Assembly: GCF_003018235.1 (NCBI RefSeq)
Contig: NZ_CP027437.1
DNA from: Escherichia coli
GTDB taxonomy: Bacteria > Pseudomonadota > Gammaproteobacteria > Enterobacterales > Enterobacteriaceae
Length of the DNA stretch: 64,000 nt
Strand: one strand, 5' to 3'
This document shows, one piece after another, positions 1 through 64,000 of the stretch. How positions within the stretch are numbered: position 1 is the stretch's first letter; every line of letters begins with the position of its first letter. The position numbers and the translations under genes are program-made. Below the pieces are notes generated by a model. The model saw only the letters and a program-made list of their open reading frames with translations. It did not search any database and had not been told where the DNA came from.

Positions 1-114
1 CCTTTTCCGTCCTTAAATGAGGAGCAAATAGATTTCTCTATCCACTACAACAAATTCAGCCTGCGTGATCCCATCCTGCACGGGGTAATAGATGTTATCC
101 GTAATGCATTTTGA
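1..114 (+). CDS. Probable 3' end of an upstream gene truncated by the window edge (LysR-family regulator expected here by synteny)
   Basis: Frame 1 is open from base 1 to a TGA at 112-114; K-12 gene order places ybeF immediately upstream of lipA on the same strand. Not verified by homology. Confidence 0.3.
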   Translation, partial: PFPSLNEEQIDFSIHYNKFSLRDPILHGVIDVIRNAF

Positions 115-322
115 AAAAGTATTGTTACAGCCAGATCACAGCGAAGAGCGAAAAAATGGCACAATCCAACAACAATTTTACATTTTCGCGACCGCTTTGG
201 CTGCTTTCAGGTCCGTTTCAATGATATACTGCCAGTCGTTAATTCAAAAATAGTTGATAATTACAACAATCTATTGAATTGAAACGCTTTCCTTCGTAAT
301 TCGCAACTGGAACACGCACGCT

Positions 323-1288
323 ATGAGTAAACCCATTGTGATGGAACGCGGTGTTAAATACCGCGATGCCGATAAGATGGCCCTTATCCCGGTTAAAAAC
401 GTGGCAACAGAGCGCGAAGCCCTGCTGCGCAAGCCGGAATGGATGAAAATCAAGCTTCCAGCGGACTCTACACGTATCCAGGGCATCAAAGCCGCAATGC
501 GCAAAAATGGCCTGCATTCTGTCTGCGAGGAAGCCTCCTGCCCTAACCTGGCGGAATGCTTCAACCACGGCACAGCAACGTTTATGATCCTCGGCGCTAT
601 TTGTACCCGCCGTTGTCCGTTCTGTGACGTTGCCCACGGTCGCCCGGTAGCTCCGGATGCCAATGAACCAGTGAAACTGGCGCAGACCATTGCCGATATG
701 GCGCTGCGTTATGTGGTTATCACCTCCGTTGACCGTGATGACCTGCGCGATGGCGGTGCCCAGCACTTTGCGGATTGCATTACTGCCATTCGGGAAAAAA
801 GCCCGCAAATCAAAATTGAAACTCTGGTGCCGGATTTCCGCGGTCGTATGGATCGTGCTCTGGATATTCTGACCGCCACACCACCAGATGTGTTCAACCA
901 TAACCTGGAAAACGTACCGCGTATTTACCGTCAGGTACGGCCTGGTGCAGATTACAACTGGTCGCTGAAGCTGCTGGAACGCTTTAAAGAAGCGCATCCG
1001 GAAATCCCGACCAAGTCTGGTCTGATGGTGGGTCTGGGTGAAACCAATGAAGAAATTATTGAGGTAATGCGCGACCTGCGCCGTCATGGTGTGACGATGC
1101 TAACGCTGGGGCAATATTTGCAGCCAAGCCGCCATCACCTGCCGGTTCAACGTTACGTTAGCCCGGATGAGTTCGACGAAATGAAAGCCGAAGCGCTGGC
1201 GATGGGCTTTACCCATGCTGCATGCGGTCCGTTTGTCCGCTCGTCTTACCACGCCGATTTGCAGGCGAAAGGGATGGAAGTTAAGTAA
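323..1288 (+). CDS. lipA: Lipoyl synthase
   Basis: 321-aa ORF with radical-SAM CxxxCxxC (CPFCDVAHG) and N-terminal Cys cluster; full-length match to LipA. Confidence 0.97.
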
Positions 1289-1318
1289 TCCTGTAATAAT
1301 TACTTACATCTGTCTGAT

Positions 1319-1349
1319 AAAAAACCCGCTTTTTGAAGCGGGTTTTTTG
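1319..1349. terminator. Bidirectional rho-independent terminator between convergent lipA and tatE
   Basis: GC hairpin aaaaacccgctttttgaagcgggttttttg flanked by A and T runs. Confidence 0.6.
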
Positions 1350-1388
1350 TATCGAACAAGATATTGAGGGAGCGTCCTGCTCGCCACG

Positions 1389-1592
1389 TCACTCTTTATG
1401 AGAGAGCTTTTCAGCCTGAAGATCAACGTCTGCGCCTTTTTTCGCCGCAGCATCGTCATCATTCATCGCCTTCTTGAACCCTTTAATGGCCGCTCCAAGG
1501 TCTCCGCCCAGCGTACGTAACTTCTTAGTCCCAAACAGCAGAACGACCAGCGCCGCAACTACCAGCAGTTTGGTAATACTAATCTCACCCAT
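1389..1592 (-). CDS. tatE: Twin-arginine translocase subunit TatE
   Basis: 67-aa [29 protein letters not shown]... typical TatA/E family. Confidence 0.93.
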
Positions 1593-1720
1593 AGATACCT
1601 TCTTGACATATAACCGGCAACAGAACGCGCCTTAAAAACCAGAGAATATTAACGGTCATTCGACGCGCGCACACAATAGCAATCTGTAACAAGGTGAATC
1701 AAGCGCCGAGTAAAAAAACA

Positions 1721-2515
1721 TCATAATAATTGCGGCGGCGCAAAGCGACGGTTGTTTAAGACGGGCAGTTGCGCGCGCACCTGACGCACACGTTCGGGCG
1801 TCACTTCCGCCATAATGAGTGCAGGCATTTCTGACGCTGCCGCAATGGTGACGCCAAAGGGATCTATAATCCGGCTTTGCCCGATATTTTTGTTCCCGCA
1901 CTCCCCCGCCGCCACCATATAACAGGTGGTATCCAGCGCACGAGCGGCAAGCAACGTTGACCAGTGATGCTCTTTGAGCGGCCCGCGAACCCAGGCGGCA
2001 GGAAGTACCAGGATTTCAGCTCCCTGTAATGCCTGTGCCAGCGCCAGCTCTGGAAAGCGTAAGTCATAACAGGTCATCAGACCGACCTTCATCCCTTCCA
2101 CCTCCAGTAACGGAGCTATTTCATTACCAGCATCAACATGGCGTGATTCCTGAATGGCAAATGCATCATAGAGATGCAGTTTGGCATAACGGGCGACGAT
2201 GTTTCCTGCCTGAAGTGCCACCAGCATATTCCATGCGCGCCCCGGCGTTGAAGGAACATGAATCGTCAGAATTGTCGTCATCATGTTACGTTTACTTTCT
2301 CGCCGTAAACGTCCGAGGAATTCGCCTTCCAGCAGCTGCGCTGATTTAACCGATAGATCTGCATCATGATCATCACGCGCCAACAATGCTTCCGGCAGGA
2401 CAAACAGCGAAACGTCGTTTTCCGCCGCCTGCGCCATCAACGAGGCACAAATCTCAGCGTTCTTTTCCCACACAGATGTAACAGCAAACTGTCCTGCGGC
2501 AACCAGCATTGCCAC
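1721..2515 (-). CDS. ybeM: C-N hydrolase (nitrilase superfamily) amidase, apparently intact
   Basis: Uninterrupted 264-aa ORF with nitrilase-fold features; position between tatE and crcB. Confidence 0.85.
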
Positions 2516-2604
2516 CTCCTCCTGTCAGAGTCGTAAAATTCGCCAACGGCGATTATTCGGCGTTACACTTATCACTCATACAAATCAAATAGCAGGATTT
2601 TGCA

Positions 2605-2988
2605 GTGTTACAACTTCTTTTAGCAGTTTTTATTGGCGGTGGTACGGGAAGCGTGGCGAGATGGCTGTTAAGTATGCGATTTAACCCGCTGCATCAAGCG
2701 ATTCCGTTGGGGACGCTGGCTGCAAACCTGATTGGGGCATTCATCATAGGAATGGGATTCGCCTGGTTTAGCAGGATGACGAACATTGATCCAGTGTGGA
2801 AAGTATTAATCACCACCGGATTTTGTGGCGGTCTAACAACCTTCTCAACATTTTCGGCAGAAGTGGTGTTTTTGTTACAAGAGGGCCGCTTTGGCTGGGC
2901 GTTACTGAACGTTTTCGTCAACCTTTTGGGGTCTTTTGCCATGACCGCACTGGCTTTCTGGCTGTTTTCCGCCTCAACCGCACACTAA
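2605..2988 (+). CDS. crcB: Fluoride ion channel CrcB (Fluc)
   Basis: 127-aa hydrophobic ORF starting at GTG; matches CrcB. Confidence 0.93.
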
Positions 2989-2993
2989 AGACC

Positions 2994-3024
2994 AAAAAAA
3001 ACCCGCTGATTAAGCGGGTTTTGA
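2994..3024. terminator. Bidirectional terminator between convergent crcB and cspE
   Basis: aaaaaaa-acccgctgattaagcgggtt-ttg hairpin. Confidence 0.6.
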
Positions 3025-3041
3025 ATTCTTGCTGACGTATC

Positions 3042-3251
3042 TTACAGAGCGATTACGTTTGCAGCAGAAGGGCCTTTGGCACCGTTAGTGATTTCGAACT
3101 CTACGCGCTGACCTTCAGCAAGAGTTTTAAAACCATTAGTCTGGATTGCAGAGAAGTGTACGAACACGTCTTTGCTGCCGTCTTCCGGAGTAATGAAACC
3201 GAATCCTTTGGACTCATTAAACCACTTAACGTTACCTTTAATCTTAGACAT
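3042..3251 (-). CDS. cspE: Cold-shock-domain protein CspE
   Basis: ORF-track entry 3042..3335 trimmed to the ATG giving the 69-aa [20 protein letters not shown]... CspE sequence. Confidence 0.95.
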
Positions 3252-3425
3252 CAAAATTACCTTTACATGAAAAATAGACACAAATGCTGTGTCGGTTACC
3301 AGTACACCAATTGTGGTACGCTTTGTCCAGTGCAACTTTACTAAAAAGTGATAAAAGTCGCGTTATTTTTGATGTTAATTATTTTACTCATTGATTTTAA
3401 AGAGTTTACTAAAATTTCATTTGTC

Positions 3426-3986
3426 TCAAAACTGAAAGCGCATCCAGGCAAAGTACACATTGCCATTGTTATAGGTACCCGGAATGTAGGTCATCTGAAA
3501 AGTCACTGGACCATAACCCACAGAGGCCAATGGCAGTAGAACCGGGAGAGGGATGTAATTCCAGTTATCGCGTGCCGTTACGCCAGCGGTGAATCCCAGT
3601 CCTAAATGAAAATTTTCATCTGCCAGCGGTCGCCAGGTACTTTCCCATCCGTATCCGGCAATCGGTTCCCATTTGTTCCACGAGTCCTTAAATGCCATGG
3701 CATACAGGCCATGCCAGTTTCCTTTTTCATCCCATCGCGACTGACCAAAACCGCCCCCCCACGGTCGCTCGTTATAGCGATCGGTTTTTTCTTTGTCGTA
3801 AGCGAAACGTGCATGCCAGGTGATGGCAGGAATATATAAATCATAATGTTCAGGCTGTTGCCAGGTTTGTGCAATATTTTCTCTAAACGTTGTCATCCAC
3901 TCATCTGCGTTAGCAAAAACTTTACCAACGCTGATTAACTGAATAAAAACAAAGGAAAAGATAGCGACATATTTACTCACGTTCAT
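3426..3986 (-). CDS. pagP: Lipid A palmitoyltransferase PagP
   Basis: ORF trimmed to [14 protein letters not shown]... (186 aa), outer-membrane beta-barrel PagP. Confidence 0.93.
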
Positions 3987-4473
3987 TTGTGACCATAAAA
4001 CATTTATCAAAAATCTACTACTAGCATAGCAAAGCTACAATTAACATAACCTTAATAGCCCCAACATAAAGAACAATCTGAATAGCTGCTCTATTTATTT
4101 CCGCTTGTTTAAGTTAAATATTTCCGCGCATCGATTAAAGATGATGCGTCGTTTTCTGCGATGGGAATAGTCAAAAAAGAAAAACCAAGTCTTTTTTGAT
4201 GACAAAATGCAACCAAGAAAAAATTACTTTATTTTTTAATGAGATACAAAAAAAATTCCTTAACGAAAAATATATTATATATCGTCAACCCATGATCATG
4301 GTAGATTATTTTTTGAGCGCACACCCGCGGCTAACACCATTGCAATTAACAAATTTGCATCAATCCACCATCAATTTACACACATTATTATGTGATAATT
4401 GCCAACCGCTAAATATGCGTTTTGTTATCTATGTATAAAAACAGCAACTTCAATGTCTTAATGGCAGTTTTTC

Positions 4474-4487
4474 TTGATTTTAATCAG
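4474..4487 (+). promoter_or_regulatory. Putative FNR box upstream of dcuC
   Basis: TTGAT-TTTA-ATCAG, near-consensus TTGATnnnnATCAA, about 90 bp upstream of the dcuC ATG; dcuC is known to be anaerobically induced. Confidence 0.4.
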
Positions 4488-4576
4488 CATTCACCGCCAA
4501 TTTATTGGGCATATTTTTTCCTTAAGCTTTAGGAATTTTTTATTATTTACTTTGGGGCCTGGAGACAGGAAAAATT

Positions 4577-5962
4577 ATGCTGACATTCATTGAACTCCTT
4601 ATTGGGGTTGTGGTTATTGTGGGTGTAGCTCGCTACATCATTAAAGGGTATTCCGCCACTGGCGTGTTATTTGTCGGTGGCCTGTTATTGCTGATTATCA
4701 GTGCCATTATGGGGCACAAAGTGTTACCGTCCAGCCAGGCTTCAACAGGCTACAGCGCCACGGATATCGTTGAATACGTTAAAATATTGCTAATGAGCCG
4801 CGGCGGCGACCTCGGCATGATGATTATGATGCTGTGTGGCTTTGCCGCTTACATGACCCATATCGGCGCTAATGATATGGTGGTCAAGCTGGCGTCAAAA
4901 CCATTGCAGTATATTAACTCCCCTTACCTGCTGATGATTGCCGCCTATTTTGTCGCCTGTCTGATGTCTCTGGCCGTCTCTTCCGCGACCGGTCTGGGTG
5001 TTTTGCTGATGGCAACCCTGTTTCCGGTGATGGTAAACGTTGGTATCAGCCGTGGTGCAGCTGCTGCTATTTGTGCCTCCCCGGCGGCGATTATTCTCGC
5101 ACCGACTTCAGGGGATGTGGTGCTGGCGGCGCAGGCTTCCGAAATGTCGCTGATTGACTTCGCCTTCAAAACAACGCTGCCTATCTCAATTGCTGCAATT
5201 ATCGGCATGGCAATCGCCCACTTCTTCTGGCAACGTTATCTGGATAAAAAAGAACACATCTCTCATGAAATGTTAGATGTCAGTGAAATCACCACCACTG
5301 CCCCTGCGTTTTATGCCATTTTGCCGTTCACGCCGATCATCGGAGTGCTGATTTTTGACGGCAAATGGGGTCCGCAATTACACATCATCACTATTCTGGT
5401 GATTTGTATGCTGATTGCCTCCATTCTGGAGTTCATCCGCAGCTTTAATACCCAGAAAGTTTTCTCTGGTCTGGAAGTGGCTTATCGCGGGATGGCAGAT
5501 GCATTTGCAAACGTGGTGATGCTGCTGGTTGCCGCTGGGGTATTCGCTCAGGGGCTTAGCACCATCGGCTTTATTCAAAGTCTGATTTCTATCGCTACCT
5601 CGTTTGGTTCGGCGAGCATCATCCTGATGCTGGTATTGGTGATCCTGACAATGCTGGCGGCAGTCACGACCGGTTCAGGCAATGCGCCGTTTTATGCGTT
5701 TGTTGAGATGATCCCGAAACTGGCGCACTCTTCCGGCATTAACCCGGCGTATTTGACTATCCCAATGCTGCAGGCGTCAAACCTCGGCCGTACCCTGTCA
5801 CCCGTTTCTGGCGTAGTCGTTGCGGTTGCCGGGATGGCGAAAATCTCACCATTTGAAGTCGTAAAACGCACCTCGGTGCCGGTGCTTGTTGGGCTGGTGA
5901 TTGTTATCGTTGCTACAGAGCTGATGGTGCCAGGAACGGCAGCCGCGGTCACAGGCAAGTAA
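4577..5962 (+). CDS. dcuC: Anaerobic C4-dicarboxylate transporter DcuC
   Basis: 461-aa polytopic membrane ORF, full-length DcuC match. Confidence 0.95.
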   Translation: MLTFIELLIGVVVIVGVARYIIKGYSATGVLFVGGLLLLIISAIMGHKVLPSSQASTGYSATDIVEYVKILLMSRGGDLGMMIMMLCGFAAYMTHIGANDMVVKLASKPLQYINSPYLLMIAAYFVACLMSLAVSSATGLGVLLMATLFPVMVNVGISRGAAAAICASPAAIILAPTSGDVVLAAQASEMSLIDFAFKTTLPISIAAIIGMAIAHFFWQRYLDKKEHISHEMLDVSEITTTAPAFYAILPFTPIIGVLIFDGKWGPQLHIITILVICMLIASILEFIRSFNTQKVFSGLEVAYRGMADAFANVVMLLVAAGVFAQGLSTIGFIQSLISIATSFGSASIILMLVLVILTMLAAVTTGSGNAPFYAFVEMIPKLAHSSGINPAYLTIPMLQASNLGRTLSPVSGVVVAVAGMAKISPFEVVKRTSVPVLVGLVIVIVATELMVPGTAAAVTGK

Positions 5963-5968
5963 ATAGTC

Positions 5969-5999
5969 ATGCCGGAGGCAAGTTTCCTCCGGCTTTATC
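5969..5999. terminator. Bidirectional terminator between convergent dcuC and dpiA
   Basis: gccggaggcaagtttcctccggc hairpin followed by tttat. Confidence 0.55.
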
Positions 6000-6002
6000 A
6001 TG

Positions 6003-6683
6003 TCACCCACTGTGGTATATGCGTTGCGGTCTGCCAACTTTGCCGTGAACAATTTCAGCAATAATCAGATGGCGGCTGGCGCAATATTCAAGATAACGTC
6101 TGGCAGTGGTGCGGCTGATAGTCAGTGCCTGCGCCACCGTTTCTGCCGTATGTTGCACACCAGGCTCTTTAAACAGTTTTCGCACTGCGTTTAGCGTCAA
6201 GGGGTCAATGCCGGTCGGCAGTTCGTCTTTGGGTTCACCGCGAGCATAGGCATTAAACATCTCATCAATTTGCTTCTGGCTGGCGCTATCAATACTTTCC
6301 AGCATATGTTTACGCTGGCGGAAGCGGGTTAGCGTTTGCCCCAGCCGTTCATAGGCAATTGGCTTAATGAGATAATCAAATACACCACAACGTACGGCTT
6401 CAGACACCGTTTCCATATCACTGGCTGCAGTGGTAAACACCACGTCGCCGGGATAATGCGCCTGCACCAGTTCATGCAGTAAATTAATCCCTCTACCGTC
6501 AGGAAGATAGTTATCAAGCAAGATTAGCCCCGGCTTAAAACGCTCGATCATCATTCGGGCCTGCGCCAGGTTTCCCGCCAGTAATATCTGACTGAATCCG
6601 GGAATGTGACGAATATATTCCGCATGCATCTCTGCCAGCGGCGTTTCGTCCTCAACGATCAATAGGGTTAATGGAGCTGTCAT
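6003..6683 (-). CDS. dpiA: Two-component response regulator DpiA (CitB)
   Basis: 226-aa ORF with receiver domain (LIVEDE...D) and C-terminal HTH. Confidence 0.93.
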   Translation of the reverse strand: MTAPLTLLIVEDETPLAEMHAEYIRHIPGFSQILLAGNLAQARMMIERFKPGLILLDNYLPDGRGINLLHELVQAHYPGDVVFTTAASDMETVSEAVRCGVFDYLIKPIAYERLGQTLTRFRQRKHMLESIDSASQKQIDEMFNAYARGEPKDELPTGIDPLTLNAVRKLFKEPGVQHTAETVAQALTISRTTARRYLEYCASRHLIIAEIVHGKVGRPQRIYHSG

Positions 6684-8310
6684 TAGGTTTCACTTTCGGA
6701 ATATAGATTGAAAATAAGGTACCGCAGGGATCATTATCTTCGAGAGTGATAACACCACCGCAGCGCGTTACGTAGCTGGCAATCAAGTACAACCCAATGC
6801 CATGTTCGCCGGGCTCGTCAGCACGCGTACTGACACCCTGCTCAAATATTTTGTCTCGTAGAGACTCTGGAACGCCGCAGCCCTGATCGGCGACTTCAAT
6901 CACCACATCATCGCCTTCATCGCTGAGGAATAATTCAACGATCTTGTTTCCTTCATCGCTACGCAGGCTGGCTTCGAAGGCGTTATCAAGTAAATTGCCC
7001 ACAATGGCTGCAAACTCGGTGCTGTCCAGTCCTGGCGGCAGTTGCGAAAGCTGACTTCCGGGGACGATGACCATTTTTAGCCCCAGTTCGCGGGCGCGCT
7101 GCACTTTACCAAAAAGCAGCCCCGCCACCTGGCGATCGGCAAACGCCTCGCGCAGGCTATCAATAAGCTGTTGCTGGGCCTGAGACTCCCCCTGCACCAT
7201 CGCCAACACGCGATCATACTCTTTCATCTGCAACAGACCATTGAGCGTCGACATCCAATTGAGATGCTCGTGTCGCAATGTGCGCAGGCTCTCGACGTAT
7301 TGTTTAATTTGCGTCAGTTGCGCATTGAGGGTGGATATTTCGTCTTTACTACGAAAGCTGATAATGGCCCCCAGCAAATCATCACCAGAACGAATAGCTT
7401 CCCGGTTGGCAATAACGCTCAGACCGTTAAAGTTCGCCACCACATCCTGACGTTTTTCATCAATCTGTTCGGTAAAGAAATCGGCGGGCCTGACCACTTC
7501 AGCAATGGGTTTACCCAACCATTGCCGTCCGGGGGAACTCAGACCCAGCATCTTTCTTGCGTTACGATTGATGGCGGTAATGTAACCATGCGGATCCACC
7601 GCAATGAGCCCTTCATAAACCGAACTAAACAGCGCCTCTTGCTGACGGACCACGCGTGCGATTTGCTTTGGCTCCATGCCCATCATCTGCCGACGGATAT
7701 GCGCGGCCAGGAACCACGATAGCAACATCAGAATCCCTAACAGCACGACAAACACGCCAGCCATCGGTAATAAAAACTCAGCCCGCCAGCTATCGATTTT
7801 ACTCACCAGGTAGCCAATCGACACCACGCCGATGACTTTTCCATCGTCATCAAAGATTGGCGTTTTGGCACGCATCGCCATGCCAATTGACCCTTTCCCG
7901 GTGATGAAGTAGCTCTCCCCTTTCTCCAGCGCGCCCGGTTTGGTGAACTGCATAGGATAACCAATTTTCTCCGGATTAGGATGGTAAAGACGAATCGAGT
8001 GGCGATCGCCAATCACCACATAATCGAAATCAGTATCTCTTTGTAATTTATCAGCGATGGTCGCCAGCCTCTTGTAGTCACGCGTTTTCACTGCGCTGAT
8101 GATACTGTCATTAGAAGCAATAATTTTTGCCTGATTCATTGCCATGTCGCGCACATGAAGCGTTAAATAGTCCTCAAAACTGGCCGTAAAATATTGCGCC
8201 AGGGCTGCAATGACAAATATTGAGAACACCAGAATCAGCAAAAAGATACGCAGCGGAAATGCCAGTCTTTGGAAAAATGCAAACTGTTTATTCTCGTTAA
8301 GCTGCAACAT
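6652..8310 (-). CDS. dpiB: Sensor histidine kinase DpiB (CitA)
   Basis: ORF-track 572 aa trimmed to MLQLNENKQF... (552 aa); periplasmic citrate-sensing domain plus HATPase; 32-nt overlap with dpiA. Confidence 0.92.
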   Translation of the reverse strand: MLQLNENKQFAFFQRLAFPLRIFLLILVFSIFVIAALAQYFTASFEDYLTLHVRDMAMNQAKIIASNDSIISAVKTRDYKRLATIADKLQRDTDFDYVVIGDRHSIRLYHPNPEKIGYPMQFTKPGALEKGESYFITGKGSIGMAMRAKTPIFDDDGKVIGVVSIGYLVSKIDSWRAEFLLPMAGVFVVLLGILMLLSWFLAAHIRRQMMGMEPKQIARVVRQQEALFSSVYEGLIAVDPHGYITAINRNARKMLGLSSPGRQWLGKPIAEVVRPADFFTEQIDEKRQDVVANFNGLSVIANREAIRSGDDLLGAIISFRSKDEISTLNAQLTQIKQYVESLRTLRHEHLNWMSTLNGLLQMKEYDRVLAMVQGESQAQQQLIDSLREAFADRQVAGLLFGKVQRARELGLKMVIVPGSQLSQLPPGLDSTEFAAIVGNLLDNAFEASLRSDEGNKIVELFLSDEGDDVVIEVADQGCGVPESLRDKIFEQGVSTRADEPGEHGIGLYLIASYVTRCGGVITLEDNDPCGTLFSIYIPKVKPNDSSINPIDR

Positions 8311-8689
8311 TGTTTTCCTTGCGGGTTGTCCCGAGCCTCTTTGACGAATGTAATTAAAATGTTGAATCAAAATACATAGATATTAAATATAATCGTGGCA
8401 AATTTTATTCATTAAATCAATTAAATCACTTAAAACTGCGGGTCATTTCGTAATTACATTAATTAAAAAACTTAAAACCATTAAATAAATAAAAAACCAC
8501 TAACTCTATGTGAAATAAATCAAAATTTCACGCTGCAATACTCCTTAGGATGTATAGCGAAAGGAGAAAAAGATATACCTCGATCGCCCCCCTTTCTCCC
8601 AAGTAAAAATAAAAGGTTATCAGTTTGCAACATCGAACAACATTCGTTGCAAATCGATAACAACATGCACCTTCAGGATACTATTTATT

Positions 8690-9748
8690 ATGTTCGGCAA
8701 TGATATTTTCACCCGTGTAAAACGTTCAGAAAATAAAAAAATGGCGGAAATCGCCCAATTCCTGCATGAAAATGATTTGAGCGTTGACACCACAGTCGAA
8801 GTATTTATTACCGTAACCCGCGATGAAAAGCTTATCGCGTGCGGTGGAATTGCCGGAAATATTATTAAATGCGTTGCTATCAGTGAATCCGTTCGCGGTG
8901 AAGGACTGGCGCTGACATTAGCCACCGAGCTAATTAACCTCGCCTATGAGCGGCACAGCACGCATCTGTTTATTTATACCAAAACCGAATACGAGGCGCT
9001 GTTCCGCCAGTGCGGTTTTTCCACGCTGACCAGCGTACCCGGCGTGATGGTGCTGATGGAAAACAGCGCCACGCGACTGAAACGCTATGCCGAATCGCTG
9101 AAAAAATTTCGTCATCCAGGGAACAAGATTGGCTGCATTGTGATGAACGCCAATCCCTTTACGAATGGTCACCGTTATCTGATTCAACAGGCTGCAGCAC
9201 AGTGCGACTGGTTGCATCTGTTTTTAGTTAAAGAAGATTCTTCACGCTTTCCCTATGAAGACCGGCTGGATCTGGTGTTAAAAGGCACCGCCGATATTCC
9301 ACGCCTGACTGTGCATCGCGGCTCCGAATACATCATCTCCCGCGCTACGTTCCCTTGCTACTTCATTAAAGAACAGAGCGTCATTAACCATTGTTACACC
9401 GAAATTGATCTGAAGATTTTCCGTCAGTACCTCGCTCCCGCGCTGGGTGTAACTCACCGCTTTGTCGGTACTGAACCCTTTTGTCGCGTTACCGCCCAGT
9501 ACAACCAGGATATGCGCTACTGGCTGGAAACGCCGACTATCTCCGCACCGCCCATCGAACTGGTTGAAATTGAGCGGCTGCGTTACCAGGAGATGCCGAT
9601 ATCCGCTTCCCGGGTACGTCAACTGCTGGCGAAAAACGATCTCACGGCTATCGCGCCGCTGGTCCCTGCAGTCACGCTGCATTATTTGCAGAACCTGCTT
9701 GAGCACTCCCGCCAGGACGCGGCAGCTCGTCAAAAGACCCCCGCATGA
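8690..9748 (+). CDS. citC: [Citrate (pro-3S)-lyase] ligase CitC
   Basis: 352-aa ORF, full-length CitC match. Confidence 0.93.
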   Translation: MFGNDIFTRVKRSENKKMAEIAQFLHENDLSVDTTVEVFITVTRDEKLIACGGIAGNIIKCVAISESVRGEGLALTLATELINLAYERHSTHLFIYTKTEYEALFRQCGFSTLTSVPGVMVLMENSATRLKRYAESLKKFRHPGNKIGCIVMNANPFTNGHRYLIQQAAAQCDWLHLFLVKEDSSRFPYEDRLDLVLKGTADIPRLTVHRGSEYIISRATFPCYFIKEQSVINHCYTEIDLKIFRQYLAPALGVTHRFVGTEPFCRVTAQYNQDMRYWLETPTISAPPIELVEIERLRYQEMPISASRVRQLLAKNDLTAIAPLVPAVTLHYLQNLLEHSRQDAAARQKTPA

Positions 9749-9762
9749 GAAACAGGTGAAAA

Positions 9763-10059
9763 ATGAAAATAAACCAGCCCGCCGTTGCAGGCACCCTTGA
9801 GTCTGGGGATGTGATGATACGCATCGCCCCACTCGATACGCAGGATATCGACCTGCAAATCAACAGCAGCGTTGAGAAACAGTTTGGCGATGCCATTCGC
9901 ACCACCATTCTGGACGTTCTCGCCCGCTACAACGTGCGCGGCGTACAGCTGAATGTCGATGACAAAGGCGCACTGGACTGCATTTTACGTGCACGACTGG
10001 AAGCCCTGCTGGCACGCGCCAGCGGTATCCCGGCTCTGCCATGGGAGGATTGCCAATGA
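9763..10059 (+). CDS. citD: Citrate lyase acyl carrier protein (gamma subunit) CitD
   Basis: 98-aa [23 protein letters not shown]... Confidence 0.93.
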
Positions 10060-10964
10060 TTTCCGCTTCGCTGCAACAACGTAAAACTCGCACCCGCCGC
10101 AGCATGTTGTTTGTGCCTGGTGCCAATGCCGCGATGGTCAGCAACTCCTTCATCTACCCGGCTGATGCCCTGATGTTTGACCTCGAAGACTCCGTGGCTT
10201 TGCGTGAAAAAGACACCGCCCGCCGCATGGTTTACCACGCGCTGCAACATCCGCTGTATCGCGATATTGAAACCATTGTGCGTGTCAACGCGCTGGATTC
10301 CGAATGGGGTGTCAACGACCTGGAAGCCGTCGTTCGCGGTGGTGCGGACGTTGTGCGTCTGCCGAAAACCGATACCGCTCAGGATGTTCTGGATATCGAA
10401 AAAGAGATCCTGCGTATCGAAAAAGCCTGTGGTCGTGAACCCGGCAGCACCGGCCTGCTGGCGGCGATTGAATCTCCGCTGGGGATTACCCGCGCAGTGG
10501 AAATCGCTCACGCTTCCGAGCGTTTGATCGGTATCGCCCTCGGTGCAGAAGACTATGTGCGCAACCTGCGTACAGAACGCTCCCCGGAAGGAACTGAACT
10601 GCTGTTCGCTCGCTGCTCCATTTTGCAGGCCGCGCGCTCTGCGGGTATTCAGGCGTTCGATACCGTCTATTCCGACGCTAACAACGAAGCCGGATTCCTG
10701 CAAGAAGCCGCCCACATCAAACAGCTGGGCTTTGACGGCAAATCGCTGATCAACCCGCGTCAGATTGATCTGCTGCACAACCTCTACGCACCGACCCAGA
10801 AAGAAGTGGATCACGCCCGCCGCGTCGTAGAAGCCGCTGAAGCCGCCGCTCGCGAAGGCCTCGGCGTAGTTTCCCTGAACGGCAAGATGGTGGACGGTCC
10901 GGTTATCGATCGCGCCCGTCTGGTGCTCTCCCGCGCAGAACTTTCCGGCATCCGCGAAGAATAA
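10056..10964 (+). CDS. citE: Citrate lyase beta subunit (citryl-ACP lyase) CitE
   Basis: Trimmed to the ATG at 10056 ([10 protein letters not shown]...), 302 aa; ATGA overlap with the citD stop. Confidence 0.93.
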
Positions 10965-10974
10965 GGCAATCAAA

Positions 10975-12507
10975 ATGACGCAGAAAATTGAACAATCTCA
11001 ACGACAAGAACGGGTAGCGGCCTGGAATCGTCGCGCTGAATGCGATCTTGCCGCTTTCCAGAACTCGCCAAAGCAAACCTACCAGGCTGAAAAAGCGCGC
11101 GATCGCAAACTGTGCGCCAACCTGGAAGAAGCGATTCGTCGCTCTGGTTTACAGGACGGCATGACGGTTTCCTTCCATCACGCTTTCCGTGGCGGTGACC
11201 TGACCGTCAATATGGTGATGGACGTCATCGCGAAGATGGGCTTTAAAAACCTGACTCTGGCCTCCAGCTCCCTGAGTGATTGCCATGCGCCGCTGGTAGA
11301 ACACATTCGCCAGGGCGTGGTTACCCGCATTTATACCTCTGGCCTGCGCGGTCCACTGGCGGAAGAAATCTCCCGTGGTCTGCTGGCGGAACCGGTGCAA
11401 ATCCACTCTCACGGCGGACGTGTGCATCTGGTACAGAGCGGCGAACTGAATATCGACGTGGCTTTCCTCGGCGTCCCGTCCTGTGATGAATTCGGCAATG
11501 CCAACGGCTACACCGGTAAAGCCTGCTGCGGCTCCCTCGGCTATGCAATGGTTGATGCCGACAACGCGAAACAGGTTGTGATGCTCACTGAAGAACTGCT
11601 GCCTTATCCGCATAATCCGGCAAGCATTGAGCAAGATCAGGTTGATCTGATCGTCAAAGTTGATCGCGTTGGCGATGCCGCGAAAATCGGCGCTGGCGCG
11701 ACCCGTATGACCACTAACCCGCGCGAACTGCTTATTGCCCGTAGCGCTGCGGATGTGATTGTCAACTCTGGCTACTTCAAAGAAGGTTTCTCCATGCAGA
11801 CCGGCACCGGCGGCGCATCGCTGGCGGTAACCCGTTTCCTGGAAGACAAAATGCGTAGCCGCGATATTCGCGCCGACTTCGCCCTTGGCGGTATTACCGC
11901 AACGATGGTTGATCTGCACGAAAAAGGGCTGATCCGCAAACTGCTGGATGTACAGAGCTTTGACAGCCACGCTGCACAATCGCTGGCCCGTAACCCCAAT
12001 CACATCGAAATCAGCGCCAACCAGTACGCTAACTGGGGTTCAAAAGGCGCATCGGTTGATCGTCTCGACGTGGTGGTACTGAGCGCGCTGGAAATTGACA
12101 CCCAGTTCAACGTTAACGTGCTGACCGGCTCTGACGGCGTACTGCGTGGTGCTTCCGGTGGTCACTGCGATACCGCGATTGCCTCTGCGCTTTCCATCAT
12201 CGTCGCGCCGCTGGTACGCGGTCGTATTCCGACTCTGGTGGATAACGTGCTGACCTGCATCACCCCGGGCTCCAGTGTCGATATTCTGGTCACTGACCAC
12301 GGTATCGCAGTTAACCCGGCACGTCCGGAGCTGGCAGAACGTCTGCAGGAAGCGGGGATCAAAGTGGTTTCTATTGAGTGGCTGCGTGAACGTGCGCGTC
12401 TGCTGACCGGTGAACCACAGCCGATTGAATTCACCGACCGCGTCGTTGCCGTTGTGCGTTACCGCGATGGCTCGGTGATCGATGTTGTGCATCAGGTGAA
12501 GGAATAA
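10975..12507 (+). CDS. citF: Citrate lyase alpha subunit (citrate CoA-transferase) CitF
   Basis: 510-aa ORF, full-length CitF match. Confidence 0.95.
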   Translation: MTQKIEQSQRQERVAAWNRRAECDLAAFQNSPKQTYQAEKARDRKLCANLEEAIRRSGLQDGMTVSFHHAFRGGDLTVNMVMDVIAKMGFKNLTLASSSLSDCHAPLVEHIRQGVVTRIYTSGLRGPLAEEISRGLLAEPVQIHSHGGRVHLVQSGELNIDVAFLGVPSCDEFGNANGYTGKACCGSLGYAMVDADNAKQVVMLTEELLPYPHNPASIEQDQVDLIVKVDRVGDAAKIGAGATRMTTNPRELLIARSAADVIVNSGYFKEGFSMQTGTGGASLAVTRFLEDKMRSRDIRADFALGGITATMVDLHEKGLIRKLLDVQSFDSHAAQSLARNPNHIEISANQYANWGSKGASVDRLDVVVLSALEIDTQFNVNVLTGSDGVLRGASGGHCDTAIASALSIIVAPLVRGRIPTLVDNVLTCITPGSSVDILVTDHGIAVNPARPELAERLQEAGIKVVSIEWLRERARLLTGEPQPIEFTDRVVAVVRYRDGSVIDVVHQVKE

Positions 12508-12510
12508 GCC

Positions 12511-13915
<1,405 letters not shown>

Positions 13916-13965
13916 TTATTTAAGCACTTGATAAATTTGGAAATATTAATTTTCGGAGAACCCGT

Positions 13966-15429
13966 ATGTCTTTAGCAAAAGATAATATATGGAAACTATT
14001 GGCCCCACTGGTGGTGATGGGCGTCATGTTTCTTATCCCTGTCCCCGACGGTATGCCACCGCAGGCATGGCATTACTTCGCTGTGTTTGTGGCAATGATT
14101 GTCGGCATGATCCTCGAGCCAATTCCGGCAACAGCGATCAGTTTTATTGCGGTTACTATTTGCGTTATTGGCAGTAATTACCTGCTCTTTGATGCCAAAG
14201 AATTAGCTGACCCAGCGTTTAATGCGCAAAAACAGGCGCTGAAATGGGGTCTGGCTGGTTTTTCCAGCACCACGGTATGGCTGGTATTTGGCGCATTTAT
14301 TTTTGCATTAGGGTATGAAGTTTCCGGGTTAGGCCGTCGTATTGCCCTTTTCCTGGTGAAATTCATGGGCAAACGCACGCTGACGTTGGGTTATGCGATT
14401 GTCATTATCGACATTCTGCTGGCACCGTTTACACCGTCCAACACCGCGCGTACCGGGGGTACGGTTTTTCCGGTCATTAAAAACCTGCCGCCGCTGTTTA
14501 AATCATTCCCGAACGATCCGTCCGCGCGTCGTATTGGCGGCTATTTGATGTGGATGATGGTCATTAGTACCAGTCTGAGTTCGTCCATGTTTGTCACCGG
14601 TGCGGCACCAAACGTGCTGGGTCTGGAGTTCGTCAGCAAAATTGCCGGTATCCAGATTAGCTGGTTGCAGTGGTTCCTCTGCTTCCTGCCGGTTGGGGTT
14701 ATCTTGCTTATCATTGCGCCGTGGCTTTCCTACGTGCTGTACAAACCGGAAATCACACACAGTGAAGAAGTGGCAACCTGGGCGGGTGATGAACTAAAAA
14801 CCATGGGTGCGCTGACACGCAGAGAGTGGACGCTGATTGGCCTTGTATTGCTCAGCTTAGGTTTGTGGGTATTTGGCAGTGAAGTCATTAATGCTACTGC
14901 GGTAGGTCTGCTGGCAGTTTCGCTAATGCTGGCCCTGCACGTTGTGCCGTGGAAAGACATTACCCGCTATAACAGCGCGTGGAACACACTGGTCAACCTG
15001 GCAACTCTGGTTGTGATGGCTAATGGCCTGACTCGTTCTGGTTTTATTGACTGGTTCGCCGGTACCATGAGTACGCACCTGGAAGGATTCTCACCAAACG
15101 CAACGGTGATTGTACTGGTTCTGGTGTTCTACTTTGCACACTACCTGTTTGCCAGCCTGTCTGCGCACACCGCAACCATGCTGCCGGTTATTCTGGCCGT
15201 CGGTAAAGGTATTCCGGGCGTACCAATGGAACAACTGTGTATTCTGCTGGTGCTGTCTATCGGTATCATGGGCTGTCTGACGCCGTATGCAACCGGTCCT
15301 GGGGTGATTATTTACGGCTGTGGCTATGTGAAATCAAAAGATTACTGGCGACTTGGTGCAATCTTCGGGGTGATTTACATCTCTATGCTGCTGTTGGTTG
15401 GCTGGCCGATTCTCGCCATGTGGAACTAA
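13966..15429 (+). CDS. citT: Citrate:succinate antiporter CitT
   Basis: 487-aa membrane transporter ORF (DASS family), matches CitT. Confidence 0.93.
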   Translation: MSLAKDNIWKLLAPLVVMGVMFLIPVPDGMPPQAWHYFAVFVAMIVGMILEPIPATAISFIAVTICVIGSNYLLFDAKELADPAFNAQKQALKWGLAGFSSTTVWLVFGAFIFALGYEVSGLGRRIALFLVKFMGKRTLTLGYAIVIIDILLAPFTPSNTARTGGTVFPVIKNLPPLFKSFPNDPSARRIGGYLMWMMVISTSLSSSMFVTGAAPNVLGLEFVSKIAGIQISWLQWFLCFLPVGVILLIIAPWLSYVLYKPEITHSEEVATWAGDELKTMGALTRREWTLIGLVLLSLGLWVFGSEVINATAVGLLAVSLMLALHVVPWKDITRYNSAWNTLVNLATLVVMANGLTRSGFIDWFAGTMSTHLEGFSPNATVIVLVLVFYFAHYLFASLSAHTATMLPVILAVGKGIPGVPMEQLCILLVLSIGIMGCLTPYATGPGVIIYGCGYVKSKDYWRLGAIFGVIYISMLLLVGWPILAMWN

Positions 15430-15460
15430 TACGTTCGCCAAACGCTGAATAAATCATCAC

Positions 15461-15495
15461 GCCCGCCAGGTAAGCCCACCTGGCGGGCTTTTTTA
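15461..15495 (+). terminator. Rho-independent terminator after citT
   Basis: gcccgccaggtaagcccacctggcgggc followed by ttttttat. Confidence 0.65.
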
Positions 15496-15542
15496 TGATT
15501 TAATAGATAGTATTCAGTATATGTATGAGTTCCACACCCATT

Positions 15543-16349
15543 ATGAAAGCATTCTGGCGTAACGCCGCGTTGCTCGCGGTTTCTCTGCTTCCCTTCTCTT
15601 CTGCCAACGCCGTGGCGTTGCAGGCAAAACAGTATGGCGATTTTGATCGCTATGTCCTGGCCCTCTCCTGGCAAACCGGATTTTGCCAGAGTCAACACGA
15701 TCGAAATCGTAACGAACGAGATGAATGTCGCCTGCAAACCGAAACGACCAACAAAGCTGATTTTCTGACCGTACATGGTCTGTGGCCAGGATTGCCTAAA
15801 TCGGTTGCTGCCCGTGGTGTTGATGAACGCCGCTGGATGCGCTTCGGTTGCGCTACCCGCCCAATCCCGAATCTACCAGAAGCGCGCGCCAGCCGAATGT
15901 GTTCATCGCCGGAAACTGGGTTATCGCTGGAAACGGCAGCTAAACTAAGTGAAGTCATGCCAGGAGCTGGCGGACGTTCCTGCCTGGAACGCTACGAATA
16001 TGCCAAACACGGTGCCTGCTTTGGTTTTGATCCAGACGCATACTTCGGCACGATGGTACGCCTGAATCAAGAAATTAAAGAGAGCGAAGCCGGAAAATTC
16101 CTTGCGGATAATTACGGTAAAACAGTGAGCCGCCGTGACTTTGACGCCGCCTTTGCCAAAAGCTGGGGAAAAGAGAACGTGAAAGCAGTTAAGCTAACGT
16201 GCCAGGGTAACCCTGCGTATTTGACTGAAATTCAGATCTCGATCAAAGCTGACGCCATCAACGCTCCGCTTTCTGCCAACTCATTCTTGCCACAACCACA
16301 CCCAGGCAACTGTGGCAAAACCTTTGTGATTGATAAAGCAGGTTATTAA
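15543..16349 (+). CDS. rna: Ribonuclease I (periplasmic RNase T2 family)
   Basis: Trimmed to MKAFWRNAALLAVSLLP... (268 aa) with signal peptide and RNase T2 motif. Confidence 0.93.
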   Translation: MKAFWRNAALLAVSLLPFSSANAVALQAKQYGDFDRYVLALSWQTGFCQSQHDRNRNERDECRLQTETTNKADFLTVHGLWPGLPKSVAARGVDERRWMRFGCATRPIPNLPEARASRMCSSPETGLSLETAAKLSEVMPGAGGRSCLERYEYAKHGACFGFDPDAYFGTMVRLNQEIKESEAGKFLADNYGKTVSRRDFDAAFAKSWGKENVKAVKLTCQGNPAYLTEIQISIKADAINAPLSANSFLPQPHPGNCGKTFVIDKAGY

Positions 16350-16496
16350 TCCTCTGATTTACAAAACACGCTAATTCGTCTTCCATAAACCATGACGATT
16401 AAGATTTATACATAATGCGCTACATTGAGGAATTCCCTGAATGTGACGCAAATCACTTCAAAGAGTGAGCAACAGTCAGTATCATCATGTGAGTTA

Positions 16497-16530
16497 AACC
16501 CTCGCCGCCTGACGGTGAGGGTTTTCTTTT
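16497..16530 (+). terminator. Probable terminator downstream of rna
   Basis: aaccctcgccgcctgacggtgagggtt hairpin followed by ttctttt. Confidence 0.45.
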
Positions 16531-16578
16531 GGGTATGTTTATCTGCGACACTCGCAGTACCGACGACATGGAGTAAAA

Positions 16579-16989
16579 ATGTCCAGACCAACTATCATCA
16601 TTAACGACCTGGATGCCGAACGCATCGATATTCTGCTGGAGCAACCCGCCTATGCTGGTTTGCCAATCGCCGACGCGTTAAACGCAGAGTTGGATCGCGC
16701 CCAAATGTGTTCGCCAGAAGAGATGCCACACGACGTGGTGACAATGAACAGCCGGGTTAAATTCCGCAATCTTAGCGATGGCGAAGTGCGTGTGCGCACG
16801 CTGGTGTATCCGGCAAAAATGACCGACAGCAATACTCAGCTTTCCGTTATGGCTCCGGTAGGTGCCGCACTGCTGGGGCTGCGCGTTGGCGATTCCATTC
16901 ACTGGGAACTTCCGGGCGGCGTTGCAACCCACCTTGAAGTACTGGAACTCGAATACCAGCCAGAAGCTGCTGGCGACTACCTGCTTTAA
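16579..16989 (+). CDS. rnk: Regulator of nucleoside diphosphate kinase Rnk (GreA/GreB-like)
   Basis: 136-aa [23 protein letters not shown]..., matches Rnk. Confidence 0.92.
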
Positions 16990-17024
16990 TCCCATCTGCA
17001 CAAGCGATAACTCGCTTTGCCCAG

Positions 17025-17049
17025 AGGATGCACTCGCATCCTCTTTCCG
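17025..17049 (+). terminator. Probable terminator after rnk
   Basis: gaggatgcactcgcatcctc hairpin followed by tttcc. Confidence 0.4.
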
Positions 17050-17131
17050 CTCAAATATCAACCAGATTTATCATTTTGCTCTTAAGCGCAGCATTCTAAT
17101 CTGAACTGGTTATTCATCTGCGGAACCTCAT

Positions 17132-17221
17132 ATGAGCGAAGCTCTCGGTATCACTGCATTTTATATATTCATAGCAGCAATTATTGTTGCTGCAGTGCTA
17201 TACCTTGAACAACGCTGGTAG
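17132..17221 (+). CDS. Hypothetical 29-aa single-transmembrane small protein (unverified)
   Basis: ATG..TAG ORF MSEALGITAFYIFIAAIIVAAVLYLEQRW with a 19-residue hydrophobic core flanked by charged residues; weak GGAA Shine-Dalgarno 6 nt upstream. Below the ORF-track size cutoff. Confidence 0.25.
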   Translation: MSEALGITAFYIFIAAIIVAAVLYLEQRW

Positions 17222-17344
17222 CGCCTGGTTTTATTTATTTTCCAGCTCAATAGCAAATTCAGATCAAATCAGCCTCGCAAATCATAGATTCATAACCAAT
17301 AATGTGCTGTTATGTATACATGCAAAAACAAGGAGAGAATGCTT

Positions 17345-17773
17345 ATGTACAAAACAATCATCATGCCAGTGGATGTTTTCGAAATGGAATTGAGCGACAA
17401 AGCGGTTCGCCACGCTGAATTCCTCGCCCAGGATGACGGAGTTATTCATCTACTTCACGTACTACCGGGGTCAGCCAGCCTGAGCCTGCACCGTTTTGCC
17501 GCTGATGTACGTCGTTTTGAAGAGCATCTGCAACATGAAGCAGAAGAACGTTTGCAAACGATGGTCAGCCACTTCACCATCGATCCTTCCCGCATTAAAC
17601 AACATGTCCGTTTTGGTAGCGTGCGGGATGAAGTCAATGAGTTGGCAGAAGAACTGGGGGCTGATGTTGTCGTTATCGGTTCGCGCAACCCATCGATTTC
17701 GACCCATCTGTTAGGTTCTAACGCCTCAAGCGTTATCCGCCACGCCAATCTGCCGGTGCTGGTTGTGCGTTAA
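17345..17773 (+). CDS. uspG: Universal stress protein G
   Basis: Trimmed to [21 protein letters not shown]... (142 aa); strong AAGGAG Shine-Dalgarno upstream. Confidence 0.92.
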
Positions 17774-17788
17774 TTGCCAGAATAAATA

Positions 17789-17866
17789 TCCCGCCCTGCC
17801 CGGAGCCATCCCGGCGGGGCTTTTTATTGCCATAAAAAAGCCGCCAGGTTTGACCCCGGCGGCTAA
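17789..17866. terminator. Two back-to-back terminator hairpins between convergent uspG and ahpF
   Basis: cccgcc...ggcggggcttttt (plus-strand sense) and aaaaaagccgcc...ggcggct (minus-strand sense). Confidence 0.55.
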
Positions 17867-17893
17867 GCAATTGCAGGTGAATCTTACTTCTTC

Positions 17894-19459
17894 TTATGCA
17901 GTTTTGGTGCGAATCAGGTAGTCAAAAGCACTCAGAGAGGCTTTGGCACCTTCGCCAGTGGCGATGATGATCTGCTTGTACGGAACCGTCGTACAGTCAC
18001 CCGCTGCGAACACGCCTTTCACGTTGGTTTCGCATTTCGCATCAATGATAATCTCGCCCATGCGGTTACGTTCGACTGCGCCTTCGAGCCAGTTGGTGTT
18101 CGGCAGCAGACCAATCTGCACGAAAATACCGGCCAGTTCGATGTTGTGAATATCGCCGCTGACACGATCTCGATATTCCAGACCTACGACTTTGCTACCG
18201 TCGCCTTTCACTTCCGTGGTTTGCGCATTCAGAATAATGTCGACGTTTTTCAGGCTGCGCAGTTTGTCCTGCAGAACCTGGTCGGCTTTCATTTCTGGCG
18301 CAAATTCCAGCAGCGTTACGTGCTCAACGATACCCGCCAGGTCAATTGCCGCTTCCACGCCGGAGTTACCGCCGCCGATAACCGCTACGCGTTTACCTTT
18401 AAACAGCGGGCCGTCGCAGTGCGGGCAGTAGGTCACGCCTTTGGTGCGATACTGATCTTCGCCCGGAACGTTCATGTTGCGCCATTTTGCACCGGTCGCC
18501 ACGATAATGCTGCGTGCTTTCAGTACCGCGCCAGAAGCTGTTTCAATCTGATGCAGGCCACCTTCAACCGCTGCCGGGATCAGTTTGCTGGCGCTCTGGC
18601 TGTCGATCACATCAACGTCGTATTCATCAACGTGAACTTTCAGCGCACCTGCCAGTTTCTGGCCTTCGGTCTTCGGTACAGAAATGTAGTTTTCGATATC
18701 AACGGTATCGAGGATCTGACCACCAAAACGTTCGCCCATCAAACCAGTACGGATACCTTTACGTGCGGAGTAAATTGCTGCCGCTGCACCCGCCGGGCCG
18801 GAACCGACGATTAATACGTCATAAGCATCACGCTTGTTCAGCTCTTCTGCCGCACGTTTTTCCGCGCCAGTATCAATTTTGGCGACGATTTCAGTCAACG
18901 TCATGCGACCCTGACCAAACTCTTTCCCGTTTACGAACACTGCCGGAACGCCCATCACGTTGCGATCGGTGATTTCGTTCTGGAAGGTGCCGCCGTCAAT
19001 TGCAGTGTGCTTGATGCGCGGGTTCAGTACGCTCATCAGATTCAGCGCCTGCACCACATCCGGGCAGTTGTGGCAAGAGAGCGAGTAATAGGTTTCGAAT
19101 TCAAAATCACCGTCAATATGGCGAATCTGCTCCAGCAGAGACTGCGCTTCTTTCGACGGATGACCACCGGTCCACAACAACGCCAGTACCAGCGAGGTAA
19201 ACTCGTGGCCCAGCGGGGAACCTGCAAAACGTGGCCCCTGGTTGGAACCTGGGTTAGTGATCAGGAAAGACGGCTTACGCACCGGCAAGCTGTTATCTTC
19301 TTTAAAGGTGACTTTGTCTGACAGTTCTGCGATTTCAGCCAACAGTTCCTTGATTTCTGCCGATTTAGCGCTGTCATCCAGCGTGGCAATTAACTCAACA
19401 GGCTTGGTCAATTTCTCAAGGTAAGCCTTGAGTTGAGTTTTCATATTTGTGTCGAGCAT
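17894..19459 (-). CDS. ahpF: Alkyl hydroperoxide reductase subunit F (flavoprotein)
   Basis: Trimmed to [16 protein letters not shown]... (521 aa); CxxC redox centres and FAD/NAD motifs; AGGAG Shine-Dalgarno. Confidence 0.96.
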
Positions 19460-19483
19460 GTTTATCTCCTGGGCTTTAAACAT

Positions 19484-19615
19484 CATCATGCAAGCGGCCT
19501 CTGCGGCTACCTGGATGCAGCTTGCATCATGGTGCGGGGAAGAAAATCGGGTGCCGCAGCACCCGAAGAATTAGGTGAATTTCCGAAGTATTTCGCGCCG
19601 GAGTTGGTAGCGCGA
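19484..19615 (-). promoter_or_regulatory. Structured ahpC-ahpF intergenic region (partial terminator/attenuator)
   Basis: Long imperfect inverted repeat catcatgcaagc...gcttgcatcatg plus a second hairpin cgcgccggagttggtagcgcg between the ahpC stop and ahpF start. Confidence 0.4.
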
Positions 19616-19629
19616 AAGACGAAGGAAAT

Positions 19630-20193
19630 TTAGATTTTACCAACCAGGTCCAGAGACGGAGCCAGAGTTGCTTCACCTTCTTTCCATTTAGCCGGGCAAA
19701 CTTCACCTGGGTGAGAAGCTACGTACTGTGCTGCTTTGATTTTACGCAGCAGGTCAGACGCGTCACGGCCAATGCCTTCAGCGGTAACTTCGATTGCCTG
19801 GATGATACCCTGCGGGTCAACAACGAAGGTCGCACGGTCAGCCAGACCTTCATCTTCACGCATGTTGTCGAAGTTACGGGTCAGGGCGCCAGTCGGGTCG
19901 CCGATCATCGCATATTTGATTTTAGCGATGGTTTCAGAGCTGCTGTGCCATGCTTTGTGGGTGAAGTGAGTATCGGTAGATACTGCGTATACGTCTACGC
20001 CCAGTTTCTGCAGTTCTTCGTAGTGGTCAGCAACGTCACCCAGTTCGGTCGGGCATACGAAAGTAAAGTCAGCCGGGTAGAAGAAGAAGACGCTCCAGCG
20101 GCCTTCGGTATCTTTTTCGGTGATTTCGATGAATTCGCCGTTTTTGAATGCCTGGTTTTTAAAAGGTTTAATTTTGGTGTTAATCAAGGACAT
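19630..20193 (-). CDS. ahpC: Alkyl hydroperoxide reductase subunit C (peroxiredoxin)
   Basis: 187-aa ORF with peroxidatic FTFVCPTE and resolving Cys motifs. Confidence 0.97.
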
Positions 20194-20564
20194 CTATACT
20201 TCCTCCGTGTTTTCGATGAGATGTAAGGTAACCAATTTTTGCCGATTCGGCTAATGCGTTTCCATTATCAAATCGATAAGTTTTACCTTACAACCTTCGT
20301 AAGACAACTTTGTGAACTTTGCACCGCCAGCGGCGATAAAAAGTAAAATGGCCCCCTTTCCAGGTGACCGTGTAATCTGAACTACCCTTTGGTATCTTCA
20401 GCGCCTGCCTGCAGGCTGAGGTGTTGCCCTTACAAATGCAACAACGACATGGATTACAACACCCTCATAAACAAAGGGCAATCACCTGATCTAAGCTCTT
20501 ACCTATGACAGTGATAGGTTATGCCTTTTACCCGACTTTTGCACTGACTGAAAAGGACAAATTA
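20194..20564. promoter_or_regulatory. Divergent ahpC/dsbG promoter region (OxyR-regulated by established knowledge)
   Basis: 371-bp intergenic region between divergent ahpC and dsbG; no OxyR site could be pinpointed by eye. Confidence 0.35.
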
Positions 20565-21311
20565 ATGTTAAAAAAGATACTTTTACTGGCTCTGCTTCCT
20601 GCAATCGCCTTCGCAGAGGAACTTCCTGATCCAGTAAAAGCGATTGAAAAACAGGGCATTACAATCATCAAAACGTTCGATGCTCCCGGAGGAATGAAAG
20701 GTTATCTCGGCAAGTATCAGGATATGGGCGTCACCATCTACCTGACTCCAGATGGTAAGCACGCTATCTCCGGTTACATGTACAACGAGAAAGGTGAAAA
20801 CCTGAGTAACACACTTATCGAAAAAGAAATTTACGCACCAGCCGGGCGCGAAATGTGGCAACGGATGGAACAATCCCACTGGCTCCTCGACGGTAAAAAA
20901 GACGCGCCGGTCATTGTCTACGTCTTCGCCGATCCGTTCTGCCCATATTGTAAACAGTTCTGGCAGCAGGCTCGCCCGTGGGTTGATTCTGGCAAAGTGC
21001 AATTAAGAACATTGTTGGTTGGCGTTATCAAGCCAGAAAGCCCGGCGACAGCAGCGGCAATTCTTGCCTCCAAAGATCCCGCAAAAACCTGGCAAGAATA
21101 TGAAGCCTCTGGTGGCAAGCTTAAGCTAAACGTGCCTGCAAACGTAAGTACAGAGCAAATGAAAGTGTTAAGCGACAACGAGAAACTGATGGACGATCTG
21201 GGGGCAAATGTCACACCAGCTATCTACTACATGAGTAAGGAAAATACGCTGCAACAGGCCGTGGGGTTGCCCGATCAGAAAACGCTTAATATCATTATGG
21301 GGAATAAATAA
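20565..21311 (+). CDS. dsbG: Periplasmic disulfide isomerase/chaperone DsbG
   Basis: Trimmed to [17 protein letters not shown]... (248 aa); thioredoxin-fold CPYC active site. Confidence 0.93.
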
Positions 21312-21518
21312 AAGATAATTCATGGATGGTTGAAATATATCCCTGTTTTTCAACCATCCTAAAAAAGCATGAATTGCTCGCTCTGCCCTAAGTGGCTGTG
21401 CTATTTTAGAAAAACTTAATTCTGAGTTAAGCAAAAAAATATAATACAAATAAATACAACAGCAACATTATTGAACAAATGAATGATTTATAGAAGAGAT
21501 AATATAACGGAGTATGTT

Positions 21519-22421
21519 ATGGCGAATCTTTATGACCTAAAAAAATTTGATCTGAATTTACTGGTCATATTTGAGTGCATTTATCAACACCTCAGCATTA
21601 GCAAAGCAGCAGAATCATTATATATAACGCCCTCTGCTGTTAGTCAGTCGTTACAACGTTTACGCGCGCAATTTAATGACCCGTTATTCATCCGCTCAGG
21701 GAAAGGTATCGCGCCGACTACGACAGGGTTAAACCTGCATCACCATCTTGAGAAGAATCTCCGAGGCCTTGAACAAACGATCAATATTGTTAATAAGTCT
21801 GAGCTAAAGAAAAATTTTATTATCTACGGTCCTCAGCTTATTTCTTGTACTAATAACAACATGCTAATCTGCTGTCTTAGACAAGATACTTCAATCGATA
21901 TAGAATGCCATGACATACTGCTTTCAGCTGAAAATGCCGAAGAACTGTTGGTTCAACGCAAAACTGACCTGGCAATTACACTACAACCAGTAATTAGCCG
22001 CTCTGTCATCTGCATGCCGTTACATACTATTCGCAATTCTCTTATATGTAGCAATAAACATCCTCGTATTACCGATACCAGTAACTATGAACAAATTATC
22101 GCCGAAGAATTCACCTTGTTGATATCTAAATCAGCAGGGATTGACGAAATTCAAATGGACATAGATGAACGTTTTATGAACCGTAAAGTTTCATTTCGCA
22201 GTTCTTCTTTGTTGACGATAATTAATAGTATTTCTGTTACTGACTTATTGGGCATTGTGCCCACCGAACTGTACGATTTACATCGTGATTTTTTGAAGTT
22301 ACAAGAGATAAAACTGGAACGACCACTTCCTGCGGTTAAACTTTATATTTCCTATAACAAGGCTTCGTTGAACAACCTTGTCTTCTCACGATTCATAGAT
22401 CGTTTAAATGATAGCTTCTGA
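21519..22421 (+). CDS. ybdO: LysR-family transcriptional regulator YbdO
   Basis: Trimmed to MANLYDLKKFDLNLLVIFECIYQH... (300 aa); N-terminal LysR HTH; gene is conspicuously AT-rich. Confidence 0.85.
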   Translation: MANLYDLKKFDLNLLVIFECIYQHLSISKAAESLYITPSAVSQSLQRLRAQFNDPLFIRSGKGIAPTTTGLNLHHHLEKNLRGLEQTINIVNKSELKKNFIIYGPQLISCTNNNMLICCLRQDTSIDIECHDILLSAENAEELLVQRKTDLAITLQPVISRSVICMPLHTIRNSLICSNKHPRITDTSNYEQIIAEEFTLLISKSAGIDEIQMDIDERFMNRKVSFRSSSLLTIINSISVTDLLGIVPTELYDLHRDFLKLQEIKLERPLPAVKLYISYNKASLNNLVFSRFIDRLNDSF

Positions 22422-22567
22422 TTTATTACCACGGATAAATGTTATATTACGCATCAATTGATTCATTGTGTGAATATAAAATAATGTGCTCTATCTTGCT
22501 TCGTTTACCCTATAATTAACGGATTCATCTCACGAGTCACCCCGTAACGTTCAGAGAGCGTTTTCAG

Positions 22568-23788
22568 ATGTCTATTTATAAAATCCCGCTTCCACTGAAT
22601 ATTCTGGAAGCTGCAAAAGAACGTATTACCTGGACACTTAACACCCTACCCCGCGTCTGCGTTTCTTTTTCGGGTGGTAAAGATTCCGGATTAATGCTGC
22701 ATCTGACCGCCGAACTTGCCCGACAAATGGGCAAAAAAATTTGTGTTTTATTTATCGACTGGGAAGCTCAGTTCTCTTGCACCATTAACTATGTTCAGTC
22801 TCTGCGCGAGTTGTACACCGATGTCATCGAAGAGTTTTACTGGATTGCGCTCCCGCTTACAACGCAAAATTCCCTATCACAATACCAACCCGAATGGCAG
22901 TGCTGGGAACCTGATGTCGAATGGGTACGTCAGCCCCCGCAAGATGCGATAACCGATCCTGACTTTTTCTCCTTTTACCAGCCTGGCATGACCTTCGAAC
23001 AATTTGTGCGTGAGTTTGCCGAATGGTTTTCGCAAAAACGTCCGGCGGCGATGATGATCGGCATCCGTGCGGATGAGTCCTACAACCGTTTTGTCGCCAT
23101 CGCCAGTTTAAATAAACAACGTTTTGCCGATGATAAGCCCTGGACTACTGCCGCACCAGGCGGTCATAGCTGGTACATTTACCCCATCTACGACTGGAAA
23201 GTCGCTGATATCTGGACCTGGTATGCTAGCCATCAACGCCTCTGTAACCCACTGTATAATATAATGTATCAGGCAGGCGTTCCTCTACGTCATATGCGAA
23301 TTTGCGAACCTTTTGGTCCGGAACAACGGCAAGGATTATGGCTCTATCACGTTATCGAACCGGATCGCTGGGCTGCTATGTGCGCACGAGTCAGCGGGGT
23401 AAAAAGTGGCGGCATTTACGCCGGACATGACAACCATTTTTATGGTCATCGGAAAATCCTCAAGCCCGAACATTTAGACTGGCAGGAGTATGCATTATTG
23501 CTACTCAACAGCATGCCGGAGAAAACAGCTGAGCATTATCGCAATAAAATCGCCATTTATTTGCACTGGTATCAGAAAAAAGGCATCGAGGTTCCACAAA
23601 CCCAGCAAGGGGACATTGGCGCGAAAGATATCCCCTCCTGGCGGCGAATATGCAAAGTTTTACTCAATAACGATTACTGGTGTCGGGCATTATCATTTAG
23701 CCCGACCAAAGCGAAGAACTATCAGCGTTATAACGAACGAATAAAAGGAAAACGTCAGGAATGGGGGATACTATGCAACAACGATTAA
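22568..23788 (+). CDS. ybdN: PAPS-reductase-like (PP-loop ATP pyrophosphatase, DndC/IbrA-like) protein YbdN
   Basis: 406-aa ORF with PP-loop SGGKDS at residues 35-40. Confidence 0.88.
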   Translation: MSIYKIPLPLNILEAAKERITWTLNTLPRVCVSFSGGKDSGLMLHLTAELARQMGKKICVLFIDWEAQFSCTINYVQSLRELYTDVIEEFYWIALPLTTQNSLSQYQPEWQCWEPDVEWVRQPPQDAITDPDFFSFYQPGMTFEQFVREFAEWFSQKRPAAMMIGIRADESYNRFVAIASLNKQRFADDKPWTTAAPGGHSWYIYPIYDWKVADIWTWYASHQRLCNPLYNIMYQAGVPLRHMRICEPFGPEQRQGLWLYHVIEPDRWAAMCARVSGVKSGGIYAGHDNHFYGHRKILKPEHLDWQEYALLLLNSMPEKTAEHYRNKIAIYLHWYQKKGIEVPQTQQGDIGAKDIPSWRRICKVLLNNDYWCRALSFSPTKAKNYQRYNERIKGKRQEWGILCNND

Positions 23789-24390
23789 CGCAGGATTTAA
23801 CCCAATTTCTCGCCAGCTTGCCGGAAGACGATCGCATCAAAGCGATTAATGAAATCCGCATGGCGATCCATCAGGTTAGCCCCTTTCGAGAAGAGCCAGT
23901 GGATTGCGTTCTGTGGGTTAAAAACAGCCAACTTATGCCTAATGATTACAACCCAAACAACGTGGCACCACCCGAAAAAAAACTGCTGAAAAAATCCATT
24001 GAAATAGATGGTTTTACCCAACCCATTGTGGTCACGCATACGGATAAAAATGCCCTGGAAATCGTGGATGGTTTTCACCGCCATGAAATTGGTAAAGGCT
24101 CATCATCGTTAAAATTACGCTTAAAAGGTTATTTGCCGGTGACCTGTCTGGAAGGTACGCGTAATCAACGCATCGCCGCGACTATTCGTCATAACCGCGC
24201 TCGTGGACGTCACCAAATCACTGCCATGTCAGAAATCGTCCGTGAACTCAGCCAGTTGGGATGGGACGATAATAAAATTGGCAAAGAGCTGGGAATGGAC
24301 AGCGACGAAGTGCTACGCCTGAAGCAAATTAACGGCCTGCAAGAGTTGTTTGCCGACCGTCAATATTCCCGCGCCTGGACGGTTAAATAG
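23761..24390 (+). CDS. ybdM: ParB/sulfiredoxin-fold (DGQHR/DndB-like, IbrB-like) protein YbdM
   Basis: 209-aa ORF with a DGFHRH motif at residues 103-108; overlaps the ybdN 3' end by 28 nt. Confidence 0.85.
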   Translation: MGDTMQQRLTQDLTQFLASLPEDDRIKAINEIRMAIHQVSPFREEPVDCVLWVKNSQLMPNDYNPNNVAPPEKKLLKKSIEIDGFTQPIVVTHTDKNALEIVDGFHRHEIGKGSSSLKLRLKGYLPVTCLEGTRNQRIAATIRHNRARGRHQITAMSEIVRELSQLGWDDNKIGKELGMDSDEVLRLKQINGLQELFADRQYSRAWTVK

Positions 24391-25551
24391 CTAAAGCTGG
24401 CGCAGGCGTTCAGCTGCTGCCAGCAACGTCGATTCCTTCTTGGCAAAACAGAGACGAATCAGTTTATGTGGGAAGGGATCGGCGCAAAACACCGATAGCG
24501 GAATCGCCGCTACGCCGTGCTCCTGCGTCAGCCACTGGCAAAACTCAACGTCATCCAGGGTAGATACGGCGCTGTAATCCACCAGCAAAAAGTATGTACC
24601 TTCGCACGGTAAAATCTCCAGCCGGCTTTCATTTAAGGCATTCACCAGAATATCGCGCTTCTGGCGATAAAAGTCCGGTAACGCAAGATAATGCTCAGGT
24701 TCTGCACGTAGCATATCGGCAAGCGCCAGCTGTGCCGGGGTATTCACCGAAAAGGTCAGATACTGATGTACCTTGCGAATTTCGGCACTGATGGGCGCTG
24801 GCGCAACGCAATAACCCACTTTCCAGCCGGTCATATGATAGGTCTTGCCAAACGATGACACCGCCACCGCCCGCTCACGCAGCTGCGGATGCGCCTGCAC
24901 GCTGGCATGGCCCTGTTGTGAAAAGTTGATGTGCTCGTAAACTTCATCGCTAATGACAAAAATCTCGTGCCCGGCAATTGCCTGCCACAAAGCGGCGAAA
25001 TCAGCCTGCTGCCAGACAGTTGCACTGGGGTTATGCGGGGTGTTGAGGATCACCAGTCGGGTGCGCTCGCTTAACAATGCGGCAAATTCCTGCCAGTCCA
25101 CGCGAAAATGCGGTGGTTGCAGTGCAATACGTTTCACTATTCCCCCCGAAAGCGCGATGGCGGGCGCGTAACTGTCATAGCTGGGATCAAAGCAGATCAC
25201 TTCATCACCATTGCGCACCAATGCGGTAATCGCTGCATATAACGCTTCCGTCGCCCCTGCCGTTACGGTGATATCACTATCGGCATCCGGTTGATAGCCA
25301 TACAGACGTTCCGTTTTCTGAGCAATCGCCTCGCGCAAGGCCTGCACGCCAGTCATAGGCGCGTATTGGTTTGCCCCCTGGTCAACATGGTACGCCAGCC
25401 GCTCCTGCAAATAGCGCGGACCATCAAAATCAGGAAAGCCTTGCGAAAGGTTAATCGCCTGGTGTTGCTGCGCCAGCGCGCTCATCTGGGTGAAAATAGT
25501 GGTGCCAAGTTGTGGAAGTTTGCTTTGTGGAATCAGAGGGTTATTTGTCAT
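24391..25551 (-). CDS. ybdL: PLP-dependent methionine aminotransferase YbdL
   Basis: 386-aa ORF, class I/II aminotransferase, matches YbdL. Confidence 0.92.
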   Translation of the reverse strand: MTNNPLIPQSKLPQLGTTIFTQMSALAQQHQAINLSQGFPDFDGPRYLQERLAYHVDQGANQYAPMTGVQALREAIAQKTERLYGYQPDADSDITVTAGATEALYAAITALVRNGDEVICFDPSYDSYAPAIALSGGIVKRIALQPPHFRVDWQEFAALLSERTRLVILNTPHNPSATVWQQADFAALWQAIAGHEIFVISDEVYEHINFSQQGHASVQAHPQLRERAVAVSSFGKTYHMTGWKVGYCVAPAPISAEIRKVHQYLTFSVNTPAQLALADMLRAEPEHYLALPDFYRQKRDILVNALNESRLEILPCEGTYFLLVDYSAVSTLDDVEFCQWLTQEHGVAAIPLSVFCADPFPHKLIRLCFAKKESTLLAAAERLRQL

Positions 25552-25658
25552 TTTTTATTGTGCCTGACGAAGTTGTGTTGAAGGCACTATAACACGATGC
25601 TAGTATTTGGCGATCAAGACGTTTAGATGTCTAAATAAAACAATAAGGACAACACAAC

Positions 25659-26747
25659 ATGCCTCACAATCCTATCCGCGTGGTCGTCGGCCCGGCTAAC
25701 TACTTTTCACATCCCGGCAGTCTCAATCACCTGCACGATTTTTTCACTGATGAACAACTTTCTCGCGCGGTGTGGATCTACGGCGAACGCGCCATTGCTG
25801 CGGCGCAAACAAAACTTCCGCCAGCGTTTGAACTGCCAGGGGCAAAGCATATTTTGTTTCGCGGCCATTGCAGCGAAAGCGATGTACAACAACTGGCGGC
25901 TGAGTCCGGTGACGATCGCAGCGTGGTGATTGGCGTCGGCGGCGGCGCACTGCTCGACACCGCGAAAGCCCTCGCCCGCCGTCTCGGTCTGCCGTTTGTT
26001 GCCGTTCCGACGATCGCCGCCACCTGCGCCGCCTGGACACCGCTCTCCGTCTGGTATAACGATGCCGGACAGGCGCTGCATTATGAGATTTTCGACGACG
26101 CCAATTTTATGGTGCTGGTGGAGCCAGAGATTATCCTCAATGCGCCGCAAGAATATCTGCTGGCGGGGATCGGTGACACGCTGGCGAAATGGTATGAAGC
26201 GGTGGTGCTGGCCCCGCAACCAGAAACGTTGCCGCTAACCGTGCGACTGGGGATCAATAATGCGCAGGCCATTCGCGACGTCTTGTTAAACAGTAGCGAA
26301 CAGGCGCTTGCCGATCAGCAAAATCACCAGTTAACGCAATCATTTTGCGATGTGGTGGATGCGATTATCGCCGGAGGTGGAATGGTCGGTGGTCTGGGCG
26401 ATCGTTTTACGCGTGTGGCGGCGGCCCATGCCGTGCATAACGGTCTGACCGTGCTGCCGCAAACCGAGAAGTTTCTTCACGGCACCAAAGTCGCCTACGG
26501 AATTCTGGTGCAAAGCGCCTTGCTGGGTCAGGATGATGTGCTGGCGCAATTAACAGAGGCGTATCAGCGTTTTCATCTGCCGACTACGCTGGCGGAGCTG
26601 GAAGTGGATATCAATAATCAGGCGGAGATCGACAAAGTGATTGCCCACACCTTGCGCCCGGTGGAATCCATTCATTACCTGCCGGTCACGCTGACACCGG
26701 ATACGTTGCGTGCAGCGTTCGAAAAAGTGGAATCGTTTAAAGCCTGA
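25659..26747 (+). CDS. ybdH: Iron-containing alcohol/glycerol-dehydrogenase-family hydroxycarboxylate dehydrogenase
   Basis: 362-aa ORF, matches YbdH. Confidence 0.9.
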   Translation: MPHNPIRVVVGPANYFSHPGSLNHLHDFFTDEQLSRAVWIYGERAIAAAQTKLPPAFELPGAKHILFRGHCSESDVQQLAAESGDDRSVVIGVGGGALLDTAKALARRLGLPFVAVPTIAATCAAWTPLSVWYNDAGQALHYEIFDDANFMVLVEPEIILNAPQEYLLAGIGDTLAKWYEAVVLAPQPETLPLTVRLGINNAQAIRDVLLNSSEQALADQQNHQLTQSFCDVVDAIIAGGGMVGGLGDRFTRVAAAHAVHNGLTVLPQTEKFLHGTKVAYGILVQSALLGQDDVLAQLTEAYQRFHLPTTLAELEVDINNQAEIDKVIAHTLRPVESIHYLPVTLTPDTLRAAFEKVESFKA

Positions 26748-26756
26748 CGTACATAT

Positions 26757-26954
26757 TTAGCAGCAGCGCGCGCCGCCTTTTCCACCGTAGCGCGCGTCCT
26801 GCCGCTCACGGAAAAACTCCTCGTAGGTCATCGGCGTTTGATCGGGATGGTTAACCCGCATATGTTCGACATAGTTGTCGTAATCAGGCATACCAATCAT
26901 CAGTTTCGCCGCCTGACCTAAATATTTTCCGGCTTTTGCCAGTGAATCAAACAT
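26757..26954 (-). CDS. ybdD: Small protein YbdD (DUF466), cstA-associated
   Basis: 65-aa [35 protein letters not shown]... immediately downstream of cstA. Confidence 0.88.
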
Positions 26955-26973
26955 CTAAACCTCCGGTAATACA

Positions 26974-27000
26974 AATGCCCTCCTGAATTAAGAGGGCTTA
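26974..27000. terminator. Hairpin between convergent ybdH and ybdD
   Basis: gccctcctgaattaagagggc inverted repeat. Confidence 0.45.
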
Positions 27001-27066
27001 ATTGCTATCAACACGCTCGGGCTGAGAGTAAGGGGAACGCTCAGCACATCCCCCCTCACTCTGACT

Positions 27067-29039
27067 TTAGTGCGCGCCTTTCGCCTGCGCCACGATCTCT
27101 TCGACATTTTCCGGCATCGGCTCATATGGCGTTTCTTTCGCCGTTGGCTTCGGCTCTTTCAATGCCGCCAGTGCCGTCTTAATCGAGAACAGCGCCAGAA
27201 CCACCACGACCACCATAAAGAAGATGGTTAACCCGGCATCAAGACGGTTGTTGAATACCAGTTGCGCCAGCTGTGACTCAGTATACTGCGACGGAATATT
27301 GCCGCTGTCGATCATTGCCTGGAACTTATTAGCAATCGCCTGGAAGCCGACTTTCGCATCCGGGCTAAACGCTTTCTGCCAGCCTGCGGTCAGGGTACAA
27401 ATCAGCAGCCAGGCCGTTGGTACCAGCGCCACCCAGGCGTAACGTTGACGTTTCATTTTGAACAGCACCACAGCACAGAGCATCAGCGCCATCCCTGCCA
27501 GCATCTGGTTGGCAATACCAAACAGCGGCCACAAGGTGTTAATACCGCCCAGCGGATCGACCACACCCTGATGGAGGAAGTAGCCCCACGCCAGTACGCA
27601 CAGCGCCGTTGCCAGCAGGTTAGCAGGCAGTGAATCGGTCCGTTTCAGGCCCGGAGACACCACGCCCAGCAGATCCTGCAACATAAAGCGCGCAGCACGC
27701 GTACCTGCATCCACCGCCGTCAGAATAAACAGTGCTTCAAACAAAATGGCGAAGTGATACCAGAACGCCACATCCATCATGCCGCCCAGCGCGCCGTGCA
27801 GAATGTAGGCCATCCCCACCGCCAGCGTCGGCGCACCGCCCGCACGGGAAATGATCGACTGTTCACCCACTTCGCTGGCAATCTGGTTGAGCGTATCTGG
27901 TGTAATGCTAAATCCCCAGCTACTCACCACCTGCGCGGCAGAAGCAACCACATCCGCCGTACCTGCCGGAGCCAGCACCGCCATCGGGCTGTTCATAGCG
28001 AAGTACACACCCGGATCGATGATACAGGCGGAAACCAGCGCCATAATCGCTACGAAGGATTCCATTAACATCCCGCCGTAGCCGATAAAACACGCCTGCC
28101 CTTCGTTCGCCAGCATCTTCGGCGTGGTACCGGAAGAGATCAGCGCATGGAAGCCAGACACCGCGCCACAAGCGATGGTGATAAACAGGAACGGGAACAG
28201 GTTACCGGTCCATACCGGGCCTGTGCCATCGACAAATTTAGTTAGCGCAGGCATGGTCAGCGTCGGGCGCATAATCAAAATGCCTACCGCCAGACCGACG
28301 ATAGTCCCGATTTTCAGGAAGGTTGAGAGGTAGTCACGCGGAGCCAGCAGCAGCCACACCGGCAGCACCGCCGCCACAAAACCGTAACCCACCAGCATCC
28401 AGGTCAGCTGCACGCCGGTAAAGTCAAAGTACGGTGCCCAGGTCGGGCTTTCTGCCACCCAGCCGCCAGAGATAATGGCGAAAATCAGGAACACCAGACC
28501 AATCACCGACACTTCGCCAATACGCCCCGGACGCAGATAACGCAGGTAGATCCCCATAAACAGCGCCAGCGGAATGGTGAACGCAACGGTATACGTTCCC
28601 CACGGGCTATGGGTCAGGGCTTTCACCACGATCATCGCCAGCACGGCAAGGATAATGACCATGATCATAAAGCAGGCCACCAGCGCAATCACCCCGGCAG
28701 GTAACCCATTTGCGCCGCCAGCACCGGCCCCACCAGCGGGCCTGCTCCGGCAATGGCCGCAAAATGGTGACCGAACAGCACTTTTTTGTCCGTCGGCACA
28801 TAGTCCAGCCCGTCGTTATGGCGCACCGCTGGCGTCATACGCGTCGGGTCAACCGCCAGCACATTTTTGGCGATATACAGGCCATAAAAACGGTAAGCGA
28901 TCAGATAGATACAGACCGACGCCACCACAATCCACAGCGCGTTGATCTGTTCCCCACGATTTAAAGCAATGTATCCCAGAGCAAATGCTCCCATTACAGA
29001 GAGCACTGTCCAGACGAGGTATTTCCCTGATTTGTTCAT
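27067..29039 (-). pseudogene. cstA: Carbon-starvation peptide/pyruvate transporter CstA, interrupted by frameshift/internal deletion
   Basis: The CstA N-terminus (116 aa ending ...AAQMGYLPG) stops at a TGA at 28689-28691; the remainder (541 aa from VIALVACFMIMV...) resumes in another frame from 28692. The sum (657 aa) is about 44 aa short of the roughly 701 aa I recall for CstA. Confidence 0.7.
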
Positions 29040-29100
29040 AGTTGTTATCCGTGTGCGTGTCCATAGAGATGTTACATTTTGTTTCTATAACATCTTTGCG
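29040..29100 (-). promoter_or_regulatory. cstA 5' leader with GGA motifs (CsrA-type sites) and a 7-13-7 hairpin
   Basis: Minus-strand leader ...gatgttatagaaacaaaatgtaacatc...atGGAcacgcacacGGAtaacaacATG; cstA is a known CsrA target. Confidence 0.4.
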
Positions 29101-29159
29101 CAATTTAACAACACAGCAACCATGTAAATCGGAGTTGAAACCAATATTTAACTTAACAA

Positions 29160-29175
29160 TGTTAACTCGATCACT
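29160..29175 (-). promoter_or_regulatory. Putative CRP site in the cstA promoter
   Basis: TGTTA-N6-TCACT resembles TGTGA-N6-TCACA, about 120 bp upstream of the cstA ATG; cstA is known to be cAMP-CRP dependent. Confidence 0.3.
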
Positions 29176-29219
29176 CCGTTAACCGAGTTTTCCTGCAATC
29201 TCATTTAATTCTGTCGGGT

Positions 29220-30381
<1,162 letters not shown>

Positions 30382-30382
<1 letters not shown>

Positions 30383-31239
30383 TATTTCACCTCGCGGGAA
30401 AGTAGCTTCCACCAGGCGTCGATGGTCGGGTTTTTCGCCAGCATGACAAAGTCGATATCGCCATGCACTTTGCGCCAGCGCGCCGCCAGCGCCATCATCC
30501 GCACCGAATCCAGACCGTAGTCGATCAGGTTGTCGTCATCGAACGGTTCATCGGACTCGTCCAGCAACGGCAGGATCACCTCACGCAGCGCCGCTTTGCT
30601 GGCGGGGATAGGTGCTGGCAGTAATTCTTCGGTCATCACCACCCGGCCAGAACGTCCGGCCACATATTTCAGCGACATCAAATGCTCGTCACGGCTGAAA
30701 TCGGCCAGCGCATCTGCCACCATAAACGGTTTAATATCGCGCATAAATGCGTCGGTTGCGGTGGTCATACAGCCAATGTGGGCATATACCCCGGTAATAA
30801 TCAGCTGGTTACGTCCACTCTCTTTCAGCATTTGCTCCAGCGGGGAACGATGAAACGCGCTATAGCGCCACTTCACCAGCACCGTGTCGTCGGCATCTGG
30901 CGTCAGGCTATCCACCACCTTTTGCTGTTCCGGCGAACGGGTCAGGCCAGGCCCCCACATATCATTCAACAGCGCCCGATCTTCATCGCTCTGCTCTTTC
31001 GGCTGGGCGGTGTAATAAACCGGGATATTGTGCTGTTTGCAGTAGTCGCGTAGTGCCGCAATATTCGCGATCACCTGCTCCATCATCGGGCAGTTCTCGC
31101 CCCAGAAGCTGACAAAATAGTCCTGCATATCATGGATTAACAACGCGGCACGTTGCGGTTCAAAGGCCCAGTCGACTTTATTCTGCGGAATATCGTGAGA
31201 CTCCGGCAGTGCGTAAGCCTGTAATTTTGGAATAGCCAT
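30382..31239 (-). CDS. entB: Isochorismatase / aryl carrier protein EntB
   Basis: 285-aa ORF with isochorismatase domain and C-terminal ArCP (...DYGLDSVRMMAL...). Confidence 0.96.
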
Positions 31240-31252
31240 CGTGTTCTCTCCT

Positions 31253-32863
31253 TCAGGCTGATGCGCGTGACGCCAGCCACTGACGTAATTGTTTTTTATC
31301 GACTTTCCCGACCGCCGTCAGCGGAAGTGAATCCACACACTCCACGCGATCCGGTAATTTAAATTCGGCAATACCCTGTTCACGCAGGAAACGACGCACC
31401 TGCACCGCGCGTAGAGGCTCTTTTACCACCAGATAAGCACAGCTTTTTTCGCCCATCAGCTCATCTTCCATGCTCACCAGTGCGGCGTAGATCACCGCCG
31501 GATGGCGCAGCAGCAGGTTTTCGATCTCTTCGGCAGCGATCTTCTCGCCGCCACGGTTGATCTGATCTTTCTCGCGCCCCTGCACGGTGATGTACCCCTC
31601 TGGATCAATAGAGATCAGATCGCCGGAACAGTAAAAACCGTTGGCATCAAAGGCGCTGGCATTGTGCTGCGGGCTTTTGTAATAGCCACGGAAGGTGTAC
31701 GGACCGCGCGTCATCAGGCGTCCAACTTCTCCTTGCGGTAGTGGATTTCCTTCAGCATCGGCAACCCACACTTCATCGTCCGGACACATTGGATAGCCCT
31801 GGGTATGGATAATTTTCTCCGCGCTATCATCAAGACGGGTGTAGTTCACCAGCCCTTCCGCCATGCCAAACACCTGCTGCAACTGGCAGCCAATCTCAGC
31901 GGGAATACGCGCCGCAAGCGTGGCAGAAAGACGTGCGCCGCCGACCTGTAACAGTTTTAGCGAGGCAAGCTGCGCCTGGCTTTCGCCTTCGGTCAGCGCC
32001 TGTAACCACAGGCTGACTGCGGGTGGCACCAGCGCGGTGACGTTCACCTGATGTTTTTCAATCAATGGGAAACAGAGCGTGGCGCTGGGATCGGCCGCCA
32101 GAACGACCGTTCCTCCGGCAAGAAAGACGCCCAGCGATCCCGGCGAACTCATGGCGTAGTTGTGCGCCGCCGGAATCGCGCATAAATAGCGCGTCTGTTG
32201 TGTGAACTGACAAATCTCGACGCTACGACGCACGCTGTAGTAGTAGTCATTATGAGTGCGCGGGATCAGCTTCGGTGTGCCGGTGGTGCCGCCGGAAAGC
32301 TGGAAATAGGCCACTTCATCAGCAGGTGACGGCGTGGCAGTAAAATCCTCAGCCGGATGGTTAATCGCATCCTGCAAGTTATGCTCACCGCTGTCGTTGT
32401 GCAGTTGCACCACGCGAATGGAGGAATGCTCTGCAACAAATGTATTGAGGAAATCATCTCCGCTAAACAGCGCATGCTGGCGATCGGCAATCAGTAACGC
32501 CGGTTCAATCTGGCTGGCATAGGCGTTCAGTTCACTACGCTGATGGCTGAACAGCGCCAGCACCGGCGCAACGCCCAGTTTCAGCAGCGCGAAAAAGGTA
32601 ATATACAATTCAGCGACGTTACCCAGCTGTACCAGCGCGGTTTCACCAGGTTTAATGCCCTGACGGCGCAAACTACACGCGAGGTTATCCGCCGCCTGAT
32701 TCAGCTCCCGATAACTCAACTGCCTCTCGCCGTCGATAACCGCGATGCTGTCACTCGCAGCATGTCGCGTCAGAATGTCGGTCAGCGGCAAATCCTGCCA
32801 GTAGCCTTTTTCCCGATAGCGACGGGTAAACTCTTCCGGCCAGCGGGTAAATGGAATGCTCAT
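31253..32863 (-). CDS. entE: 2,3-dihydroxybenzoate-AMP ligase EntE
   Basis: 536-aa adenylate-forming enzyme ORF, matches EntE. Confidence 0.96.
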
Positions 32864-32872
32864 CCTCGCTCC

Positions 32873-34048
<1,176 letters not shown>

Positions 34049-34059
34049 ATCATCCTCCA

Positions 34060-34100
34060 CAAAATGATAAAGGCTTTAATAATGATTATCATTTATATTT
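34060..34100. promoter_or_regulatory. Fur box(es) in the divergent entC/fepB promoter
   Basis: aaaatgataaaggctttaataatgattatcatttat contains a near-consensus GATAATGATAATCATTATC-type iron box. Confidence 0.6.
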
Positions 34101-34236
34101 TCGGTCGCTAACCTAAAAGCAAACGCGCACTATGTCAACTCTTGAGGTAACGCAATCTGCAACTCGGGGTTGCATCTGGTTGTGGTTACAATGAAAATGA
34201 GAAGCATTAACTTCATTAATAACAGGAAGCTGATTT

Positions 34237-35193
34237 GTGAGACTCGTCCCGCTCTACCGCAACGCCCTTCTATTAACAGGACTTTTGCTTTCAGGAATAG
34301 TCGCAGTTCAGGCCGCCGACTGGCCGCGTCAGATTACTGACAGCCGTGGCACTCATTCCCTGGAAAGCCAGCCGCAGCGTATTGTTTCCACCAGCGTCAC
34401 CCTGACCGGCTCACTGCTGGCGATTGACGCTCCAGTGATTGCCAGCGGCGCGACCACGCCAAATAACCGCGTCGCGGATGACCAGGGCTTTTTACGCCAG
34501 TGGAGCAAGGTAGCGAAAGAACGCAAATTGCAACGACTCTATATCGGTGAACCAAGTGCCGAAGCCGTTGCCGCGCAAATGCCGGATCTGATTTTAATTA
34601 GCGCGACCGGCGGCGATTCGGCGCTGGCGCTGTATGATCAGCTTTCCACCATCGCCCCGACGTTAATCATCAATTACGACGACAAAAGCTGGCAGTCGCT
34701 GTTAACGCAACTTGGCGAAATTACCGGGCATGAGAAACAAGCGGCAGAGCGGATTGCACAGTTTGATAAGCAACTGGCGGCGGCGAAAGAGCAAATCAAA
34801 TTACCGCCGCAGCCGGTCACTGCCATTGTCTATACCGCCGCTGCACACAGTGCCAATCTCTGGACGCCGGAATCAGCACAAGGGCAGATGCTGGAACAAC
34901 TCGGCTTTACGTTGGCGAAATTGCCCGCAGGGTTAAATGCCAGCCAAAGCCAGGGTAAGCGTCATGACATCATTCAGCTTGGTGGGGAAAATCTGGCTGC
35001 AGGGTTAAATGGCGAGTCACTATTCCTGTTCGCCGGTGATCAGAAAGATGCCGATGCGATTTATGCTAATCCGCTGCTCGCGCACCTGCCTGCAGTACAA
35101 AACAAGCAGGTTTATGCGCTGGGAACCGAGACGTTCCGTCTGGATTACTACAGCGCCATGCAAGTGCTGGAACGGCTTAAGGCGCTGTTTTAA
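34237..35193 (+). CDS. fepB: Ferric enterobactin periplasmic binding protein FepB
   Basis: 318-aa ORF starting at GTG with AGGAAG Shine-Dalgarno; signal peptide; matches FepB. Confidence 0.94.
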
Positions 35194-35196
35194 GCA

Positions 35197-36447
35197 TTAA
35201 CTGTCGGACGCTGTCACCTGCGGCGGCGTCTGGCGAAAACGCCGCAACTCCACCAGCACCAGCAATAACAATACGCCGATAATCAACAAACCAAAACCGC
35301 TTGCGCTTGCGGAAGCAACCGGTGTCATCATCGCGCCCAAACCGCCCAGCAGCGCCGCGCCTATGGCATCGCCCGTCACGTTTTGTGCCGTCCACAAACC
35401 GTTAATCCGCCCTAACATCGCTTCCGGGGTTTGCGTTTGCAGCATTGTATATTGCAGCAACGAACTAACCGCGCTCAGCCAGCCGAATAGCGCCAGACAA
35501 ATCACGCCTAAAATCCACATCGGCATCAGGCCAAACAGCCCAATGGCGAGGAACGATCCCAGCGTGGAGAGCAGCATCAATAACCCTGGTCGCGCGCTAT
35601 GTGCCAGCTTCCCGCTGGTTAACGCGCCAATAGCCGCGCCGAGCGGGATCGCCGCATAGAGAAAACCAATCTGTGCCGCCGACATCTGCCAGTTGTCAGC
35701 CAGCGCCGGATACAGTACCCGCACCGCACTCGCCATCGTCAATAAACCACCCAGCAGCGCAATCCCTCCCACCAGCGGGCTGGCGAGCAGAAAACGAAAT
35801 CCTGCCAGTAATGATTTCAACGGATGCTCACGCGGCTGCGGTGGCGGTGGCAACGCCGGAAGGCTTAATAACGGCAGCAAGGTAATAAACGTGCCCGCCG
35901 CCGCCAGCCCGTAGTTCCAGGCTACGCCGCCGGTCGCCAGCAATAAACCGCCAATCATAGGCGAAATCACCGACCCCAGACGCACGGTCAACATGGTGAT
36001 CGCCCCGGCCTGCATTAAGTTTTCACGCCCTACCAGTGCAGGTGTCGCCGCCAGTAGCGCCGTAACGCCAAGCGATGCGAAAAAACCATCCCATAAACCG
36101 AGTAAATAGATTGCCAATAGAGATGGCTCCGGCAGCAGCGCGTTCAGGCACAGTCCAATGAAGCCAATGCCACAGGTGCCGCGCGCCAGCAAAATCACTT
36201 TTTTGCGCTCATAGCGATCCGCCAGCACACCGCCGACCATCAGGCCAACAAACATCGCGCCGCCGGTCAGCGTCACCGAAAGCCCCACCTGCCAGGTAGA
36301 ATGCGTCATCATCTGGATCTGCACTGGTACCGCGACGCCGAGCAAACCCAGAGACACAATTGAGATAAAACGAGCGAGGAATACTGCGCGAAACGCCGGG
36401 TGCGTTTTCAACAGGCTGAGGTTAAGCAGCCAGGATTGTTTATTCAT
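35197..36447 (-). CDS. entS: Enterobactin exporter EntS (MFS)
   Basis: 416-aa 12-TM MFS ORF, matches EntS/YbdA. Confidence 0.93.
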
Positions 36448-36520
36448 TACAATGCCTTGCCATCAAATATTTTAAATACCTATTCTTAGGCTGCACATGC
36501 TAACATATCCAAATAAGATC

Positions 36521-36545
36521 GATAACGATAATTAATTTCATTATC
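36521..36545. promoter_or_regulatory. Fur box in the divergent entS/fepD promoter
   Basis: gataacgataattaatttcattatc, near-perfect Fur consensus, abutting the fepD start region. Confidence 0.65.
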
Positions 36546-36557
36546 ATGGAAGTTCGT

Positions 36558-37562
36558 ATGTCTGGTTCTGTTGCCGTGACACGCGCCATTGCCGTGCCCG
36601 GATTGCTGTTATTACTGATTATCGCGACGGCATTAAGCCTGCTCATTGGGGCAAAATCACTCCCCGCTTCCGTAGTGCTGGAGGCCCTCTCCGGCACCTG
36701 CCAGAGCGCCGACTGCACCATCGTGCTCGACGCGCGGCTGCCGCGCACCCTTGCCGGTTTACTGGCAGGCGGCGCGCTTGGGCTTGCCGGGGCGTTAATG
36801 CAAACCCTCACCCGAAACCCACTTGCCGACCCCGGCTTGCTTGGTGTGAACGCCGGAGCCAGCTTTGCCATTGTGCTGGGTGCGGCGCTGTTTGGTTACT
36901 CATCCGCGCAGGAACAACTGGCGATGGCCTTCGCCGGGGCGCTGGTGGCCTCATTGATTGTTGCCTTTACCGGCAGCCAGGGCGGCGGGCAGTTAAGTCC
37001 GGTGCGTTTAACCCTGGCGGGCGTGGCGCTGGCGGCGGTGCTGGAAGGGCTGACCAGCGGCATCGCCCTGCTTAATCCTGACGTCTACGATCAACTGCGT
37101 TTCTGGCAAGCCGGTTCGCTGGATATTCGCAATCTACATACCTTAAAAGTTGTGCTGATCCCGGTGCTGATCGCCGGAGCAACCGCGCTATTACTGAGCC
37201 GCGCGCTGAACAGTTTAAGCCTCGGCAGTGACACCGCGACGGCGCTGGGCAGTCGCGTGGCGCGCACACAGTTGATTGGTCTGCTGGCGATTACCGTGCT
37301 TTGTGGTAGTGCAACGGCGGTAGTTGGCCCGATTGCCTTTATTGGCCTGATGATGCCGCATATGGCGCGTTGGCTGGTGGGTGCCGATCATCGCTGGTCG
37401 CTGCCCGTCACGCTGCTTGCTACCCCTGCCCTGCTGCTGTTTGCCGATATCATCGGGCGGGTGATTGTGCCCGGCGAACTGCGAGTTTCCGTGGTCAGTG
37501 CGTTTATTGGTGCACCGGTGCTGATCTTCCTCGTGCGACGTAAAACGCGAGGTGGCGCATGA
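36558..37562 (+). CDS. fepD: Ferric enterobactin ABC transporter permease FepD
   Basis: Start set at the second in-frame ATG (MSGSVAVTRAIA..., 334 aa); an alternative ATG lies at 36546. Confidence 0.9.
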   Translation: MSGSVAVTRAIAVPGLLLLLIIATALSLLIGAKSLPASVVLEALSGTCQSADCTIVLDARLPRTLAGLLAGGALGLAGALMQTLTRNPLADPGLLGVNAGASFAIVLGAALFGYSSAQEQLAMAFAGALVASLIVAFTGSQGGGQLSPVRLTLAGVALAAVLEGLTSGIALLNPDVYDQLRFWQAGSLDIRNLHTLKVVLIPVLIAGATALLLSRALNSLSLGSDTATALGSRVARTQLIGLLAITVLCGSATAVVGPIAFIGLMMPHMARWLVGADHRWSLPVTLLATPALLLFADIIGRVIVPGELRVSVVSAFIGAPVLIFLVRRKTRGGA

Positions 37563-38551
37563 TTTACGTCTCTCGCCGATTAATTATCACCTGTTTGCTG
37601 CTGGTTTCCGCCTGTGTGGTTGCAGGTATCTGGGGATTACGCAGCGGTACCATCACGCTGGAAACCTCGCAGATATTCGCCGCGCTGATGGGCGATGCGC
37701 CGCGCAGTATGACGATGGTGGTCACCGAATGGCGTTTACCACGCGTGCTGATGGCGCTGTTGATTGGCGCGGCACTGGGCGTCAGCGGCGCGATTTTTCA
37801 GTCGCTGATGCGTAACCCGCTCGGTAGTCCTGACGTAATGGGCTTTAACACCGGGGCGTGGAGCGGCGTGCTGGTGGCGATGGTGCTGTTTGGTCAGGAC
37901 CTGACGGCTATTGCCCTGGCAGCAATTGTGGGCGGCATTGTCACTTCGCTGCTGGTCTGGCTGCTCGCCTGGCGTAACGGCATCGACACCTTTCGGTTGA
38001 TTATTATTGGTATCGGCATTCGCGCCATGCTGGTGGCCTTTAATACCTGGCTGTTGCTGAAAGCGTCTTTAGAAACGGCGCTAACAGCGGGTTTGTGGAA
38101 TGCCGGATCGCTCAACGGCCTGACGTGGGCAAAAACCTCGCCTTCCGCACCCATCATTATATTGATGCTAATTGCCGCCGCCTTACTGGTACGCCGGATG
38201 CGCTTGCTGGAAATGGGCGATGATACCGCGTGTGCGCTGGGCGTCAGCGTCGAACGTTCGCGTCTGTTAATGATGCTGGTTGCCGTAGTGCTTACCGCTG
38301 CGGCAACAGCGCTTGCCGGGCCGATTTCCTTTATTGCTTTAGTCGCGCCACACATTGCCCGCCGCATTAGCAGCACCGCTCGCTGGGGGCTGACCCAGGC
38401 GGCGCTGTGCGGGGCGTTGTTACTGCTGGCGGCCGATCTCTGCGCCCAACAACTGTTTATGCCGTATCAACTTCCGGTTGGCGTCGTTACCGTCAGCCTC
38501 GGTGGTATTTACCTTATCGTCTTGTTAATTCAGGAGTCTCGCAAAAAATGA
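37559..38551 (+). CDS. fepG: Ferric enterobactin ABC transporter permease FepG
   Basis: 330-aa ORF; ATGA overlaps with fepD and fepC. Confidence 0.93.
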   Translation: MIYVSRRLIITCLLLVSACVVAGIWGLRSGTITLETSQIFAALMGDAPRSMTMVVTEWRLPRVLMALLIGAALGVSGAIFQSLMRNPLGSPDVMGFNTGAWSGVLVAMVLFGQDLTAIALAAIVGGIVTSLLVWLLAWRNGIDTFRLIIIGIGIRAMLVAFNTWLLLKASLETALTAGLWNAGSLNGLTWAKTSPSAPIIILMLIAAALLVRRMRLLEMGDDTACALGVSVERSRLLMMLVAVVLTAAATALAGPISFIALVAPHIARRISSTARWGLTQAALCGALLLLAADLCAQQLFMPYQLPVGVVTVSLGGIYLIVLLIQESRKK

Positions 38552-39363
38552 CCGAATCAGTAGCCCGTTTGCGTGGCGAACAGTTAACCCTCGGATATGG
38601 CAAATATACCGTTGCGGAAAATCTGACTGTAGAAATTCCTGATGGTCACTTCACGGCAATTATCGGGCCAAATGGCTGCGGTAAATCCACGTTACTGCGT
38701 ACTTTAAGCCGCCTGATGACGCCTGCTCACGGGCATGTCTGGCTGGATGGTGAGCACATTCAACATTACGCCAGTAAAGAGGTTGCACGCCGGATTGGCC
38801 TGTTGGCGCAAAATGCTACCACGCCGGGCGATATCACCGTGCAGGAGCTGGTGGCGCGTGGACGTTACCCGCATCAACCGCTGTTTACCCGCTGGCGCAA
38901 AGAGGATGAAGAAGCGGTAACGAAAGCGATGCAGGCCACGGGAATCACTCATCTGGCAGATCAAAGCGTGGATACCCTTTCTGGCGGACAACGCCAGCGA
39001 GCGTGGATAGCAATGGTGCTGGCCCAGGAAACGGCAATTATGCTGCTCGATGAACCAACGACCTGGCTGGATATCAGTCATCAGATTGATTTGCTGGAAC
39101 TGTTAAGCGAACTGAACCGCGAGAAAGGCTATACCCTGGCGGCGGTGCTGCACGATCTTAATCAGGCCTGTCGTTACGCCAGCCATTTGATTGCATTGCG
39201 GGAAGGGAAAATTGTTGCTCAGGGAGCGCCGAAGGAGATTGTCACTGCTGAATTGATCGAGCGCATTTATGGTCTGCGCTGCATGATTATTGACGACCCG
39301 GTTGCCGGAACGCCGCTCGTGGTGCCGCTCGGACGAACGGCACCTTCAACCGCAAATAGTTAA
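38548..39363 (+). CDS. fepC: Ferric enterobactin ABC transporter ATPase FepC
   Basis: Trimmed to MTESVARLRGEQL... (271 aa); Walker A GPNGCGKST, ABC signature LSGGQRQR. Confidence 0.95.
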   Translation: MTESVARLRGEQLTLGYGKYTVAENLTVEIPDGHFTAIIGPNGCGKSTLLRTLSRLMTPAHGHVWLDGEHIQHYASKEVARRIGLLAQNATTPGDITVQELVARGRYPHQPLFTRWRKEDEEAVTKAMQATGITHLADQSVDTLSGGQRQRAWIAMVLAQETAIMLLDEPTTWLDISHQIDLLELLSELNREKGYTLAAVLHDLNQACRYASHLIALREGKIVAQGAPKEIVTAELIERIYGLRCMIIDDPVAGTPLVVPLGRTAPSTANS

Positions 39364-40493
39364 ACTAAGTGGTCTGCTATCATGGCATCCTGTTTTCTGG
39401 ATGCCATCGCATAGCGCAACAGCACGCCACCACAAGCCACCATCCCGCCGATCATCGCAGAAAGGATCACAATAATCGCCTTACCCGGACCGTCTTTTTT
39501 CACTGGCAATGACGGGCTTAACTGATATTTAAACGGCGTAAAATTCACATCGTTGATATTTGCTTTTGTTAACTGCTCAACAAGATACTGACGATTACGT
39601 AATTCACCGTTCAGTTCCGCAACGTTAGTAACCGCTTTTTCAATTTCCAGTTTGCGTTCAATACCGTCTGCGCCGAGAGAAATAGAGAAATCGGGGTCAT
39701 CTTTAACGGCCTGACCATTACTGTAAACGGGCTTTTTAATTCCTGCCGCGTTGGCAATGTCGAGTGAATAATTGAGGCGCTGAATGTTTGCATCAAGTTG
39801 ATTTTTCGTTTTAATGCGATCCTGAGCCAGTTTTTCTTTTTCAAACTGGGTTTTGATCTCCAGTTTATTACGGACGTTTTCTATCGACTCTTTCACCACC
39901 AACGCAGAGATATAATCGATATACCCGCTCAAAACGGTCTGCGCCTCTTCACTGGTTGGCGCGGTAAAACTTAGCGTCCAGGAGTTATACAGTGACGGTT
40001 CATCTTTTTTCTTACTGGCATTGTCATCAACCGCTTTCATTTTTTCGCTCAATGCGACAATTGCGCGATGCAAATCCAGCTCGTCGATTTTCGCCTCTTT
40101 TAATTGGTCCATCACATAAGGTGTTGAGCGCAGGTACTCTTCCAGCAAGCTAACCGACTGAAACTTCTTGATAAACAGGTTAAATGCTTCTGTACGATCA
40201 ATTTTGATATCCAGATCCAGCACACGAAGCTTAGTGAATGTTTTCTCAAGCGCCTGCCACTGAACAGGTTCTGGAGGCGTGACAACCGCCGCGCTGGTCC
40301 ATTTTTGCGGCAGGATGAAAGAGATCAGTAAACCTGCGCAGGCAAACGCAAAAACGACCGCCATGACCGTTTTTTTGGCCCGCCATAAAACTTCGATTAG
40401 ATTAAGTAAATCAATTTCATTATTACTGGGCGACGCCAGAGGATACTCGGGAAAATGAGTGTCACTTCCCTGTTTAATATTCAGTGATGACAT
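39360..40493 (-). CDS. fepE: Polysaccharide co-polymerase (O-antigen very-long chain length regulator) FepE
   Basis: Trimmed to MSSLNIKQGSDTHFPEYPLASP... (377 aa). Confidence 0.9.
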   Translation of the reverse strand: MSSLNIKQGSDTHFPEYPLASPSNNEIDLLNLIEVLWRAKKTVMAVVFAFACAGLLISFILPQKWTSAAVVTPPEPVQWQALEKTFTKLRVLDLDIKIDRTEAFNLFIKKFQSVSLLEEYLRSTPYVMDQLKEAKIDELDLHRAIVALSEKMKAVDDNASKKKDEPSLYNSWTLSFTAPTSEEAQTVLSGYIDYISALVVKESIENVRNKLEIKTQFEKEKLAQDRIKTKNQLDANIQRLNYSLDIANAAGIKKPVYSNGQAVKDDPDFSISLGADGIERKLEIEKAVTNVAELNGELRNRQYLVEQLTKANINDVNFTPFKYQLSPSLPVKKDGPGKAIIVILSAMIGGMVACGGVLLRYAMASRKQDAMIADHLV

Positions 40494-40650
40494 GGGGTAT
40501 AACCTGAAAATGAGTCCAATAAGAGTAAATCTCCACGGCCCCCACTCTACCAGTTGGTGAGATTTATCCGAAGCTGAAGTTTGTAAATTACTCCCACTGA
40601 ATGCAACATTCACTCTATTTCAGAGAAACACCCACCAAATTTATAAATTA

Positions 40651-40693
40651 AACAAATGATAAACCCATAATTATTTTCTGTAATTATGGGTTT
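40651..40693 (-). terminator. Rho-independent terminator downstream of entF
   Basis: aaacccataattattttctgtaattatgggttt perfect 13-bp-arm hairpin; minus strand has a U-rich tract after it. Confidence 0.55.
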
Positions 40694-40708
40694 ATAGATA
40701 ATATAAAT

Positions 40709-43700
40709 TTACTTATTTAGCGTCGCACGAATAATCGGCCCAATTTTTTCAAACGCCACCGGAGAGATAATATCCACATGCGCACAATCCTGACGATAGA
40801 TATCCAGCTCAGCAATCCACGGTGCCCAGGCCTGTTCAGGACTCATACCTTCCTGAAGCGTGCGTTCGGCAACAAATAGCGTCGCTTTACCATCAAACGG
40901 TACGCTATGAGCTGTCGTCAGCAGGCGCACAGCATCAGCGTAGTTGCCTTCAATGGTGGTAAACAACTCCGTTGAAGTACTTCCCTGCTGTGCCGCCAGG
41001 AAGGCTTCGCGCTCGCGGTTAATCTCCGCCAGCACTTCCGGGTCCAGACCATTAGCCTCTTTTTCCTGCCAGTTTTGCGTTTCTGGCGGCCAGGTATCCA
41101 GCAAGCCAAGAAATGCCACCTGTTCGCCACGGGCACGCAGTCGCGCCGCAATGCCCTGCGCCAGCGTACCGCCCAGCGAATACCCCAGCAGGTAATAAGG
41201 GCCGTGCGGTTGTTGTTCAAGTAACGTTGCCAGATGCGCTTCGCAGACTTCATCCAGGTTTGCCGCGGTCTGCATGGGGCCATGAGGGCGCGGCGACTGA
41301 ATGCCAATAATCGACCATTGTGGATCGAGATAACGCGAAAGCACGCTAAACTGCCAGGCAAAACCGGAGGCCGGATGGAAACAAAACAGCGTCGGGCCAT
41401 TACCTTCACGCAACGGCAGAATGGTTTCGAATCCCATGCGCTGGGTGCTGTCTTCTTCACCATCAATAATCGTTGCCAGTTTGGCGACAGTTGACGCGAC
41501 CATCACCTGCCCCGGCGTCACCTGGCGGGTAAACTGCCGACTTAACTGCGCAGCCAGTTTCATTGCCAGTAGCGAATGACCGCCAAGCGCAAAGAAATCA
41601 GCATCGGCATCCTGCACGTCACAACCCAGCAACGACGAGAATGCCGCGGCGATAATCGTTTCACTGCCCGCTTTCGGCGCACGCCCCGGCGCTTGTGCCT
41701 TCAGTTCAGGCAACGGTAAGGCTTTGCGATCCAGCTTGCCGTTGGCGCTAAGCGGCAACTGCGGAAGTTGCAGCAGAACCACGGGCACCATATGCGGTGG
41801 CAATGTTTCGCGCAACTGCGCCTGCAATGCAGTGGTATCCAGCGGCAGGCCTGATTGCGACACCAGATACCCAACCAACTGACGCGCATCGCCTCCCGTT
41901 GCGGCAGCCTGGTTAATGACGCAGGCGTGGGTAACGGCCTGTTCGACATCCGGCAGTGCCTGCATCACGCGATCGATTTCGCCCAGTTCAATACGCTGCC
42001 CGCGAATTTTTAGCTGATCGTCACTGCGCCCGAGGTACTCCACCGCGCCGTTATCCAGCCAGCGGGCAACGTCTCCGGTACGGTACATCCGTTCGCCAGG
42101 GGCAAAAGGATCGGCAATAAAGCGGCTGGCGGTCAGATCGGGTCGTCCAAGATACCCCTGCGCCAGTTGAATACCGGTGAGATAGAGATCTCCCGCCACA
42201 CCCGGCGGCACCGGATGCATCATCGCATCAAGAATACGCAGGCCCGTATTCCACACCGGATAACCAATCGGCACACTGCTGCCGCGCACCTGTGCCAGTT
42301 CCTCGCCAAAAGCCGGATACCAGCTGACATCTACCGCCGCTTCCGTCGGGCCATATAAATTATGCAACGGCGCGCTGGTTAACTGTTGCCATTCGCGGCA
42401 TAAATCAGCGGGTAAGGCCTCACCACTACAGAAAACCTGTTTCAACGTCGCGCAATTCTGACGAGCGGTTTGCGGAGTCAGCGATGCAACAAATGCCGCC
42501 AGCATCGACGGCACAAAGTGCGTGGTCGTTACACCATATTCGGCAAAGAATTGCTGCATAGCGAGCGGGTCGCGGTGCGCTTCCGGTTCAGCCATCACCA
42601 GTTTAGCCCCGGCAATAAACGGCCAGAAAAACTCCCACACCGAGACATCAAAACTGCACGGCGTTTTTTGGGCAACGACATCTTCGCCTGTAAGCGGGTA
42701 GTGGTTTTGCATCCAAAGCAGGCGGTTAACGATAGCCGTCTGCCCGACCATTACCCCTTTTGGTCTGCCGGTGGAACCTGAGGTGAAGATGATATAAGCC
42801 GTGTGGTGCGGTTGTGAAAGCTGCAGCGGCGCACTGCCCTGCGGTGTAAGCGGGGCGTTATAGCAAAGGTTGGTTAAATCTGGAACATCGGCAAAGCGCG
42901 GCAGTTGATCGTCGGTGGTGATTAACAGCGACGGACGCGCATCTTCCAGCATCATTTTCAAGCGATCGTCCGGATAACCGGTATCCAGCGGTAGCCAGGC
43001 CGCGCCAGCTTCAACTATCGCATGTAGCGCCAGGGTCAAAAAGACCGAGCGCGGTAGCGCCACCGCCACGCTGTCCCCTGGTTTAACGCCGCGCTCACGC
43101 AGCAGATTCGCCAGCGCCACCACCTGCTCGCGCATTTCCCGATAGCTGAACTGGTAACGCGCATCTGCCAGCGCCGGAGCATGCGGCGTTTTTGCCGCTT
43201 GTTCTGCCACCAGCGCGCTAAGCGTGGTTTCTGGAATCTCAACCTGAGTGGCGTTGATCTGCGCCAGCTGCGCATACTCACCTGGCAGCATAATATCGAC
43301 ATCGCCGCACAACAGCGCCGGATCCGCGGCGAACTGGGCAATCAGCATTTTCAGGCGTTCAGCATGCTGGATTAACGTTGGCTCATCGTAACGCTGTTTA
43401 TTGGCGAGGATCTCAATACTCAAATCACCGTGTTCATCCGGGAACAGTGCCAGTTCAAGGTCATTAACCGGACCGGTTGCTAGTGTATGGGTTTGCGCCT
43501 GAACACCAGGAATATCCAGTTGGTAATCAAATACCTTGATATTGAGTACCGGACCAAACAGCGGTTCATCACCTGCCGCTCGCCCGCTGTCACGGACAAT
43601 TTGTTCGGCATCGTAACGTTGATGACGACGCATTTTTTTCAGTTGTGCTGCCAGTCGGGTTGCCAGTTGCGGCAGCGTTTCTTGCGCCGCAATGTGAATA

Positions 43701-44590
43701 CCCAACGGTAAAACGTTGAGCACGGGTCCGGTAGCCGTCAGCGCCGCCGAGCCCAGTCGACGCATAAAGATAAATCCGGCAGCGTAGTCCATGCGGTTGC
43801 ACAATCGCCCCAGCCACAAAGCCGTCAGCGCAAGGGCTAAATCGGTACGCTGCACACCTGAAAGTTGCGTAGCCAGCTGGCGGAATTCCCCGTCGGTAAA
43901 TTCCAGTTTCAGGCGCAAAATATCTGCCGAAGCGCTGCGCCCCGGTAAAGGTGCCGGAGAAAGTGACGCGGGCGGTGGCAGTTGACGACGCTGTTCCGCC
44001 CAGAATGCCGCATCACGCTGCCAGGCTTCGCTTTCGCGGTATTGCTGGTACTCTTCCACTACATCAGCGAAAGGCGTAAACGGCGAAGCAGGCGTTGGTT
44101 CGCCACGCAGCAATGCGCAGTAAATATTGGCGATCTGGCGTGTAATGGCCGGGAAACTGAAGCCATCGACCAGCAAATGGTGATAACGCTGATACCAGTA
44201 CCAGCGGTTATCCGCCACCTGTATCAGTTGATGAAAGACCAGTGGTTTACCACTATCGACGCGCAGATCTTGTTGCAAATCCGCCTGCATTAATGCCCGC
44301 GCAGTACCGTGCGGATCAATGTTGGTTCGCAGGTCGATAATTTCTGGCAGTTCGAACGTCTGCGCATCATCGACCCACTGCCAGACTTCGCCGTTATCTT
44401 CCGTAAAACGCATCCGCAACGTATCTGCTTGCGCTAGTCCGGCAACCACCGCGCGGGCCAGTAATGGCGCATCAACCTCTCCGGTTAACTCAACGTAATG
44501 CGCCACGCTCCAGGCGGAGGGTAAATCCGACAGTTTTTCTGCCATCCAGATGCCGGGCTGTGCGGCGACCAAAGGTAAATGCTGGCTCAT
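40709..44590 (-). CDS. entF: Enterobactin non-ribosomal peptide synthetase EntF (C-A-PCP-TE)
   Basis: 1293-aa ORF with condensation, adenylation (serine-activating), PCP (GGHSL) and thioesterase (GYSLGG) domains. Confidence 0.97.
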   Translation of the reverse strand: MSQHLPLVAAQPGIWMAEKLSDLPSAWSVAHYVELTGEVDAPLLARAVVAGLAQADTLRMRFTEDNGEVWQWVDDAQTFELPEIIDLRTNIDPHGTARALMQADLQQDLRVDSGKPLVFHQLIQVADNRWYWYQRYHHLLVDGFSFPAITRQIANIYCALLRGEPTPASPFTPFADVVEEYQQYRESEAWQRDAAFWAEQRRQLPPPASLSPAPLPGRSASADILRLKLEFTDGEFRQLATQLSGVQRTDLALALTALWLGRLCNRMDYAAGFIFMRRLGSAALTATGPVLNVLPLGIHIAAQETLPQLATRLAAQLKKMRRHQRYDAEQIVRDSGRAAGDEPLFGPVLNIKVFDYQLDIPGVQAQTHTLATGPVNDLELALFPDEHGDLSIEILANKQRYDEPTLIQHAERLKMLIAQFAADPALLCGDVDIMLPGEYAQLAQINATQVEIPETTLSALVAEQAAKTPHAPALADARYQFSYREMREQVVALANLLRERGVKPGDSVAVALPRSVFLTLALHAIVEAGAAWLPLDTGYPDDRLKMMLEDARPSLLITTDDQLPRFADVPDLTNLCYNAPLTPQGSAPLQLSQPHHTAYIIFTSGSTGRPKGVMVGQTAIVNRLLWMQNHYPLTGEDVVAQKTPCSFDVSVWEFFWPFIAGAKLVMAEPEAHRDPLAMQQFFAEYGVTTTHFVPSMLAAFVASLTPQTARQNCATLKQVFCSGEALPADLCREWQQLTSAPLHNLYGPTEAAVDVSWYPAFGEELAQVRGSSVPIGYPVWNTGLRILDAMMHPVPPGVAGDLYLTGIQLAQGYLGRPDLTASRFIADPFAPGERMYRTGDVARWLDNGAVEYLGRSDDQLKIRGQRIELGEIDRVMQALPDVEQAVTHACVINQAAATGGDARQLVGYLVSQSGLPLDTTALQAQLRETLPPHMVPVVLLQLPQLPLSANGKLDRKALPLPELKAQAPGRAPKAGSETIIAAAFSSLLGCDVQDADADFFALGGHSLLAMKLAAQLSRQFTRQVTPGQVMVASTVAKLATIIDGEEDSTQRMGFETILPLREGNGPTLFCFHPASGFAWQFSVLSRYLDPQWSIIGIQSPRPHGPMQTAANLDEVCEAHLATLLEQQPHGPYYLLGYSLGGTLAQGIAARLRARGEQVAFLGLLDTWPPETQNWQEKEANGLDPEVLAEINREREAFLAAQQGSTSTELFTTIEGNYADAVRLLTTAHSVPFDGKATLFVAERTLQEGMSPEQAWAPWIAELDIYRQDCAHVDIISPVAFEKIGPIIRATLNK

Positions 44591-44805
44591 TGTGCCTCCT
44601 GCAACTGGGTGAAATTCGCCGGTGTCAGAGTACGCCAGTGGGCTTCAAGCCACTGCTGGCAGGACGCCTGTGACTGCGGCTGACACACAACGTCCCAGCC
44701 TGCCGGTAAGGCGCATTGTTGCGGCCACAGACTGAATTGCCCCTGCGCATTGCGCAAAATGTAAAACACGCCCTGCGGATCATCGAAGGGATTACTGAAT
44801 GCCAT
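44587..44805 (-). CDS. ybdZ: MbtH-like protein YbdZ
   Basis: Trimmed to MAFSNPFDDPQGVFYILRNAQGQFSLWP... (72 aa); overlaps the entF start by 4 nt. Confidence 0.9.
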   Translation of the reverse strand: MAFSNPFDDPQGVFYILRNAQGQFSLWPQQCALPAGWDVVCQPQSQASCQQWLEAHWRTLTPANFTQLQEAQ

Positions 44806-44807
44806 AT

Positions 44808-46010
44808 TCAACTCCTGTCATGGAAAAGTGGTTGCCAGAGGTCGATTAGCCCCTGCATCAAGCCACCGCGCCAACAAAGCGCATCATGTCCGCCGTCAAC
44901 CTGACGCCAGAAAATGGATTCTTTTATGGGGTGTAATTGCGCATACAGCGCCTGATTGGCCCGCATGATCATCGGCTCGCGAATACCCGCTTCCAGCACA
45001 ATGCGCAGACCTTCGGCGCTAACTTCACCAGCTTTAAGTTGCTCAAGTAAAACACCTTCTTGCTGCCCGCCCCGATGCGGCCACCAGTACGATCCTGACT
45101 GGCTTAATACACAGCCAAAGCGTTCAGGCCAGTGCAGTCCGGCATACAGCGCGGAAAGCCCACCAAAACTCTGCCCGGCGACCACGGTGCGATCGGCGCG
45201 ATCGCTAAAAGGGGCAATAGCTTTCACCAGGGGTAATAACTCTTGCTGTACTGCCAGCCAGAAATCCGCATTACACGGCAGTTCGTGGGCGCGGTGCGTG
45301 GTGTCGATAGCGTCGATCAACACATACACGGCGGGAGGAAGTTGCCGACGATGGGTCAGCGAAGTCAGCACAGGCCAGACGGGCATACTTTGCGCCCAAA
45401 ATTCGCCATCGAGCAAAACTGCCAGCGGGCGTTCTTCTGCTGTTACATCGCCGGTGGTAAAAATCCATACACGACGTGAATTTTTCAGCCGTTCACTTTT
45501 CCAGATAATTTCTTTGACAGGTATTTCTGGCGCTTGCGGACAATCCCATCCCGGTTGCAGAGGCGCTTGCGGCATTTCGAGTGCAGAAACAGCGTGCCCT
45601 CGCCCGCCTTTCCAGCTTTGTGGATTCAGCGGATCGGCTATCGCCTGGGGTAATAGTTTTCGCCAGCCTTCGCGTAATTCGAGGCGATCAGGGGATGGTG
45701 CAGAAAAAATGTCATCGCGTTCGGTGGGAATAAAGCAGTAGCTGCCGCGCCAGTTGGCATTGAGTTGTGTCGTCCACTGCCAGACATCAGTACCTGCAAT
45801 TCGCTGCATCGACTGGGGCTGGCTGTTCTGATGGTGATCGGTCACACCAGTGATGTAGACCCATACCCGCTTTATCGTCGAGTATTCTTCAGAACCTTGG
45901 GGATCACGCCACCAGAAAGTGACCTCAAACATTTCGTCATTCAGACGCTGCCATTCCGGGCCATGTTTCGACTGCCACCAGCTCTCACTTCCTACTTTTA
46001 ACGCCGTCAC
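44808..46010 (-). CDS. fes: Enterochelin (ferric enterobactin) esterase Fes
   Basis: 400-aa ORF with alpha/beta-hydrolase GQSFGG motif. Confidence 0.93.
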   Translation of the reverse strand: MTALKVGSESWWQSKHGPEWQRLNDEMFEVTFWWRDPQGSEEYSTIKRVWVYITGVTDHHQNSQPQSMQRIAGTDVWQWTTQLNANWRGSYCFIPTERDDIFSAPSPDRLELREGWRKLLPQAIADPLNPQSWKGGRGHAVSALEMPQAPLQPGWDCPQAPEIPVKEIIWKSERLKNSRRVWIFTTGDVTAEERPLAVLLDGEFWAQSMPVWPVLTSLTHRRQLPPAVYVLIDAIDTTHRAHELPCNADFWLAVQQELLPLVKAIAPFSDRADRTVVAGQSFGGLSALYAGLHWPERFGCVLSQSGSYWWPHRGGQQEGVLLEQLKAGEVSAEGLRIVLEAGIREPMIMRANQALYAQLHPIKESIFWRQVDGGHDALCWRGGLMQGLIDLWQPLFHDRS

Positions 46011-46057
46011 ACCATAACCCCATGTTTACTGTGCAATTTTTCATTGATTGCAGAAAT

Positions 46058-46090
46058 ATATTGATAATATTATTGATAACTATTTGCATT
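46058..46090. promoter_or_regulatory. Overlapping Fur boxes in the divergent fes/fepA promoter
   Basis: atattgataatattattgataactatttgc: tandem GATAAT hexamer repeats. Confidence 0.6.
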
Positions 46091-46252
46091 TGCAATAGCG
46101 TAATGGCGCGCCGTGGGAAGCGCGGACATTAATTAACCAACTGCACTGCGTGTCTTTCAGGATCAAAGGTTTTCGCGGTAGCGGGGTGCGTCGTATTGAT
46201 GACGACCATGCCTGACAGTTGCAATTCGTGGCAAAAATGCAGGAATAAAACA

Positions 46253-48493
46253 ATGAACAAGAAGATTCATTCCCTGGCCTTGTTGGTCAATCTGGGGATT
46301 TATGGGGTAGCACAGGCACAAGAGCCAACCGATACTCCTGTTTCACATGACGATACCATTGTCGTTACCGCCGCCGAGCAGAACTTGCAGGCGCCTGGCG
46401 TTTCGACCATCACCGCAGATGAAATCCGCAAAAACCCCGTTGCCCGCGATGTCTCGGAGATCATCCGTACCATGCCAGGCGTTAACCTGACCGGTAACTC
46501 CACCAGTGGTCAGCGTGGGAATAACCGACAGATTGATATTCGCGGTATGGGTCCGGAAAACACGCTGATTTTGATTGACGGCAAGCCGGTAAGCAGCCGT
46601 AACTCGGTGCGTCAGGGCTGGCGTGGCGAGCGCGATACCCGTGGTGATACCTCCTGGGTGCCACCTGAAATGATTGAACGTATTGAAGTTCTGCGTGGTC
46701 CGGCAGCTGCGCGTTATGGCAACGGCGCGGCGGGCGGCGTGGTTAACATCATTACCAAAAAAGGCAGTGGTGAGTGGCACGGCTCCTGGGACGCATATTT
46801 CAATGCGCCAGAACATAAAGAGGAAGGTGCCACTAAACGCACCAACTTCAGCCTGACCGGTCCGCTGGGCGACGAATTCAGCTTCCGCTTGTATGGCAAC
46901 CTCGACAAAACCCAGGCTGACGCGTGGGATATCAACCAGGGCCATCAGTCCGCGCGTGCCGGAACGTATGCCACGACGTTACCAGCCGGGCGCGAAGGGG
47001 TAATTAACAAAGATATTAATGGCGTGGTGCGCTGGGACTTCGCGCCATTGCAATCGCTGGAACTGGAAGCAGGTTACAGCCGCCAGGGCAACCTGTATGC
47101 GGGCGACACCCAGAACACCAACTCCGATTCCTATACCCGCTCGAAATATGGCGATGAAACCAACCGTCTGTATCGCCAGAACTACTCGCTGACCTGGAAC
47201 GGCGGCTGGGATAACGGAGTGACCACCAGCAACTGGGTGCAGTACGAACACACCCGTAACTCGCGTATTCCGGAAGGTCTGGCGGGCGGTACCGAAGGGA
47301 AATTTAACGAAAAAGCGACACAGGATTTCGTCGATATCGATCTTGATGACGTGATGCTGCACAGCGAAGTTAACCTGCCGATTGATTTCCTCGTTAACCA
47401 GACGCTGACGCTGGGTACGGAGTGGAATCAGCAGCGGATGAAGGATTTAAGTTCCAACACCCAGGCGCTCACTGGGACGAATACCGGCGGTGCTATTGAT
47501 GGTGTGAGTGCGACAGACCGTAGCCCATATTCAAAAGCAGAAATTTTCTCGCTGTTTGCCGAAAACAATATGGAGCTGACTGACAGCACCATCGTAACGC
47601 CTGGGCTGCGTTTCGATCATCACAGCATTGTTGGCAATAACTGGAGTCCGGCGCTGAACATCTCGCAAGGTTTAGGTGATGACTTCACTCTGAAAATGGG
47701 CATTGCCCGTGCTTATAAAGCGCCGAGTCTGTACCAGACTAACCCAAACTACATTCTCTATAGTAAAGGTCAGGGCTGCTATGCCAGCGCGGGCGGCTGC
47801 TATCTGCAAGGTAATGATGACCTGAAAGCGGAAACCAGTATTAACAAAGAGATTGGTCTGGAGTTCAAGCGCGACGGCTGGCTGGCGGGCGTCACCTGGT
47901 TCCGTAACGATTATCGCAATAAGATTGAAGCGGGCTATGTGGCTGTAGGGCAAAACGCAGTCGGCACCGATCTCTATCAGTGGGATAACGTACCGAAAGC
48001 GGTGGTTGAAGGTCTGGAAGGATCGCTAAACGTACCGGTTAGCGAAACGGTGATGTGGACCAATAACATCACTTATATGCTGAAGAGTGAAAACAAAACC
48101 ACGGGCGACCGTTTGTCGATCATCCCGGAGTATACGTTGAACTCAACGCTGAGCTGGCAGGCACGGGAAGATTTGTCGATGCAAACAACCTTCACCTGGT
48201 ACGGCAAGCAGCAGCCGAAGAAGTACAACTATAAAGGTCAGCCAGCGGTTGGACCGGAAACCAAAGAAATCAGCCCGTACAGCATTGTTGGCCTGAGCGC
48301 GACCTGGGATGTGACGAAGAATGTCAGTCTGACCGGCGGCGTGGACAACCTGTTCGACAAACGTTTGTGGCGTGCGGGTAATGCCCAGACCACGGGCGAT
48401 CTGGCAGGAGCCAACTATATCGCCGGTGCCGGGGCGTATACCTATAACGAGCCGGGACGTACGTGGTATATGAGCATTAATACTCACTTCTGA
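46253..48493 (+). CDS. fepA: TonB-dependent ferrienterobactin outer-membrane receptor FepA
   Basis: ORF-track TTG start trimmed to MNKKIHSLALLVNLGIYGVAQA... (746 aa); TonB box DTIVVTA; C-terminal aromatic residue. Confidence 0.96.
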   Translation: MNKKIHSLALLVNLGIYGVAQAQEPTDTPVSHDDTIVVTAAEQNLQAPGVSTITADEIRKNPVARDVSEIIRTMPGVNLTGNSTSGQRGNNRQIDIRGMGPENTLILIDGKPVSSRNSVRQGWRGERDTRGDTSWVPPEMIERIEVLRGPAAARYGNGAAGGVVNIITKKGSGEWHGSWDAYFNAPEHKEEGATKRTNFSLTGPLGDEFSFRLYGNLDKTQADAWDINQGHQSARAGTYATTLPAGREGVINKDINGVVRWDFAPLQSLELEAGYSRQGNLYAGDTQNTNSDSYTRSKYGDETNRLYRQNYSLTWNGGWDNGVTTSNWVQYEHTRNSRIPEGLAGGTEGKFNEKATQDFVDIDLDDVMLHSEVNLPIDFLVNQTLTLGTEWNQQRMKDLSSNTQALTGTNTGGAIDGVSATDRSPYSKAEIFSLFAENNMELTDSTIVTPGLRFDHHSIVGNNWSPALNISQGLGDDFTLKMGIARAYKAPSLYQTNPNYILYSKGQGCYASAGGCYLQGNDDLKAETSINKEIGLEFKRDGWLAGVTWFRNDYRNKIEAGYVAVGQNAVGTDLYQWDNVPKAVVEGLEGSLNVPVSETVMWTNNITYMLKSENKTTGDRLSIIPEYTLNSTLSWQAREDLSMQTTFTWYGKQQPKKYNYKGQPAVGPETKEISPYSIVGLSATWDVTKNVSLTGGVDNLFDKRLWRAGNAQTTGDLAGANYIAGAGAYTYNEPGRTWYMSINTHF

Positions 48494-48532
48494 TGCTAAC
48501 GTCAGATTGTTGACAAAGTGCGCGTAGTTCAT

Positions 48533-48630
48533 GCCGGATGCGGCGTGAACGCCTTATCCGGCCTACAAAAATCTTGCCAATTCAATATATTGCAGGACCA
48601 CGTAGGCCTGATAAGCGTAGCGCATCAGGC
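48533..48630. repeat. BIME: two inverted REP (palindromic unit) elements in the fepA-entD intergenic region
   Basis: gccggatgcggcgtgaacgccttatccggcctac ... gtaggcctgataagcgtagcgcatcaggc, classic REP consensus in opposite orientations. Confidence 0.7.
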
Positions 48631-48667
48631 AGTTTTGCGTTTGTCAACATTCTCTAATATGGTCGAC

Positions 48668-49288
48668 ATGAAAACTACGCATACCGCCCTCCCCTTTGCC
48701 GGAAATACGCTGCATTTTGTTAAGTTCGATCCGGCGAGTTTTCGCGAGCAGGATTTACTCTGGCTGCCACACTACGCACAACTGCAACACGCTGGACGTA
48801 AACGTAAAACAGAGCATTTAGCTGGACGAATCGCTGCTGTTTATGCCTTGCGGGAATATGACTATAAATATGTGCCCGCTATCGGCGAGCTACGCCAACC
48901 TGTGTGGCCTGCGGAGGTATACGGCAGTATTAGCCACTGCGGGACTACGGCATTAGCCGTGGTATCTCGTCAACCGATTGGCATTGATATCGAAGAGATT
49001 TTCTCTGTACAAACCGCAAGAGAATTGACAGACAACATTATTACACCAGCAGAACACGAGCGACTCGCAGAATGCGGTTTAACCTTTTCTCTGGCGCTAA
49101 CACTGGCATTTTCCGCCAAAGAGAGCGCATTTAAGGCATCGGAGAGACAAACTGATGCAGGATTTCTGGATTATCAGATAATTAGCTTGAATAAACAGCA
49201 GATCATCATTCGACTAGAGGATGAGCAGTTTGCTGTGCACTGGCAGATAAAAGAAAAGATAGTCATAACGCTGTGCCAACACGATTAA
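48668..49288 (+). CDS. entD: Phosphopantetheinyl transferase EntD
   Basis: ORF-track 256-aa entry runs through the REP element and is trimmed to MKTTHTALPFAGNTLHF... (206 aa); an alternative ATG lies 9 nt upstream (48659). Confidence 0.88.
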   Translation: MKTTHTALPFAGNTLHFVKFDPASFREQDLLWLPHYAQLQHAGRKRKTEHLAGRIAAVYALREYDYKYVPAIGELRQPVWPAEVYGSISHCGTTALAVVSRQPIGIDIEEIFSVQTARELTDNIITPAEHERLAECGLTFSLALTLAFSAKESAFKASERQTDAGFLDYQIISLNKQQIIIRLEDEQFAVHWQIKEKIVITLCQHD

Positions 49289-49437
49289 TTGACAATACCC
49301 GGAGCGATTCGCCCGCAGCCAATGCTGACTGCGGGCGAAAGTGTAAAGCAGGTGCCTTACTACTCTGACCTGACAACCGGATATGCGGGGATTACTCCCA
49401 TAAGCGCTAACTTAAGGGATTACTCCCCGCACAACGG

Positions 49438-49590
49438 CTACTTCTTCGGTTCGTAAGCGAGAACAGCCTTAAACTCAATATTACGTTCCTTCACCGTAAA
49501 CTCACACAGCGAGTCGCGGACCAGAAGCGTAAATCCCAGCACCGTTAAACACAGCACTATGACTGCCACAAGGGCATATTTCGTCAGCAT
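49438..49590 (-). CDS. Hok-family membrane toxin, copy 1 (in-frame Mok extension from the ATG at 49626)
   Basis: 50-aa [50 protein letters not shown]; GGAGG Shine-Dalgarno lies inside the upstream mok frame ([12 protein letters not shown]). Confidence 0.8.
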
Positions 49591-49624
49591 GTTTATATTG
49601 CCTCCATGCGAAGAAGGGACTACC

Positions 49625-49692
49625 ATCCGAGTTGTTGAGGTTCGGAGTGGCAGCCCCAGGATTGATAGAAATATCTCCTGGGGCTTCATCTT
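49625..49692 (+). ncRNA. Putative Sok-like antisense RNA, copy 1 (boundaries approximate)
   Basis: Plus-strand hairpin gccccagg-N16-cctggggc followed by ttcatcttt, antisense to the mok initiation region. Confidence 0.3.
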
Positions 49693-49940
49693 TCCAGATC
49701 TCAGAGTTAACCTGAAACCGGAAAGCTTCAGGCACCCGCAGCTATCTTACCTTTCCTCAACAAAATAGCTGTTTATTTATACAGCAAATCCTGTTTCGGA
49801 CTTCTGTTGGCAAAACTGATCATTGCCCTTAAAACGACATCGCCCGCAGCCATTGCTGACCGCGGGCGAAAGTGTAAAACAGGTGCCTTACCACCCTGAC
49901 CTGACAACCGGATATGCGGGGATTGCTCCCCGCACAACGG

Positions 49941-50093
49941 CTACTTCTTCGGTTCGTAAGCGAGAACAGCCCTGAACTCAATATTACGTTCGTTCACCGT
50001 AAACTCACACAGCGAGTCTCCGACCAGAAGCGTAAATCCCAGCACCGTTAAACACAGCACTATGACTGCCACAAGGGCATATTTCGTCAGCAT
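49941..50093 (-). CDS. Hok-family membrane toxin, copy 2 (Mok extension from the ATG at 50129)
   Basis: 50-aa [50 protein letters not shown]. Confidence 0.8.
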
Positions 50094-50127
50094 GTTTATA
50101 TTGCCTCCATGCGAAGAAGGGACTACC

Positions 50128-50196
50128 ATCCAAATTGTTCAGGTTTGGGTAGGTAGCCCCAGGGTTGATAGAAATATCGTCCTGGGGCTTCATCTT
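50128..50196 (+). ncRNA. Putative Sok-like antisense RNA, copy 2 (boundaries approximate)
   Basis: Conserved gccccagg...cctggggc hairpin plus U-tract. Confidence 0.3.
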
Positions 50197-50444
50197 TCCA
50201 GACCTCAGAGTTAACCTGAAACCGGAAAGCTTCAGGCACCCGCTGTTATCTTACCCTTCCTCAGCAAAATAGCTGTTTATTTATACAGTGAATCCTGTTT
50301 CGGACTTCTGTTGGCAAAACTGATCATTGCCCTTAAAACGACATCGCCCGCAGCCATTGCTGACCGCGGGCGAAAGTGTAAAACAGGTGCCTTACCACCC
50401 TGACCTGACAACCGGATATGCGGGGATTACTCCCCGCACAACGG

Positions 50445-50597
50445 CTACTTCTTCGGTTCGTAAGCGAGAACAGCCTTAAACTCAATATTACGTTCCTTCA
50501 CCGTAAACTCACACAGCGAGTCTCCGACCAGAAGCGTAAATCCCAGTACCGTCAAACACAGCACTATGACTGCCACAAGGGCATATTTCGTCAGCAT
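50445..50597 (-). CDS. hokE: Hok-family membrane toxin, copy 3 (matches the HokE sequence as I recall it; Mok extension from the ATG at 50633)
   Basis: 50-aa [50 protein letters not shown]. Confidence 0.8.
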
Positions 50598-50631
50598 GTT
50601 TATATTGCCTCCATGCGAAGAAGGGACTACC

Positions 50632-50700
50632 ATCCAAATTGTCTGGTTTGGAGTGGCAGCCCCAGGGTTGATAGAAATATCTCCTGGGGCTTCATCTTTC
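50632..50700 (+). ncRNA. Putative Sok-like antisense RNA, copy 3 (boundaries approximate)
   Basis: Conserved gccccagg...cctggggc hairpin plus U-tract. Confidence 0.3.
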
Positions 50701-51028
50701 CAGACCTCAGAGTAAACCTGAAACCGGAAAGCTTCAGGCACCCGCCGTTATCTTACCCTTCCTCAGCAAAATAGCTGTTTATTTATACAGTGAGTCCTGT
50801 TTCGGACTTCTCACTCCTCATTTGATCAACTGAAGCTGAACCCGTTTTTTTCTGCATGCCTCAATCGTCAAAATTCTTCGCCACCAGCCAGCTCTGCCAT
50901 AACTTGTCACATTGCAAAAGTAGCCAAATTGCTTCAGTCACCATCACCAAAAAAAAGAAACATTCCAGAACTTCCGCATCTCGCCCAGCCGCTCCGACTT
51001 CTATACTGAATAGAAAACGCCAACATAA

Positions 51029-52156
<1,128 letters not shown>

Positions 52157-52221
52157 GCCGGGAATTGCCTTACAGAAGAATATCCCTGACAATGGTGTTT
52201 TAACTTACATTTAACAATGTT

Positions 52222-52470
52222 ATGAAACACCCTTTAGAAACCTTGACCACCGCAGCAGGCATTTTGCTGATGGCTTTCCTTTCTTGCCTGCTGCTACCCG
52301 CCCCCGCACTGGGGCTGACGCTGGCACAAAAACTGGTGACCATGTTCCATCTGATGGATCTTAGCCAGCTTTACACTTTATTGTTTTGTCTGTGGTTTTT
52401 AGTGCTGGGCGCTATTGAGTATTTTGTTCTGCGCTTTATCTGGCGACGCTGGTTCTCGCTGGCGGATTAA
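52222..52470 (+). CDS. ybdJ: Small inner-membrane protein YbdJ (DUF1158)
   Basis: 82-aa two-helix hydrophobic [23 protein letters not shown]... Confidence 0.85.
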
Positions 52471-52534
52471 ACGTCGATTATCGCCGAACTTCGCGGCATA
52501 CTTTGCTTATTCTCCTTCGCCTAAAGGAACGTTT

Positions 52535-52903
52535 ATGGATAAGCAATCACTGCACGAAACGGCGAAACGCCTGGCCCTTGAGTTACCCTTTGTCGAGCTT
52601 TGCTGGCCTTTTGGCCCGGAGTTCGATGTTTTTAAAATTGGCGGCAAGATTTTTATGCTGTCGTCGGAGCTGCGCGGCGTCCCCTTTATCAATCTGAAGT
52701 CCGATCCACAAAAATCCCTGTTAAATCAGCAAATATACCCGAGCATCAAGCCAGGGTATCACATGAATAAAAAGCACTGGATTTCAGTGTATCCCGGCGA
52801 GGAAATCTCCGAAGCGTTACTTCGCGATCTGATCAACGATTCGTGGAATCTGGTGGTTGATGGTCTGGCTAAACGCGATCAAAAAAGAGTGCGTCCAGGC
52901 TAA
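52535..52903 (+). CDS. ybdF: YbdF (DUF419/MmcQ-like) protein
   Basis: Trimmed to [21 protein letters not shown]... (122 aa); AAAGGA Shine-Dalgarno. Confidence 0.88.
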
Positions 52904-52996
52904 AGCGGAAATCTATAGCGCATTTTTCTCGCTTACCATTTCTCGTTGAACCTTGTAATCTGCTGGCACGCAAAATTACTTTCACATGGAGTCTTT

Positions 52997-53650
52997 ATGG
53001 ATATCATTTCTGTCGCCTTAAAGCGTCATTCCACTAAGGCATTTGATGCCAGCAAAAAACTAACCCCGGAACAGGCCGAGCAGATCAAAACTCTACTGCA
53101 ATACAGCCCATCCAGCACCAACTCCCAGCCGTGGCATTTTATTGTTGCCAGCACGGAAGAAGGTAAAGCGCGTGTTGCCAAATCCGCTGCCGATAATTAC
53201 GTGTTTAACGAGCGTAAAATGCTTGATGCCTCGCACGTCGTGGTGTTCTGTGCAAAAACCGCGATGGACGATGCCTGGCTGAAGCTGGTTGTTGACCAGG
53301 AAGATGCCGATGGCCGTTTTGCCACGCCGGAAGCGAAAGCCGCGAACGATAAAGGTCGCAAGTTCTTCGCCGATATGCACCGTAAAGATCTGCATGATGA
53401 TGCGCAGTGGATGGCAAAACAGGTTTATCTCAACGTCGGTAACTTCCTGCTCGGCGTTGCAGCGCTGGGTCTGGACGCGGTACCCATCGAAGGTTTTGAC
53501 GCCGCCATCCTCGATGCAGAATTTGGTCTGAAAGAGAAAGGCTACACCAGTCTGGTGGTTGTTCCGGTAGGACATCACAGCGTTGAAGATTTTAACGCTA
53601 CGCTGCCGAAATCTCGTCTGCCGCAAAACATCACCTTAACCGAAGTGTAA
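52997..53650 (+). CDS. nfsB: Oxygen-insensitive NAD(P)H nitroreductase NfsB
   Basis: Trimmed to [22 protein letters not shown]... (217 aa); GGAG Shine-Dalgarno. Confidence 0.95.
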
Positions 53651-53709
53651 TTCTCTCTTGCCGGGCATCTGCCCGGCTATTTCCCCTCAGATTCTCCTGA
53701 TTTGCATAA

Positions 53710-55005
<1,296 letters not shown>

Positions 55006-55007
55006 TT

Positions 55008-55047
55008 AAAAAAACCGCTCTTATCGAATGGATGAGAGCGGTTTCGG
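55008..55047. terminator. Bidirectional terminator between convergent ybdG and pheP
   Basis: aaaaaaa-ccgctcttatcgaatggatgagagcgg-tttcgg. Confidence 0.6.
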
Positions 55048-55085
55048 ATGGTTGACATCATTTTGTCGGATACGGCGTGAATACC

Positions 55086-56462
55086 TTATTTCCGACGCAG
55101 CGTTTTAAACGCTACAAACAGGAATACAATCCACACCGGTAGCAGAATCGCTGACAAGCGCATATCATCCATCGTGCACATCAGCAGCAAAATCATGCCG
55201 AGGAAGGCGATGCAAAGATAGTTGCCGAACGGATAGAGCAGCGCCTTAAACTGTGTTTCACGTCCCTGACGTCGCATCGCCGCGCGAAAACGCAGATGCG
55301 CCAGGCAGATCATAATCCAGTTCAACAGCAGCGTTGCTACCACCAGCGCCATCAGCAGACCAAACGCTTTTTGCGGCAGCAGATAGTTGATTAACACCAC
55401 CAGCGAAGTGATGGCTCCGGAAAGCATCAGCGAGTTAATCGGCACGCCGCGACGGCTGACGCGAGTCAAAAACTTCGGTGCATTACCCTGCACAGAAAGG
55501 CCAAACAGCATCCGGCTGTTAGAGTAAACCCCGCTGTTATACACCGATAACGATGCTACCAGAATGACGAAGTTCAGCGCAGAAGCTACCACGTTGCTGT
55601 CGAGATTATGGAAAATCATCACAAACGGGCTACTGTTGGATTTCACTTCCACCCACGGATAGAGTGCCAGTAAAACCACCAGTGAACCGATGTAAAACAG
55701 CAGGATGCGATAAACCACCTGATTCACTGCTTTAGGGATGCTTTTTTCCGGATCGCGCGCTTCAGCGGCAGTAATCCCAATCAGCTCCAGACCGCCGAAG
55801 GAGAACATAATTACCGCCAGCGACAAAATCAGCCCATTCCAGCCGGTGGCAAAAAAACCACCGTAACGCCAGAGGTTGTCGATACTGGCTTTCTCGCCGC
55901 CGTGACCAGAAAACAGCAGCCACAGACCAAAGCCGATCATGCCGATGATCGCCAGCACTTTAATCAGCGCAAACCAGAACTCAGTTTCGCCATATAAGCG
56001 CACGTTCACCAGGTTAACGGCGTTGATGATAATAAAGAAGGCGGCTGCCCAAATCCACGTTGGAACATCCGGGAACCAGTACTGCATATAGATGCCCGCA
56101 GCGGTCAACTCTGCCATTCCCACCAGCACGAACATCACCCAGTAGTTCCAGCCAGAGAGGAAGCCCGCAAACGGTCCCCAGTATTTATAGGCAAAGTGGG
56201 CAAATGAACCGGATACCGGCTCTTCGACCACCATCTCGCCGAGCTGGCGCATAATCAGGAAAGCGATGATCCCAGCGACGCCGTAGCCCAGCAATACAGC
56301 CGGACCCGCCATCTGAATCGCCGGGCCAATGCCAAGAAACAGACCAGTACCAATTGCGCCACCCAGCGCAATCAGTTGAATATGACGGTTATGTAATCCG
56401 CGATGAAGCGTCGGCTCTTGATTCGACGCAGTATCTTCCGATACGGTTGACGCGTTTTTCAC
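55086..56462 (-). CDS. pheP: Phenylalanine-specific permease PheP (APC family)
   Basis: Trimmed to the GTG giving (M)KNASTVSEDTASNQEPTLHRG... (458 aa); the ORF-track alternative start 12 codons upstream is also GTG. Confidence 0.92.
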   Translation of the reverse strand: MKNASTVSEDTASNQEPTLHRGLHNRHIQLIALGGAIGTGLFLGIGPAIQMAGPAVLLGYGVAGIIAFLIMRQLGEMVVEEPVSGSFAHFAYKYWGPFAGFLSGWNYWVMFVLVGMAELTAAGIYMQYWFPDVPTWIWAAAFFIIINAVNLVNVRLYGETEFWFALIKVLAIIGMIGFGLWLLFSGHGGEKASIDNLWRYGGFFATGWNGLILSLAVIMFSFGGLELIGITAAEARDPEKSIPKAVNQVVYRILLFYIGSLVVLLALYPWVEVKSNSSPFVMIFHNLDSNVVASALNFVILVASLSVYNSGVYSNSRMLFGLSVQGNAPKFLTRVSRRGVPINSLMLSGAITSLVVLINYLLPQKAFGLLMALVVATLLLNWIMICLAHLRFRAAMRRQGRETQFKALLYPFGNYLCIAFLGMILLLMCTMDDMRLSAILLPVWIVFLFVAFKTLRRK

Positions 56463-56563
56463 GCCTTTCCCCTGTGTGTCTTTTTTGTTGAGGGGCACCT
56501 TTTAACATTTAGTGCCCATCGTCGCAAGACACAATCCACACGGTTAAACCGGGTATCCTGCTT

Positions 56564-59500
56564 TTATTTCCGTACCCGATGTCGGTGCAGCCACATCAGC
56601 TTATACGCCGCCGGGATAATAAACAGCGACAGCAAAGGCGCGGTGATCATGCCGCCAATCATCGGCGCGGCAATCCGGCTCATCACCTCTGAACCTGCTC
56701 CCGTTCCCCACAGAATCGGCAGCAGACCAGCGATAATCACCGCCACCGTCATCGCTTTCGGGCGCACGCGCAGGACCGCGCCGTGATACAACGCCTCATC
56801 CAGCTTCTGCTCGCTGAATGTTTGCGGATTATTCAACGACGGCTCGGCCTCTATGGCGTGACGTAAATACATCAGCATCACCACGCCAAATTCGGCGGCG
56901 ACCCCGGCAAGGGCAATAAAACCGGTGCCCGTCGCCACGGAAAGATGAAAGCCCATCCACCACAGCAACCAGATGCCACCCACCAGCGCAAACGGTACGC
57001 TGCTGATAATCAGCAACGCTTCGCCCACCCGACGGAACGCCAAATACAACAGCACGAAGATGATCATCAACGTCATCGGCACCATGAGTTTCAGCTTATG
57101 GTTGGCGCGTTCCAGTAGCTCGAACTGCCCGGAGAATGCCACGCTGGTGCCCGGTTTTAACTGTACTTTTTCAGCTATCGCTTTTTGCAGATCGTGAACC
57201 ACCGACACCATGTCACGATCGCGGGCATCGATATAAATCCAGCTCGTCGGGCGCGCATTCTCGGTTTTCAGCATCGACGGTCCGGTAGAGACTTTAACGT
57301 CGGCCACGTCTGCCAGGGTGATTTGCTGCTTCATCGGCGTCAGGATCGGCAACTGGCGCAGCGCCTGCGGACTATCGCGCCAGCTTTGCGGATAACGCAG
57401 ATTAATTGGATAACGGGCAATCCCTTCCACCGTTTCGCCAACCATCGCCCCGCCCACCGCAGAAGTCACAAACAACTGCACATCCGCCACCGTCATACCG
57501 TAACGTGCGGCTTTTTCACGGTTAATCTCAACGTTGATATAGCGCCCACCTTCCAGCCGCTCGGCAAGCGCAGAAGCTACGCCTGGCACCGTTCGCGCCA
57601 CTTCTTCAATTTGCTCAGCCATCGCGTCGATATCCGCCAGCACAGTGCCGGAAACTTTAATGCCGATAGGGCTTTTAATGCCGGTTGAGAGCATATCGAT
57701 ACGGTTACGAATTGGCGGCACCCACAGATTCGCCAGCCCCGGCAGACGCACGGTGTTATCCAGTTCCTCAATGATTTTGTCCATCGTCATGCCTGGCCGC
57801 CACTGATCTTGTGGCTTAAGCTGGATGGTCGTTTCTACCATCTCCAGCGGAGCAGAATCGGTGGCGGTTTCCGCTTTCCCGGTTTTGCCAAATACCCGCG
57901 CCACTTCAGGTACGCTCATAATCAGCTTGTCGGTTTTTTGCAGCATACTCGCCGCCTCTGCTGCGGAAATCCCCGGCAGCGTCGATGGCATATACAACAA
58001 GTCGCCTTCATTGATCTGCGGTAAAAATTCCCCGCCAACTTTATTGAGCGGCCAGAGAACCGTCAGCACCGAAAGCGCTGCCACCAACAGCGTGGTTTTC
58101 GGCCAGTGCAGTACTTTCAGCAACAGCGGATGATAAACACGAATCAAAAAGCGATTGAGCGGGTTACTGCTTTCCGGCGGAATTTTGCCACGGATCCAGT
58201 AGCCCATCAGGATCGGGATCACTACGATCGCCAGTAGCGCCGCGCCCGCCATCGCATAGGTTTTGGTGAACGCCAGCGGGCCAAACAGACGCCCTTCCTG
58301 CCCTTCCAGGGTGAAGATCGGGATAAACGACAACGTGATAATCAGCAGACTGATAAACAGCGCCGGCCCCACTTCAACAGATGCATCGGTGATCACCTGC
58401 CAGCGCGTTTTATTATCCAGCGTGGCGTCAGGATGCTGGTGCTGCCACTCTTCCAGCCGTTTATGTGCATTCTCGATCATGACGATAGCGGCATCGACCA
58501 TCGCCCCGACGGCAATAGCAATACCGCCCAGCGACATAATATTGGCGTTCAGTCCCTGAAAGTGCATGACAATAAAAGCAATACACAACCCCAGCGGCAA
58601 CGAAATAATCGCCACCAGCGCCGAGCGCACATGCCAGAGAAACAGCGCACAGACTACCGCCACCACAATAAACTCTTCCAGCAACTTGCCGCTGAGGTTG
58701 TCGATGGCGCGGTCAATGAGCTGGCTGCGATCGTATGTTGTAACTATCTCCACGCCTTCCGGCAGACTACTTTTCAGCGTTTCCAGTTTGTCTTTCACGG
58801 CGGCGATCACTTCTCGGGCGTTTTTGCCGGAGCGCAGGATCACCACCCCGCCCGCCACTTCGCCTTCGCCGTTCAGTTCGGCAATGCCCCGGCGCATCTC
58901 CGGGCCAATCTGGACCTTCGCAACATCGCGCAGATAAACGGGCACGCCATTTTCACTGGCTTTTAAAACGATGTGATTAAAGTCGTCGAGCGTTTGCAGA
59001 TAGCCGCTGGCGCGCACCATATATTCCGCTTCCGCCAGTTCGATCGACGAACCGCCCGCTTCCTGGTTTGAAGCATCCAGCGCGCTTTTTACTTCGGCGA
59101 GACTGATGCCATATTGCGCCAGGCGCTGAGGATCGATAACCACCTGATACTCTTTCACCACACCGCCTACCGACGCCACTTCCGCAACGTCAGGAATGGT
59201 TTTCAGCTCATATTTGAGAAACCAGTCCTGCAATGAGCGTAAATCGGCAAGATCGTGCTTACCGCTGCGATCCACCAGTGCATATTCATAGATCCAGCCA
59301 ACACCCGTGGCATCTGGCCCCAGCTCGGCGCTGACTCCCGCAGGGAGCTTACCCTGTACCTGGTTGAGGTACTCCAGCACCCGCGAACGCGCCCAGTACG
59401 GATCGGTGCCATCTTCGAAAATGACATACACATAAGAGTCGCCAAACTGCGAGAAACCGCGCACAGTCTTCGCGCCAGGCACCGACAACATGGTGGTGGT

Positions 59501-59707
59501 TAGCGGATAAGTCACCTGATTTTCAACGATTTGCGGTGCCTGACCGGGATAGCTGGTTTTAATAATCACCTGCACATCGGAGAGATCCGGCAGCGCATCC
59601 ACTGGCGTGTTAATGATGGTCCAGGTGCCCCAGATACTCAGAAACAACGCGCCCATCAGTACCAGAAAACGGTTCGCCACCGAGCGACGAATAATCCATT
59701 CAATCAT
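56564..59707 (-). CDS. cusA: Cu(I)/Ag(I) efflux RND transporter CusA
   Basis: 1047-aa RND ORF, full-length CusA match. Confidence 0.97.
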
Positions 59708-59718
59708 TGGTTATTCCC

Positions 59719-60942
59719 TCAATGCGCATGGGTAGCACTTTCAGAGCGCATCCGCTCCAGTGCGCCAGAAATATTGGCTTCGGAATCAATCAGGAACAAG
59801 CCGCTGGACACCACCTTTTCACCTTCCGCCAGACCAGAGCGTAACGCGGTGACGCCTTGCGATGCCTGGAAAACGGCAACGCGTTTCGGTACAAAGCGCC
59901 CGTCGGCATCAACGGTAATCACCCGCTGTTCGTTGCCGGTATCAATCAGCGCCTGTGACGGAATGAGCAGCATCGGTTCGCTGGCGGTGTTGAGTTGCAA
60001 CCAGGCGTTCATGCCCGGTTTTAGCGCCTCGTCGGCGTTGTCGACTTCCAGACGCAGTTGCAGCGTGCGGGTCGCGGCATCCACGCCGGGTAGCAGGGTC
60101 CATTTGCGAATGGTGAGTGTTTTATCAGGTCGCGCCGGAACGGTGAGCGTAAACTGCGAGGCATCTTTCACCAGCCAGGCGATGGACTCCGGGATCGCGG
60201 CAGTGATCCACACCGGGTCCATACCCTGAATTTTCGCTACCACATTATCTTTGGCGATATTCATTCCCGCGCGCAGATCAAACGCGGTGATCACGCCATC
60301 AATGGGCGCTTTGAGCGTAAAGCGAGTCTGGATTTTTTGCGTAGCGATCAGGCGGCGAATATCCGCCTCCGGCATTCCCGCCAGTCGCAGCCGCTCAAGA
60401 ATGCCTTCAGTCTGGGTCGCCGTACCGCCGGTTTCGCGCAGCAGTAAATACTCACTCTGCGCTTCCACCCAGTCGGGAATGGTCAGGTCGAGAAGCGGTG
60501 TGCCCTTTTGCACTTTATCGCCCACGGTAAGCGGATACACCTTGTCGATAAACCCGGCAGCGCGAGCCTGCACAATGGCATACTGATACTCGTTGTAACT
60601 GACATTCGCCGGGAAACTCTGGGCAAAAGTCAGCGGCCCGCGCGTGACGGTAGCCGTTTTCACCCCCAGATTCTGCGTCTGGGTCGGGTCAATGCGTACA
60701 CCAGACGCAGAACTCTCTTCATCGGCATATTTCGGCACCAGATCCATATCCATAAACGGCGATTTACCTGGTTTATCGAACCGCGTATTGGGATACATCG
60801 GGTCGTACCAGAATAAGATTTTACGTTCTGCGGTCGGCGTTTTTTCTGCGGGCGGTTCAGCCTTTGCAAACCAGGTAAAACCTGCCGCAGAAATAATACC
60901 GCCCGCGATCATGCTGCCGATAATAAGCGCGATTTTTTTCAT
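59719..60942 (-). CDS. cusB: Cu/Ag efflux membrane fusion protein CusB
   Basis: 407-aa ORF, matches CusB. Confidence 0.95.
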   Translation of the reverse strand: MKKIALIIGSMIAGGIISAAGFTWFAKAEPPAEKTPTAERKILFWYDPMYPNTRFDKPGKSPFMDMDLVPKYADEESSASGVRIDPTQTQNLGVKTATVTRGPLTFAQSFPANVSYNEYQYAIVQARAAGFIDKVYPLTVGDKVQKGTPLLDLTIPDWVEAQSEYLLLRETGGTATQTEGILERLRLAGMPEADIRRLIATQKIQTRFTLKAPIDGVITAFDLRAGMNIAKDNVVAKIQGMDPVWITAAIPESIAWLVKDASQFTLTVPARPDKTLTIRKWTLLPGVDAATRTLQLRLEVDNADEALKPGMNAWLQLNTASEPMLLIPSQALIDTGNEQRVITVDADGRFVPKRVAVFQASQGVTALRSGLAEGEKVVSSGLFLIDSEANISGALERMRSESATHAH

Positions 60943-60957
60943 CTCATTAAACCTGGG

Positions 60958-61290
60958 TTACTGGCTGACTTTAATATCCTGTAATAAAGAAAGGTTGCCC
61001 TGCTGGACAAAATTAAACGCCACTTTGTCGCCGGTTTTAATTTCACTCATTTTCGTCTGCGGGGTTATAGTAAAGCGCATGGTCATCTCCGGCCATTTCA
61101 CGGCAGCAATCGGATCGTGATGGATGGTGATTTTTTTGCTTTCCAGATCAATACCTTTTACCACGCCAGTGGCGCTAATAACCTGCGGTTGTACTTCGCT
61201 CATGGTTTCATGATGATGTTCGTTAGCCTGGGTATTAAAGCCAATAACGGTAAACAGACTGAACATTGCGACTTGCAGTGCTTTTTTCAT
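60958..61290 (-). CDS. cusF: Periplasmic copper/silver chaperone CusF
   Basis: 110-aa ORF with signal peptide and Met/His-rich metal site. Confidence 0.93.
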   Translation of the reverse strand: MKKALQVAMFSLFTVIGFNTQANEHHHETMSEVQPQVISATGVVKGIDLESKKITIHHDPIAAVKWPEMTMRFTITPQTKMSEIKTGDKVAFNFVQQGNLSLLQDIKVSQ

Positions 61291-61313
61291 TTATTCTCTC
61301 CTGGAGTTAAAAA

Positions 61314-62696
61314 TTATTGCTGCCAACCGCCACCAAGTGCGGTATATAAAGAAATTTCGTTCACCTGACGGGCATAATTCAGGTCAAGTAAAGTTTGTCG
61401 GGTTGCAAATAAAGAACGTTCGGCATCCAGCACTTCCAGATAACTTACTGCGCCGTGCTGATATAATGCCCGCGCCCGTTGCAGAGTAATTTGTAGCGAC
61501 GCCAGATAACGCTGCTGGGCGCTAATTTGATCGTTCAGGCTTTGACGTAATGCCAGCGCATCTGCCACTTCTTTAAAGGCGTTCTGGATTTTCTGTTCAT
61601 AATTCACCACCGACTGCTGCTGGCGAATTTCGGCGATATCCAGATTGGCCTGGTTACGTCCGGCATTAAAAATGGGGATCTCAATTTTGGGTATAAAATT
61701 CCACATCCCGCTGCTGGCGTTAAATAATGACGACAGATCGCTGCTGGCGGTTGATATTCCGCTGGTCAGGCTGATAGACGGGAAAAATGCCGCGCGTGCA
61801 GCACCAATATTGGCATTAGCCGCTATTAACGCATGTTCAGCTTCCATAATATCCGGGCGCTGCAATAAGATTTGCGACGACAAGCCCGCCGGTAATTTAA
61901 CGCTTTGCAGGCTGTCGCTGTTTACTGTCTGCGCTTGCGGCAGCTTGCCGTAGCTTCCCAATAACAGTTGCAATGCATTATTCGCCTGCGCCAGTTCCCC
62001 CTGACGTTTAGCGATGTCGCCGCGGGTACTTTCAATCACCCCGCGAGCCTGTTCCAGCGCCAGAACATTGCTGCTACCGGTCAACAGTTGTTTTTCGACA
62101 AACGCATATGACTGCTGATAATTACGCAGCGTTTCTTCGGCGATTTGCAATTGCGCATACGCCAGCTGCTGATTGAAATAGCTTTGCGCGACATTAGAAA
62201 CCAGCAGAATATGCACCGCGCGCTGGGCTTCCTCAGTGGCTAAATAATTTTGGCGCTCGGCTTCGCTCATGTTCTTTAAGCGACCGAAAAAATCGAGATC
62301 AAAGCTGGCGTTAAGGCCAGTCGAGAACTCCCGCGTCGTGGCTGAATCGCCTTTAAGATTGCCGCTCCAGCTGCCGCTGCCCTTGCCATTGAGCTGTGGG
62401 TAGCGGTCGGCATCGGTCAGACGATATTGCGCCCGCGCTTCCTGCACTTTCAGCGTCGCCATGCGCAAATCCCGGTTATTCACCAGCGCCTCGCTAATCA
62501 GCGTCTTCACCTGATTATCAACAAAAAAGGTGCGCCAGCCCGCGTTCTGGTAGTTATCTGCTGCGTTAACCAGGCCGTTCTGGTTGAGTGAGAACTGCGG
62601 CGGCACGGGCATTGCCGGGCGCTGATAAACCGGTGCTAGTGAACAACCGGTTAGCGCAAGGGCCACACAAAATGGCAGAAGTTTACAAGAAAACAT
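61314..62696 (-). CDS. cusC: Cu/Ag efflux outer-membrane factor CusC
   Basis: 460-aa ORF with lipoprotein signal (LTGCS), TolC-like. Confidence 0.94.
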   Translation of the reverse strand: MFSCKLLPFCVALALTGCSLAPVYQRPAMPVPPQFSLNQNGLVNAADNYQNAGWRTFFVDNQVKTLISEALVNNRDLRMATLKVQEARAQYRLTDADRYPQLNGKGSGSWSGNLKGDSATTREFSTGLNASFDLDFFGRLKNMSEAERQNYLATEEAQRAVHILLVSNVAQSYFNQQLAYAQLQIAEETLRNYQQSYAFVEKQLLTGSSNVLALEQARGVIESTRGDIAKRQGELAQANNALQLLLGSYGKLPQAQTVNSDSLQSVKLPAGLSSQILLQRPDIMEAEHALIAANANIGAARAAFFPSISLTSGISTASSDLSSLFNASSGMWNFIPKIEIPIFNAGRNQANLDIAEIRQQQSVVNYEQKIQNAFKEVADALALRQSLNDQISAQQRYLASLQITLQRARALYQHGAVSYLEVLDAERSLFATRQTLLDLNYARQVNEISLYTALGGGWQQ

Positions 62697-62756
62697 AGGC
62701 TCATAATTTCTGGTGATTTTATGCCGCCAACTTTACTCGCCAGGCTCTGATTTTCC

Positions 62757-62778
62757 GGTGACAGGAAAATGACAAAAT
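62757..62778. promoter_or_regulatory. CusR box in the divergent cusC/cusR promoter
   Basis: Perfect palindrome aaaatgacaaaattgtcatttt. Confidence 0.7.
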
Positions 62779-62852
62779 TGTCATTTTGCCAATAAGCGAT
62801 TGCCATCTGATCCCGCTACTCTAGAATTGCCCGGGCAACATGCGGAGGAAAT

Positions 62853-63536
62853 ATGAAACTGTTGATTGTCGAAGATGAAAAGAAAACCGGAGAATACTTG
62901 ACCAAAGGGTTAACCGAAGCCGGTTTTGTGGTCGATTTGGCCGACAACGGGCTGAATGGCTACCATCTGGCGATGACCGGTGATTATGACCTGATAATCC
63001 TCGATATTATGCTGCCAGACGTGAACGGCTGGGATATCGTGCGTATGTTGCGTTCCGCCAATAAAGGGATGCCGATTCTGTTGCTTACCGCGCTTGGCAC
63101 CATTGAACATCGCGTCAAGGGGCTGGAGTTGGGGGCAGATGACTACCTGGTGAAGCCATTCGCTTTTGCTGAACTGCTGGCACGGGTGCGCACATTACTG
63201 CGGCGCGGGGCGGCGGTGATTATCGAAAGTCAGTTTCAGGTTGCCGATTTGATGGTCGATCTCGTCAGCCGCAAAGTCACCCGCAGCGGTACGCGCATCA
63301 CTCTGACCAGTAAAGAGTTTACACTGCTGGAGTTTTTCCTTCGCCATCAGGGCGAAGTGCTGCCCCGCTCGCTTATCGCCTCGCAGGTGTGGGACATGAA
63401 TTTCGACAGCGACACTAACGCCATTGATGTGGCGGTGAAGCGGCTGCGTGGCAAAATCGACAACGACTTTGAGCCGAAGCTGATTCAAACCGTGCGCGGC
63501 GTGGGCTATATGCTTGAGGTGCCGGATGGTCAGTAA
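62853..63536 (+). CDS. cusR: Copper-responsive response regulator CusR (OmpR family)
   Basis: 227-aa [19 protein letters not shown]..., receiver plus winged-helix. Confidence 0.95.
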
Positions 63537-64000
63537 GCCATTTCAGCGCCCGTTTTCGCTGGCAACCCGCCTGACCTTTTTTATCAGCCTGGCCACCATC
63601 GCGGCGTTTTTCGCCTTTGCCTGGATCATGATTCACTCGGTAAAAGTGCATTTTGCTGAGCAGGATATTAATGATTTAAAAGAGATTAGCGCCACACTCA
63701 AGCGCGTTCTTAATCATCCCGAAGAGACACAAGCCCGACGCTTAATGACGCTGGAAGATATCGTCAGTGGTTATTCCAATGTGTTGATTTCCCTGGCAGA
63801 TAGCCAGGGTAAAACGGTGTATCACTCCCCCGGTGCGCCGGATATCCGCGAGTTTACGCGTGACGCCATACCCGATAAAGACACGCGGGGCGGCGAGGTG
63901 TATCTCCTTTCCGGCCCGACGATTATGATGCCGGGCCACGGTCACGGGCATATGGAACACAGCAACTGGCGGATGATTAACTTGCCGGTTGGCCCGTTGG
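63526..64000 (+). CDS. cusS: Copper sensor histidine kinase CusS, 3'-truncated by the window edge
   Basis: ATG at 63526 overlapping the cusR stop; open frame [22 protein letters not shown]... to the window end. Confidence 0.9.

Follow-up and report, generated by a model that had tools for sequence, protein, structure and literature searches.

How are two mRNAs ended when no intergenic DNA separates their genes? The convergent genes ybdM and ybdL of Escherichia coli offer a worked example within the stretch analyzed here (64,000 nt of contig NZ_CP027437.1, assembly GCF_003018235.1; hereafter the window), in which one U-tract is built from two stop codons and a stem-loop conserved across 11 genera sits inside the neighbor's open reading frame. 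The zero-gap arrangement itself is real, ordinary and already known. It is present in every RefSeq annotation and the overlap of the transcripts is in a published catalogue, so that the abutment matters little alone. What is new here is the conservation of the zero gap across species, the embedded hairpins, a terminator-like site on the ybdL strand and the lack of a U-tract on the ybdM strand.

Anatomy and conservation of the junction

The ORF list places the TAG stop of ybdM at 24388-24390 and the stop of ybdL, read as CTA on the + strand, at 24391-24393, and direct reading of the + strand from 24380 to 24400 gives cggttaaaTAGCTAaagctg. The coding sequences do not overlap, the last base of ybdM being 24390 and ybdL occupying the strand from 24391 onward (Table 1). 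The convergent orientation and zero spacing described in the initial annotation are exact in the sequence, the ORF list and RefSeq, whose boundaries agree for two further E. coli lineages as well as for Ecol_316, the identical strain. K-12 derivatives have the same sequence over the 100 nt spanning the junction, which falls at 633970|633971 in the K-12-type record NZ_CP084895.2. A merely apparent abutment, produced by a false stop or a pseudogene, is refuted by the alignments and has practically no probability left; no argument for such an artifact was found. In all species examined, the alignments of both proteins run to the last residue and an in-frame stop comes next. The YbdM alignment extends to residue 209 with an immediate stop in all 46 species carrying ybdM, and its C-terminal codons (TGGAC.GT.AA.TA.) are nearly invariant. 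YbdL has the 386-residue length of the crystallized protein (PDB 1U08) and matches chain 1U08_A in full (1-386), and the agreement of RefSeq in three lineages likewise argues against an artifact. In the Pfam comparisons, ybdM scores 24.6 bits with ParB_N, just under the 26.3-bit cut-off, and ybdL matches Aminotran_1_2 with E=1e-59. The upstream gene ybdN overlaps ybdM by 28 nt.

Table 1. Coordinates of the genes and sequence elements around the ybdM/ybdL junction (window positions)
Feature	Position	Strand	Basis
ybdN, PAPS-reductase-like + DUF3440, upstream gene of the ybdNM operon	22568..23788	+	ORF list, RefSeq, Pfam
ybdM CDS, 209 aa, IbrB-like / ParB_N-like	23761..24390	+	ORF list, RefSeq, Pfam
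C-rich, G-poor stretch, candidate Rho-utilization region	24233..24350	-	composition scan; rut assignment putative
Stem-loop AUUGACGGUCGGCAAACAACUCUUGCAGGCCGUUAAU, -16.1 kcal/mol, ybdL 3' region	24328..24364	-	folding, species comparison
U-rich tail UUUAGCUAUUU, immediately 3' of the - strand hairpin	24385..24395	-	discriminant score
Junction, abutting stops, palindrome TAGCTA	24388..24393		sequence; 0-nt gap
ybdL CDS, 386 aa, methionine-oxo-acid transaminase	24391..25551	-	ORF list, RefSeq, Pfam, PDB 1U08
Inverted repeat, last ten ybdL codons, GCUGGCAGCAGCUGAACGCCUGCGCCAGC on the - strand, -15.8 kcal/mol	24396..24424		folding
Moderately C>G stretch in antisense ybdL, weaker candidate Rho-utilization region	24491..24688	+	composition scan; putative
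Promoter-like site and tandem MetJ-box-like sequence, ybdL	25586..25632	-	promoter scan, pattern search

Eleven convergent junctions are annotated in the window, and at four of them the gap is at most 9 nt (fepE/fepC -4, ybdL/ybdM 0, entS/fepB 3 and ybdD/hcxA 9 nt), the other seven being 40, 53, 80, 100, 119, 120 and 192 nt. This distribution makes the zero gap a member of a common tight tail-to-tail class, and the abutment of ybdM and ybdL is not more than chance. Extreme tail-to-tail packing is shared with the type in which the stop codons overlap by 4 nt, as fepE/fepC do in the window. However, ybdM and ybdL abut and have no nucleotide in common.

Comparison of 46 Enterobacteriaceae species representatives carrying ybdM, from 11 genera, showed the 0-nt gap in 44, despite variation in both stop codons. 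The exceptions are two Citrobacter with a 13-nt insert between the stops, and the spacing itself is therefore non-essential. The persistence of the zero gap across genera would be due mainly to the lack of neutral DNA that could collect indels. Genomes carry the ybdNM module either whole or not at all, which, like the tolerated insert, favors the view of the zero gap as a frozen accident of the way in which ybdNM came to adjoin ybdL. In 14 of the 34 representatives without the module, the gene facing ybdL is dsbG or citR-like. The idea that a species without ybdNM always has a proper terminator for ybdL in the intergenic DNA was rejected; only 10 of the 34, mainly Kosakonia and Mangrovibacter, have one, and the contrast is weak.

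Hairpins in the 3' region of ybdL

On the ybdL strand, the hairpin 24424..24396 is followed by a tail composed of the end of a Leu codon, both stop codons and the antisense of the last ybdM Lys codon. Hairpin and UUUAGCUAUUU together have a discriminant of d=+5.0, a measure that is inflated at junctions because two stop codons bring unavoidable T/A richness; none of 300 random coding windows reaches this value (median -46, 99th percentile -5.7). This G+C-rich stem-loop with its U-tract thus has, marginally, the form of an intrinsic terminator, and may provide ybdL with a weak intrinsic-terminator-like site. A built-in scan for terminators, run over 22000-27000 with perfect stems and 5 or more T in 8 required, returned none at the junction and fewer matches than in shuffled sequence. 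The site is not conserved, positive scores (d>0) being limited to 6 of 49 sequences, although by our count 24 of the 49 orthologous junctions lie above the 95th percentile of the null. Escherichia keeps the hairpin, but most other genera have a weak one or none. Even in E. coli the site is probably leaky, because the ribosome finishing ybdL would cover the hairpin.

The second stem-loop (24364..24328) lies 27-63 nt further on, antisense to ybdM codons ~190-201, and is followed by UUUGCUU. Its significance bears on a reading that we consider doubtful, namely that the locus holds no dedicated 3'-end elements, that the transcripts end by diffuse Rho-dependent termination or decay, and that the hairpins are incidental to conserved amino acids and their GC-rich Ala/Leu/Arg codons. 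Chance folding of this kind fits poorly with the presence of a hairpin of -15 kcal/mol or lower within the first 40 nt past the ybdL stop in 35 of 46 species vs. 3.3% of matched controls (the median energy 3' of the stop is -17.1 kcal/mol across species). In 37 of 46 species it is also the ybdL strand that folds into the more stable stem-loop, G-U pairs strengthening the stem specifically there. Ten representatives, mostly Kluyvera and Pseudocitrobacter, have lost the primary stem, and they carry a hairpin of similar stability in a different register, again unexpected of a by-product. Pairing is found in 80.7% of cells vs. 22-52% with the partner slid, and the wobble base of Ile190 follows whether residue 201 is Q or R, which keeps the pairing (CG 18, UA 18). 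However, the covariation of 0.150 is no better than that of the slid control (0.187 at slide -3), so the conservation of the stem-loop could reflect conserved YbdM residues (I-N-G-L ... A-D-R). The same incidental reading is favored by the RNAalifold analysis of 45 orthologous junctions, in which the consensus folds of the two strands reached no more than -1.5 and -6.6 kcal/mol, with essentially no covariation, by the poor conservation of the junction hairpin outside Escherichia, and by the other tight junctions of the window, where embedded hairpins are not general (those of fepC/fepE and fepB/entS are only weak). Rfam covariance models over 22000-27200 gave 0 matches at E<=1.

The opposite reading, a selected dual-coding 3'-end module, appears very unlikely. 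The stem-loops would then be deliberately encoded in the last ybdL codons and in ybdM codons ~190-201, constraining synonymous sites of YbdM and even Q/R201, and would have been kept throughout the history of the ybdNM-bearing Enterobacteriaceae. Their product would be a defined antisense RNA of ~65 nt over the ybdM 3' end, through which MetJ-controlled transcription of ybdL would tune the CitR-repressed ybdNM. If such RNA-level selection on the stem-loop were true, the locus would show cleanly, in nature, a coding region constrained by its neighbor's 3' end and would be a convenient place to study the regulatory effect of 'excludon' overlaps.

The ybdM strand and candidate Rho-dependent ends

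On the + strand, the inverted repeat folds into a hairpin of -17.2 kcal/mol starting 6 nt after the ybdM stop, an energy that 0 of 150 antisense-of-gene control windows reach. Within ~80 nt of the stop, no stem-loop with a U-tract was found (best d=-27.5), and the corresponding sites of the other species are similar (median d -31.8, d>0 in 3 of 46). The earlier claim that the abutting stops leave no room for a terminator is thus half right. It holds for the ybdM strand, which is without an intrinsic-terminator-like site, and fails as stated for the ybdL strand, because terminator parts can sit in coding sequence, as do the embedded hairpin with its U-rich tail and the stem-loop 24364..24328.

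Bidirectional intrinsic terminators between convergent genes, with collision-assisted termination, were reportedly described by Ju et al. in 2019. The boundary of ybdL and ybdM resembles them in having a single inverted repeat that can fold in both transcripts. However, it has a U-rich flank on one side only and is without A-tract/U-tract symmetry (d=+5.0 vs. -27.5), so that no bidirectional intrinsic terminator is present at the junction, and the element is part of coding DNA, not of an intergenic spacer. True bidirectional terminators in the window, among them those at 1325-1342 (d 34 and 32), 3002-3018 and 15461-15488, score far higher.

A closer likeness is to the Rho-dependent 3' ends described by Dar & Sorek (NAR 2018, PMC6061677), which have a stable stem-loop without a U-tract and a rut site just downstream. 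This architecture is found on both strands. The stem-loop 24364..24328 lacks a proper U-tract and is followed on the ybdL strand by a C-rich, G-poor stretch (+41..+158 after the ybdL stop) with C/G up to 2.08 and up to 17 YC dimers per 78 nt. The + strand hairpin 24396..24424 is followed by sequence with C/G of 1.3-1.6, and the weaker candidate region (+101..+298 after the ybdM stop) has C/G of 1.25-1.57. Unlike the ends described by Dar & Sorek, the stem-loops and candidate rut sites of ybdL and ybdM lie wholly inside the coding sequence of the convergent neighbor. Judged from base composition, the 3' ends of both genes are candidates for Rho dependence. The supplements of Adams 2021 and SMRT-Cappable-seq hold no entry for the 3' ends of ybdL, ybdM or ybdN.

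Taken together, the reading that we favor, and consider somewhat probable, is that both mRNAs are ended by leaky intrinsic and Rho-dependent termination inside the partner gene, and that ybdNM (+) and ybdL (-) are independently regulated convergent units whose stops happen to touch and whose overlap has little regulatory weight. The 3'-end-forming elements of both mRNAs would lie inside coding DNA because there is no spacer. A fraction of the ybdL mRNA would end at the weak intrinsic-type site formed by its own last-ten-codon hairpin and UUUAGCUAUUU. The remaining ybdL transcripts would extend 30-150 nt into antisense ybdM, past the stem-loop 24364..24328, where Rho most likely terminates them in the C-rich, G-poor stretch; exonucleases would then trim the RNA back to the stem-loop. 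The ybdM RNA would most likely have a Rho-dependent end 100-300 nt inside antisense ybdL, with the 24396..24424 hairpin as its putative 3' protective structure.

Transcript overlap and regulation of the two units

Without a spacer, whatever either mRNA carries beyond its stop codon is antisense to the other gene. Consistent with this, the suggestion of the initial annotation that the transcripts run into each other's antisense is borne out by published RNA-seq of MG1655. The pair ybdL-ybdM, whose genes have the convergent orientation that ExcludonFinder requires, is listed in Table 1 of that work (Sanmartin et al., NAR 2025, PMC12288877), which catalogues 165 convergent MG1655 pairs whose transcript boundaries in strand-specific RNA-seq overlap in at least 50% of 58 samples. 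Two more pairs of the window, entS-fepB and ybdD-hcxA, appear in the same table. The excludon pairs have short intergenic distances, and 146 of the 165 have predicted terminators inside the neighbor's transcription unit (PMC12288877). The paper gives no detail on ybdL-ybdM, its zero gap or its embedded stem-loops.

Membership in this catalogue, the syntenic arrangement with its widely kept zero gap, and the contribution of head-on collisions to termination at convergent pairs, as stated by Wang et al. (bioRxiv 10.1101/2022.10.23.513370), are in line with the mutual interference raised in the initial annotation, a functional excludon in which selection would favor the antisense overlap for its regulatory effect and ybdL and ybdNM would repress each other through polymerase collision or cleavage of the duplex by RNase III. 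The excludon concept implies mutually exclusive expression, whereas only coverage overlap is reported for ybdL-ybdM; this overlap is the sole criterion of ExcludonFinder, and dsRNA validation of convergent pairs was not feasible. Mutual repression is unlikely in view of the published expression data from Salmonella, the citR deletion and the yneJ deletion, none of which shows reciprocal behavior of ybdL and ybdM. In Salmonella, ybdL and ybdM rise together. Deletion of citR strongly derepresses ybdNM, yet ybdL is absent from the main-text DEG table (PMC9068703), and deletion of yneJ induces ybdL 12-fold, with ybdM and ybdN absent from the differential lists.

Returning to the independent units favored above, ybdNM is an operon repressed by CitR (PMC9068703), and the low expression of ybdN is seen in its row value of 36, apparently mean counts, in the DEG table of the same study. 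Collisions between ybdL and ybdNM transcription should be rare because ybdNM, normally CitR-repressed, is expressed at a low level, and interference would be correspondingly low. The ybdL gene probably follows the methionine (MetJ) regulon. It is co-induced with met/cys genes, and the promoter scan found a promoter-like site (TCGCCA-16-TATAGT with TG, 25613..25586) with the tandem MetJ-box-like sequence AGACGTTTAGATGTCT just upstream, at 25617-25632. With two mismatches allowed, this is the sole match to the MetJ-box-like pattern in the window; one match or more arose in 12 of 100 shuffles.

Structure and conservation of the ybdM/ybdL junction

The stop codons of ybdM and ybdL abut directly (24377-24400, ...ACGGTTAAATAG followed by CTAAAGCTGGCG...) and together form the palindrome TAGCTA, with a spacer of 0 and no shared bases. 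RefSeq places the boundaries of both genes identically in Ecol_316, HT-947 and EDL933, and the 386 aa of YbdL equal the crystallised chain 1U08_A, which rules out an annotation artefact as the source of the abutment. The zero spacing described in the initial annotation is exact by sequence, by open reading frames and by RefSeq in the three strains. At its other end, ybdM shares 28 nt (23761-23788) with the upstream, same-strand gene ybdN (22568..23788), in agreement with RefSeq. Codon 5 of ybdM is an internal Met, and a start there would leave an overlap of only 16 nt.

Features at the ybdM/ybdL junction and convergent junctions of the window (RefSeq gaps)
Feature	Position	Strand or orientation	Description
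ybdM ORF	23761..24390	+	209 aa; stop TAG at 24388-24390
ybdL ORF	24391..25551	-	386 aa; stop TAG, complement of CTA, 24391-24393
Hairpin of the junction inverted repeat	24396..24424	+	-17.2 kcal/mol; begins 6 nt past ybdM stop
Downstream stem-loop	24364..24328	-	-16.1 kcal/mol; 27-63 nt past ybdL stop; antisense to ybdM codons ~190-201
fepE/fepC	39562-39565	convergent	gap -4 nt (4-nt overlap)
ybdL/ybdM		convergent	gap 0 nt
entS/fepB	35396-35398	convergent	gap 3 nt
ybdD/hcxA	26748-26756	convergent	gap 9 nt
Seven remaining junctions		convergent	gaps 40, 53, 80, 100, 119, 120, 192 nt

Of the 11 convergent junctions that RefSeq annotates across the whole window, four have a gap below 10 nt. The zero gap is an ordinary genomic feature and not unusual. 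The fepC/fepE and fepB/entS junctions have weak hairpins only, and the 3' side of hcxA carries a hairpin of -18.1 kcal/mol (26763..26802) within ybdD.

The region 23700-25600 is present in 5405 of 5426 complete E. coli genomes. The best matches are Ecol_316, at 100% identity, and an ST69 strain. Identity to most E. coli genomes is only ~96.5%, reaching at least 99% in just 285 records, indicating that the window represents a minority lineage. A 100-nt segment with the junction at its centre is nevertheless 100% identical in K-12 derivatives, with no length change in the 24 full-length matches listed (of 5313 genomes).

A YbdL search of genome contigs gave 80 species representatives, 46 of which have ybdN-ybdM convergent to ybdL (Escherichia, Salmonella, Citrobacter, Enterobacter, Klebsiella, Raoultella, Kluyvera, Pseudocitrobacter, Superficieibacter, Lelliottia and Huaxiibacter; lowest YbdM identity, 59%). 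Of these 46, 44 have a gap of exactly 0 despite changing stop codons (TAG, TAA or TGA for ybdL, TAG or TAA for ybdM, in six combinations), indicating that the abutment is old and stable. This constancy across genera is mildly new. The sole departures are 13-nt inserts between the stops in two Citrobacter. The insert, TGACG(T/C)GATTTCG, lies precisely between the stops in Citrobacter sp. Cu233 and C. youngae CCUG 30791 (L016:5162-5174, L048:5162-5174). Stable abutment is the neutral expectation, since there is no spacer that could take indels without harm to a C-terminus or a stop; the harmless change is an insertion exactly between the stops, and that kind did occur.

The remaining 34 representatives lack ybdNM. 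In the 14 of these with an identified neighbour, ybdL lies opposite dsbG or a citR-like gene, and in Kosakonia the ybdL-dsbG gap is ~30 nt with a hairpin terminator. The distribution suggests that the ybdN-ybdM module was inserted or deleted at exactly this boundary. Beside the ybdL 3' end the module is all-or-none (loci L008-L014, L026, L029, L033, L036, L055, L075, L077); where it is missing, the neighbour is dsbG in Kosakonia and Pluralibacter, and a citR-like LysR gene in species such as Klebsiella indica and Raoultella terrigena.

Terminator-like elements on the two strands

The built-in terminator scan found none at the junction. A bulge-allowing scan of both strands of the window, scored by the d'Aubenton-Carafa discriminant (d, for a hairpin with a U-rich tail), ranked obvious intergenic terminators at the top and showed one positive site at the junction, on the ybdL strand (d = +5.0). 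The last ten ybdL codons form a hairpin of -15.8 kcal/mol (GCUGGCAGCAGCUGAACGCCUGCGCCAGC, 24424..24396), directly followed 3' by UUUAGCUAUUU (24395..24385), in which the last bases of the Leu386 codon precede the ybdL stop and then the complements of the ybdM stop and last Lys codon. Such a U-tract built from two stop codons is mildly new, and the T/A-rich stops partly raise the tail score. None of 300 random 19-nt windows from 19 genes of the window scored as high (median -46, 99th percentile -5.7). Among 49 orthologous sequences, d is positive in only six and above the null 95th percentile in 24, and the putative site is weak across orthologues. It would be leaky at best because a terminating ribosome would cover the hairpin.

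The downstream stem-loop lies within ybdM. Of the 46 species, 35 have a single hairpin of -15 kcal/mol or below that starts 0-40 nt after the ybdL stop (median -17.1). Among matched control windows antisense to genes, 3.3% have one (median -9.3). Owing to G-U pairs, the hairpin is more stable on the ybdL strand than in the ybdM sense in 37 of 46 (medians -17.1 vs. -12.7). The main stem is gone in ten representatives, mostly of Kluyvera and Pseudocitrobacter, which form an equally stable hairpin in a different register instead. Pairing is kept in 80.7% of alignment cells, compared with 22-52% for slid partners, and one stem pair, which joins codon Q/R201 to the wobble base of Ile190, alternates between C-G (18 sequences) and U-A (18). 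RNA-level selection is only suggested, because the covariation score for the whole stem-loop (0.150) does not exceed that of the -3 slide control (0.187) and RNAalifold did not pick the downstream helix. A conserved ybdL 3' stem-loop lying in ybdM is mildly new. Directly past it, the ybdL transcript is C-rich and G-poor (C/G up to 2.08 at +61..+138). With this rut-like composition past the stem-loop, the region has the layout that Dar & Sorek (PMC6061677) give for Rho-dependent 3' ends, in which a stem-loop without a good U-tract precedes a rut region.

On the ybdM strand, the inverted repeat in the last ten ybdL codons (24396..24424) forms a hairpin matched in stability by none of 150 control windows (0/150), and folding of the 120-nt region gives z = -4.6. 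No U-tract follows it (best d = -27.5), and only three of 46 species have a positive site within 70 nt of the ybdM stop. The hairpin is kept in Escherichia and mostly not elsewhere (-15 kcal/mol or below in 7/46). Further downstream, the transcript shows a moderate C excess (C/G 1.25-1.57 at +101..+298). Given a hairpin without a U-tract and this C>G stretch, the ybdNM transcript would most likely terminate Rho-dependently within antisense ybdL. The earlier statement that the junction leaves no room for a terminator takes no account of elements that lie in coding DNA, such as the candidate site and the conserved stem-loop of the ybdL strand; the ybdM strand alone lacks an intrinsic-terminator-like site.

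Searches for experimental 3' ends of ybdL and ybdM found none, with no entry in the supplements searched (Adams 2021 and SMRT-Cappable-seq), and Rfam gave no match over 22000-27200. Elsewhere in the window, almost identical strong hairpins are repeated at ~49600-50700 (such as 49869..49840 and 50373..50344, both -25.3 kcal/mol; also 49653-49684, 50156-50188 and 50659-50690), where the annotation has duplicated hokE loci beside an IS421 transposase.

Transcript overlap and regulation

The ybdL-ybdM pair is already catalogued by ExcludonFinder (NAR 2025, PMC12288877) among 165 MG1655 convergent pairs with transcripts, as delimited by RNA-seq, that overlap in 50% or more of 58 samples. The same study lists entS-fepB and ybdD-hcxA, finds short intergenic distances typical of such pairs, places predicted terminators inside the neighbour's transcription unit in 146 of the 165, and did not achieve validation of dsRNA formation at convergent pairs. 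The MG1655 overlap applies to the window because the 100-nt junction is identical in K-12 derivatives, and the initial annotation was right that each transcript enters the antisense of its partner.

Mutual interference had also been raised as a possibility. CitR (YbdO) is the repressor of the ybdNM operon. In the main-text table for the citR deletion (PMC9068703), the entry for ybdN gives 1.86E-22, 36 and 5.5, which appear to be adjusted p, mean count and log2 fold change, and ybdL is absent. Induction of ybdL in a yneJ mutant (12-fold; log2FC 3.60, mean 233) accompanies that of met and cys genes, and the differential-expression supplements searched list neither ybdM nor ybdN. In Salmonella, ybdL and ybdM rise together, the opposite of mutual exclusion, and with an unstranded library the ybdM signal could even come from read-through of ybdL. 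Strong mutual interference is unsupported by these data, none of which is a designed test.

The promoter scan showed a promoter-like site for ybdL. A tandem MetJ-box-like sequence, AGACGTTTAGATGTCT (25617-25632), occurs in the promoter region between the divergent genes ybdL and hcxA. It differs from two consensus boxes by two mismatches and has no second match in the window. Such a site agrees with published data in which ybdL and ybdH (hcxA) are induced alongside met genes.

Follow-up and report, generated by a model that had tools for sequence, protein, structure and literature searches.

A 133-bp deletion between 7-bp direct repeats splits cstA beside an intact ybdD in an Escherichia coli strain, very probably leaving a recent, strain-private pseudogene

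The window, by which we mean the whole 64,000-nucleotide stretch of E. coli DNA that was analysed, shares with K-12 the gene order entH-cstA-ybdD-hcxA. The K-12 counterparts of the two central genes are the pyruvate/H+ symporter CstA (b0598, TC 2.A.114) and its small partner YbdD (b4512). In the window, cstA lies on the minus strand and is present in two pieces, and the surrounding ent-cstA-ybdD-hcxA region is otherwise normal for E. coli. The features of the locus are as follows.

26757..26954, minus strand: ybdD, intact, 65 aa, the small partner of CstA, with its own strong ribosome-binding site
26955..27066, minus strand: cstA-ybdD intergenic region, 112 bp, identical to that of E. coli TUM14771 (182 bp in K-12)
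26997..26977, minus strand: terminator-like hairpin, GCCCTCTTAATTCAGGAGGGC and then a T-rich tail, just upstream of the ybdD ribosome-binding site
27067..28692, minus strand: cstA 3' fragment, codons 161-701 and the native stop, in a frame that differs from that of the 5' fragment
27341, minus strand: private L611Q missense change (CTG to CAG) in the 3' fragment
28689..28692, minus strand: GTGA overlap made by the deletion, in which the TGA of the 5' fragment lies over the GTG that opens the 3' frame
28692..28698, minus strand: deletion junction, one surviving 7-bp GCCGGGG copy
28692..29039, minus strand: cstA 5' fragment, codons 1-116 (MNKSG...AAQMGYLPG), with the new TGA directly after it at 28691..28689
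29040..29225, minus strand: cstA promoter and leader, 186 bp, matching K-12 at every position but the dinucleotide 29099-29100 (TA to CG, gene strand)

The original prediction held that cstA is split into two reading frames by an internal lesion, and on this the list of open reading frames, the positions matched in a family profile and tblastn all agree. The ORF listing and the raw sequence place codons 1-116 at 29039..28692, and the 116-aa ORF occupies 28689..29039 with its stop and has the C-terminus ...AAQMGYLPG. Codons 161-701 are in another frame that starts from the GTG at 28692..28690, overlapping the TGA of the 5' fragment; the resulting 541-aa ORF (27067..28692) reads (V/M)IALVACFMIMV... 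from this codon. Both the stop at 28689-28691 and the resumption at GTG 28692 had been predicted and were seen in the raw sequence, and the predicted total of 657 aa in two pieces against about 701 expected is likewise correct (116 + 541 aa compared to 701 aa for K-12 CstA, a length also given in PMC7730263). In the NCBIfam profile NF011590 (pyruvate/proton symporter CstA, 701 positions), an equivalog of the CstA family TC 2.A.114 with a cut-off of 1188 bits, the 5' fragment covers positions 1-116 with 255 bits and the 3' fragment positions 161-701 with 1206 bits, which is above the cut-off. The same two pieces were obtained by tblastn with K-12 CstA at 99-100% identity, the 5' fragment being 100% identical in amino acids to residues 1-116 and the 3' fragment differing from residues 161-701 at L611Q and D673E. 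Both fragments match the CstA equivalog in sequence. No single ORF of about 701 codons runs across the whole profile, since positions 117-160 are missing, the frames differ and a TGA stands between them. This pattern is not a product of chance, for a known gene is present as an orthologue of high identity with one defined lesion. Judged from its sequence, the cstA of the window is a pseudogene of the CstA family and no functional member of it.

The prediction had also described ybdD as intact and the cstA promoter and leader as normal, and both descriptions hold. YbdD consists of 65 aa and is 100% identical to K-12 YbdD by tblastn; its ORF follows 112 bp past the cstA stop, its Shine-Dalgarno duplex is at -10.2 kcal/mol, and the YbdD/YjiX domain (PF04328) is precomputed in an identical locus (L012). 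YbdD ends in ...GGARCC and gave a sub-threshold match to the NCBIfam 'KCU-star family selenoprotein' (70 bits, cut-off 85), which fits a YbdD/YjiX family that would be the cysteine-containing counterpart of the selenoprotein family. The 112-bp spacer before ybdD, unlike the 182-bp spacer of K-12 with its extra inserted blocks, is a form found in many non-K-12 strains, and the hairpin within it makes one ask how strains with this spacer allele transcribe ybdD. Upstream of cstA, the 186 bp differ from K-12 only in the dinucleotide at 29099-29100; a 66-mer around it has exact matches in 44 complete genomes, that of E. coli 042 among them, which makes the change a natural allele.

Alignment to intact alleles was used to define the ends of the lesion. 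Exactly 133 bp (44 codons plus one base; codons 117-160) are missing by blastn compared to K-12, TUM14771 and a third intact allele, L024, confirming the predicted loss of about 130 bp with a frame shift. With the allele of E. coli TUM14771 (L001), blastn returned two pieces with a reference span 133 bases longer. L024 (GCA_021342185.1, contig JAJTRK010000006.1), which was found through a common hcxA allele, encodes an intact 701-aa CstA. In K-12, TUM14771 and L024, the heptamer GCCGGGG occurs as two direct copies at CDS nt 342-348 and 475-481, exactly 133 nt apart, in the contexts CTG CCG GGG/ATG ATC and ACC GCC GGG G/TG AT (slash at the end of the repeat). All inspected intact alleles have GCCGGGG at both ends of the deleted block, whereas the window retains one copy. 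The window and L024 show no differences over CDS nt 1-348, that is over the entire 5' fragment, or over nt 481-1679. When 133 nt were removed in silico from L024, starting at any of nt 342-349, all eight equivalent deletions reproduced the window sequence exactly. The junction is clean, with no filler bases and no other damage nearby. Because 133 = 44x3+1, the deletion shifts the frame, and the junction reads CCG GGG TGA, an immediate stop.

Spontaneous deletions between short direct repeats, arising by slipped misalignment, are a classical mutational class that was mapped in lacI. The cstA deletion shows the hallmarks of that class, namely flanking direct repeats (here perfect and 7 bp long), one retained copy and a clean junction, and it departs in nothing from what is usual there. 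A hairpin in the deleted DNA that could promote slippage was not found: the segment folds no better than shuffled sequences on either strand (z-scores 0.16 and 1.12), so that no stabilising hairpin is predicted. A single event would have removed the 133 bp between the GCCGGGG copies and left one of them, and the cause would most likely be misalignment of the short repeats at replication or another form of microhomology-mediated joining, which are indistinguishable because the repeat is just 7 bp. The lesion is an ordinary one of an already known kind, a well-known mutational mechanism acting in a well-known gene, and the loss in cstA could stand in a textbook as a clean case of deletion between direct repeats of 7 bp.

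We considered whether the strain's cstA might be intact, with the gap or frameshift produced by read errors or assembly collapse. Artefactual truncation at the same cstA codon does occur. A cluster look-up (P0001) placed a 116-aa product identical to that of the window, ending in ...GYLPG, on 93 contigs. Among the ten places listed, two are the deletion allele (L003 and L012, the same contig of run SRR8930575), and in seven of the ten one G is lost, or an equivalent change has occurred, at the GGGG run (CTGCCGGG-ATGATC) while the rest of the gene is complete. These one-base lesions (L002, L004-L007, L009-L011) lie around locus position 3340-3351 and are followed by a second ORF of 585 aa. Most of the assemblies concerned have many further split genes (entE, entB, entA, hcxA), and their GGGG-run lesions are probably homopolymer errors unrelated to the allele of the window; the lesion before ATGATC looks like a recurrent homopolymer error beside a GATC site and not like biology. 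At the same GGGG site of cstA, the metagenome scaffold RAMP15-1_SAMN03418254_METAG-scaffold_120 from ENA (L008) has a 53-bp insertion at 3348-3400 made of two antisense cstA segments that match the plus strand of the window at 28546 and 28921, and either template switching or a chimeric assembly produced this insertion. The other assemblies thus share with the window the same predicted protein but reach it by loss of one G, and among the places listed the 133-bp deletion occurs only in the window and in the Logan assembly of SRR8930575. A 116-aa truncation of identical sequence can therefore arise for a different, probably artefactual reason, which should be kept in mind when it is met elsewhere.

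A clean, repeat-bounded loss of 133 bp is far bigger than a homopolymer indel, and a unique 133-bp segment with 7-bp flanking repeats is not collapsed by assemblers. A one-base indel or read error was rejected as the cause in the window, where 133 bp are gone; the GGGG-to-GGG change was seen in the other assemblies only. Over 7.6 kb, junction included, the separately assembled Logan contig of SRA run SRR8930575 matches the window at 100% identity. The run is either a separate isolate or the deposited genome's own reads, and it rules out an assembler artefact, not a mutation in the sequenced culture. From dcuC to cusS, every further K-12 orthologue identified in the 64-kb window gave a single full-length tblastn match, and the assembly is therefore not one with frequent frameshifts. 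We regard an artefact as very unlikely. The prediction had named as outcomes against it a single continuous gene on re-sequencing, or two pieces that together cover CstA with a one-base indel; we found instead pieces that leave part of CstA uncovered, a loss larger than one base and a second assembly with the same junction.

Taking the deletion as real, we asked what it removes from the protein. In the part lost, residues 117-160, a strongly hydrophobic stretch, MIWLLAGVVLAGAVQDFMVLFV, is followed by the charged loop STRRDGRSLGELVKEEMGPTAG. The Kyte-Doolittle profile peaks at 2.17 over residues 116-140, which marks a predicted transmembrane helix within the deleted part. CstA has been described as a secondary transporter of 18 helices (PMC7730263), and by hydropathy the cstA of the window does not encode the full set of 18 predicted transmembrane helices. 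No PDB relative on which the lost helix could be mapped was found by sequence. Of the predicted inactivation of cstA, the ORF-breaking lesion is seen directly, and loss of function is very likely because a hydrophobic transmembrane segment has been lost. Translation from the native start would end after residue 116, and the 116-aa product would be non-functional. The GTG of the 3' fragment has no Shine-Dalgarno match upstream (-3.1 kcal/mol, compared to -10.2 kcal/mol for ybdD), and the 3' fragment is probably untranslated or poorly translated; its 541-aa frame would be translatable solely through inefficient termination-reinitiation. A product re-initiated at the GTG would start beyond the first four predicted helices and probably could neither insert into the membrane nor function. 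A programmed ribosomal frameshift was also considered. Such recoding depends on all coding information being present, and no frameshift could restore CstA because 44 codons are physically missing, which rules it out.

Another reading is that cstA is split and still functional. Ribosomes terminating at the TGA would re-initiate at the GTG, and the 116- and 541-aa products together, or the larger one alone, would transport or have gained a new role. The three-base overlap of stop and GTG has the geometry of natural translational coupling, and the 541-aa ORF is fully open and by itself exceeds the NCBIfam full-length cut-off (1206 vs 1188 bits). However, the 44 residues with their whole hydrophobic helix are in neither piece, one helix less would invert the topology of the following part, no Shine-Dalgarno sequence precedes the GTG, and an open downstream frame is expected anyway in a recent lesion. 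Moreover, no lineage among the complete E. coli genomes and JGI contigs searched has kept the arrangement. We consider a functional split extremely unlikely, and give as little credence to the specific form in which reinitiation at the GTGA yields a CstA core trimmed to 541 aa, accompanied by the 116-aa piece or not, that has some transport or regulatory activity beside intact YbdD. If true, the strain would have a natural transporter of the CstA family in split or trimmed form. Under the preferred reading, a simple pseudogene, ybdD would remain as an orphan without its partner, and polarity may lower its transcription, since some 1.6 kb of the cstA mRNA would go untranslated.

The distribution of the allele was examined with the 44-mer across the junction, GCGCAAATGGGTTACCTGCCGGGGTGATTGCGCTGGTGGCCTGC. 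By 44-nt blastn the junction was found in none of the 5,426 complete RefSeq E. coli genomes. A 201-bp megablast over the junction against the same genomes returned no record with at least 99% identity, and the 40 matches listed were all in two pieces. When JGI metagenome contigs were scanned for exact occurrences of a degenerate junction pattern, there were 0 matches. From its absence in these complete genomes and contigs, the lesion looks private to one strain. Close relatives with the same hcxA allele have a cstA of 701 aa. Compared with K-12, the surviving cstA codons carry 58 nt differences and only 2 aa differences (53 nt and both aa differences fall in the 3' fragment); compared with TUM14771, they carry 29 nt differences and 1 aa difference. 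This indicates that cstA was under purifying selection until recently, and the lesion itself looks recent on these comparisons. A 61-mer around the L611Q change had no exact match in the 5,426 complete E. coli genomes (best 60/61); L611Q may be the first, neutral substitution after inactivation or simply a private polymorphism. A full-text literature search for cstA pseudogenes in E. coli returned nothing relevant.

The locus is a mosaic in which the closest reference strain depends on the side of cstA that is compared. On the 5' side the identity is 99.2% for L004 and 98.1% for L021; on the 3' side it is 97.7% for L004 and 99.4% for L021. It could be supposed from this that the deletion arose not by slippage but on import of foreign E. 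coli DNA, through homology-facilitated illegitimate recombination with one microhomology end. For some references, a table of SNP density was indeed suggestive of a recombination breakpoint at the junction. L024, however, shows no difference from the window on either side (nt 1-348 and 481-1679), so there is no recombination breakpoint at the deletion, and the nearest switch of affinity is about 1.2 kb away. An origin by import is hardly credible. Taken together, we are highly confident that cstA is a real, strain-private and apparently recent pseudogene produced by one GCCGGGG-bounded 133-bp deletion, and that the CstA/YbdD uptake route is expected to be lost.

Several features elsewhere in the window also differ from K-12 or from the reference genomes. 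At 29100-54000 and 21519-22418 the window stands apart from the references: over the whole ent-fep region its identity to any complete RefSeq E. coli genome does not exceed 97.9%, and some proteins are unusually divergent from K-12 (CitR 88%, EntD 92%). The affinities to reference strains also shift along the window. By these comparisons, the strain is a mosaic without a close complete-genome relative in the RefSeq collection searched. Between entD and ybdK, three tandem hok/sok toxin-antitoxin units lie at 49441-50743, where K-12 has one hokE and an IS186. Three ORFs here resemble hokE, with products 94-98% identical in amino acids to K-12 HokE, and Rfam gives three sok matches. The units repeat with a period of about 503 bp and their copies are about 95-96% identical; Tandem Repeats Finder did not report the array because this period is just above its limit. 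Draft relatives have at least 2 hok/sok copies. In addition, two genes found between rnk and uspG in K-12, ybdR and yldA, are missing from the window, where rnk and uspG are only about 360 bp apart (16986-17345).

In K-12, CstA and YbdD together form a constitutive pyruvate importer, and deletion of cstA or ybdD gives 3-fluoropyruvate tolerance and lower pyruvate uptake (Hwang et al., PMC5847655). CstA transports pyruvate specifically, with moderate affinity and driven by protons, and growth on pyruvate fails only in a btsT cstA yhjX triple mutant (Gasperotti et al., PMC7730263). In the strain studied here, constitutive moderate-affinity pyruvate uptake through CstA/YbdD would be lost. A mild growth phenotype is expected because BtsT and YhjX can also import pyruvate; and because only the triple mutant fails to grow, growth on pyruvate would not reveal the loss of cstA, whereas 3-fluoropyruvate tolerance or uptake would. 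The finding has little import beyond correct annotation: the strain is best recorded as cstA-negative, with a single pseudogene in place of two genes. Its predicted defect is the absence of the CstA/YbdD route, whose loss in K-12 mutants means less pyruvate uptake and tolerance to 3-fluoropyruvate.

Follow-up and report, generated by a model that had tools for sequence, protein, structure and literature searches.

An apparently ordinary cstA promoter and leader in front of a recently disrupted cstA copy in Escherichia coli

Positions 29040 to 29175 of a 64,000-nucleotide stretch of Escherichia coli DNA (the window) lie directly in front of a broken copy of cstA and carry a set of motifs of regulatory appearance. 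The question raised by this locus is what these motifs are, and whether their intact state says anything about the fate of the gene behind them. A first-pass annotation of the window had described a CRP-like box, a 7-13-7 hairpin and GGA-containing CsrA-type sites in the cstA leader, and had taken the preserved regulatory apparatus to suggest either that the coding lesion is recent or that the leader and the truncated N-terminal peptide are still transcribed. On the evidence presented below we put the probability at roughly nine in ten that the region is the ordinary and already characterized cstA promoter with its short leader, unchanged in front of a recently inactivated copy of the gene. 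Regulation of cstA by CRP, Fis, ArcA, CsrA and GcvB is known already, and the region holds nothing new in that respect. Binding and regulation by these five, as well as the start sites of cstA, were transferred here from identical sequence in K-12 or enterotoxigenic E. coli (ETEC), and the known controls presumably still operate in this strain.

In the window the enterobactin cluster of E. coli precedes cstA, every gene lying on the minus strand; entH ends at about 29220 and the cstA ATG is at 29039-29037. In all best-scoring matches, drawn from 5,419 matching complete E. coli genomes, the genes were annotated as entA, entH and cstA, the last as "pyruvate/proton symporter CstA". The 180-bp intergenic region was identical to that of E. 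coli 042 at 180 of 180 positions and differed from that of K-12 at three positions, all outside the motifs; the leader and core promoter were the same as in K-12 base for base. The motifs (CRP box, Fis patterns, ArcA box, GGA sites and GcvB target) are accordingly shared with K-12, and the differences from K-12 lie behind the promoter, in a private 133-bp frameshifting deletion within the gene and in a shorter variant of the cstA-ybdD spacer downstream. That spacer (about 26950-27066, minus strand) was of a different type, approximately 70 bp shorter than in either K-12 or E. coli 042, with a GCCCTC...GAGGGC hairpin and a T run in place of REP-type repeats. Published K-12 start-site data give ybdD a 5' end of its own, 10 nt after the cstA stop. 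The motifs that had been reported for the cstA upstream region were all found: GATGTTA at 29068-29074, TAACATC at 29088-29094, the box TGTTAACTCGATCACT at 29160-29175 and a GGA at 29048-29050. The string that had been given for the ribosome-binding site contained this GGA but had lost one T, the true letters being cacGGAtaacaacTATG.

The CRP-like box could be identified as the CRP site of cstA. Read in the direction of cstA (minus strand, 29160-29175) it is AGTGATCGAGTTAACA. In ETEC H10407 exactly this 16-mer is a high-confidence ChIP-seq site for CRP in front of cstA (PMC4287617 Table 1), and cstA is also among the CRP genomic SELEX targets. Scored with a weight matrix which we built from the 106 other ChIP sites of the same table, the box reached 11.7 bits and ranked fourth of 63,985 window positions; this score was higher than that of 36% of the ChIP sites in the matrix and was equalled in 30 of 5,000 shuffles of the intergenic region, a match beyond what chance would give. 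With respect to conservation, 80 cstA loci from other Enterobacteriaceae were compared. The half-sites AGTGATC-N4-TTAACA were present at -87.5 to -89.5 from the alignment anchor in about 70 of 78 species, with the central four bases variable. Fixed half-sites around a variable center are the pattern expected for a working protein site, and the alignment points to one here. The same matrix gave three other high-scoring matches in the window, of which the best, TGTGACGCAAATCACT at 16442-16457 (15.8 bits), is the reverse complement of a published CRP ChIP-seq site upstream of rnk; the others were TGTGAAATAAATCAAA (13.7 bits) in the divergent intergenic region between citC and dpiB (8509-8524) and ATTGAGATCGATCACA (12.5 bits) at the start of an open reading frame (53797-53812).

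The center of the CRP box lies at -89.5 from one reported transcription start (29078) and at -92.5 from the other (29075). The second value, obtained with the start from genome-wide mapping, is one of the two commonest positions of CRP sites in the ChIP-seq study. The arrangement thus resembles that of class I CRP-dependent promoters with a site near -92.5, the cstA box being 16 bp long with one good half-site (AGTGA) and one weaker one (TAACA), and departs from it in distance only if the start at 29078 is used. Work on the K-12 promoter placed the CRP site approximately 80 nt upstream of the cstA start, called this distance unusual and invoked a second factor; the promoter lost its activity in a crp mutant and was twice as active in a fis mutant (PMC7730263). 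In the same study two Fis sites adjoining or overlapping the CRP site were described, and Fis was found to repress cstA. Pattern searching of the window with GNNNRNNNNNYNNNC gave two overlapping matches on the minus strand, at 29178-29192 and 29169-29183 (together spanning 29169-29192), the latter of which overlaps the CRP box.

Two reported starts of cstA transcription could be placed on the window, as the sequence is identical to that of K-12. The cstA mRNA used in a model of CsrA regulation begins AATGTAACATC and has its ATG at nucleotide 40 (PMC6028588 supplement), which corresponds to the A at 29078 and a 39-nt leader; genome-wide start-site mapping in K-12 gave position 629081 with a 36-nt untranslated region and 43 reads (PMC3415461 supplement), which corresponds to the G at 29075. 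Both (29075-29078, minus strand) agree with the placing of the CRP site some 80 nt upstream of the start (PMC7730263). From the distance to these starts and from conservation in 52 distinct sequences, the -10 region was assigned to TGtTATAGAAA at 29082-29092 (minus strand), either as an extended -10 TG with TATAGA or as TAGAAA, and the putative -35 hexamer to TTGTTA at 29106-29111 (minus strand), the latter from conservation. In the alignment the core promoter was strongly conserved, consisting of GTTGTTAAAT, a variable spacer of 16-17 bp and then a block, TAGAAACAAAATGTAACAT, which is discussed below. A scan of 28900-29400 for consensus promoters and terminators gave no canonical promoter, as would be expected for a promoter that depends on an activator, so this result is uninformative; in the same scan no terminator was predicted between entH and cstA.

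ArcA sites consist of direct repeats 11 bp apart, and loss of arcA raised cstA expression 21.5-fold (PMC3798270). The ArcA ChIP-seq peak at cstA was weak (2.6-fold) and was seen in one of two replicates, and the ArcA box predicted by Park et al. (2013) in Table S4 of that study is AAGTTAAATATTGGTTTCAAC at 29134-29154 (minus strand). With a direct-repeat matrix which we built from the same table this box scored 13.6 bits. A second two-repeat box of ArcA type, TGGTTGCTGTGTTGTTAAATT at 29102-29122 (minus strand), overlaps the -35 element and scored 15.4 bits, which is above the 99.99th percentile of the window and close to the median of the training sites (15.5 bits). A box at this position was found in 80 of 80 sequences compared, with a median of 13.3 bits. 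Table S6 of Park et al. gives the position -44 to -24, which is where this box falls when 29078 is taken as the start. A third start at -71, which that "-44 to -24" would imply, was considered and rejected, the figure being accounted for by the box at 29102-29122 counted from 29078. The cstA promoter is therefore overlapped by at least two TGTTA-type direct repeats 11 bp apart, as an ArcA box requires. Across 29060-29170, counting both strands, seven TGTTA-type elements resembling ArcA repeats scored above the 99.9th percentile of the window within about 100 bp of the cstA promoter.

The feature that had been read as a 7-13-7 hairpin is a perfect 8-13-8 palindrome, AGATGTTA-N13-TAACATCT, at 29067-29095 (approximately -17 to +12 of the promoter). 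Its 5' arm (29088-29095, about -17 to -10) lies over the -10 region and its 3' arm is at 29067-29074. The repeat itself is thus present, and indeed one base pair longer per arm than had been stated, but it does not clearly exceed chance expectation: the window holds 170 perfect inverted repeats of 7 bp with a spacer of 3-20, and such a repeat arises in 18% of shuffled versions of the intergenic region. We consider it probable that the palindrome is a chance by-product without a function of its own. Repeats of this kind are common in 64 kb and in shuffles of so AT-rich an intergenic region, and the full symmetry of 8-10 bp is limited to Escherichia and some Citrobacter. The 3' arm, on the other hand, forms part of a deeply conserved block, so that at least one arm would be functional even if the symmetry is accidental. 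Both arms also score as ArcA repeat elements, ATGTTATAGA with 10.2 bits and ATGTTACATT, on the other strand, with 10.8 bits. The palindrome is best seen as two promoter or operator elements of TGTTA type, one over the -10 region and the other over the start, which happen to face each other in Escherichia; transcription would begin between them.

The conserved block, TAGAAACAAAATGTAACAT at 29069-29087 (minus strand), surrounds the start and is nearly invariant in about 78 species of Enterobacteriaceae. In 52 distinct sequences most of its columns showed at least 90% conservation, a level approached neither by the promoter spacer nor by the remaining leader. Within it lies a 9-bp palindrome, ATGTAACAT, and on its antisense strand the ArcA-repeat-like ATGTTACATT, and its 3' half is one arm of the larger palindrome. 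The ArcA repeat matrix gave 10.3-10.8 bits on the antisense strand of the block in 74 of 80 sequences. Part of this conservation is that of the -10 element and the start, and the -10 element does not fully explain the near-invariance; the remainder may reflect an operator for ArcA or for a regulator of the OmpR type. We looked for a published operator at 29069-29087 in the literature on cstA regulation and found none. Sites for OmpR, CpxR, Lrp, IHF or PdhR, and a Spot 42 target, were considered as identities of the block, and none of them is claimed.

This bears on a second reading of the palindrome, in which it, or the block inside it, is the operator of a repressor acting on the start, be it ArcA through the opposed TGTTA elements, an OmpR-type protein or another dimeric repressor. 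Such a reading is possible, if on the doubtful side. It has in its favor the conservation of the block, well above that of spacer and leader, the scores of both arms as ArcA elements above the 99.9th percentile of the window (in 74 of 80 sequences for the element at the start), the strong repression of cstA by ArcA and the raised cstA transcript in an ompR mutant of Salmonella Typhi. The block may also bear some resemblance to OmpR sites. The reading has its difficulties. The inverted symmetry is not conserved, the 5' arm varying freely; ArcA sites are direct repeats spaced by 11 bp, whereas the repeats here are inverted and 20 bp apart; the box published for ArcA at cstA lies elsewhere, at 29134-29154; and the conservation belongs in part simply to the -10 element and the start site. 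In a DNA pull-down with the cstA promoter, moreover, only Fis had an effect (PMC7730263). The narrower proposal, that TAGAAACAAAATGTAACAT is a hitherto undescribed operator, conserved in Enterobacteriaceae, to which ArcA or some other OmpR/PhoB-type response regulator binds, is put forward tentatively and as rather unlikely.

The original reading of the palindrome, as a true RNA hairpin of the cstA leader that would expose or hide regulatory sequences such as those for CsrA, has fared far worse, is already largely refuted and is very improbable. Folded as RNA the palindrome does give a stable structure (-7.2 to -9.5 kcal/mol), and folds of 27-43 nt around it compared with shuffles gave z = -5.0 and -2.8. 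Two independent sources, however, put the start inside the palindrome (29078 and 29075), in agreement with the position of the CRP site; with both starts between the arms, a transcript from the cstA promoter contains the 3' arm alone, and the 5' arm is promoter DNA rather than cstA mRNA. A regulatory leader hairpin would have both arms in the transcript and compensatory changes in its pairs, and neither was found here. When 52 distinct sequences were aligned on the conserved GTAAC, the share of paired cells was 71.9% as compared with 71.0 +/- 0.7% in shuffles, giving no covariation. The outer three pairs held in about half of the 52 sequences, and pairs 6 and 8 were broken in 22 and 26 of them with no compensating change. 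An Rfam scan of 28000-30000 at a permissive threshold produced no family match to the leader or palindrome, only a chance match to a fly lncRNA. The GGA sites lie outside the palindrome, and the literature, as seen through secondary citations, likewise places the CsrA footprints of cstA outside stem-loops. On the other side, folding of a hypothetical read-through transcript also gave the hairpin. With no terminator predicted downstream of entH, transcripts reading through from the enterobactin operon could hold both arms and fold them.

The leader that follows the start is 36-39 nt long (29040-29078, minus strand). Four GGA-containing sites were located in the leader and first codons, all on the minus strand: AUGGA at 29060-29064 (-25; GGA 29060-29062) in the upstream leader; ACGGA at 29048-29052 (-13; GGA 29048-29050, 11 nt before the ATG) over the ribosome-binding site; AGGGA at 29024-29028 (+11; GGA 29024-29026) in codons 4-6 (Ser-Gly-Lys); and a secondary site, CUGGA, at 29009-29013 (+27; GGA 29009-29011) in codons 9-11. 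Three A(N)GGA sites thus fall between the start and +30, and this clustering exceeds chance, as many having been found in only 0.23% of equal-sized windows. When compared with the CsrA SELEX consensus RUACARGGAUGU (PMC3856055), the sites at 29048-29052 and 29024-29028 each matched at 8 of 12 positions, which ranks them among the best 8% of 1,499 GGA contexts found across the window, while 29060-29064 matched at 5 of 12 and 29009-29013 was also a weak match. Conservation of the upstream site was limited to Escherichia, Citrobacter and Salmonella; that of the site in codons 9-11 extended to Klebsiella and Raoultella as well, but no further. By contrast, a GGA at -10 to -12 was present in nearly all species compared and one at +12/+13 in all, so that the two best matches to the consensus are also the two conserved sites. 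The glycine at codon 5 was encoded by GGG (74) or GGA (6) in 80 of 80 species, as against 28% GGG plus GGA among the other glycine codons of the same genes, a count to which no exact probability attaches since the species are related.

These positions agree with what has been described for cstA. According to Dubey 2003, quoted in PMC6028588 and PMC4066749, it is a footprinted target which CsrA binds directly and represses at translation, and Table 2 of PMC4066749 includes CTGGA among the secondary CsrA sites, giving the study of cstA as the reference. The exact footprinted sites are known to us through these secondary citations, and their correspondence to the GGA sites located here is to be read as probable. 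The GGA which had been noted at the ribosome-binding site is of the CsrA site type described for the gene: its match to the consensus, its conservation and its place in the cluster all bear this out. Several GGA or A(N)GGA motifs 10-60 nt apart with one over the Shine-Dalgarno sequence, the pattern taken to mark CsrA targets (PMC6028588), are found at cstA, a comparison that is partly circular in that cstA helped to define the pattern. The likeness is to the class of CsrA repression known from glgC, pgaA and cstA itself, with three A(N)GGA and one CUGGA motif between the start and +30 here, one of them over the ribosome-binding site. The difference from that class is that the cstA sites do not lie in hairpin loops; the predicted fold of the mRNA was weak, and the leader was no more stable than shuffles of it (z = -0.67). 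A GGA in a hairpin loop is a frequent feature of CsrA-repressed leaders, not an obligatory one. The leader also holds the CA-rich target of the small RNA GcvB, ACACGCACAC at 29051-29060 (minus strand). GcvB uses its R1 and R3 regions to repress cstA, and pairing is restored by the compensatory change G-22C, at what is 29061 in the window (PMC9299463).

The coding region is indeed broken, as the first-pass annotation had said. Codons 1-116 are those of CstA and are followed at once by a TGA (28689-28691), giving a truncated frame at 28689-29039 (minus strand). Alignment with K-12 and E. coli 042 showed that 133 bp, comprising codons 117-160 and one further base, are missing between two GCCGGGG direct repeats, of which a single copy remains at the junction (28692-28698, minus strand), and that the resulting frameshift leads to the immediate TGA. 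The rest of cstA (27067-28691, minus strand) is out of frame with the 5' part, its old frame open to the normal stop; these remaining 1,632 bp contain no internal stops. Compared with E. coli 042 the 3' part showed 13 synonymous differences and one non-synonymous difference (L611Q). The L611Q change (CTG to CAG, at about 27337-27339, minus strand) is one of two non-synonymous differences from K-12, the other being D673E, and could be a first change after inactivation or a polymorphism of the lineage. A 133-bp deletion between 7-bp direct repeats has the look of replication slippage or short-homology recombination. It resembles other young pseudogenes that have lost the DNA between short direct repeats, in that a 7-bp repeat flanks the missing DNA, one copy is left and a stop follows quickly; compared with such pseudogenes there is nothing unusual at cstA, and secondary lesions have yet to appear. 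A literature search for reports of cstA pseudogenes returned nothing relevant.

For the distribution of the lesion two specific probes were used, the 541-residue downstream product and a 47-nt junction query constructed in such a way that intact genes cannot seed a match. None of 5,426 complete E. coli genomes was matched by the junction query. In a very large collection the exact 541-residue product was found on two contigs only, an NCBI chromosome (5.01 Mb) and the Logan assembly of SRR8930575, and this independent assembly has the same junction. The 116-residue product proved misleading as a tracer. The same peptide arises from one-base frameshifts, so exact-peptide look-ups over-count the lesion, and the real junction was present at one of eight places. 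The other seven were one-base frameshifts in long-read E. coli assemblies with many other broken ent genes, and are more readily taken for errors of assembly than for the 133-bp deletion. Between the entH stop and the junction, a stretch of 527 bp that covers the leader and the 5' coding part, the sequence was 100% identical to that of many strains with intact cstA. The frame is thus disrupted, secondary decay is absent and the lesion is confined to a narrow lineage, as in a recent pseudogene. The lesion is on this sequence evidence private and very recent, given a junction absent elsewhere, a leader identical to that of intact strains and a remainder of cstA that has not decayed, and the suggestion of a recent lesion is borne out; the deletion would be too recent for any other change to have accumulated.

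As to the preserved apparatus, its sequence is unchanged, as had been stated, but the conclusion drawn from its preservation does not follow: with so recent a lesion no decay is expected, and an unchanged leader is the neutral prediction, uninformative on selection for leader or peptide. That the leader has been kept by selection, the 116-residue peptide or a re-initiated 541-residue C-terminal fragment being still functional, is the least probable of the readings considered, for although the TGA shares bases with a GTG at the head of the other 541 codons, read in their old frame (GTGA, 28689-28692, minus strand), an overlap which could allow termination and re-initiation into an intact 3' part, the lesion is in one strain only and has left no time for selection to show, the identity with intact strains is expected under neutrality, and 44 residues, putatively including a membrane-spanning segment, are lost with the deletion.

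The preferred reading, an ordinary cstA promoter and leader ahead of a recently broken gene, would work as follows. A weak sigma-70 promoter would direct transcription from 36-39 nt ahead of the ATG and would need cAMP-CRP bound approximately 90 bp upstream at AGTGATCGAGTTAACA. Fis, at the sites overlapping the CRP box, would damp the promoter in fast growth, and ArcA would repress it without oxygen through the TGTTA-type repeats over the -35 region and nearby. On the mRNA, CsrA bound to the GGAs of the ribosome-binding site and of the first codons would block the ribosome, and GcvB would pair with the CA-rich stretch between the GGA sites. The first-pass annotation had named CRP and CsrA correctly and had missed the actions of Fis, ArcA and GcvB on the region.

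The finding is of small weight in that it re-identifies, with CRP and CsrA, a regulatory region of textbook level in a well-studied E. coli gene. Its useful corrections are that the palindrome is promoter DNA and not mRNA, and that the conserved CsrA-type sites are those at the ribosome-binding site and codon 5. A modest lead is left in the block at the start site, which is strikingly conserved beyond what published accounts of cstA regulation cover. If the block does prove to be an operator, a regulator bound at TAGAAACAAAATGTAACAT would shut off the pyruvate transporter directly at its start site.

Follow-up and report, generated by a model that had tools for sequence, protein, structure and literature searches.

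Predicted Fur operator arrays in the three bidirectional control regions of an Escherichia coli enterobactin cluster

How many Fur operators serve an enterobactin cluster, and how closely do they follow those of K-12? The question is raised by a 64-kb stretch of DNA (hereafter the window), in which an earlier note had recognised three Fur boxes, one for each pair of divergent promoters: entC/fepB, entS/fepD and fes/fepA. Our reading, to which we give a probability of about 95%, is that the window carries an E. coli-group strain's chromosomal cluster for making, exporting and taking up enterobactin, and that its iron-repressed units are served by four Fur operator arrays. The Fur operators of this cluster are already known, and the note was right to label them so: the sites match footprinted K-12 operators. 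Nothing here is out of the ordinary apart from the number of operator regions, which is four instead of three.

The boxes had also been taken as confirmation that the cluster is intact. Fur sites are uninformative on this point; the genes themselves show that the cluster is indeed intact. The full set (entD, fepA, fes, ybdZ, entF, fepE, fepC, fepG, fepD, entS, fepB, entC, entE, entB, entA, entH) is present in an E. coli-type ent/fep/fes cluster, with the gene order and relative orientation of K-12 (synteny with NC_000913.3), the whole being reversed in the window relative to K-12. In a tblastn comparison with K-12, all 16 genes aligned over their full length and gap-free, at 92 to 100% amino-acid identity, with correct lengths and start codons and no internal stops. 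They form the entC-entE-entB-entA-entH operon (29220-34048, minus strand; 99 to 100% amino-acid identity), fepB (34237-35193, plus strand; GTG start), entS (35197-36447, minus), the fepD-fepG-fepC operon (36558-39363, plus), fes-ybdZ-entF-fepE (39360-46010, minus) and fepA-entD (46253-49288, plus). The product furthest from its K-12 counterpart is EntD (92% identity), whose exact sequence occurs only in NCBI draft assemblies. The FepD of E. albertii reached 100% identity over its best segment, which raised the idea that the window might come from that species; we reject this, because at the DNA level the identity is only 90.6% to E. albertii, against 98.1% to E. coli. The window also contains a cstA pseudogene, which had raised the suspicion of a Shigella source; that source is not supported. 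No insertion-sequence element was noted among the open reading frames inspected.

To place the operators, the K-12 DNase I Fur footprints tabulated by Chen et al. 2007 (Table 3, PMC2189734) were converted to NC_000913.3 coordinates and matched to the window. Three of them had an exact reverse-complement match: the 49-bp entC footprint at 34054-34102, the 69-bp fepD-entS footprint at 36508-36576 and the 48-bp fepA-fes footprint at 46055-46102, in agreement with pairwise K-12 alignments of the three regions. We assign these intervals, on footprint identity, matrix score and conservation, to the entC (entCEBAH) operator, the shared entS/fepDGC operator and the shared fes/fepA operator; the stretches picked out in the earlier note all lie inside them. 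The fourth footprint, that of fepB (31 bp), was identical over its first 23 bp (34187-34209) and different over its last 8 bp.

A weight matrix was trained on 15 K-12 Fur sites, all outside the ent cluster (leave-one-out median of the training sites, 21.0 bits). When the window was scanned with it, a check that the note had proposed, the nine best matches in the 64 kb all fell in the three named intergenic regions. The first three were 34075-34093 (24.8 bits), 46072-46090 (19.6) and 36524-36542 (18.2), followed by 36518-36536 (14.9), 34190-34208 (14.8), 34081-34099 (14.5), 34063-34081 (10.2), 46060-46078 (9.3) and 34196-34214 (8.1). Outside these regions the best match reached 7.5 bits, and the scan found no other Fur site above 8 bits at fepE, ybdZ, entD or elsewhere in the window. 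No 'box' is a single 19-mer: each comprises an array in which two to four dimer sites overlap in a 6-bp register, with site starts at 34063/34075/34081 (entC), 34190/34196 (fepB), 36518/36524/36530 (entS/fepD, the last site, 36530-36548, scoring 3.9 bits) and 46060/46072 (fes/fepA). All four arrays lie in intergenic DNA, within the three regions that separate ent, fep and fes genes, and their best scores are 24.8, 14.8, 18.2 and 19.6 bits, respectively. They fit the overlapping Fur sites at 6-bp (or 3-bp) spacing described in PMC2189734.

Measured against the classical Fur box, the 19-mer GATAATGATWATCATTATC, the picture is more uneven. The entS/fepD operator contains matches of 16/19 (36527-36545) and 15/19 (36521-36539), and those of entC (34078-34096) and fepB (34193-34211) reach 15/19, whereas the best match at fes/fepA is only 13/19 (46075-46093), weak by this consensus. 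Since 21 sites in the window reach that level, the description 'near-consensus' holds for only two of the three sites to which it had been applied, entC and entS/fepD.

The count of three was incomplete as well: an operator at fepB (34187-34214), supported by partial footprint identity, matrix score and a conserved core, had been missed. That there are exactly three single boxes, one per divergent promoter pair, is very unlikely. It is true that one strong core site stands out in each region (24.8, 18.2 and 19.6 bits), and single shared operators have reportedly been described for fes/fepA and entS/fepD; yet every region contains several overlapping sites in the 6-bp register, and the entC-fepB region contains two operators about 115 bp apart, separately footprinted in K-12 and both conserved. 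The promoters of fepB and entC face away from each other, and each is served by a Fur site of its own, the two not overlapping (Chen 2007, PMC2189734; Pakarian and Pawelek 2016, PMC5020551), and the two boxes give bidirectional iron-controlled expression (PMC5020551).

A putative entC promoter could be read from the sequence at 34110-34138 on the minus strand, with a -35 hexamer TTGACA (34133-34138, reverse complement), a 17-bp spacer and a -10 hexamer TAGGTT (34110-34115, reverse complement); the two hexamers coincide with blocks conserved across genera, TGTCAAC and TAACCTAA. Transcription is predicted to start near 34103, which would place the entC array at about +5 to +41. This agrees with the published position of Fur box 2, downstream of its own +1, -10 and -35 (PMC5020551). 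The putative fepB promoter (34170-34198, plus strand) comprises a -35 TTGCAT (34170-34175), a 17-bp spacer and a -10 GAAAAT (34193-34198); almost every genus keeps CTTGCAT and TGAAAATGAGAAGCATTAAC, whereas the spacer differs from one to another. With a start predicted near 34205, the fepB operator overlaps both the -10 and the +1, its array extending from about -16 to +10. The two predicted starts are about 102 bp apart, which fits the 103 bp that Brickman et al. reportedly found in 1990. For fes, fepA, entS and fepD, a simple sigma-70 consensus scan yielded no convincing promoters, and mostly called hexamers inside the Fur boxes. At fes/fepA and entS/fepD we take the shared array to lie within compact, overlapping divergent promoters.

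Conservation was examined on comparable loci from about 80 species of Enterobacteriaceae, and on cross-genus alignments of the three regions. No locus lacked a site of 17.7 bits or more in any of the intergenic regions: the score was 19 bits or more at an unchanged offset from entC in 76 of 76 entC-fepB loci, 18.2 bits or more in all 79 entS/fepD loci, and 17.7 bits or more in all 62 fes/fepA loci. In the rest of each locus (about 20 kb), the median maximum was 9.4 bits. In the alignments, invariant islands amid diverged spacers mark the operators as well as the promoter hexamers of entC and fepB. The entC operator is an invariant block in an alignment of 11 genera, the fepB operator core is kept across genera, entS/fepD has the conserved block GCACATGCTAACATA...GATAACGATAATTA.T.TCATTATCA, and the whole fes/fepA footprint is almost invariant across the 11 genera.

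Such blocks might owe their conservation mainly to a role in the core promoters, or to another regulator that binds there, their likeness to Fur sites being secondary. Operators do overlap -10 or -35 hexamers, the Fur consensus is itself -10-like, and the promoter scan repeatedly placed hexamers inside boxes. The entC array, however, lies downstream of a conserved -35 and -10, where no promoter element is needed, and yet it is the best conserved and highest scoring of all; moreover, the identical K-12 sequences have been directly footprinted with Fur (PMC2189734). We consider this explanation very improbable, even more so than that of three single boxes. Chance products of AT-rich promoter DNA, with no specific relation to Fur, are effectively refuted: the intergenic regions are AT-rich (31 to 42% GC), the 13/19 level of fes/fepA is common and shuffled 64-kb windows reached 12.9 bits on average, but 200 dinucleotide-preserving shuffles of the window predicted 0.34 sites of at least 14 bits and 0.055 of at least 18 bits where 6 and 3 were observed, local shuffles that keep the AT-richness of each intergenic region reached the observed maximum in at most 0.1% of trials, and the sites match footprinted K-12 DNA exactly and recur in all species examined.

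With four Fur arrays retained as the preferred reading, the cluster would be governed by three bidirectional control regions serving six units: entCEBAH, fepB, entS, fepDGC, fes-ybdZ-entF-fepE and fepA-entD. Each array would consist of overlapping 19-bp (9-1-9) dimer sites in the 6-bp register. With enough iron, Fe2+-Fur dimers would sit on the arrays and keep RNA polymerase out or block it: at fepB by covering the -10 hexamer and +1, at entC from just downstream of +1, and at entS/fepD and fes/fepA through one shared array each, so that both directions would be repressed together. When iron is scarce, apo-Fur would leave and the six units would be transcribed. It is from sequence identity that we infer iron regulation of the cluster in this strain; Fur occupancy and the exact transcription starts are likewise predicted, and the fur gene lies outside the window. 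The analysis is useful as an annotation check, and Fur biology gains nothing new from it: the siderophore cluster is complete and its regulatory DNA unaltered, and the strain can thus be expected to make enterobactin when iron is limiting.

The comparison with K-12 revealed one contrast, a mildly informative by-product, in the fepB leader. In K-12, a 186-bp palindromic repeat is inserted directly after ...GAGAAGCATTA; the insertion point borders the fepB operator and lies some 4 nt downstream of the predicted fepB start. The window lacks the repeat, and the fepB-entC intergenic region is 374 bp long in K-12 compared to 188 bp here. This insertion is why the final 8 bp of the footprint at fepB in K-12 differ from the window. 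The repeat is a strongly structured stretch, which lengthens the predicted leader to about 217 nt. The leader predicted for the window, from the putative start and the K-12 alignment, is 31 nt. This short leader, with its weaker second site, is shared with most other Enterobacteriaceae and, among complete E. coli genomes, with about 43%. The repeat at fepB is present in K-12 and in roughly half of E. coli genomes, and copies related to it occupy a median of 6 places per genome. The insertion was also observed in E. whittamii, with an internal deletion, which points to an old polymorphism or to transfer by recombination. A literature search for earlier reports on a repeat in the fepB leader returned nothing relevant. 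It is a tentative possibility that the K-12 operator and leader are a derived chimera, the short leader being ancestral, and that Fur occupancy and post-transcriptional control of fepB differ systematically between two common E. coli alleles. The repeat-built part of the K-12 operator matters when K-12 binding-site models or fepB/entC promoter cassettes are transferred between strains.

Elsewhere the window follows the K-12 systems closely. In the fepDGC-entS (ybdA) region (Christoffersen et al. 2001; Lavrrar et al. 2002), the 110-bp intergenic sequence and the 69-bp footprint are 100% identical, without a single difference. Its core site in Escherichia, AACGATAATTAATTTCATT (18.2 bits), is weaker than the AACGATAATTACTATCATT (23.4 bits) of most other genera. 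The fepA-fes region (Hunt, Pettis and McIntosh 1994; Escolar et al. 1998) agrees at every base of the 48-bp footprint, and its three single-base differences all lie in the fepA leader, far from the operator. In the fepB-entC region (Brickman, Ozenberger and McIntosh 1990; tabulated in PMC2189734 and PMC5020551), the identity covers, at every base, the entC operator, both promoters and, in the fepB operator, the 23 bp nearest the promoter. Beyond them, the K-12 repeat supplies most of a second fepB dimer site of 18.7 bits, compared to 8.1 bits in the window, and for this reason the K-12 footprint is not transferable to the second half of the window's fepB operator.

Four Fur operator regions, rather than the three boxes counted in the earlier note, were found in the enterobactin cluster. 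The DNase I footprints of Fur in K-12 were tabulated by Chen et al. 2007 (Table 3, PMC2189734); +777 was added to their coordinates to bring them onto the present K-12 record, a shift checked against the gene-relative positions of Table 4 (PMC2189734). The three ent control regions of the window are near-identical to those of K-12, and the footprints of entC (34054-34102), fepD-entS (36508-36576) and fepA-fes (46055-46102) are matched exactly. Each contains one of the stretches already singled out as a Fur box (34060-34100, 36521-36545 and 46058-46090). The identification of these boxes is correct; they are real, already known, and do their job as a sanity check.

A weight matrix was kept independent of the ent cluster by training it on 13 other Fur targets, each represented by a 19-mer centred on its strongest site (fhuA, gpmA, fiu, sufA, cir, mntH, exbB, bfd, ryhB, sodA, fecI, fecA and fhuF), to which the best position inside the fur and tonB footprints was added; the set was symmetrised and turned into a log-odds matrix. 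Its consensus is AATGATAATCATTATCATT, and the training sites have a leave-one-out median of 21.0 bits. Scanning the 64-kb window, the check that had been proposed for the boxes, placed the best nine positions within the three ent intergenic regions: starts 34075 (24.8 bits), 46072 (19.6), 36524 (18.2), 36518 (14.9), 34190 (14.8), 34081 (14.5), 34063 (10.2), 46060 (9.3) and 34196 (8.1). The tenth lay at 53820 (7.5 bits). At 14 bits or more, six sites were observed, compared to 0.34 expected from 200 dinucleotide-preserving shuffles of the window, and at 18 bits or more, three compared to 0.055; when the AT-rich intergenic regions were shuffled singly (2000 trials), the observed maximum was equalled in between 0 and 0.1% of cases. 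When the window was compared with the classical 19-mer, its top four distinct matches (15-16/19) were all ent sites. The fes/fepA site agrees with it at just 13 of 19 positions, as do 21 other places in the window. Among the named sites, 'near-consensus' is therefore apt for entC and entS/fepD (15-16/19) but not for fes/fepA, which is accepted as a Fur site because of its matrix score, footprint identity and conservation.

The operator that had been overlooked, that of fepB, spans 34187-34214; the matrix detects sites in it at 34190 and 34196, and the classical box is matched at 15/19 positions at 34193-34211. Two distinct protected regions are described between fepB and entC (PMC2189734, PMC5020551), where two non-overlapping Fur boxes provide bidirectional iron control (PMC5020551); this separate fepB operator brings the cluster total to four. 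Within each region, overlapping sites are arrayed in a 6-bp register, in place of a single box. Promoter hexamers are visible in 11-genus alignments for both entC (34138-34110, minus strand; TTGACA, 17 bp, TAGGTT) and fepB (34170-34198; TTGCAT, 17 bp, GAAAAT), and lead to predicted starts near 34103 and 34205, respectively, about 102 bp apart. This agrees with the 103 bp reportedly found by Brickman et al. in 1990. Relative to these predicted starts, the entC array would span roughly +5 to +41 and that of fepB roughly -16 to +10, both consistent with the description in PMC5020551.

A scan guided by the FepD protein yielded 80 loci from about 80 species of Enterobacteriaceae, in which the six flanking start codons were placed by tblastn. 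Every locus containing a given intergenic region had a strong Fur site there: 76 of 76 for entC-fepB (median best score 23.7 bits, minimum 19.0 bits), 79 of 79 for entS-fepD (23.4 and 18.2 bits) and 62 of 62 for fes-fepA (19.6 and 17.7 bits). The offset of the site from the left-hand gene was almost constant, and the maximum score over the rest of each locus (~20 kb) had a median of 9.4 bits. The operators form invariant islands in the alignments of 11 genera.

At the entS/fepD core site (36524-36542), the form seen in Escherichia, …TTAATTTCATT, consistently scores lower (18.2 bits) than the …TTACTATCATT of nearly all other genera (23.4 bits; compared loci L020-L095). A short GC stem-loop (46105-46125; CGCGC, 8-nt loop, GCGCG) directly adjoins the fes/fepA footprint, which puts it within the leader of fepA, or upstream of fes; its sequence is kept in most genera and absent in Trabulsiella.

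Judging from these sequences, regulation of the cluster in this strain very probably proceeds as follows. Fe2+-Fur dimers would fill the overlapping sites, occluding the fepB promoter and blocking initiation or early elongation at entC; in the compact fes/fepA and entS/fepD regions, a single shared array would repress both directions. Loss of iron would release Fur, and all six transcription units would be expressed. At fes/fepA, Hunt et al. are said to have described, in 1994, one fes promoter, two tandem fepA promoters and a single Fur site; the entS/fepD promoters are overlapping and opposing, as Christoffersen et al. reportedly found in 2001.

The ORF listing and comparison with NC_000913.3 revealed a complete cluster, reversed relative to K-12: entH-entA-entB-entE-entC (29220-34048, minus), fepB (34237-35193, plus), entS (35197-36447, minus), fepD-fepG-fepC (36558-39363, plus), fepE-entF-ybdZ-fes (39360-46010, minus) and fepA-entD (46253-49288, plus). 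All 16 products align with K-12 at full length and without gaps, and all 16 frames open with a start codon, equal their K-12 counterparts in length and are free of internal stops. The cluster is intact, as the earlier note held, but this is established by direct comparison with K-12 and not by the Fur boxes from which it had been concluded. EntD (48668-49288) is the most diverged protein, at 92% amino-acid identity, compared to 96-100% for the others (highest, FepC at 100%); its exact sequence was matched in NCBI draft assemblies only. Of 5426 complete E. coli genomes, 5411 match the 20.5-kb cluster over at least 80% of its length; the highest identity is 98.1%, compared to 94% for Escherichia sp. 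MOD1-EC7003 and 90.6% for E. albertii. These identities place the window in E. coli in the narrow sense, in a lineage that is without a close representative among the complete E. coli genomes.

Other features of the window were recorded. The cstA gene (27067-29039, minus) has a 133-bp deletion at 28675-28707 between two GCCGGGG direct repeats, and the resulting frameshift leaves fragments of 116 and 541 aa, compared to a 701-aa protein. The best complete E. coli genome matches listed for this region are all in two pieces, none at 99% identity or more, and four outgroup Escherichia loci are likewise interrupted at the deletion point, so that the deletion looks lineage-specific. The entD-ybdK interval (49582-50743) holds three tandem hok/sok modules spaced by ~503 bp (Rfam sok matches at 49582, 50085 and 50589), whereas K-12 has one hokE/sokE plus IS186; draft assemblies sharing the EntD of the window have at least one to three HOK_GEF genes. 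In the fepA-entD spacer (48568-48609), the small RNA ES036 (CssrF) of Rfam scores slightly above its gathering score (42.2 compared to 37.6 bits). Rfam matches outside the cluster are routine: a cspA thermoregulator (2994-3352), an rnk leader (16425-16533) and STnc70 (20338-20431).

The sole part of the finding with any potential novelty is a polymorphism of the fepB leader. The entC-fepB spacer measures 188 bp in the window, compared to 374 bp in K-12, where 186 extra bases directly follow ...GAGAAGCATTA. These bases, absent from the window, are a palindromic repeat inserted in the leader of fepB where it borders the Fur operator (window 34209-34214, against 18525-18715 in the K-12 locus, L001). 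The insert is a repeated element that occupies 6 places in the median E. coli genome and as many as 13, and its RNA is predicted to form a long imperfect hairpin (-94 kcal/mol, z = -6). By junction-specific searches of the 5426 complete E. coli genomes, 2347 have the short form and 2755 the long one. Since most other genera share both the spacer length (183-189 bp) and the sequence ...GCATTAAC... with the window, the short form is ancestral. In E. whittamii, the same insertion as in K-12 occupies this junction but has an internal deletion of ~86 bp. In K-12, the final 8 bp of the fepB footprint lie inside the insert, and the second fepB dimer site is AATGAGAAGCATTATTGAT (18.7 bits), whereas in the window it is AATGAGAAGCATTAACTTC (8.1 bits).

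Follow-up and report, generated by a model that had tools for sequence, protein, structure and literature searches.

Tandem arrangement is a known feature of type I toxin-antitoxin loci in general (PMC2887945), and for the Hok family it takes the form of Hok islets, in which local duplication has given rise to 2-6 copies (10.1101/2025.08.07.668861). Multiple hokE genes have likewise been described in E. coli W (PMC3032704). In K-12 the locus holds a single hokE with IS186 beside it, as the preliminary description of the present sequence had stated and as the adjoining IS186B confirms. hokE also figures among the LexA-box genes in published lists (PMC2826370, PMC11228462), and PMC2826370 counts it as an SOS gene; the box of K-12 hokE has a heterology index of 4.9, yet RNA-seq showed no induction of the gene by AZT (0.47-fold) (PMC11228462). 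In the K-12 copy that was tested with AZT, IS186 separates hok from its fbi element and its terminator.

We analyzed the entD-ybdK interval in a 64-kb stretch of E. coli DNA (the window). Its anatomy, its homology, its distribution in the population and the remnant of an insertion sequence that it carries can be read directly from the sequence. In all probability the interval holds a natural three-copy hokE/sokE type I array of self-contained modules, one state of an entD-ybdK copy-number polymorphism that has been shaped by unequal homologous recombination between units of ~504 bp. As such, it is a natural hokE copy-number variant that is already known in other E. coli genomes; what it adds to prior knowledge is a 28-bp remnant of IS186 and the presence of a LexA box in each of the three units.

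Anatomy of the array

Three direct head-to-tail repeats of ~504 bp each occupy the interval, at 49309-50811, with a start-to-start spacing of 503-504 bp, or 531 bp for the segment that spans an insert in unit 1 (Table 1). The entD stop and the ybdK start are 1,758 bp apart; with one unit the distance would be 722 bp, and with two units 1,254 bp. In a three-way alignment the mean column identity is 92%, and the units lie 3-5% apart, with 34/470 columns variable. Since the 34-nt junction sequence occurs twice versus 0 expected, and the three Rfam sok matches reach E-values of ~1e-18, a chance origin is excluded. Tandem Repeats Finder reported no repeat in the array, which is no evidence against one because the repeat period exceeds the program's maximum of 500 nt. 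Derivation of the 34-nt junction spacer from the 3' end of entD was considered and rejected, as 369 and 902 of 2000 shuffles scored equally well. The leader of unit 1 is 1 nt from that of the first unit in the triple arrays of E. coli D10 and E371, and a difference of 1 nt likewise separates the unit 3 leader from that of E. coli K_EC180, which has a single unit.

Table 1. Positions of the features of the hokE/sokE array in the window
Feature	Position	Strand	Description	Basis
hokE/sokE unit 1	49309..49839	-	531 bp, including 28-bp IS186 remnant and 34-nt junction spacer 49806-49839	repeat families, alignment
Terminator-type hairpin, 3' end of unit 1 hok mRNA	49309..49338	-	without U-tract; 20 nt past entD stop	
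Target-site duplication flanking IS186 remnant	49388-49398 and 49416-49426		11 bp, GGGATTACTCC	
IS186/IS421 remnant, unit 1 3' UTR	49399..49426	.	inverted-repeat part CATAAGCGCTAACTTAAG(GG), 49399-49416/18	
hok ORF, unit 1	49438..49590	-	HokE, 50 aa, R25 variant	ORF list; Pfam HOK_GEF E = 3.7e-10
hok mRNA 5' leader, unit 1	49582..49737	-	tac end, upstream-ORF start, Sok target, hok Shine-Dalgarno	Rfam RF01794, 83.6 bits, E = 2e-18
Putative SokE promoter, unit 1	49598-49626	+	TTGCCT-N17-TACCAT	read from sequence
Predicted SokE RNA, unit 1	49634..49693	+	terminator-type hairpin, z = -3.2	K-12 sokE maps here
LexA (SOS) box, unit 1	49767..49786	-	TGCTGTATAAATAAACAGCT, upstream of hok promoter	CTGT-N8-ACAG match, comparison with K-12 hokE box
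hokE/sokE unit 2	49840..50343	-	504 bp, including junction spacer 50310-50343	repeat families, alignment
Intrinsic terminator, unit 2 hok mRNA	49831..49869	-	13-bp stem + UGUCGUUUU	terminator scan
fbi-like element, unit 2	49881..49888	-	AGGCACCU; equivalents 49350-49357 (unit 1), 50385-50392 (unit 3)	
hok ORF, unit 2	49941..50093	-	HokE, 50 aa, N34/R41 variant	ORF list
mok-like ORF, unit 2	50005..50193	-	62 aa, +1 frame, stop inside hok	ORF list
hok mRNA 5' leader, unit 2	50085..50241	-		Rfam RF01794, 84.1 bits
Predicted SokE RNA, unit 2	50137..50197	+	putative promoter 50101-50129	fold, K-12 sokE mapping
LexA box, unit 2	50271..50290	-	CACTGTATAAATAAACAGCT, identical to K-12	motif match, K-12 comparison
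hokE/sokE unit 3	50344..50811	-	468 bp, adjoins ybdK	repeat families, alignment
Intrinsic terminator, unit 3 hok mRNA	50335..50373	-		terminator scan
hok ORF, unit 3	50445..50597	-	HokE, 50 aa, identical to HOKE_ECO57	ORF list, database identity
hok mRNA 5' leader, unit 3	50589..50743	-		Rfam RF01794, 83.7 bits
Predicted SokE RNA, unit 3	50641..50699	+	putative promoter 50605-50633; 100% identical to K-12 sokE over 55 nt	fold
LexA box, unit 3	50773..50792	-	identical to K-12	motif match, K-12 comparison

The preliminary description had proposed hok/sok-type units in tandem triplicate between entD and ybdK, each with a minus-strand ORF for a 50-aa Hok and a conserved plus-strand hairpin followed by a U-tract. 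The repeats, the alignment, the three ORFs in the ORF list and the Rfam matches all agree with this, as do the fold z-scores and the mapping of K-12 sokE. The residue changes that it had listed between the copies (R25 in unit 1, N34 and R41 in unit 2) are also correct. Membership of the Hok/Gef family is indicated by Pfam PF01848 (E = 3.7e-10), and the exact peptides of all three units carry the name HokE in public databases: that of unit 1 is entered under 'MULTISPECIES HokE' for at least 1000 contigs, while that of unit 2 is found in E. coli on 31 contigs and is the middle gene of an identical array in assembly GCA_025590685.1. The NCBIfam HokA and Hok-family models match the peptides with E-values of 1e-9 to 1e-14, below their curated cut-offs. 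C29 and Y46 are present in all three peptides.

Each module would encode a short upstream ORF and the 50-aa membrane toxin HokE on a hok mRNA of ~410 nt, in which pairing of the 5' tac element with the 3' fbi element would leave the full-length RNA translationally inert. The RF01794 leader matches, one per unit, extend over the full length of the model, and all score above the gathering score of 59. In minimum-free-energy predictions for the full-length mRNAs, the 5' GGGUGCCU of unit 2 pairs with its 3' AGGCACCU (z = -6.5) and the 5' end of unit 3 pairs with its fbi element (z = -7.0), with mRNA nt 1-8 forming the pairing in both units. For unit 1, the predicted folds show no tac/fbi pairing with any 3' end, with or without the IS186 remnant. 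Removal of the remnant in silico changes nothing, and we therefore rejected it as the cause of the absent pairing; unit-specific substitutions near fbi may be responsible. The 3' hairpin of the unit 1 hok mRNA was not called in the terminator scan. Covariation supporting the leader structure is thin, with 1 compensatory pair among 7 alleles.

An AUG at +48 lies within the Sok-covered region of every unit, but its frame relative to hok is 0 in unit 1, +1 in unit 2 and +2 in unit 3. In other words, the same start codon opens an 83-aa in-frame Hok fusion in unit 1 (49438-49689), the mok-like ORF in unit 2, and, in unit 3, a 22-aa upstream ORF (50627-50695) whose end lies 29 nt upstream of the hok AUG. 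The difference in upstream frames between the copies had been anticipated; the Mok-like in-frame extension that had been assigned to the units holds for unit 1, but it is not a conserved Mok. An overlapping out-of-frame mok like that of plasmid R1 is found only in unit 2 among the three. With a different upstream-ORF frame in each unit, mok-hok translational coupling of the R1 type is not obviously conserved. All three configurations occur in other E. coli.

On the opposite strand, annotated K-12 sokE (b4835, 60 nt) maps to each unit with 96-100% identity, and a Sok hairpin with a U-rich tail is predicted in all three units (z = -3.2 to -4.7 versus shuffled sequence). A consensus promoter scan of the region gave no sigma-70 site, and the hok and sok promoters were therefore placed by homology and eye only; the putative Sok promoter TTGCCT-N17-TACCAT, found by eye, is invariant across the units and falls below the threshold of the consensus scan. 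By analogy with R1 hok/sok, a constitutive antisense SokE of ~60 nt would cover the upstream-ORF start and the target hairpin, block translation of the processed hok mRNA and trigger its decay. The hok and Sok RNAs of the window would presumably be expressed.

The motif CTGT-N8-ACAG has exactly three matches in the window, and each unit has a single one, at 30-49 nt ahead of its inferred +1. At its 5' edge the unit 1 box reads TG instead of CA. Predicted LexA boxes in front of every unit were absent from the preliminary description. In each module the box would overlie the hok promoter, and by analogy with K-12 hokE the units would be under SOS control, with DNA damage leading to LexA cleavage and de-repression of hok. 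IS-free arrays with intact LexA boxes should be better substrates than K-12 for asking if hokE is truly SOS-induced.

Copy number and loss of IS186 in E. coli

E. coli genomes carry one, two or three hokE genes at entD-ybdK, and RefSeq annotates the multiple genes as hokE x2 or x3. Among 5,426 complete E. coli genomes, 951 (17.5%) have at least two units, counted as genomes with a tandem junction, and 54 (1%) have three, counted with a concatenated two-junction query as two different junctions in series. Copy counts based on the number of places per genome matched by a 360-nt unit query (median 2) conflicted with the junction counts and were not used. Species-representative genomes of GTDB were also scanned for either junction type and gave no match, a result that is uninformative on arrays outside E. 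coli. In view of these counts, the RefSeq annotation and the published islets, the tripled array is not the unusual feature that it had been supposed to be. The single, IS-disrupted hokE of K-12 is thus not the general picture, as roughly a sixth of the complete E. coli genomes have at least two units. For discovery the array has little value, since tandem hokE is annotated in RefSeq and local hok duplication has been published.

An origin of the array in misassembly, through collapse or expansion of a repeat that really has one or two units, is exceedingly improbable. Short-read assemblers do struggle with 500-bp units that are 92-97% identical, and three draft contigs break inside the array. 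However, the units differ from one another by 3-5%, at 34/470 columns, and an independent public draft assembly, GCA_025590685.1, is, among the matches listed, 100% identical along 5,093 bp that take in the entire array; the array is therefore not an artefact of assembly. Moreover, each unit has its own counterpart, in the same order, in complete E. coli genomes, and complete genomes carry hokE x3 at this locus. An old duplication rather than a recent artefact had been favored at the outset, with an assembly duplication as the finding that would speak against it; colinearity with D10, 2014C-3338 and E371 at ~3.4% divergence and the identical three-unit array in the independent assembly bear out the former.

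Unit 1 carries a 28-bp insert just past the hok stop, which had been described as a duplication. The insert is real, but it consists of an 11-bp target-site duplication and ~17 nt of the IS186 terminal repeat, and is thus an IS186 remnant: the IS186 inverted repeat matches 21/23 positions at 49399-49421, with 0 expected by chance. No complete IS186 is present in the window, where this remnant is the sole inverted-repeat match. Hence the array is free of an intact IS element, as had been stated, but the remnant shows that its lineage once carried one. IS186 prefers GGGG(N6-7)CCCC targets. The junction of the remnant is the same as that of the intact IS421 in E371 and of IS186B in K-12, and because it sits exactly at the insertion site of the latter, the locus must once have held IS186. 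We propose that an IS186 like that of K-12 once lay between fbi and the stop codon of the unit 1 hok, and that it subsequently disappeared, apparently via deletion between CCC/TAAG microhomologies. More than 1,400 complete E. coli genomes carry IS186 at the equivalent hokE site, and a deletion remnant at such a commonly occupied site is direct evidence that the IS undergoes loss, and not just gain, at this position.

Divergence of the Sok tails and possible roles of the array

The divergence between the units is concentrated in the 5' recognition tail of Sok, which suggests partly insulated toxin-antitoxin pairs. The diverged tails correspond to 49634-49653, 50137-50156 and 50641-50659 in units 1, 2 and 3. 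In the segment comprising the Sok 5' tail and its target, 8/20 columns vary, versus 26/450 elsewhere (Fisher p = 2e-5, in a post hoc test), and the predicted tail-target duplexes are stronger for cognate pairs (-36 to -40 kcal/mol) than for non-cognate pairs (-16 to -29 kcal/mol). Han et al. in 2010 reportedly established discrimination between tandem cis-encoded antitoxins for the Sib/ibs family. These observations favor a reading, unlikely in our judgement, in which the Sok tails diverged under selection, so that each SokE mainly controls its own hokE and the array provides three independently triggerable SOS toxins. Against it, besides the post hoc nature of the test, stands the fact that a cis-antisense RNA remains perfectly complementary to its target despite mutation, so that the segment may vary simply because no other part of the unit is under less constraint. 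Cross-pairing between Sok1 and Sok3 is still substantial (predicted at -26 and -29 kcal/mol), and because the hairpin and 3' tail (the remaining ~40 nt) are nearly identical between units, a full-length Sok is still complementary to its non-cognate targets at 55-56 of 60-62 nt. A stricter proposal holds that the array is not a mere threefold dose but a set of three LexA-gated toxin switches insulated from one another, with each SokE chiefly silencing its own unit; we regard it as quite improbable. If the insulation were true, the hokE copy-number polymorphism would tune the number of independent SOS-triggered depolarisation switches per strain; the variation hot-spot in the Sok tails provides a testable hypothesis on cross-talk between paralogous type I modules.

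The units might instead be decaying relics, that is, inert chromosomal hok/sok modules that are kept because they are small and harmless and whose copy number drifts neutrally by unequal crossing-over. We consider this somewhat unlikely, with evidence on both sides. The upstream-ORF frame differs in every unit, unit 1 lacks the terminator U-tract as well as the predicted tac/fbi pairing, and IS186 is tolerated at the hokE site in the >1,400 genomes noted above. In addition, earlier work as summarised in 10.1101/2025.08.07.668861 found no post-segregational killing by chromosomal hokA, hokB and hokC, and K-12 showed no persistence phenotype when hokE and five further SOS toxins were deleted (PMC8406316). 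On the other hand, all three hok ORFs are intact, with only 7/153 nt variable. Little or no variation between the units is seen in the LexA boxes, the putative Sok promoter, the 5' tac end or the region of the hok Shine-Dalgarno, and in the target hairpin one change is accompanied by a compensatory one. K-12 HokE is also counted, in the same study (10.1101/2025.08.07.668861, citing earlier reports), among the previously characterised toxic homologs that were used as controls. The Hok peptides of the window may be toxic as well, and the array may have a phenotype. Our preferred reading remains the natural array of self-contained modules, made and reshaped, as we propose, via unequal homologous recombination between its units.

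Comparison with known systems

Among the closest known systems is K-12 hokE/sokE (b4415/b4835), which has an equal position between entD and ybdK, the same LexA box and the same IS186 target site, as well as a sokE to which the Sok of window unit 3 is 100% identical over 55 nt; the K-12 Hok is one residue apart from a window Hok peptide (A8 in K-12). K-12 differs in having one unit, with an intact 1.3-kb IS186B between hok and its fbi element and terminator, whereas the window has three units and a 28-bp remnant in unit 1.

The arrays of E. coli D10, 2014C-3338 and E371 (hokE x3) share the locus, the order of the units and the arrangement of three genes; colinearity with the window holds at ~3.4% divergence. 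Their middle-unit leader is identical to that of window unit 2. Their junction spacers, however, are of type A and then type B, while the window has type B twice, and their third unit differs from that of the window in leader allele and upstream-ORF frame. D10 and 2014C-3338 lack an IS remnant and E371 keeps an intact IS421, whereas the window retains the remnant.

With plasmid R1 hok/sok the locus shares a toxin of the Hok/Gef family, a leader that fits the hok/sok-based Rfam model, an antisense RNA of ~60 nt with a single-stranded 5' tail and a 3' hairpin (predicted in the window), and a full-length mRNA whose distant 5' and 3' ends pair with each other (predicted in the window for units 2 and 3). 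Unlike R1, it is chromosomal, carries LexA boxes and is in tandem, and has the R1-type overlapping mok in unit 2 only. Finally, head-to-tail duplication of a whole module within one intergenic region, with strain-variable copy number, is shared with ibs/sib, ldr/rdl, zorO-orzO/zorP-orzP and the Hok islets; these systems belong to other toxin families, with the exception of the Hok islets, of which the window array is an example.

Structure and coding content of the hokE array

A repeat search of the window identified a unit of about 504 bp repeated three times head-to-tail at 49309-50811, between entD (ORF end 49288) and ybdK (start 51038), with the identity of both flanks confirmed by relatives. 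The units start 503-504 bp apart, or 531 bp where unit 1 has 28 bp extra, and their column identity in a three-way alignment averages 92%. Tandem Repeats Finder did not detect the array, because its longest period is 500 and the unit is about 504 bp. Together with matches to Rfam and Pfam and the annotation of relatives, these repeats bear out the tandem triplication of hokE at the entD-ybdK position that was claimed in the preliminary description. The coordinates of the toxin ORFs, predicted antisense RNAs and codons of interest are collected in the table.

Features of the three hokE/sokE units (toxin gene and antisense RNA SokE)
Feature	Unit	Position	Strand	Source
hok ORF, 50 aa	1	49438-49590	minus	ORF list
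hok ORF, 50 aa	2	49941-50093	minus	ORF list
hok ORF, 50 aa	3	50445-50597	minus	ORF list
Tyr46 codon	1	49453-49451	minus	
Tyr46 codon	2	49956-49954	minus	
Tyr46 codon	3	50460-50458	minus	
Predicted SokE, matching K-12 sokE (b4835, 60 nt)	1	49634-49693	plus	K-12 sokE mapped
Predicted SokE	2	50137-50197	plus	K-12 sokE mapped
Predicted SokE	3	50641-50699	plus	K-12 sokE mapped

The unit peptides match Pfam HOK_GEF (E = 3.7e-10), and the earlier list of residue differences is confirmed (unit 1 carries R25; unit 2, N34 and R41). All three exact peptides are already in public databases under the name HokE; exact peptide lookup found the N34/R41 form in 31 contigs and each of the other two, R25 and canonical, in at least 1000. 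At codon 46, all three hok ORFs read UAC (Tyr), set in GCUUACGAA, and keep the UACG motif; hokE mRNA has been reported to undergo A-to-I editing by TadA at this codon, giving Cys46, the partner of Cys29 (10.1101/2025.08.07.668861). Plus-strand ORFs antisense to hok and its leader (50418-50774, 49559-49768 and 50062-50214; up to 118 aa, in unit 3) have equivalents in relatives that RefSeq records as "hypothetical protein" or frameshifted pseudogenes; in all likelihood these are gene-calling errors on the Sok strand.

The preliminary description overlooked a LexA box (CTGT-N8-ACAG), which every unit has 30-49 nt ahead of the inferred mRNA start. The 64-kb window contains exactly three matches to this pattern, one per unit, and the K-12 hokE box, CACTGTATAAATAAACAGCT, recurs unchanged in units 2 and 3. 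hokE is a published LexA-box gene (PMC2826370) whose box has a heterology index of 4.9, and the IS-disrupted K-12 copy was not induced by AZT (PMC11228462).

Elsewhere in the window, entD has its longest ORF at 48518-49288 (GTG start, 256 aa); the gene is 206 aa in RefSeq relatives and 247 aa by other gene callers, its start site being annotated inconsistently between records. Between a fepA-like ORF and entD, 48527-48609 matches the ES036/CssrF sRNA in Rfam (42.2 bits; gathering score 37.6) and, below threshold, the REP-derived naRNA4, and is probably a REP-type element. Rfam matches above gathering scores to a cspA-type thermoregulator leader (2994-3352, minus), the rnk leader (16425-16533, plus) and the STnc70 sRNA (20338-20431, minus) are ordinary enterobacterial chromosome features.

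Antisense RNAs, leaders and mRNA ends

On the hok mRNA strand, each unit matches Rfam RF01794 over the full model length (83.6-84.1 bits; gathering score 59); the match spans the leader, beginning at the mRNA 5' end and reaching the hok start codon. We folded the full-length hok mRNAs as inferred transcripts of about 410 nt. For units 2 and 3 (z = -6.5 and -7.0, respectively), the predicted partner of nucleotides 1-8, GGGUGCCU, is a 3' AGGCACCU immediately preceding the terminator; we take this pairing to be the closure known from R1 hok mRNA between tac (the mRNA 5' end) and fbi (its 3' partner element). For unit 1, folding predicted no pairing between the 5' end and fbi with any chosen 3' end, with or without the 28-bp insert. 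A terminator scan placed clear intrinsic terminators at the ends of units 2 and 3. The GC-rich 3' hairpin of unit 1 (49309-49338), 20 nt past the entD stop, has no T-run on either strand, whereas its internal copies have a U-tract on the hok strand; this hairpin may act for the two converging transcripts, that of entD and the unit 1 hok mRNA.

The predicted fold of each SokE has a single-stranded 5' tail, then a long hairpin and finally a U-rich stretch (z = -3.2 to -4.7). Each SokE is preceded, at a distance of 7 nt, by a putative sok promoter, TTGCCT-N17-TACCAT, which is invariant among the units and falls below the consensus-scan threshold. Within the Sok-covered region, all three units have an AUG at +48, with a reading frame that differs per unit through small indels: in unit 1 it shares the hok frame and opens an 83-aa fusion ORF; in unit 2 it opens a 62-aa ORF in the +1 frame that ends within hok, an R1-like arrangement; and in unit 3 it opens a 22-aa ORF whose stop is 29 nt short of the hok AUG. 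The in-frame extension previously described as Mok-like does not represent a conserved Mok (the upstream ORF overlapping hok): the Mok assignment is wrong in detail, and frame 0 is found in unit 1 only. The three configurations also occur in other E. coli hokE units; the differing frames are a family trait of hokE and not peculiar to this array.

Divergence between the units is concentrated in the 20-nt Sok 5' tail and its target, where 8 of 20 columns vary against 26 of 450 elsewhere (Fisher p = 2e-5 in a post hoc test); in the target hairpin, one change has a compensating partner. Tail-target duplexes are predicted at -36 to -40 kcal/mol when the pair is cognate, against -16 to -29 kcal/mol when it is not, a pattern compatible with partial insulation of the three hok/sok pairs. 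The pattern fits just as well with this segment being under the least constraint, since the two strands of a cis-antisense pair remain complementary through any mutation.

Origin and distribution of the array

The 28 bp in unit 1 had been read as a plain duplication. Comparison with the intact IS421 of E. coli E371 and IS186B of K-12 instead identified them as the remainder of an IS186/IS421 insertion, in which GGGGATTACTCC-CATAAGCGCTAACTTAAG-GGATTACTCCCC represents the initial 17-20 nt of the IS186 terminal inverted repeat (21/23 positions matched; 0 expected by chance) enclosed by a target-site duplication of 11 bp. The K-12 IS186B insertion lies at exactly this position. Because the remnant (49399-49426) holds both target-site duplication and inverted repeat at the K-12 site, the lineage must have carried IS186 at hokE and later lost it; the earlier statement that no IS is present is therefore literally true of an intact element, but not of the lineage's past. 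The deletion end-points have CCC and TAAG in common, which suggests loss through microhomology-mediated deletion. Within the hok mRNA the remnant is part of the 3' UTR, beyond the hok stop and ahead of fbi, and in the predicted fold it extends a GC hairpin without destroying it. An IS junction at the hokE site is present in more than 1,400 complete E. coli genomes; the full remnant occurs in only 2 (AF39 and Z1323HEC0462), as well as in several drafts and one metagenome contig.

Among the example genomes inspected, all annotated with hokE by RefSeq, copy number varies: one unit in K_EC180 and, with IS186, in K-12; two in AF39, 042 and Z1323HEC0462; and three in D10 and 2014C-3338 without an IS and in E371 with IS421. 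We counted tandem arrays in 5,426 complete E. coli genomes through the 34-nt spacers at unit junctions, which exist in two forms: type B, the form in the window, occurs in 724 genomes and type A in 287. A concatenated A+B query found one or more tandem junctions in 951 genomes (17.5%); in 54 (1.0%) it found A then B within one place, that is, three units. The spacers in the window (49806-49839 and 50310-50343) resemble neither outer flank of the array, and types A and B differ at 7/34 positions; similarity to the entD 3' end as a possible source was not significant. A 360-nt hokE unit query found 8,360 places in 5,407 complete genomes. Its median of 2 per genome exceeds the expectation from the junction counts, and the surplus would reflect either a second hokE-like locus or fragment in many genomes or IS-split units counted twice.

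The array is colinear with that of D10: in an alignment of 1,760 columns the two are separated by about 60 substitutions and the remnant. They represent one and the same old array, not a new event. It differs from D10-type arrays in having B at both junctions, a state found in none of the complete genomes searched. Among the matches listed, the draft GCA_025590685.1 is 100% identical over 5,093 bp, including the remnant and both B junctions, and two more drafts match at 99.96-100% as far as their contigs extend. These draft matches, taken with the 3-5% divergence between units, exclude an assembly artefact. The proposed old age of the array stands. The adjoining 12 kb reaches at most 98.6% identity to any complete E. 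coli genome, so the source lineage is poorly represented among finished genomes.

Comparison with R1 hok/sok and published hokE arrays

Given the module anatomy and homology demonstrated here, the best-supported reading is that of three self-contained hokE/sokE modules with a LexA box, which would work like R1 hok/sok; we infer each functional step. Pairing of tac with fbi would close the full-length hok mRNA and 3' processing would open it, whereupon SokE would bind the target hairpin and upstream-ORF start, blocking translation and triggering decay. On Sok shortage, Hok would depolarise the inner membrane, and the SOS response would be expected to de-repress hok transcription.

[quoted passage not shown] According to a 2026 preprint, local duplication has gathered 10% of Hok genes into "islets", each of 2-6 homologs with less than 2 kb between them (10.1101/2025.08.07.668861). 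In view of these islets, the frequency of tandem junctions and the RefSeq hokE annotation, the earlier claim that the array is unusual does not stand; it is a polymorphism already known, both in annotation and in print.
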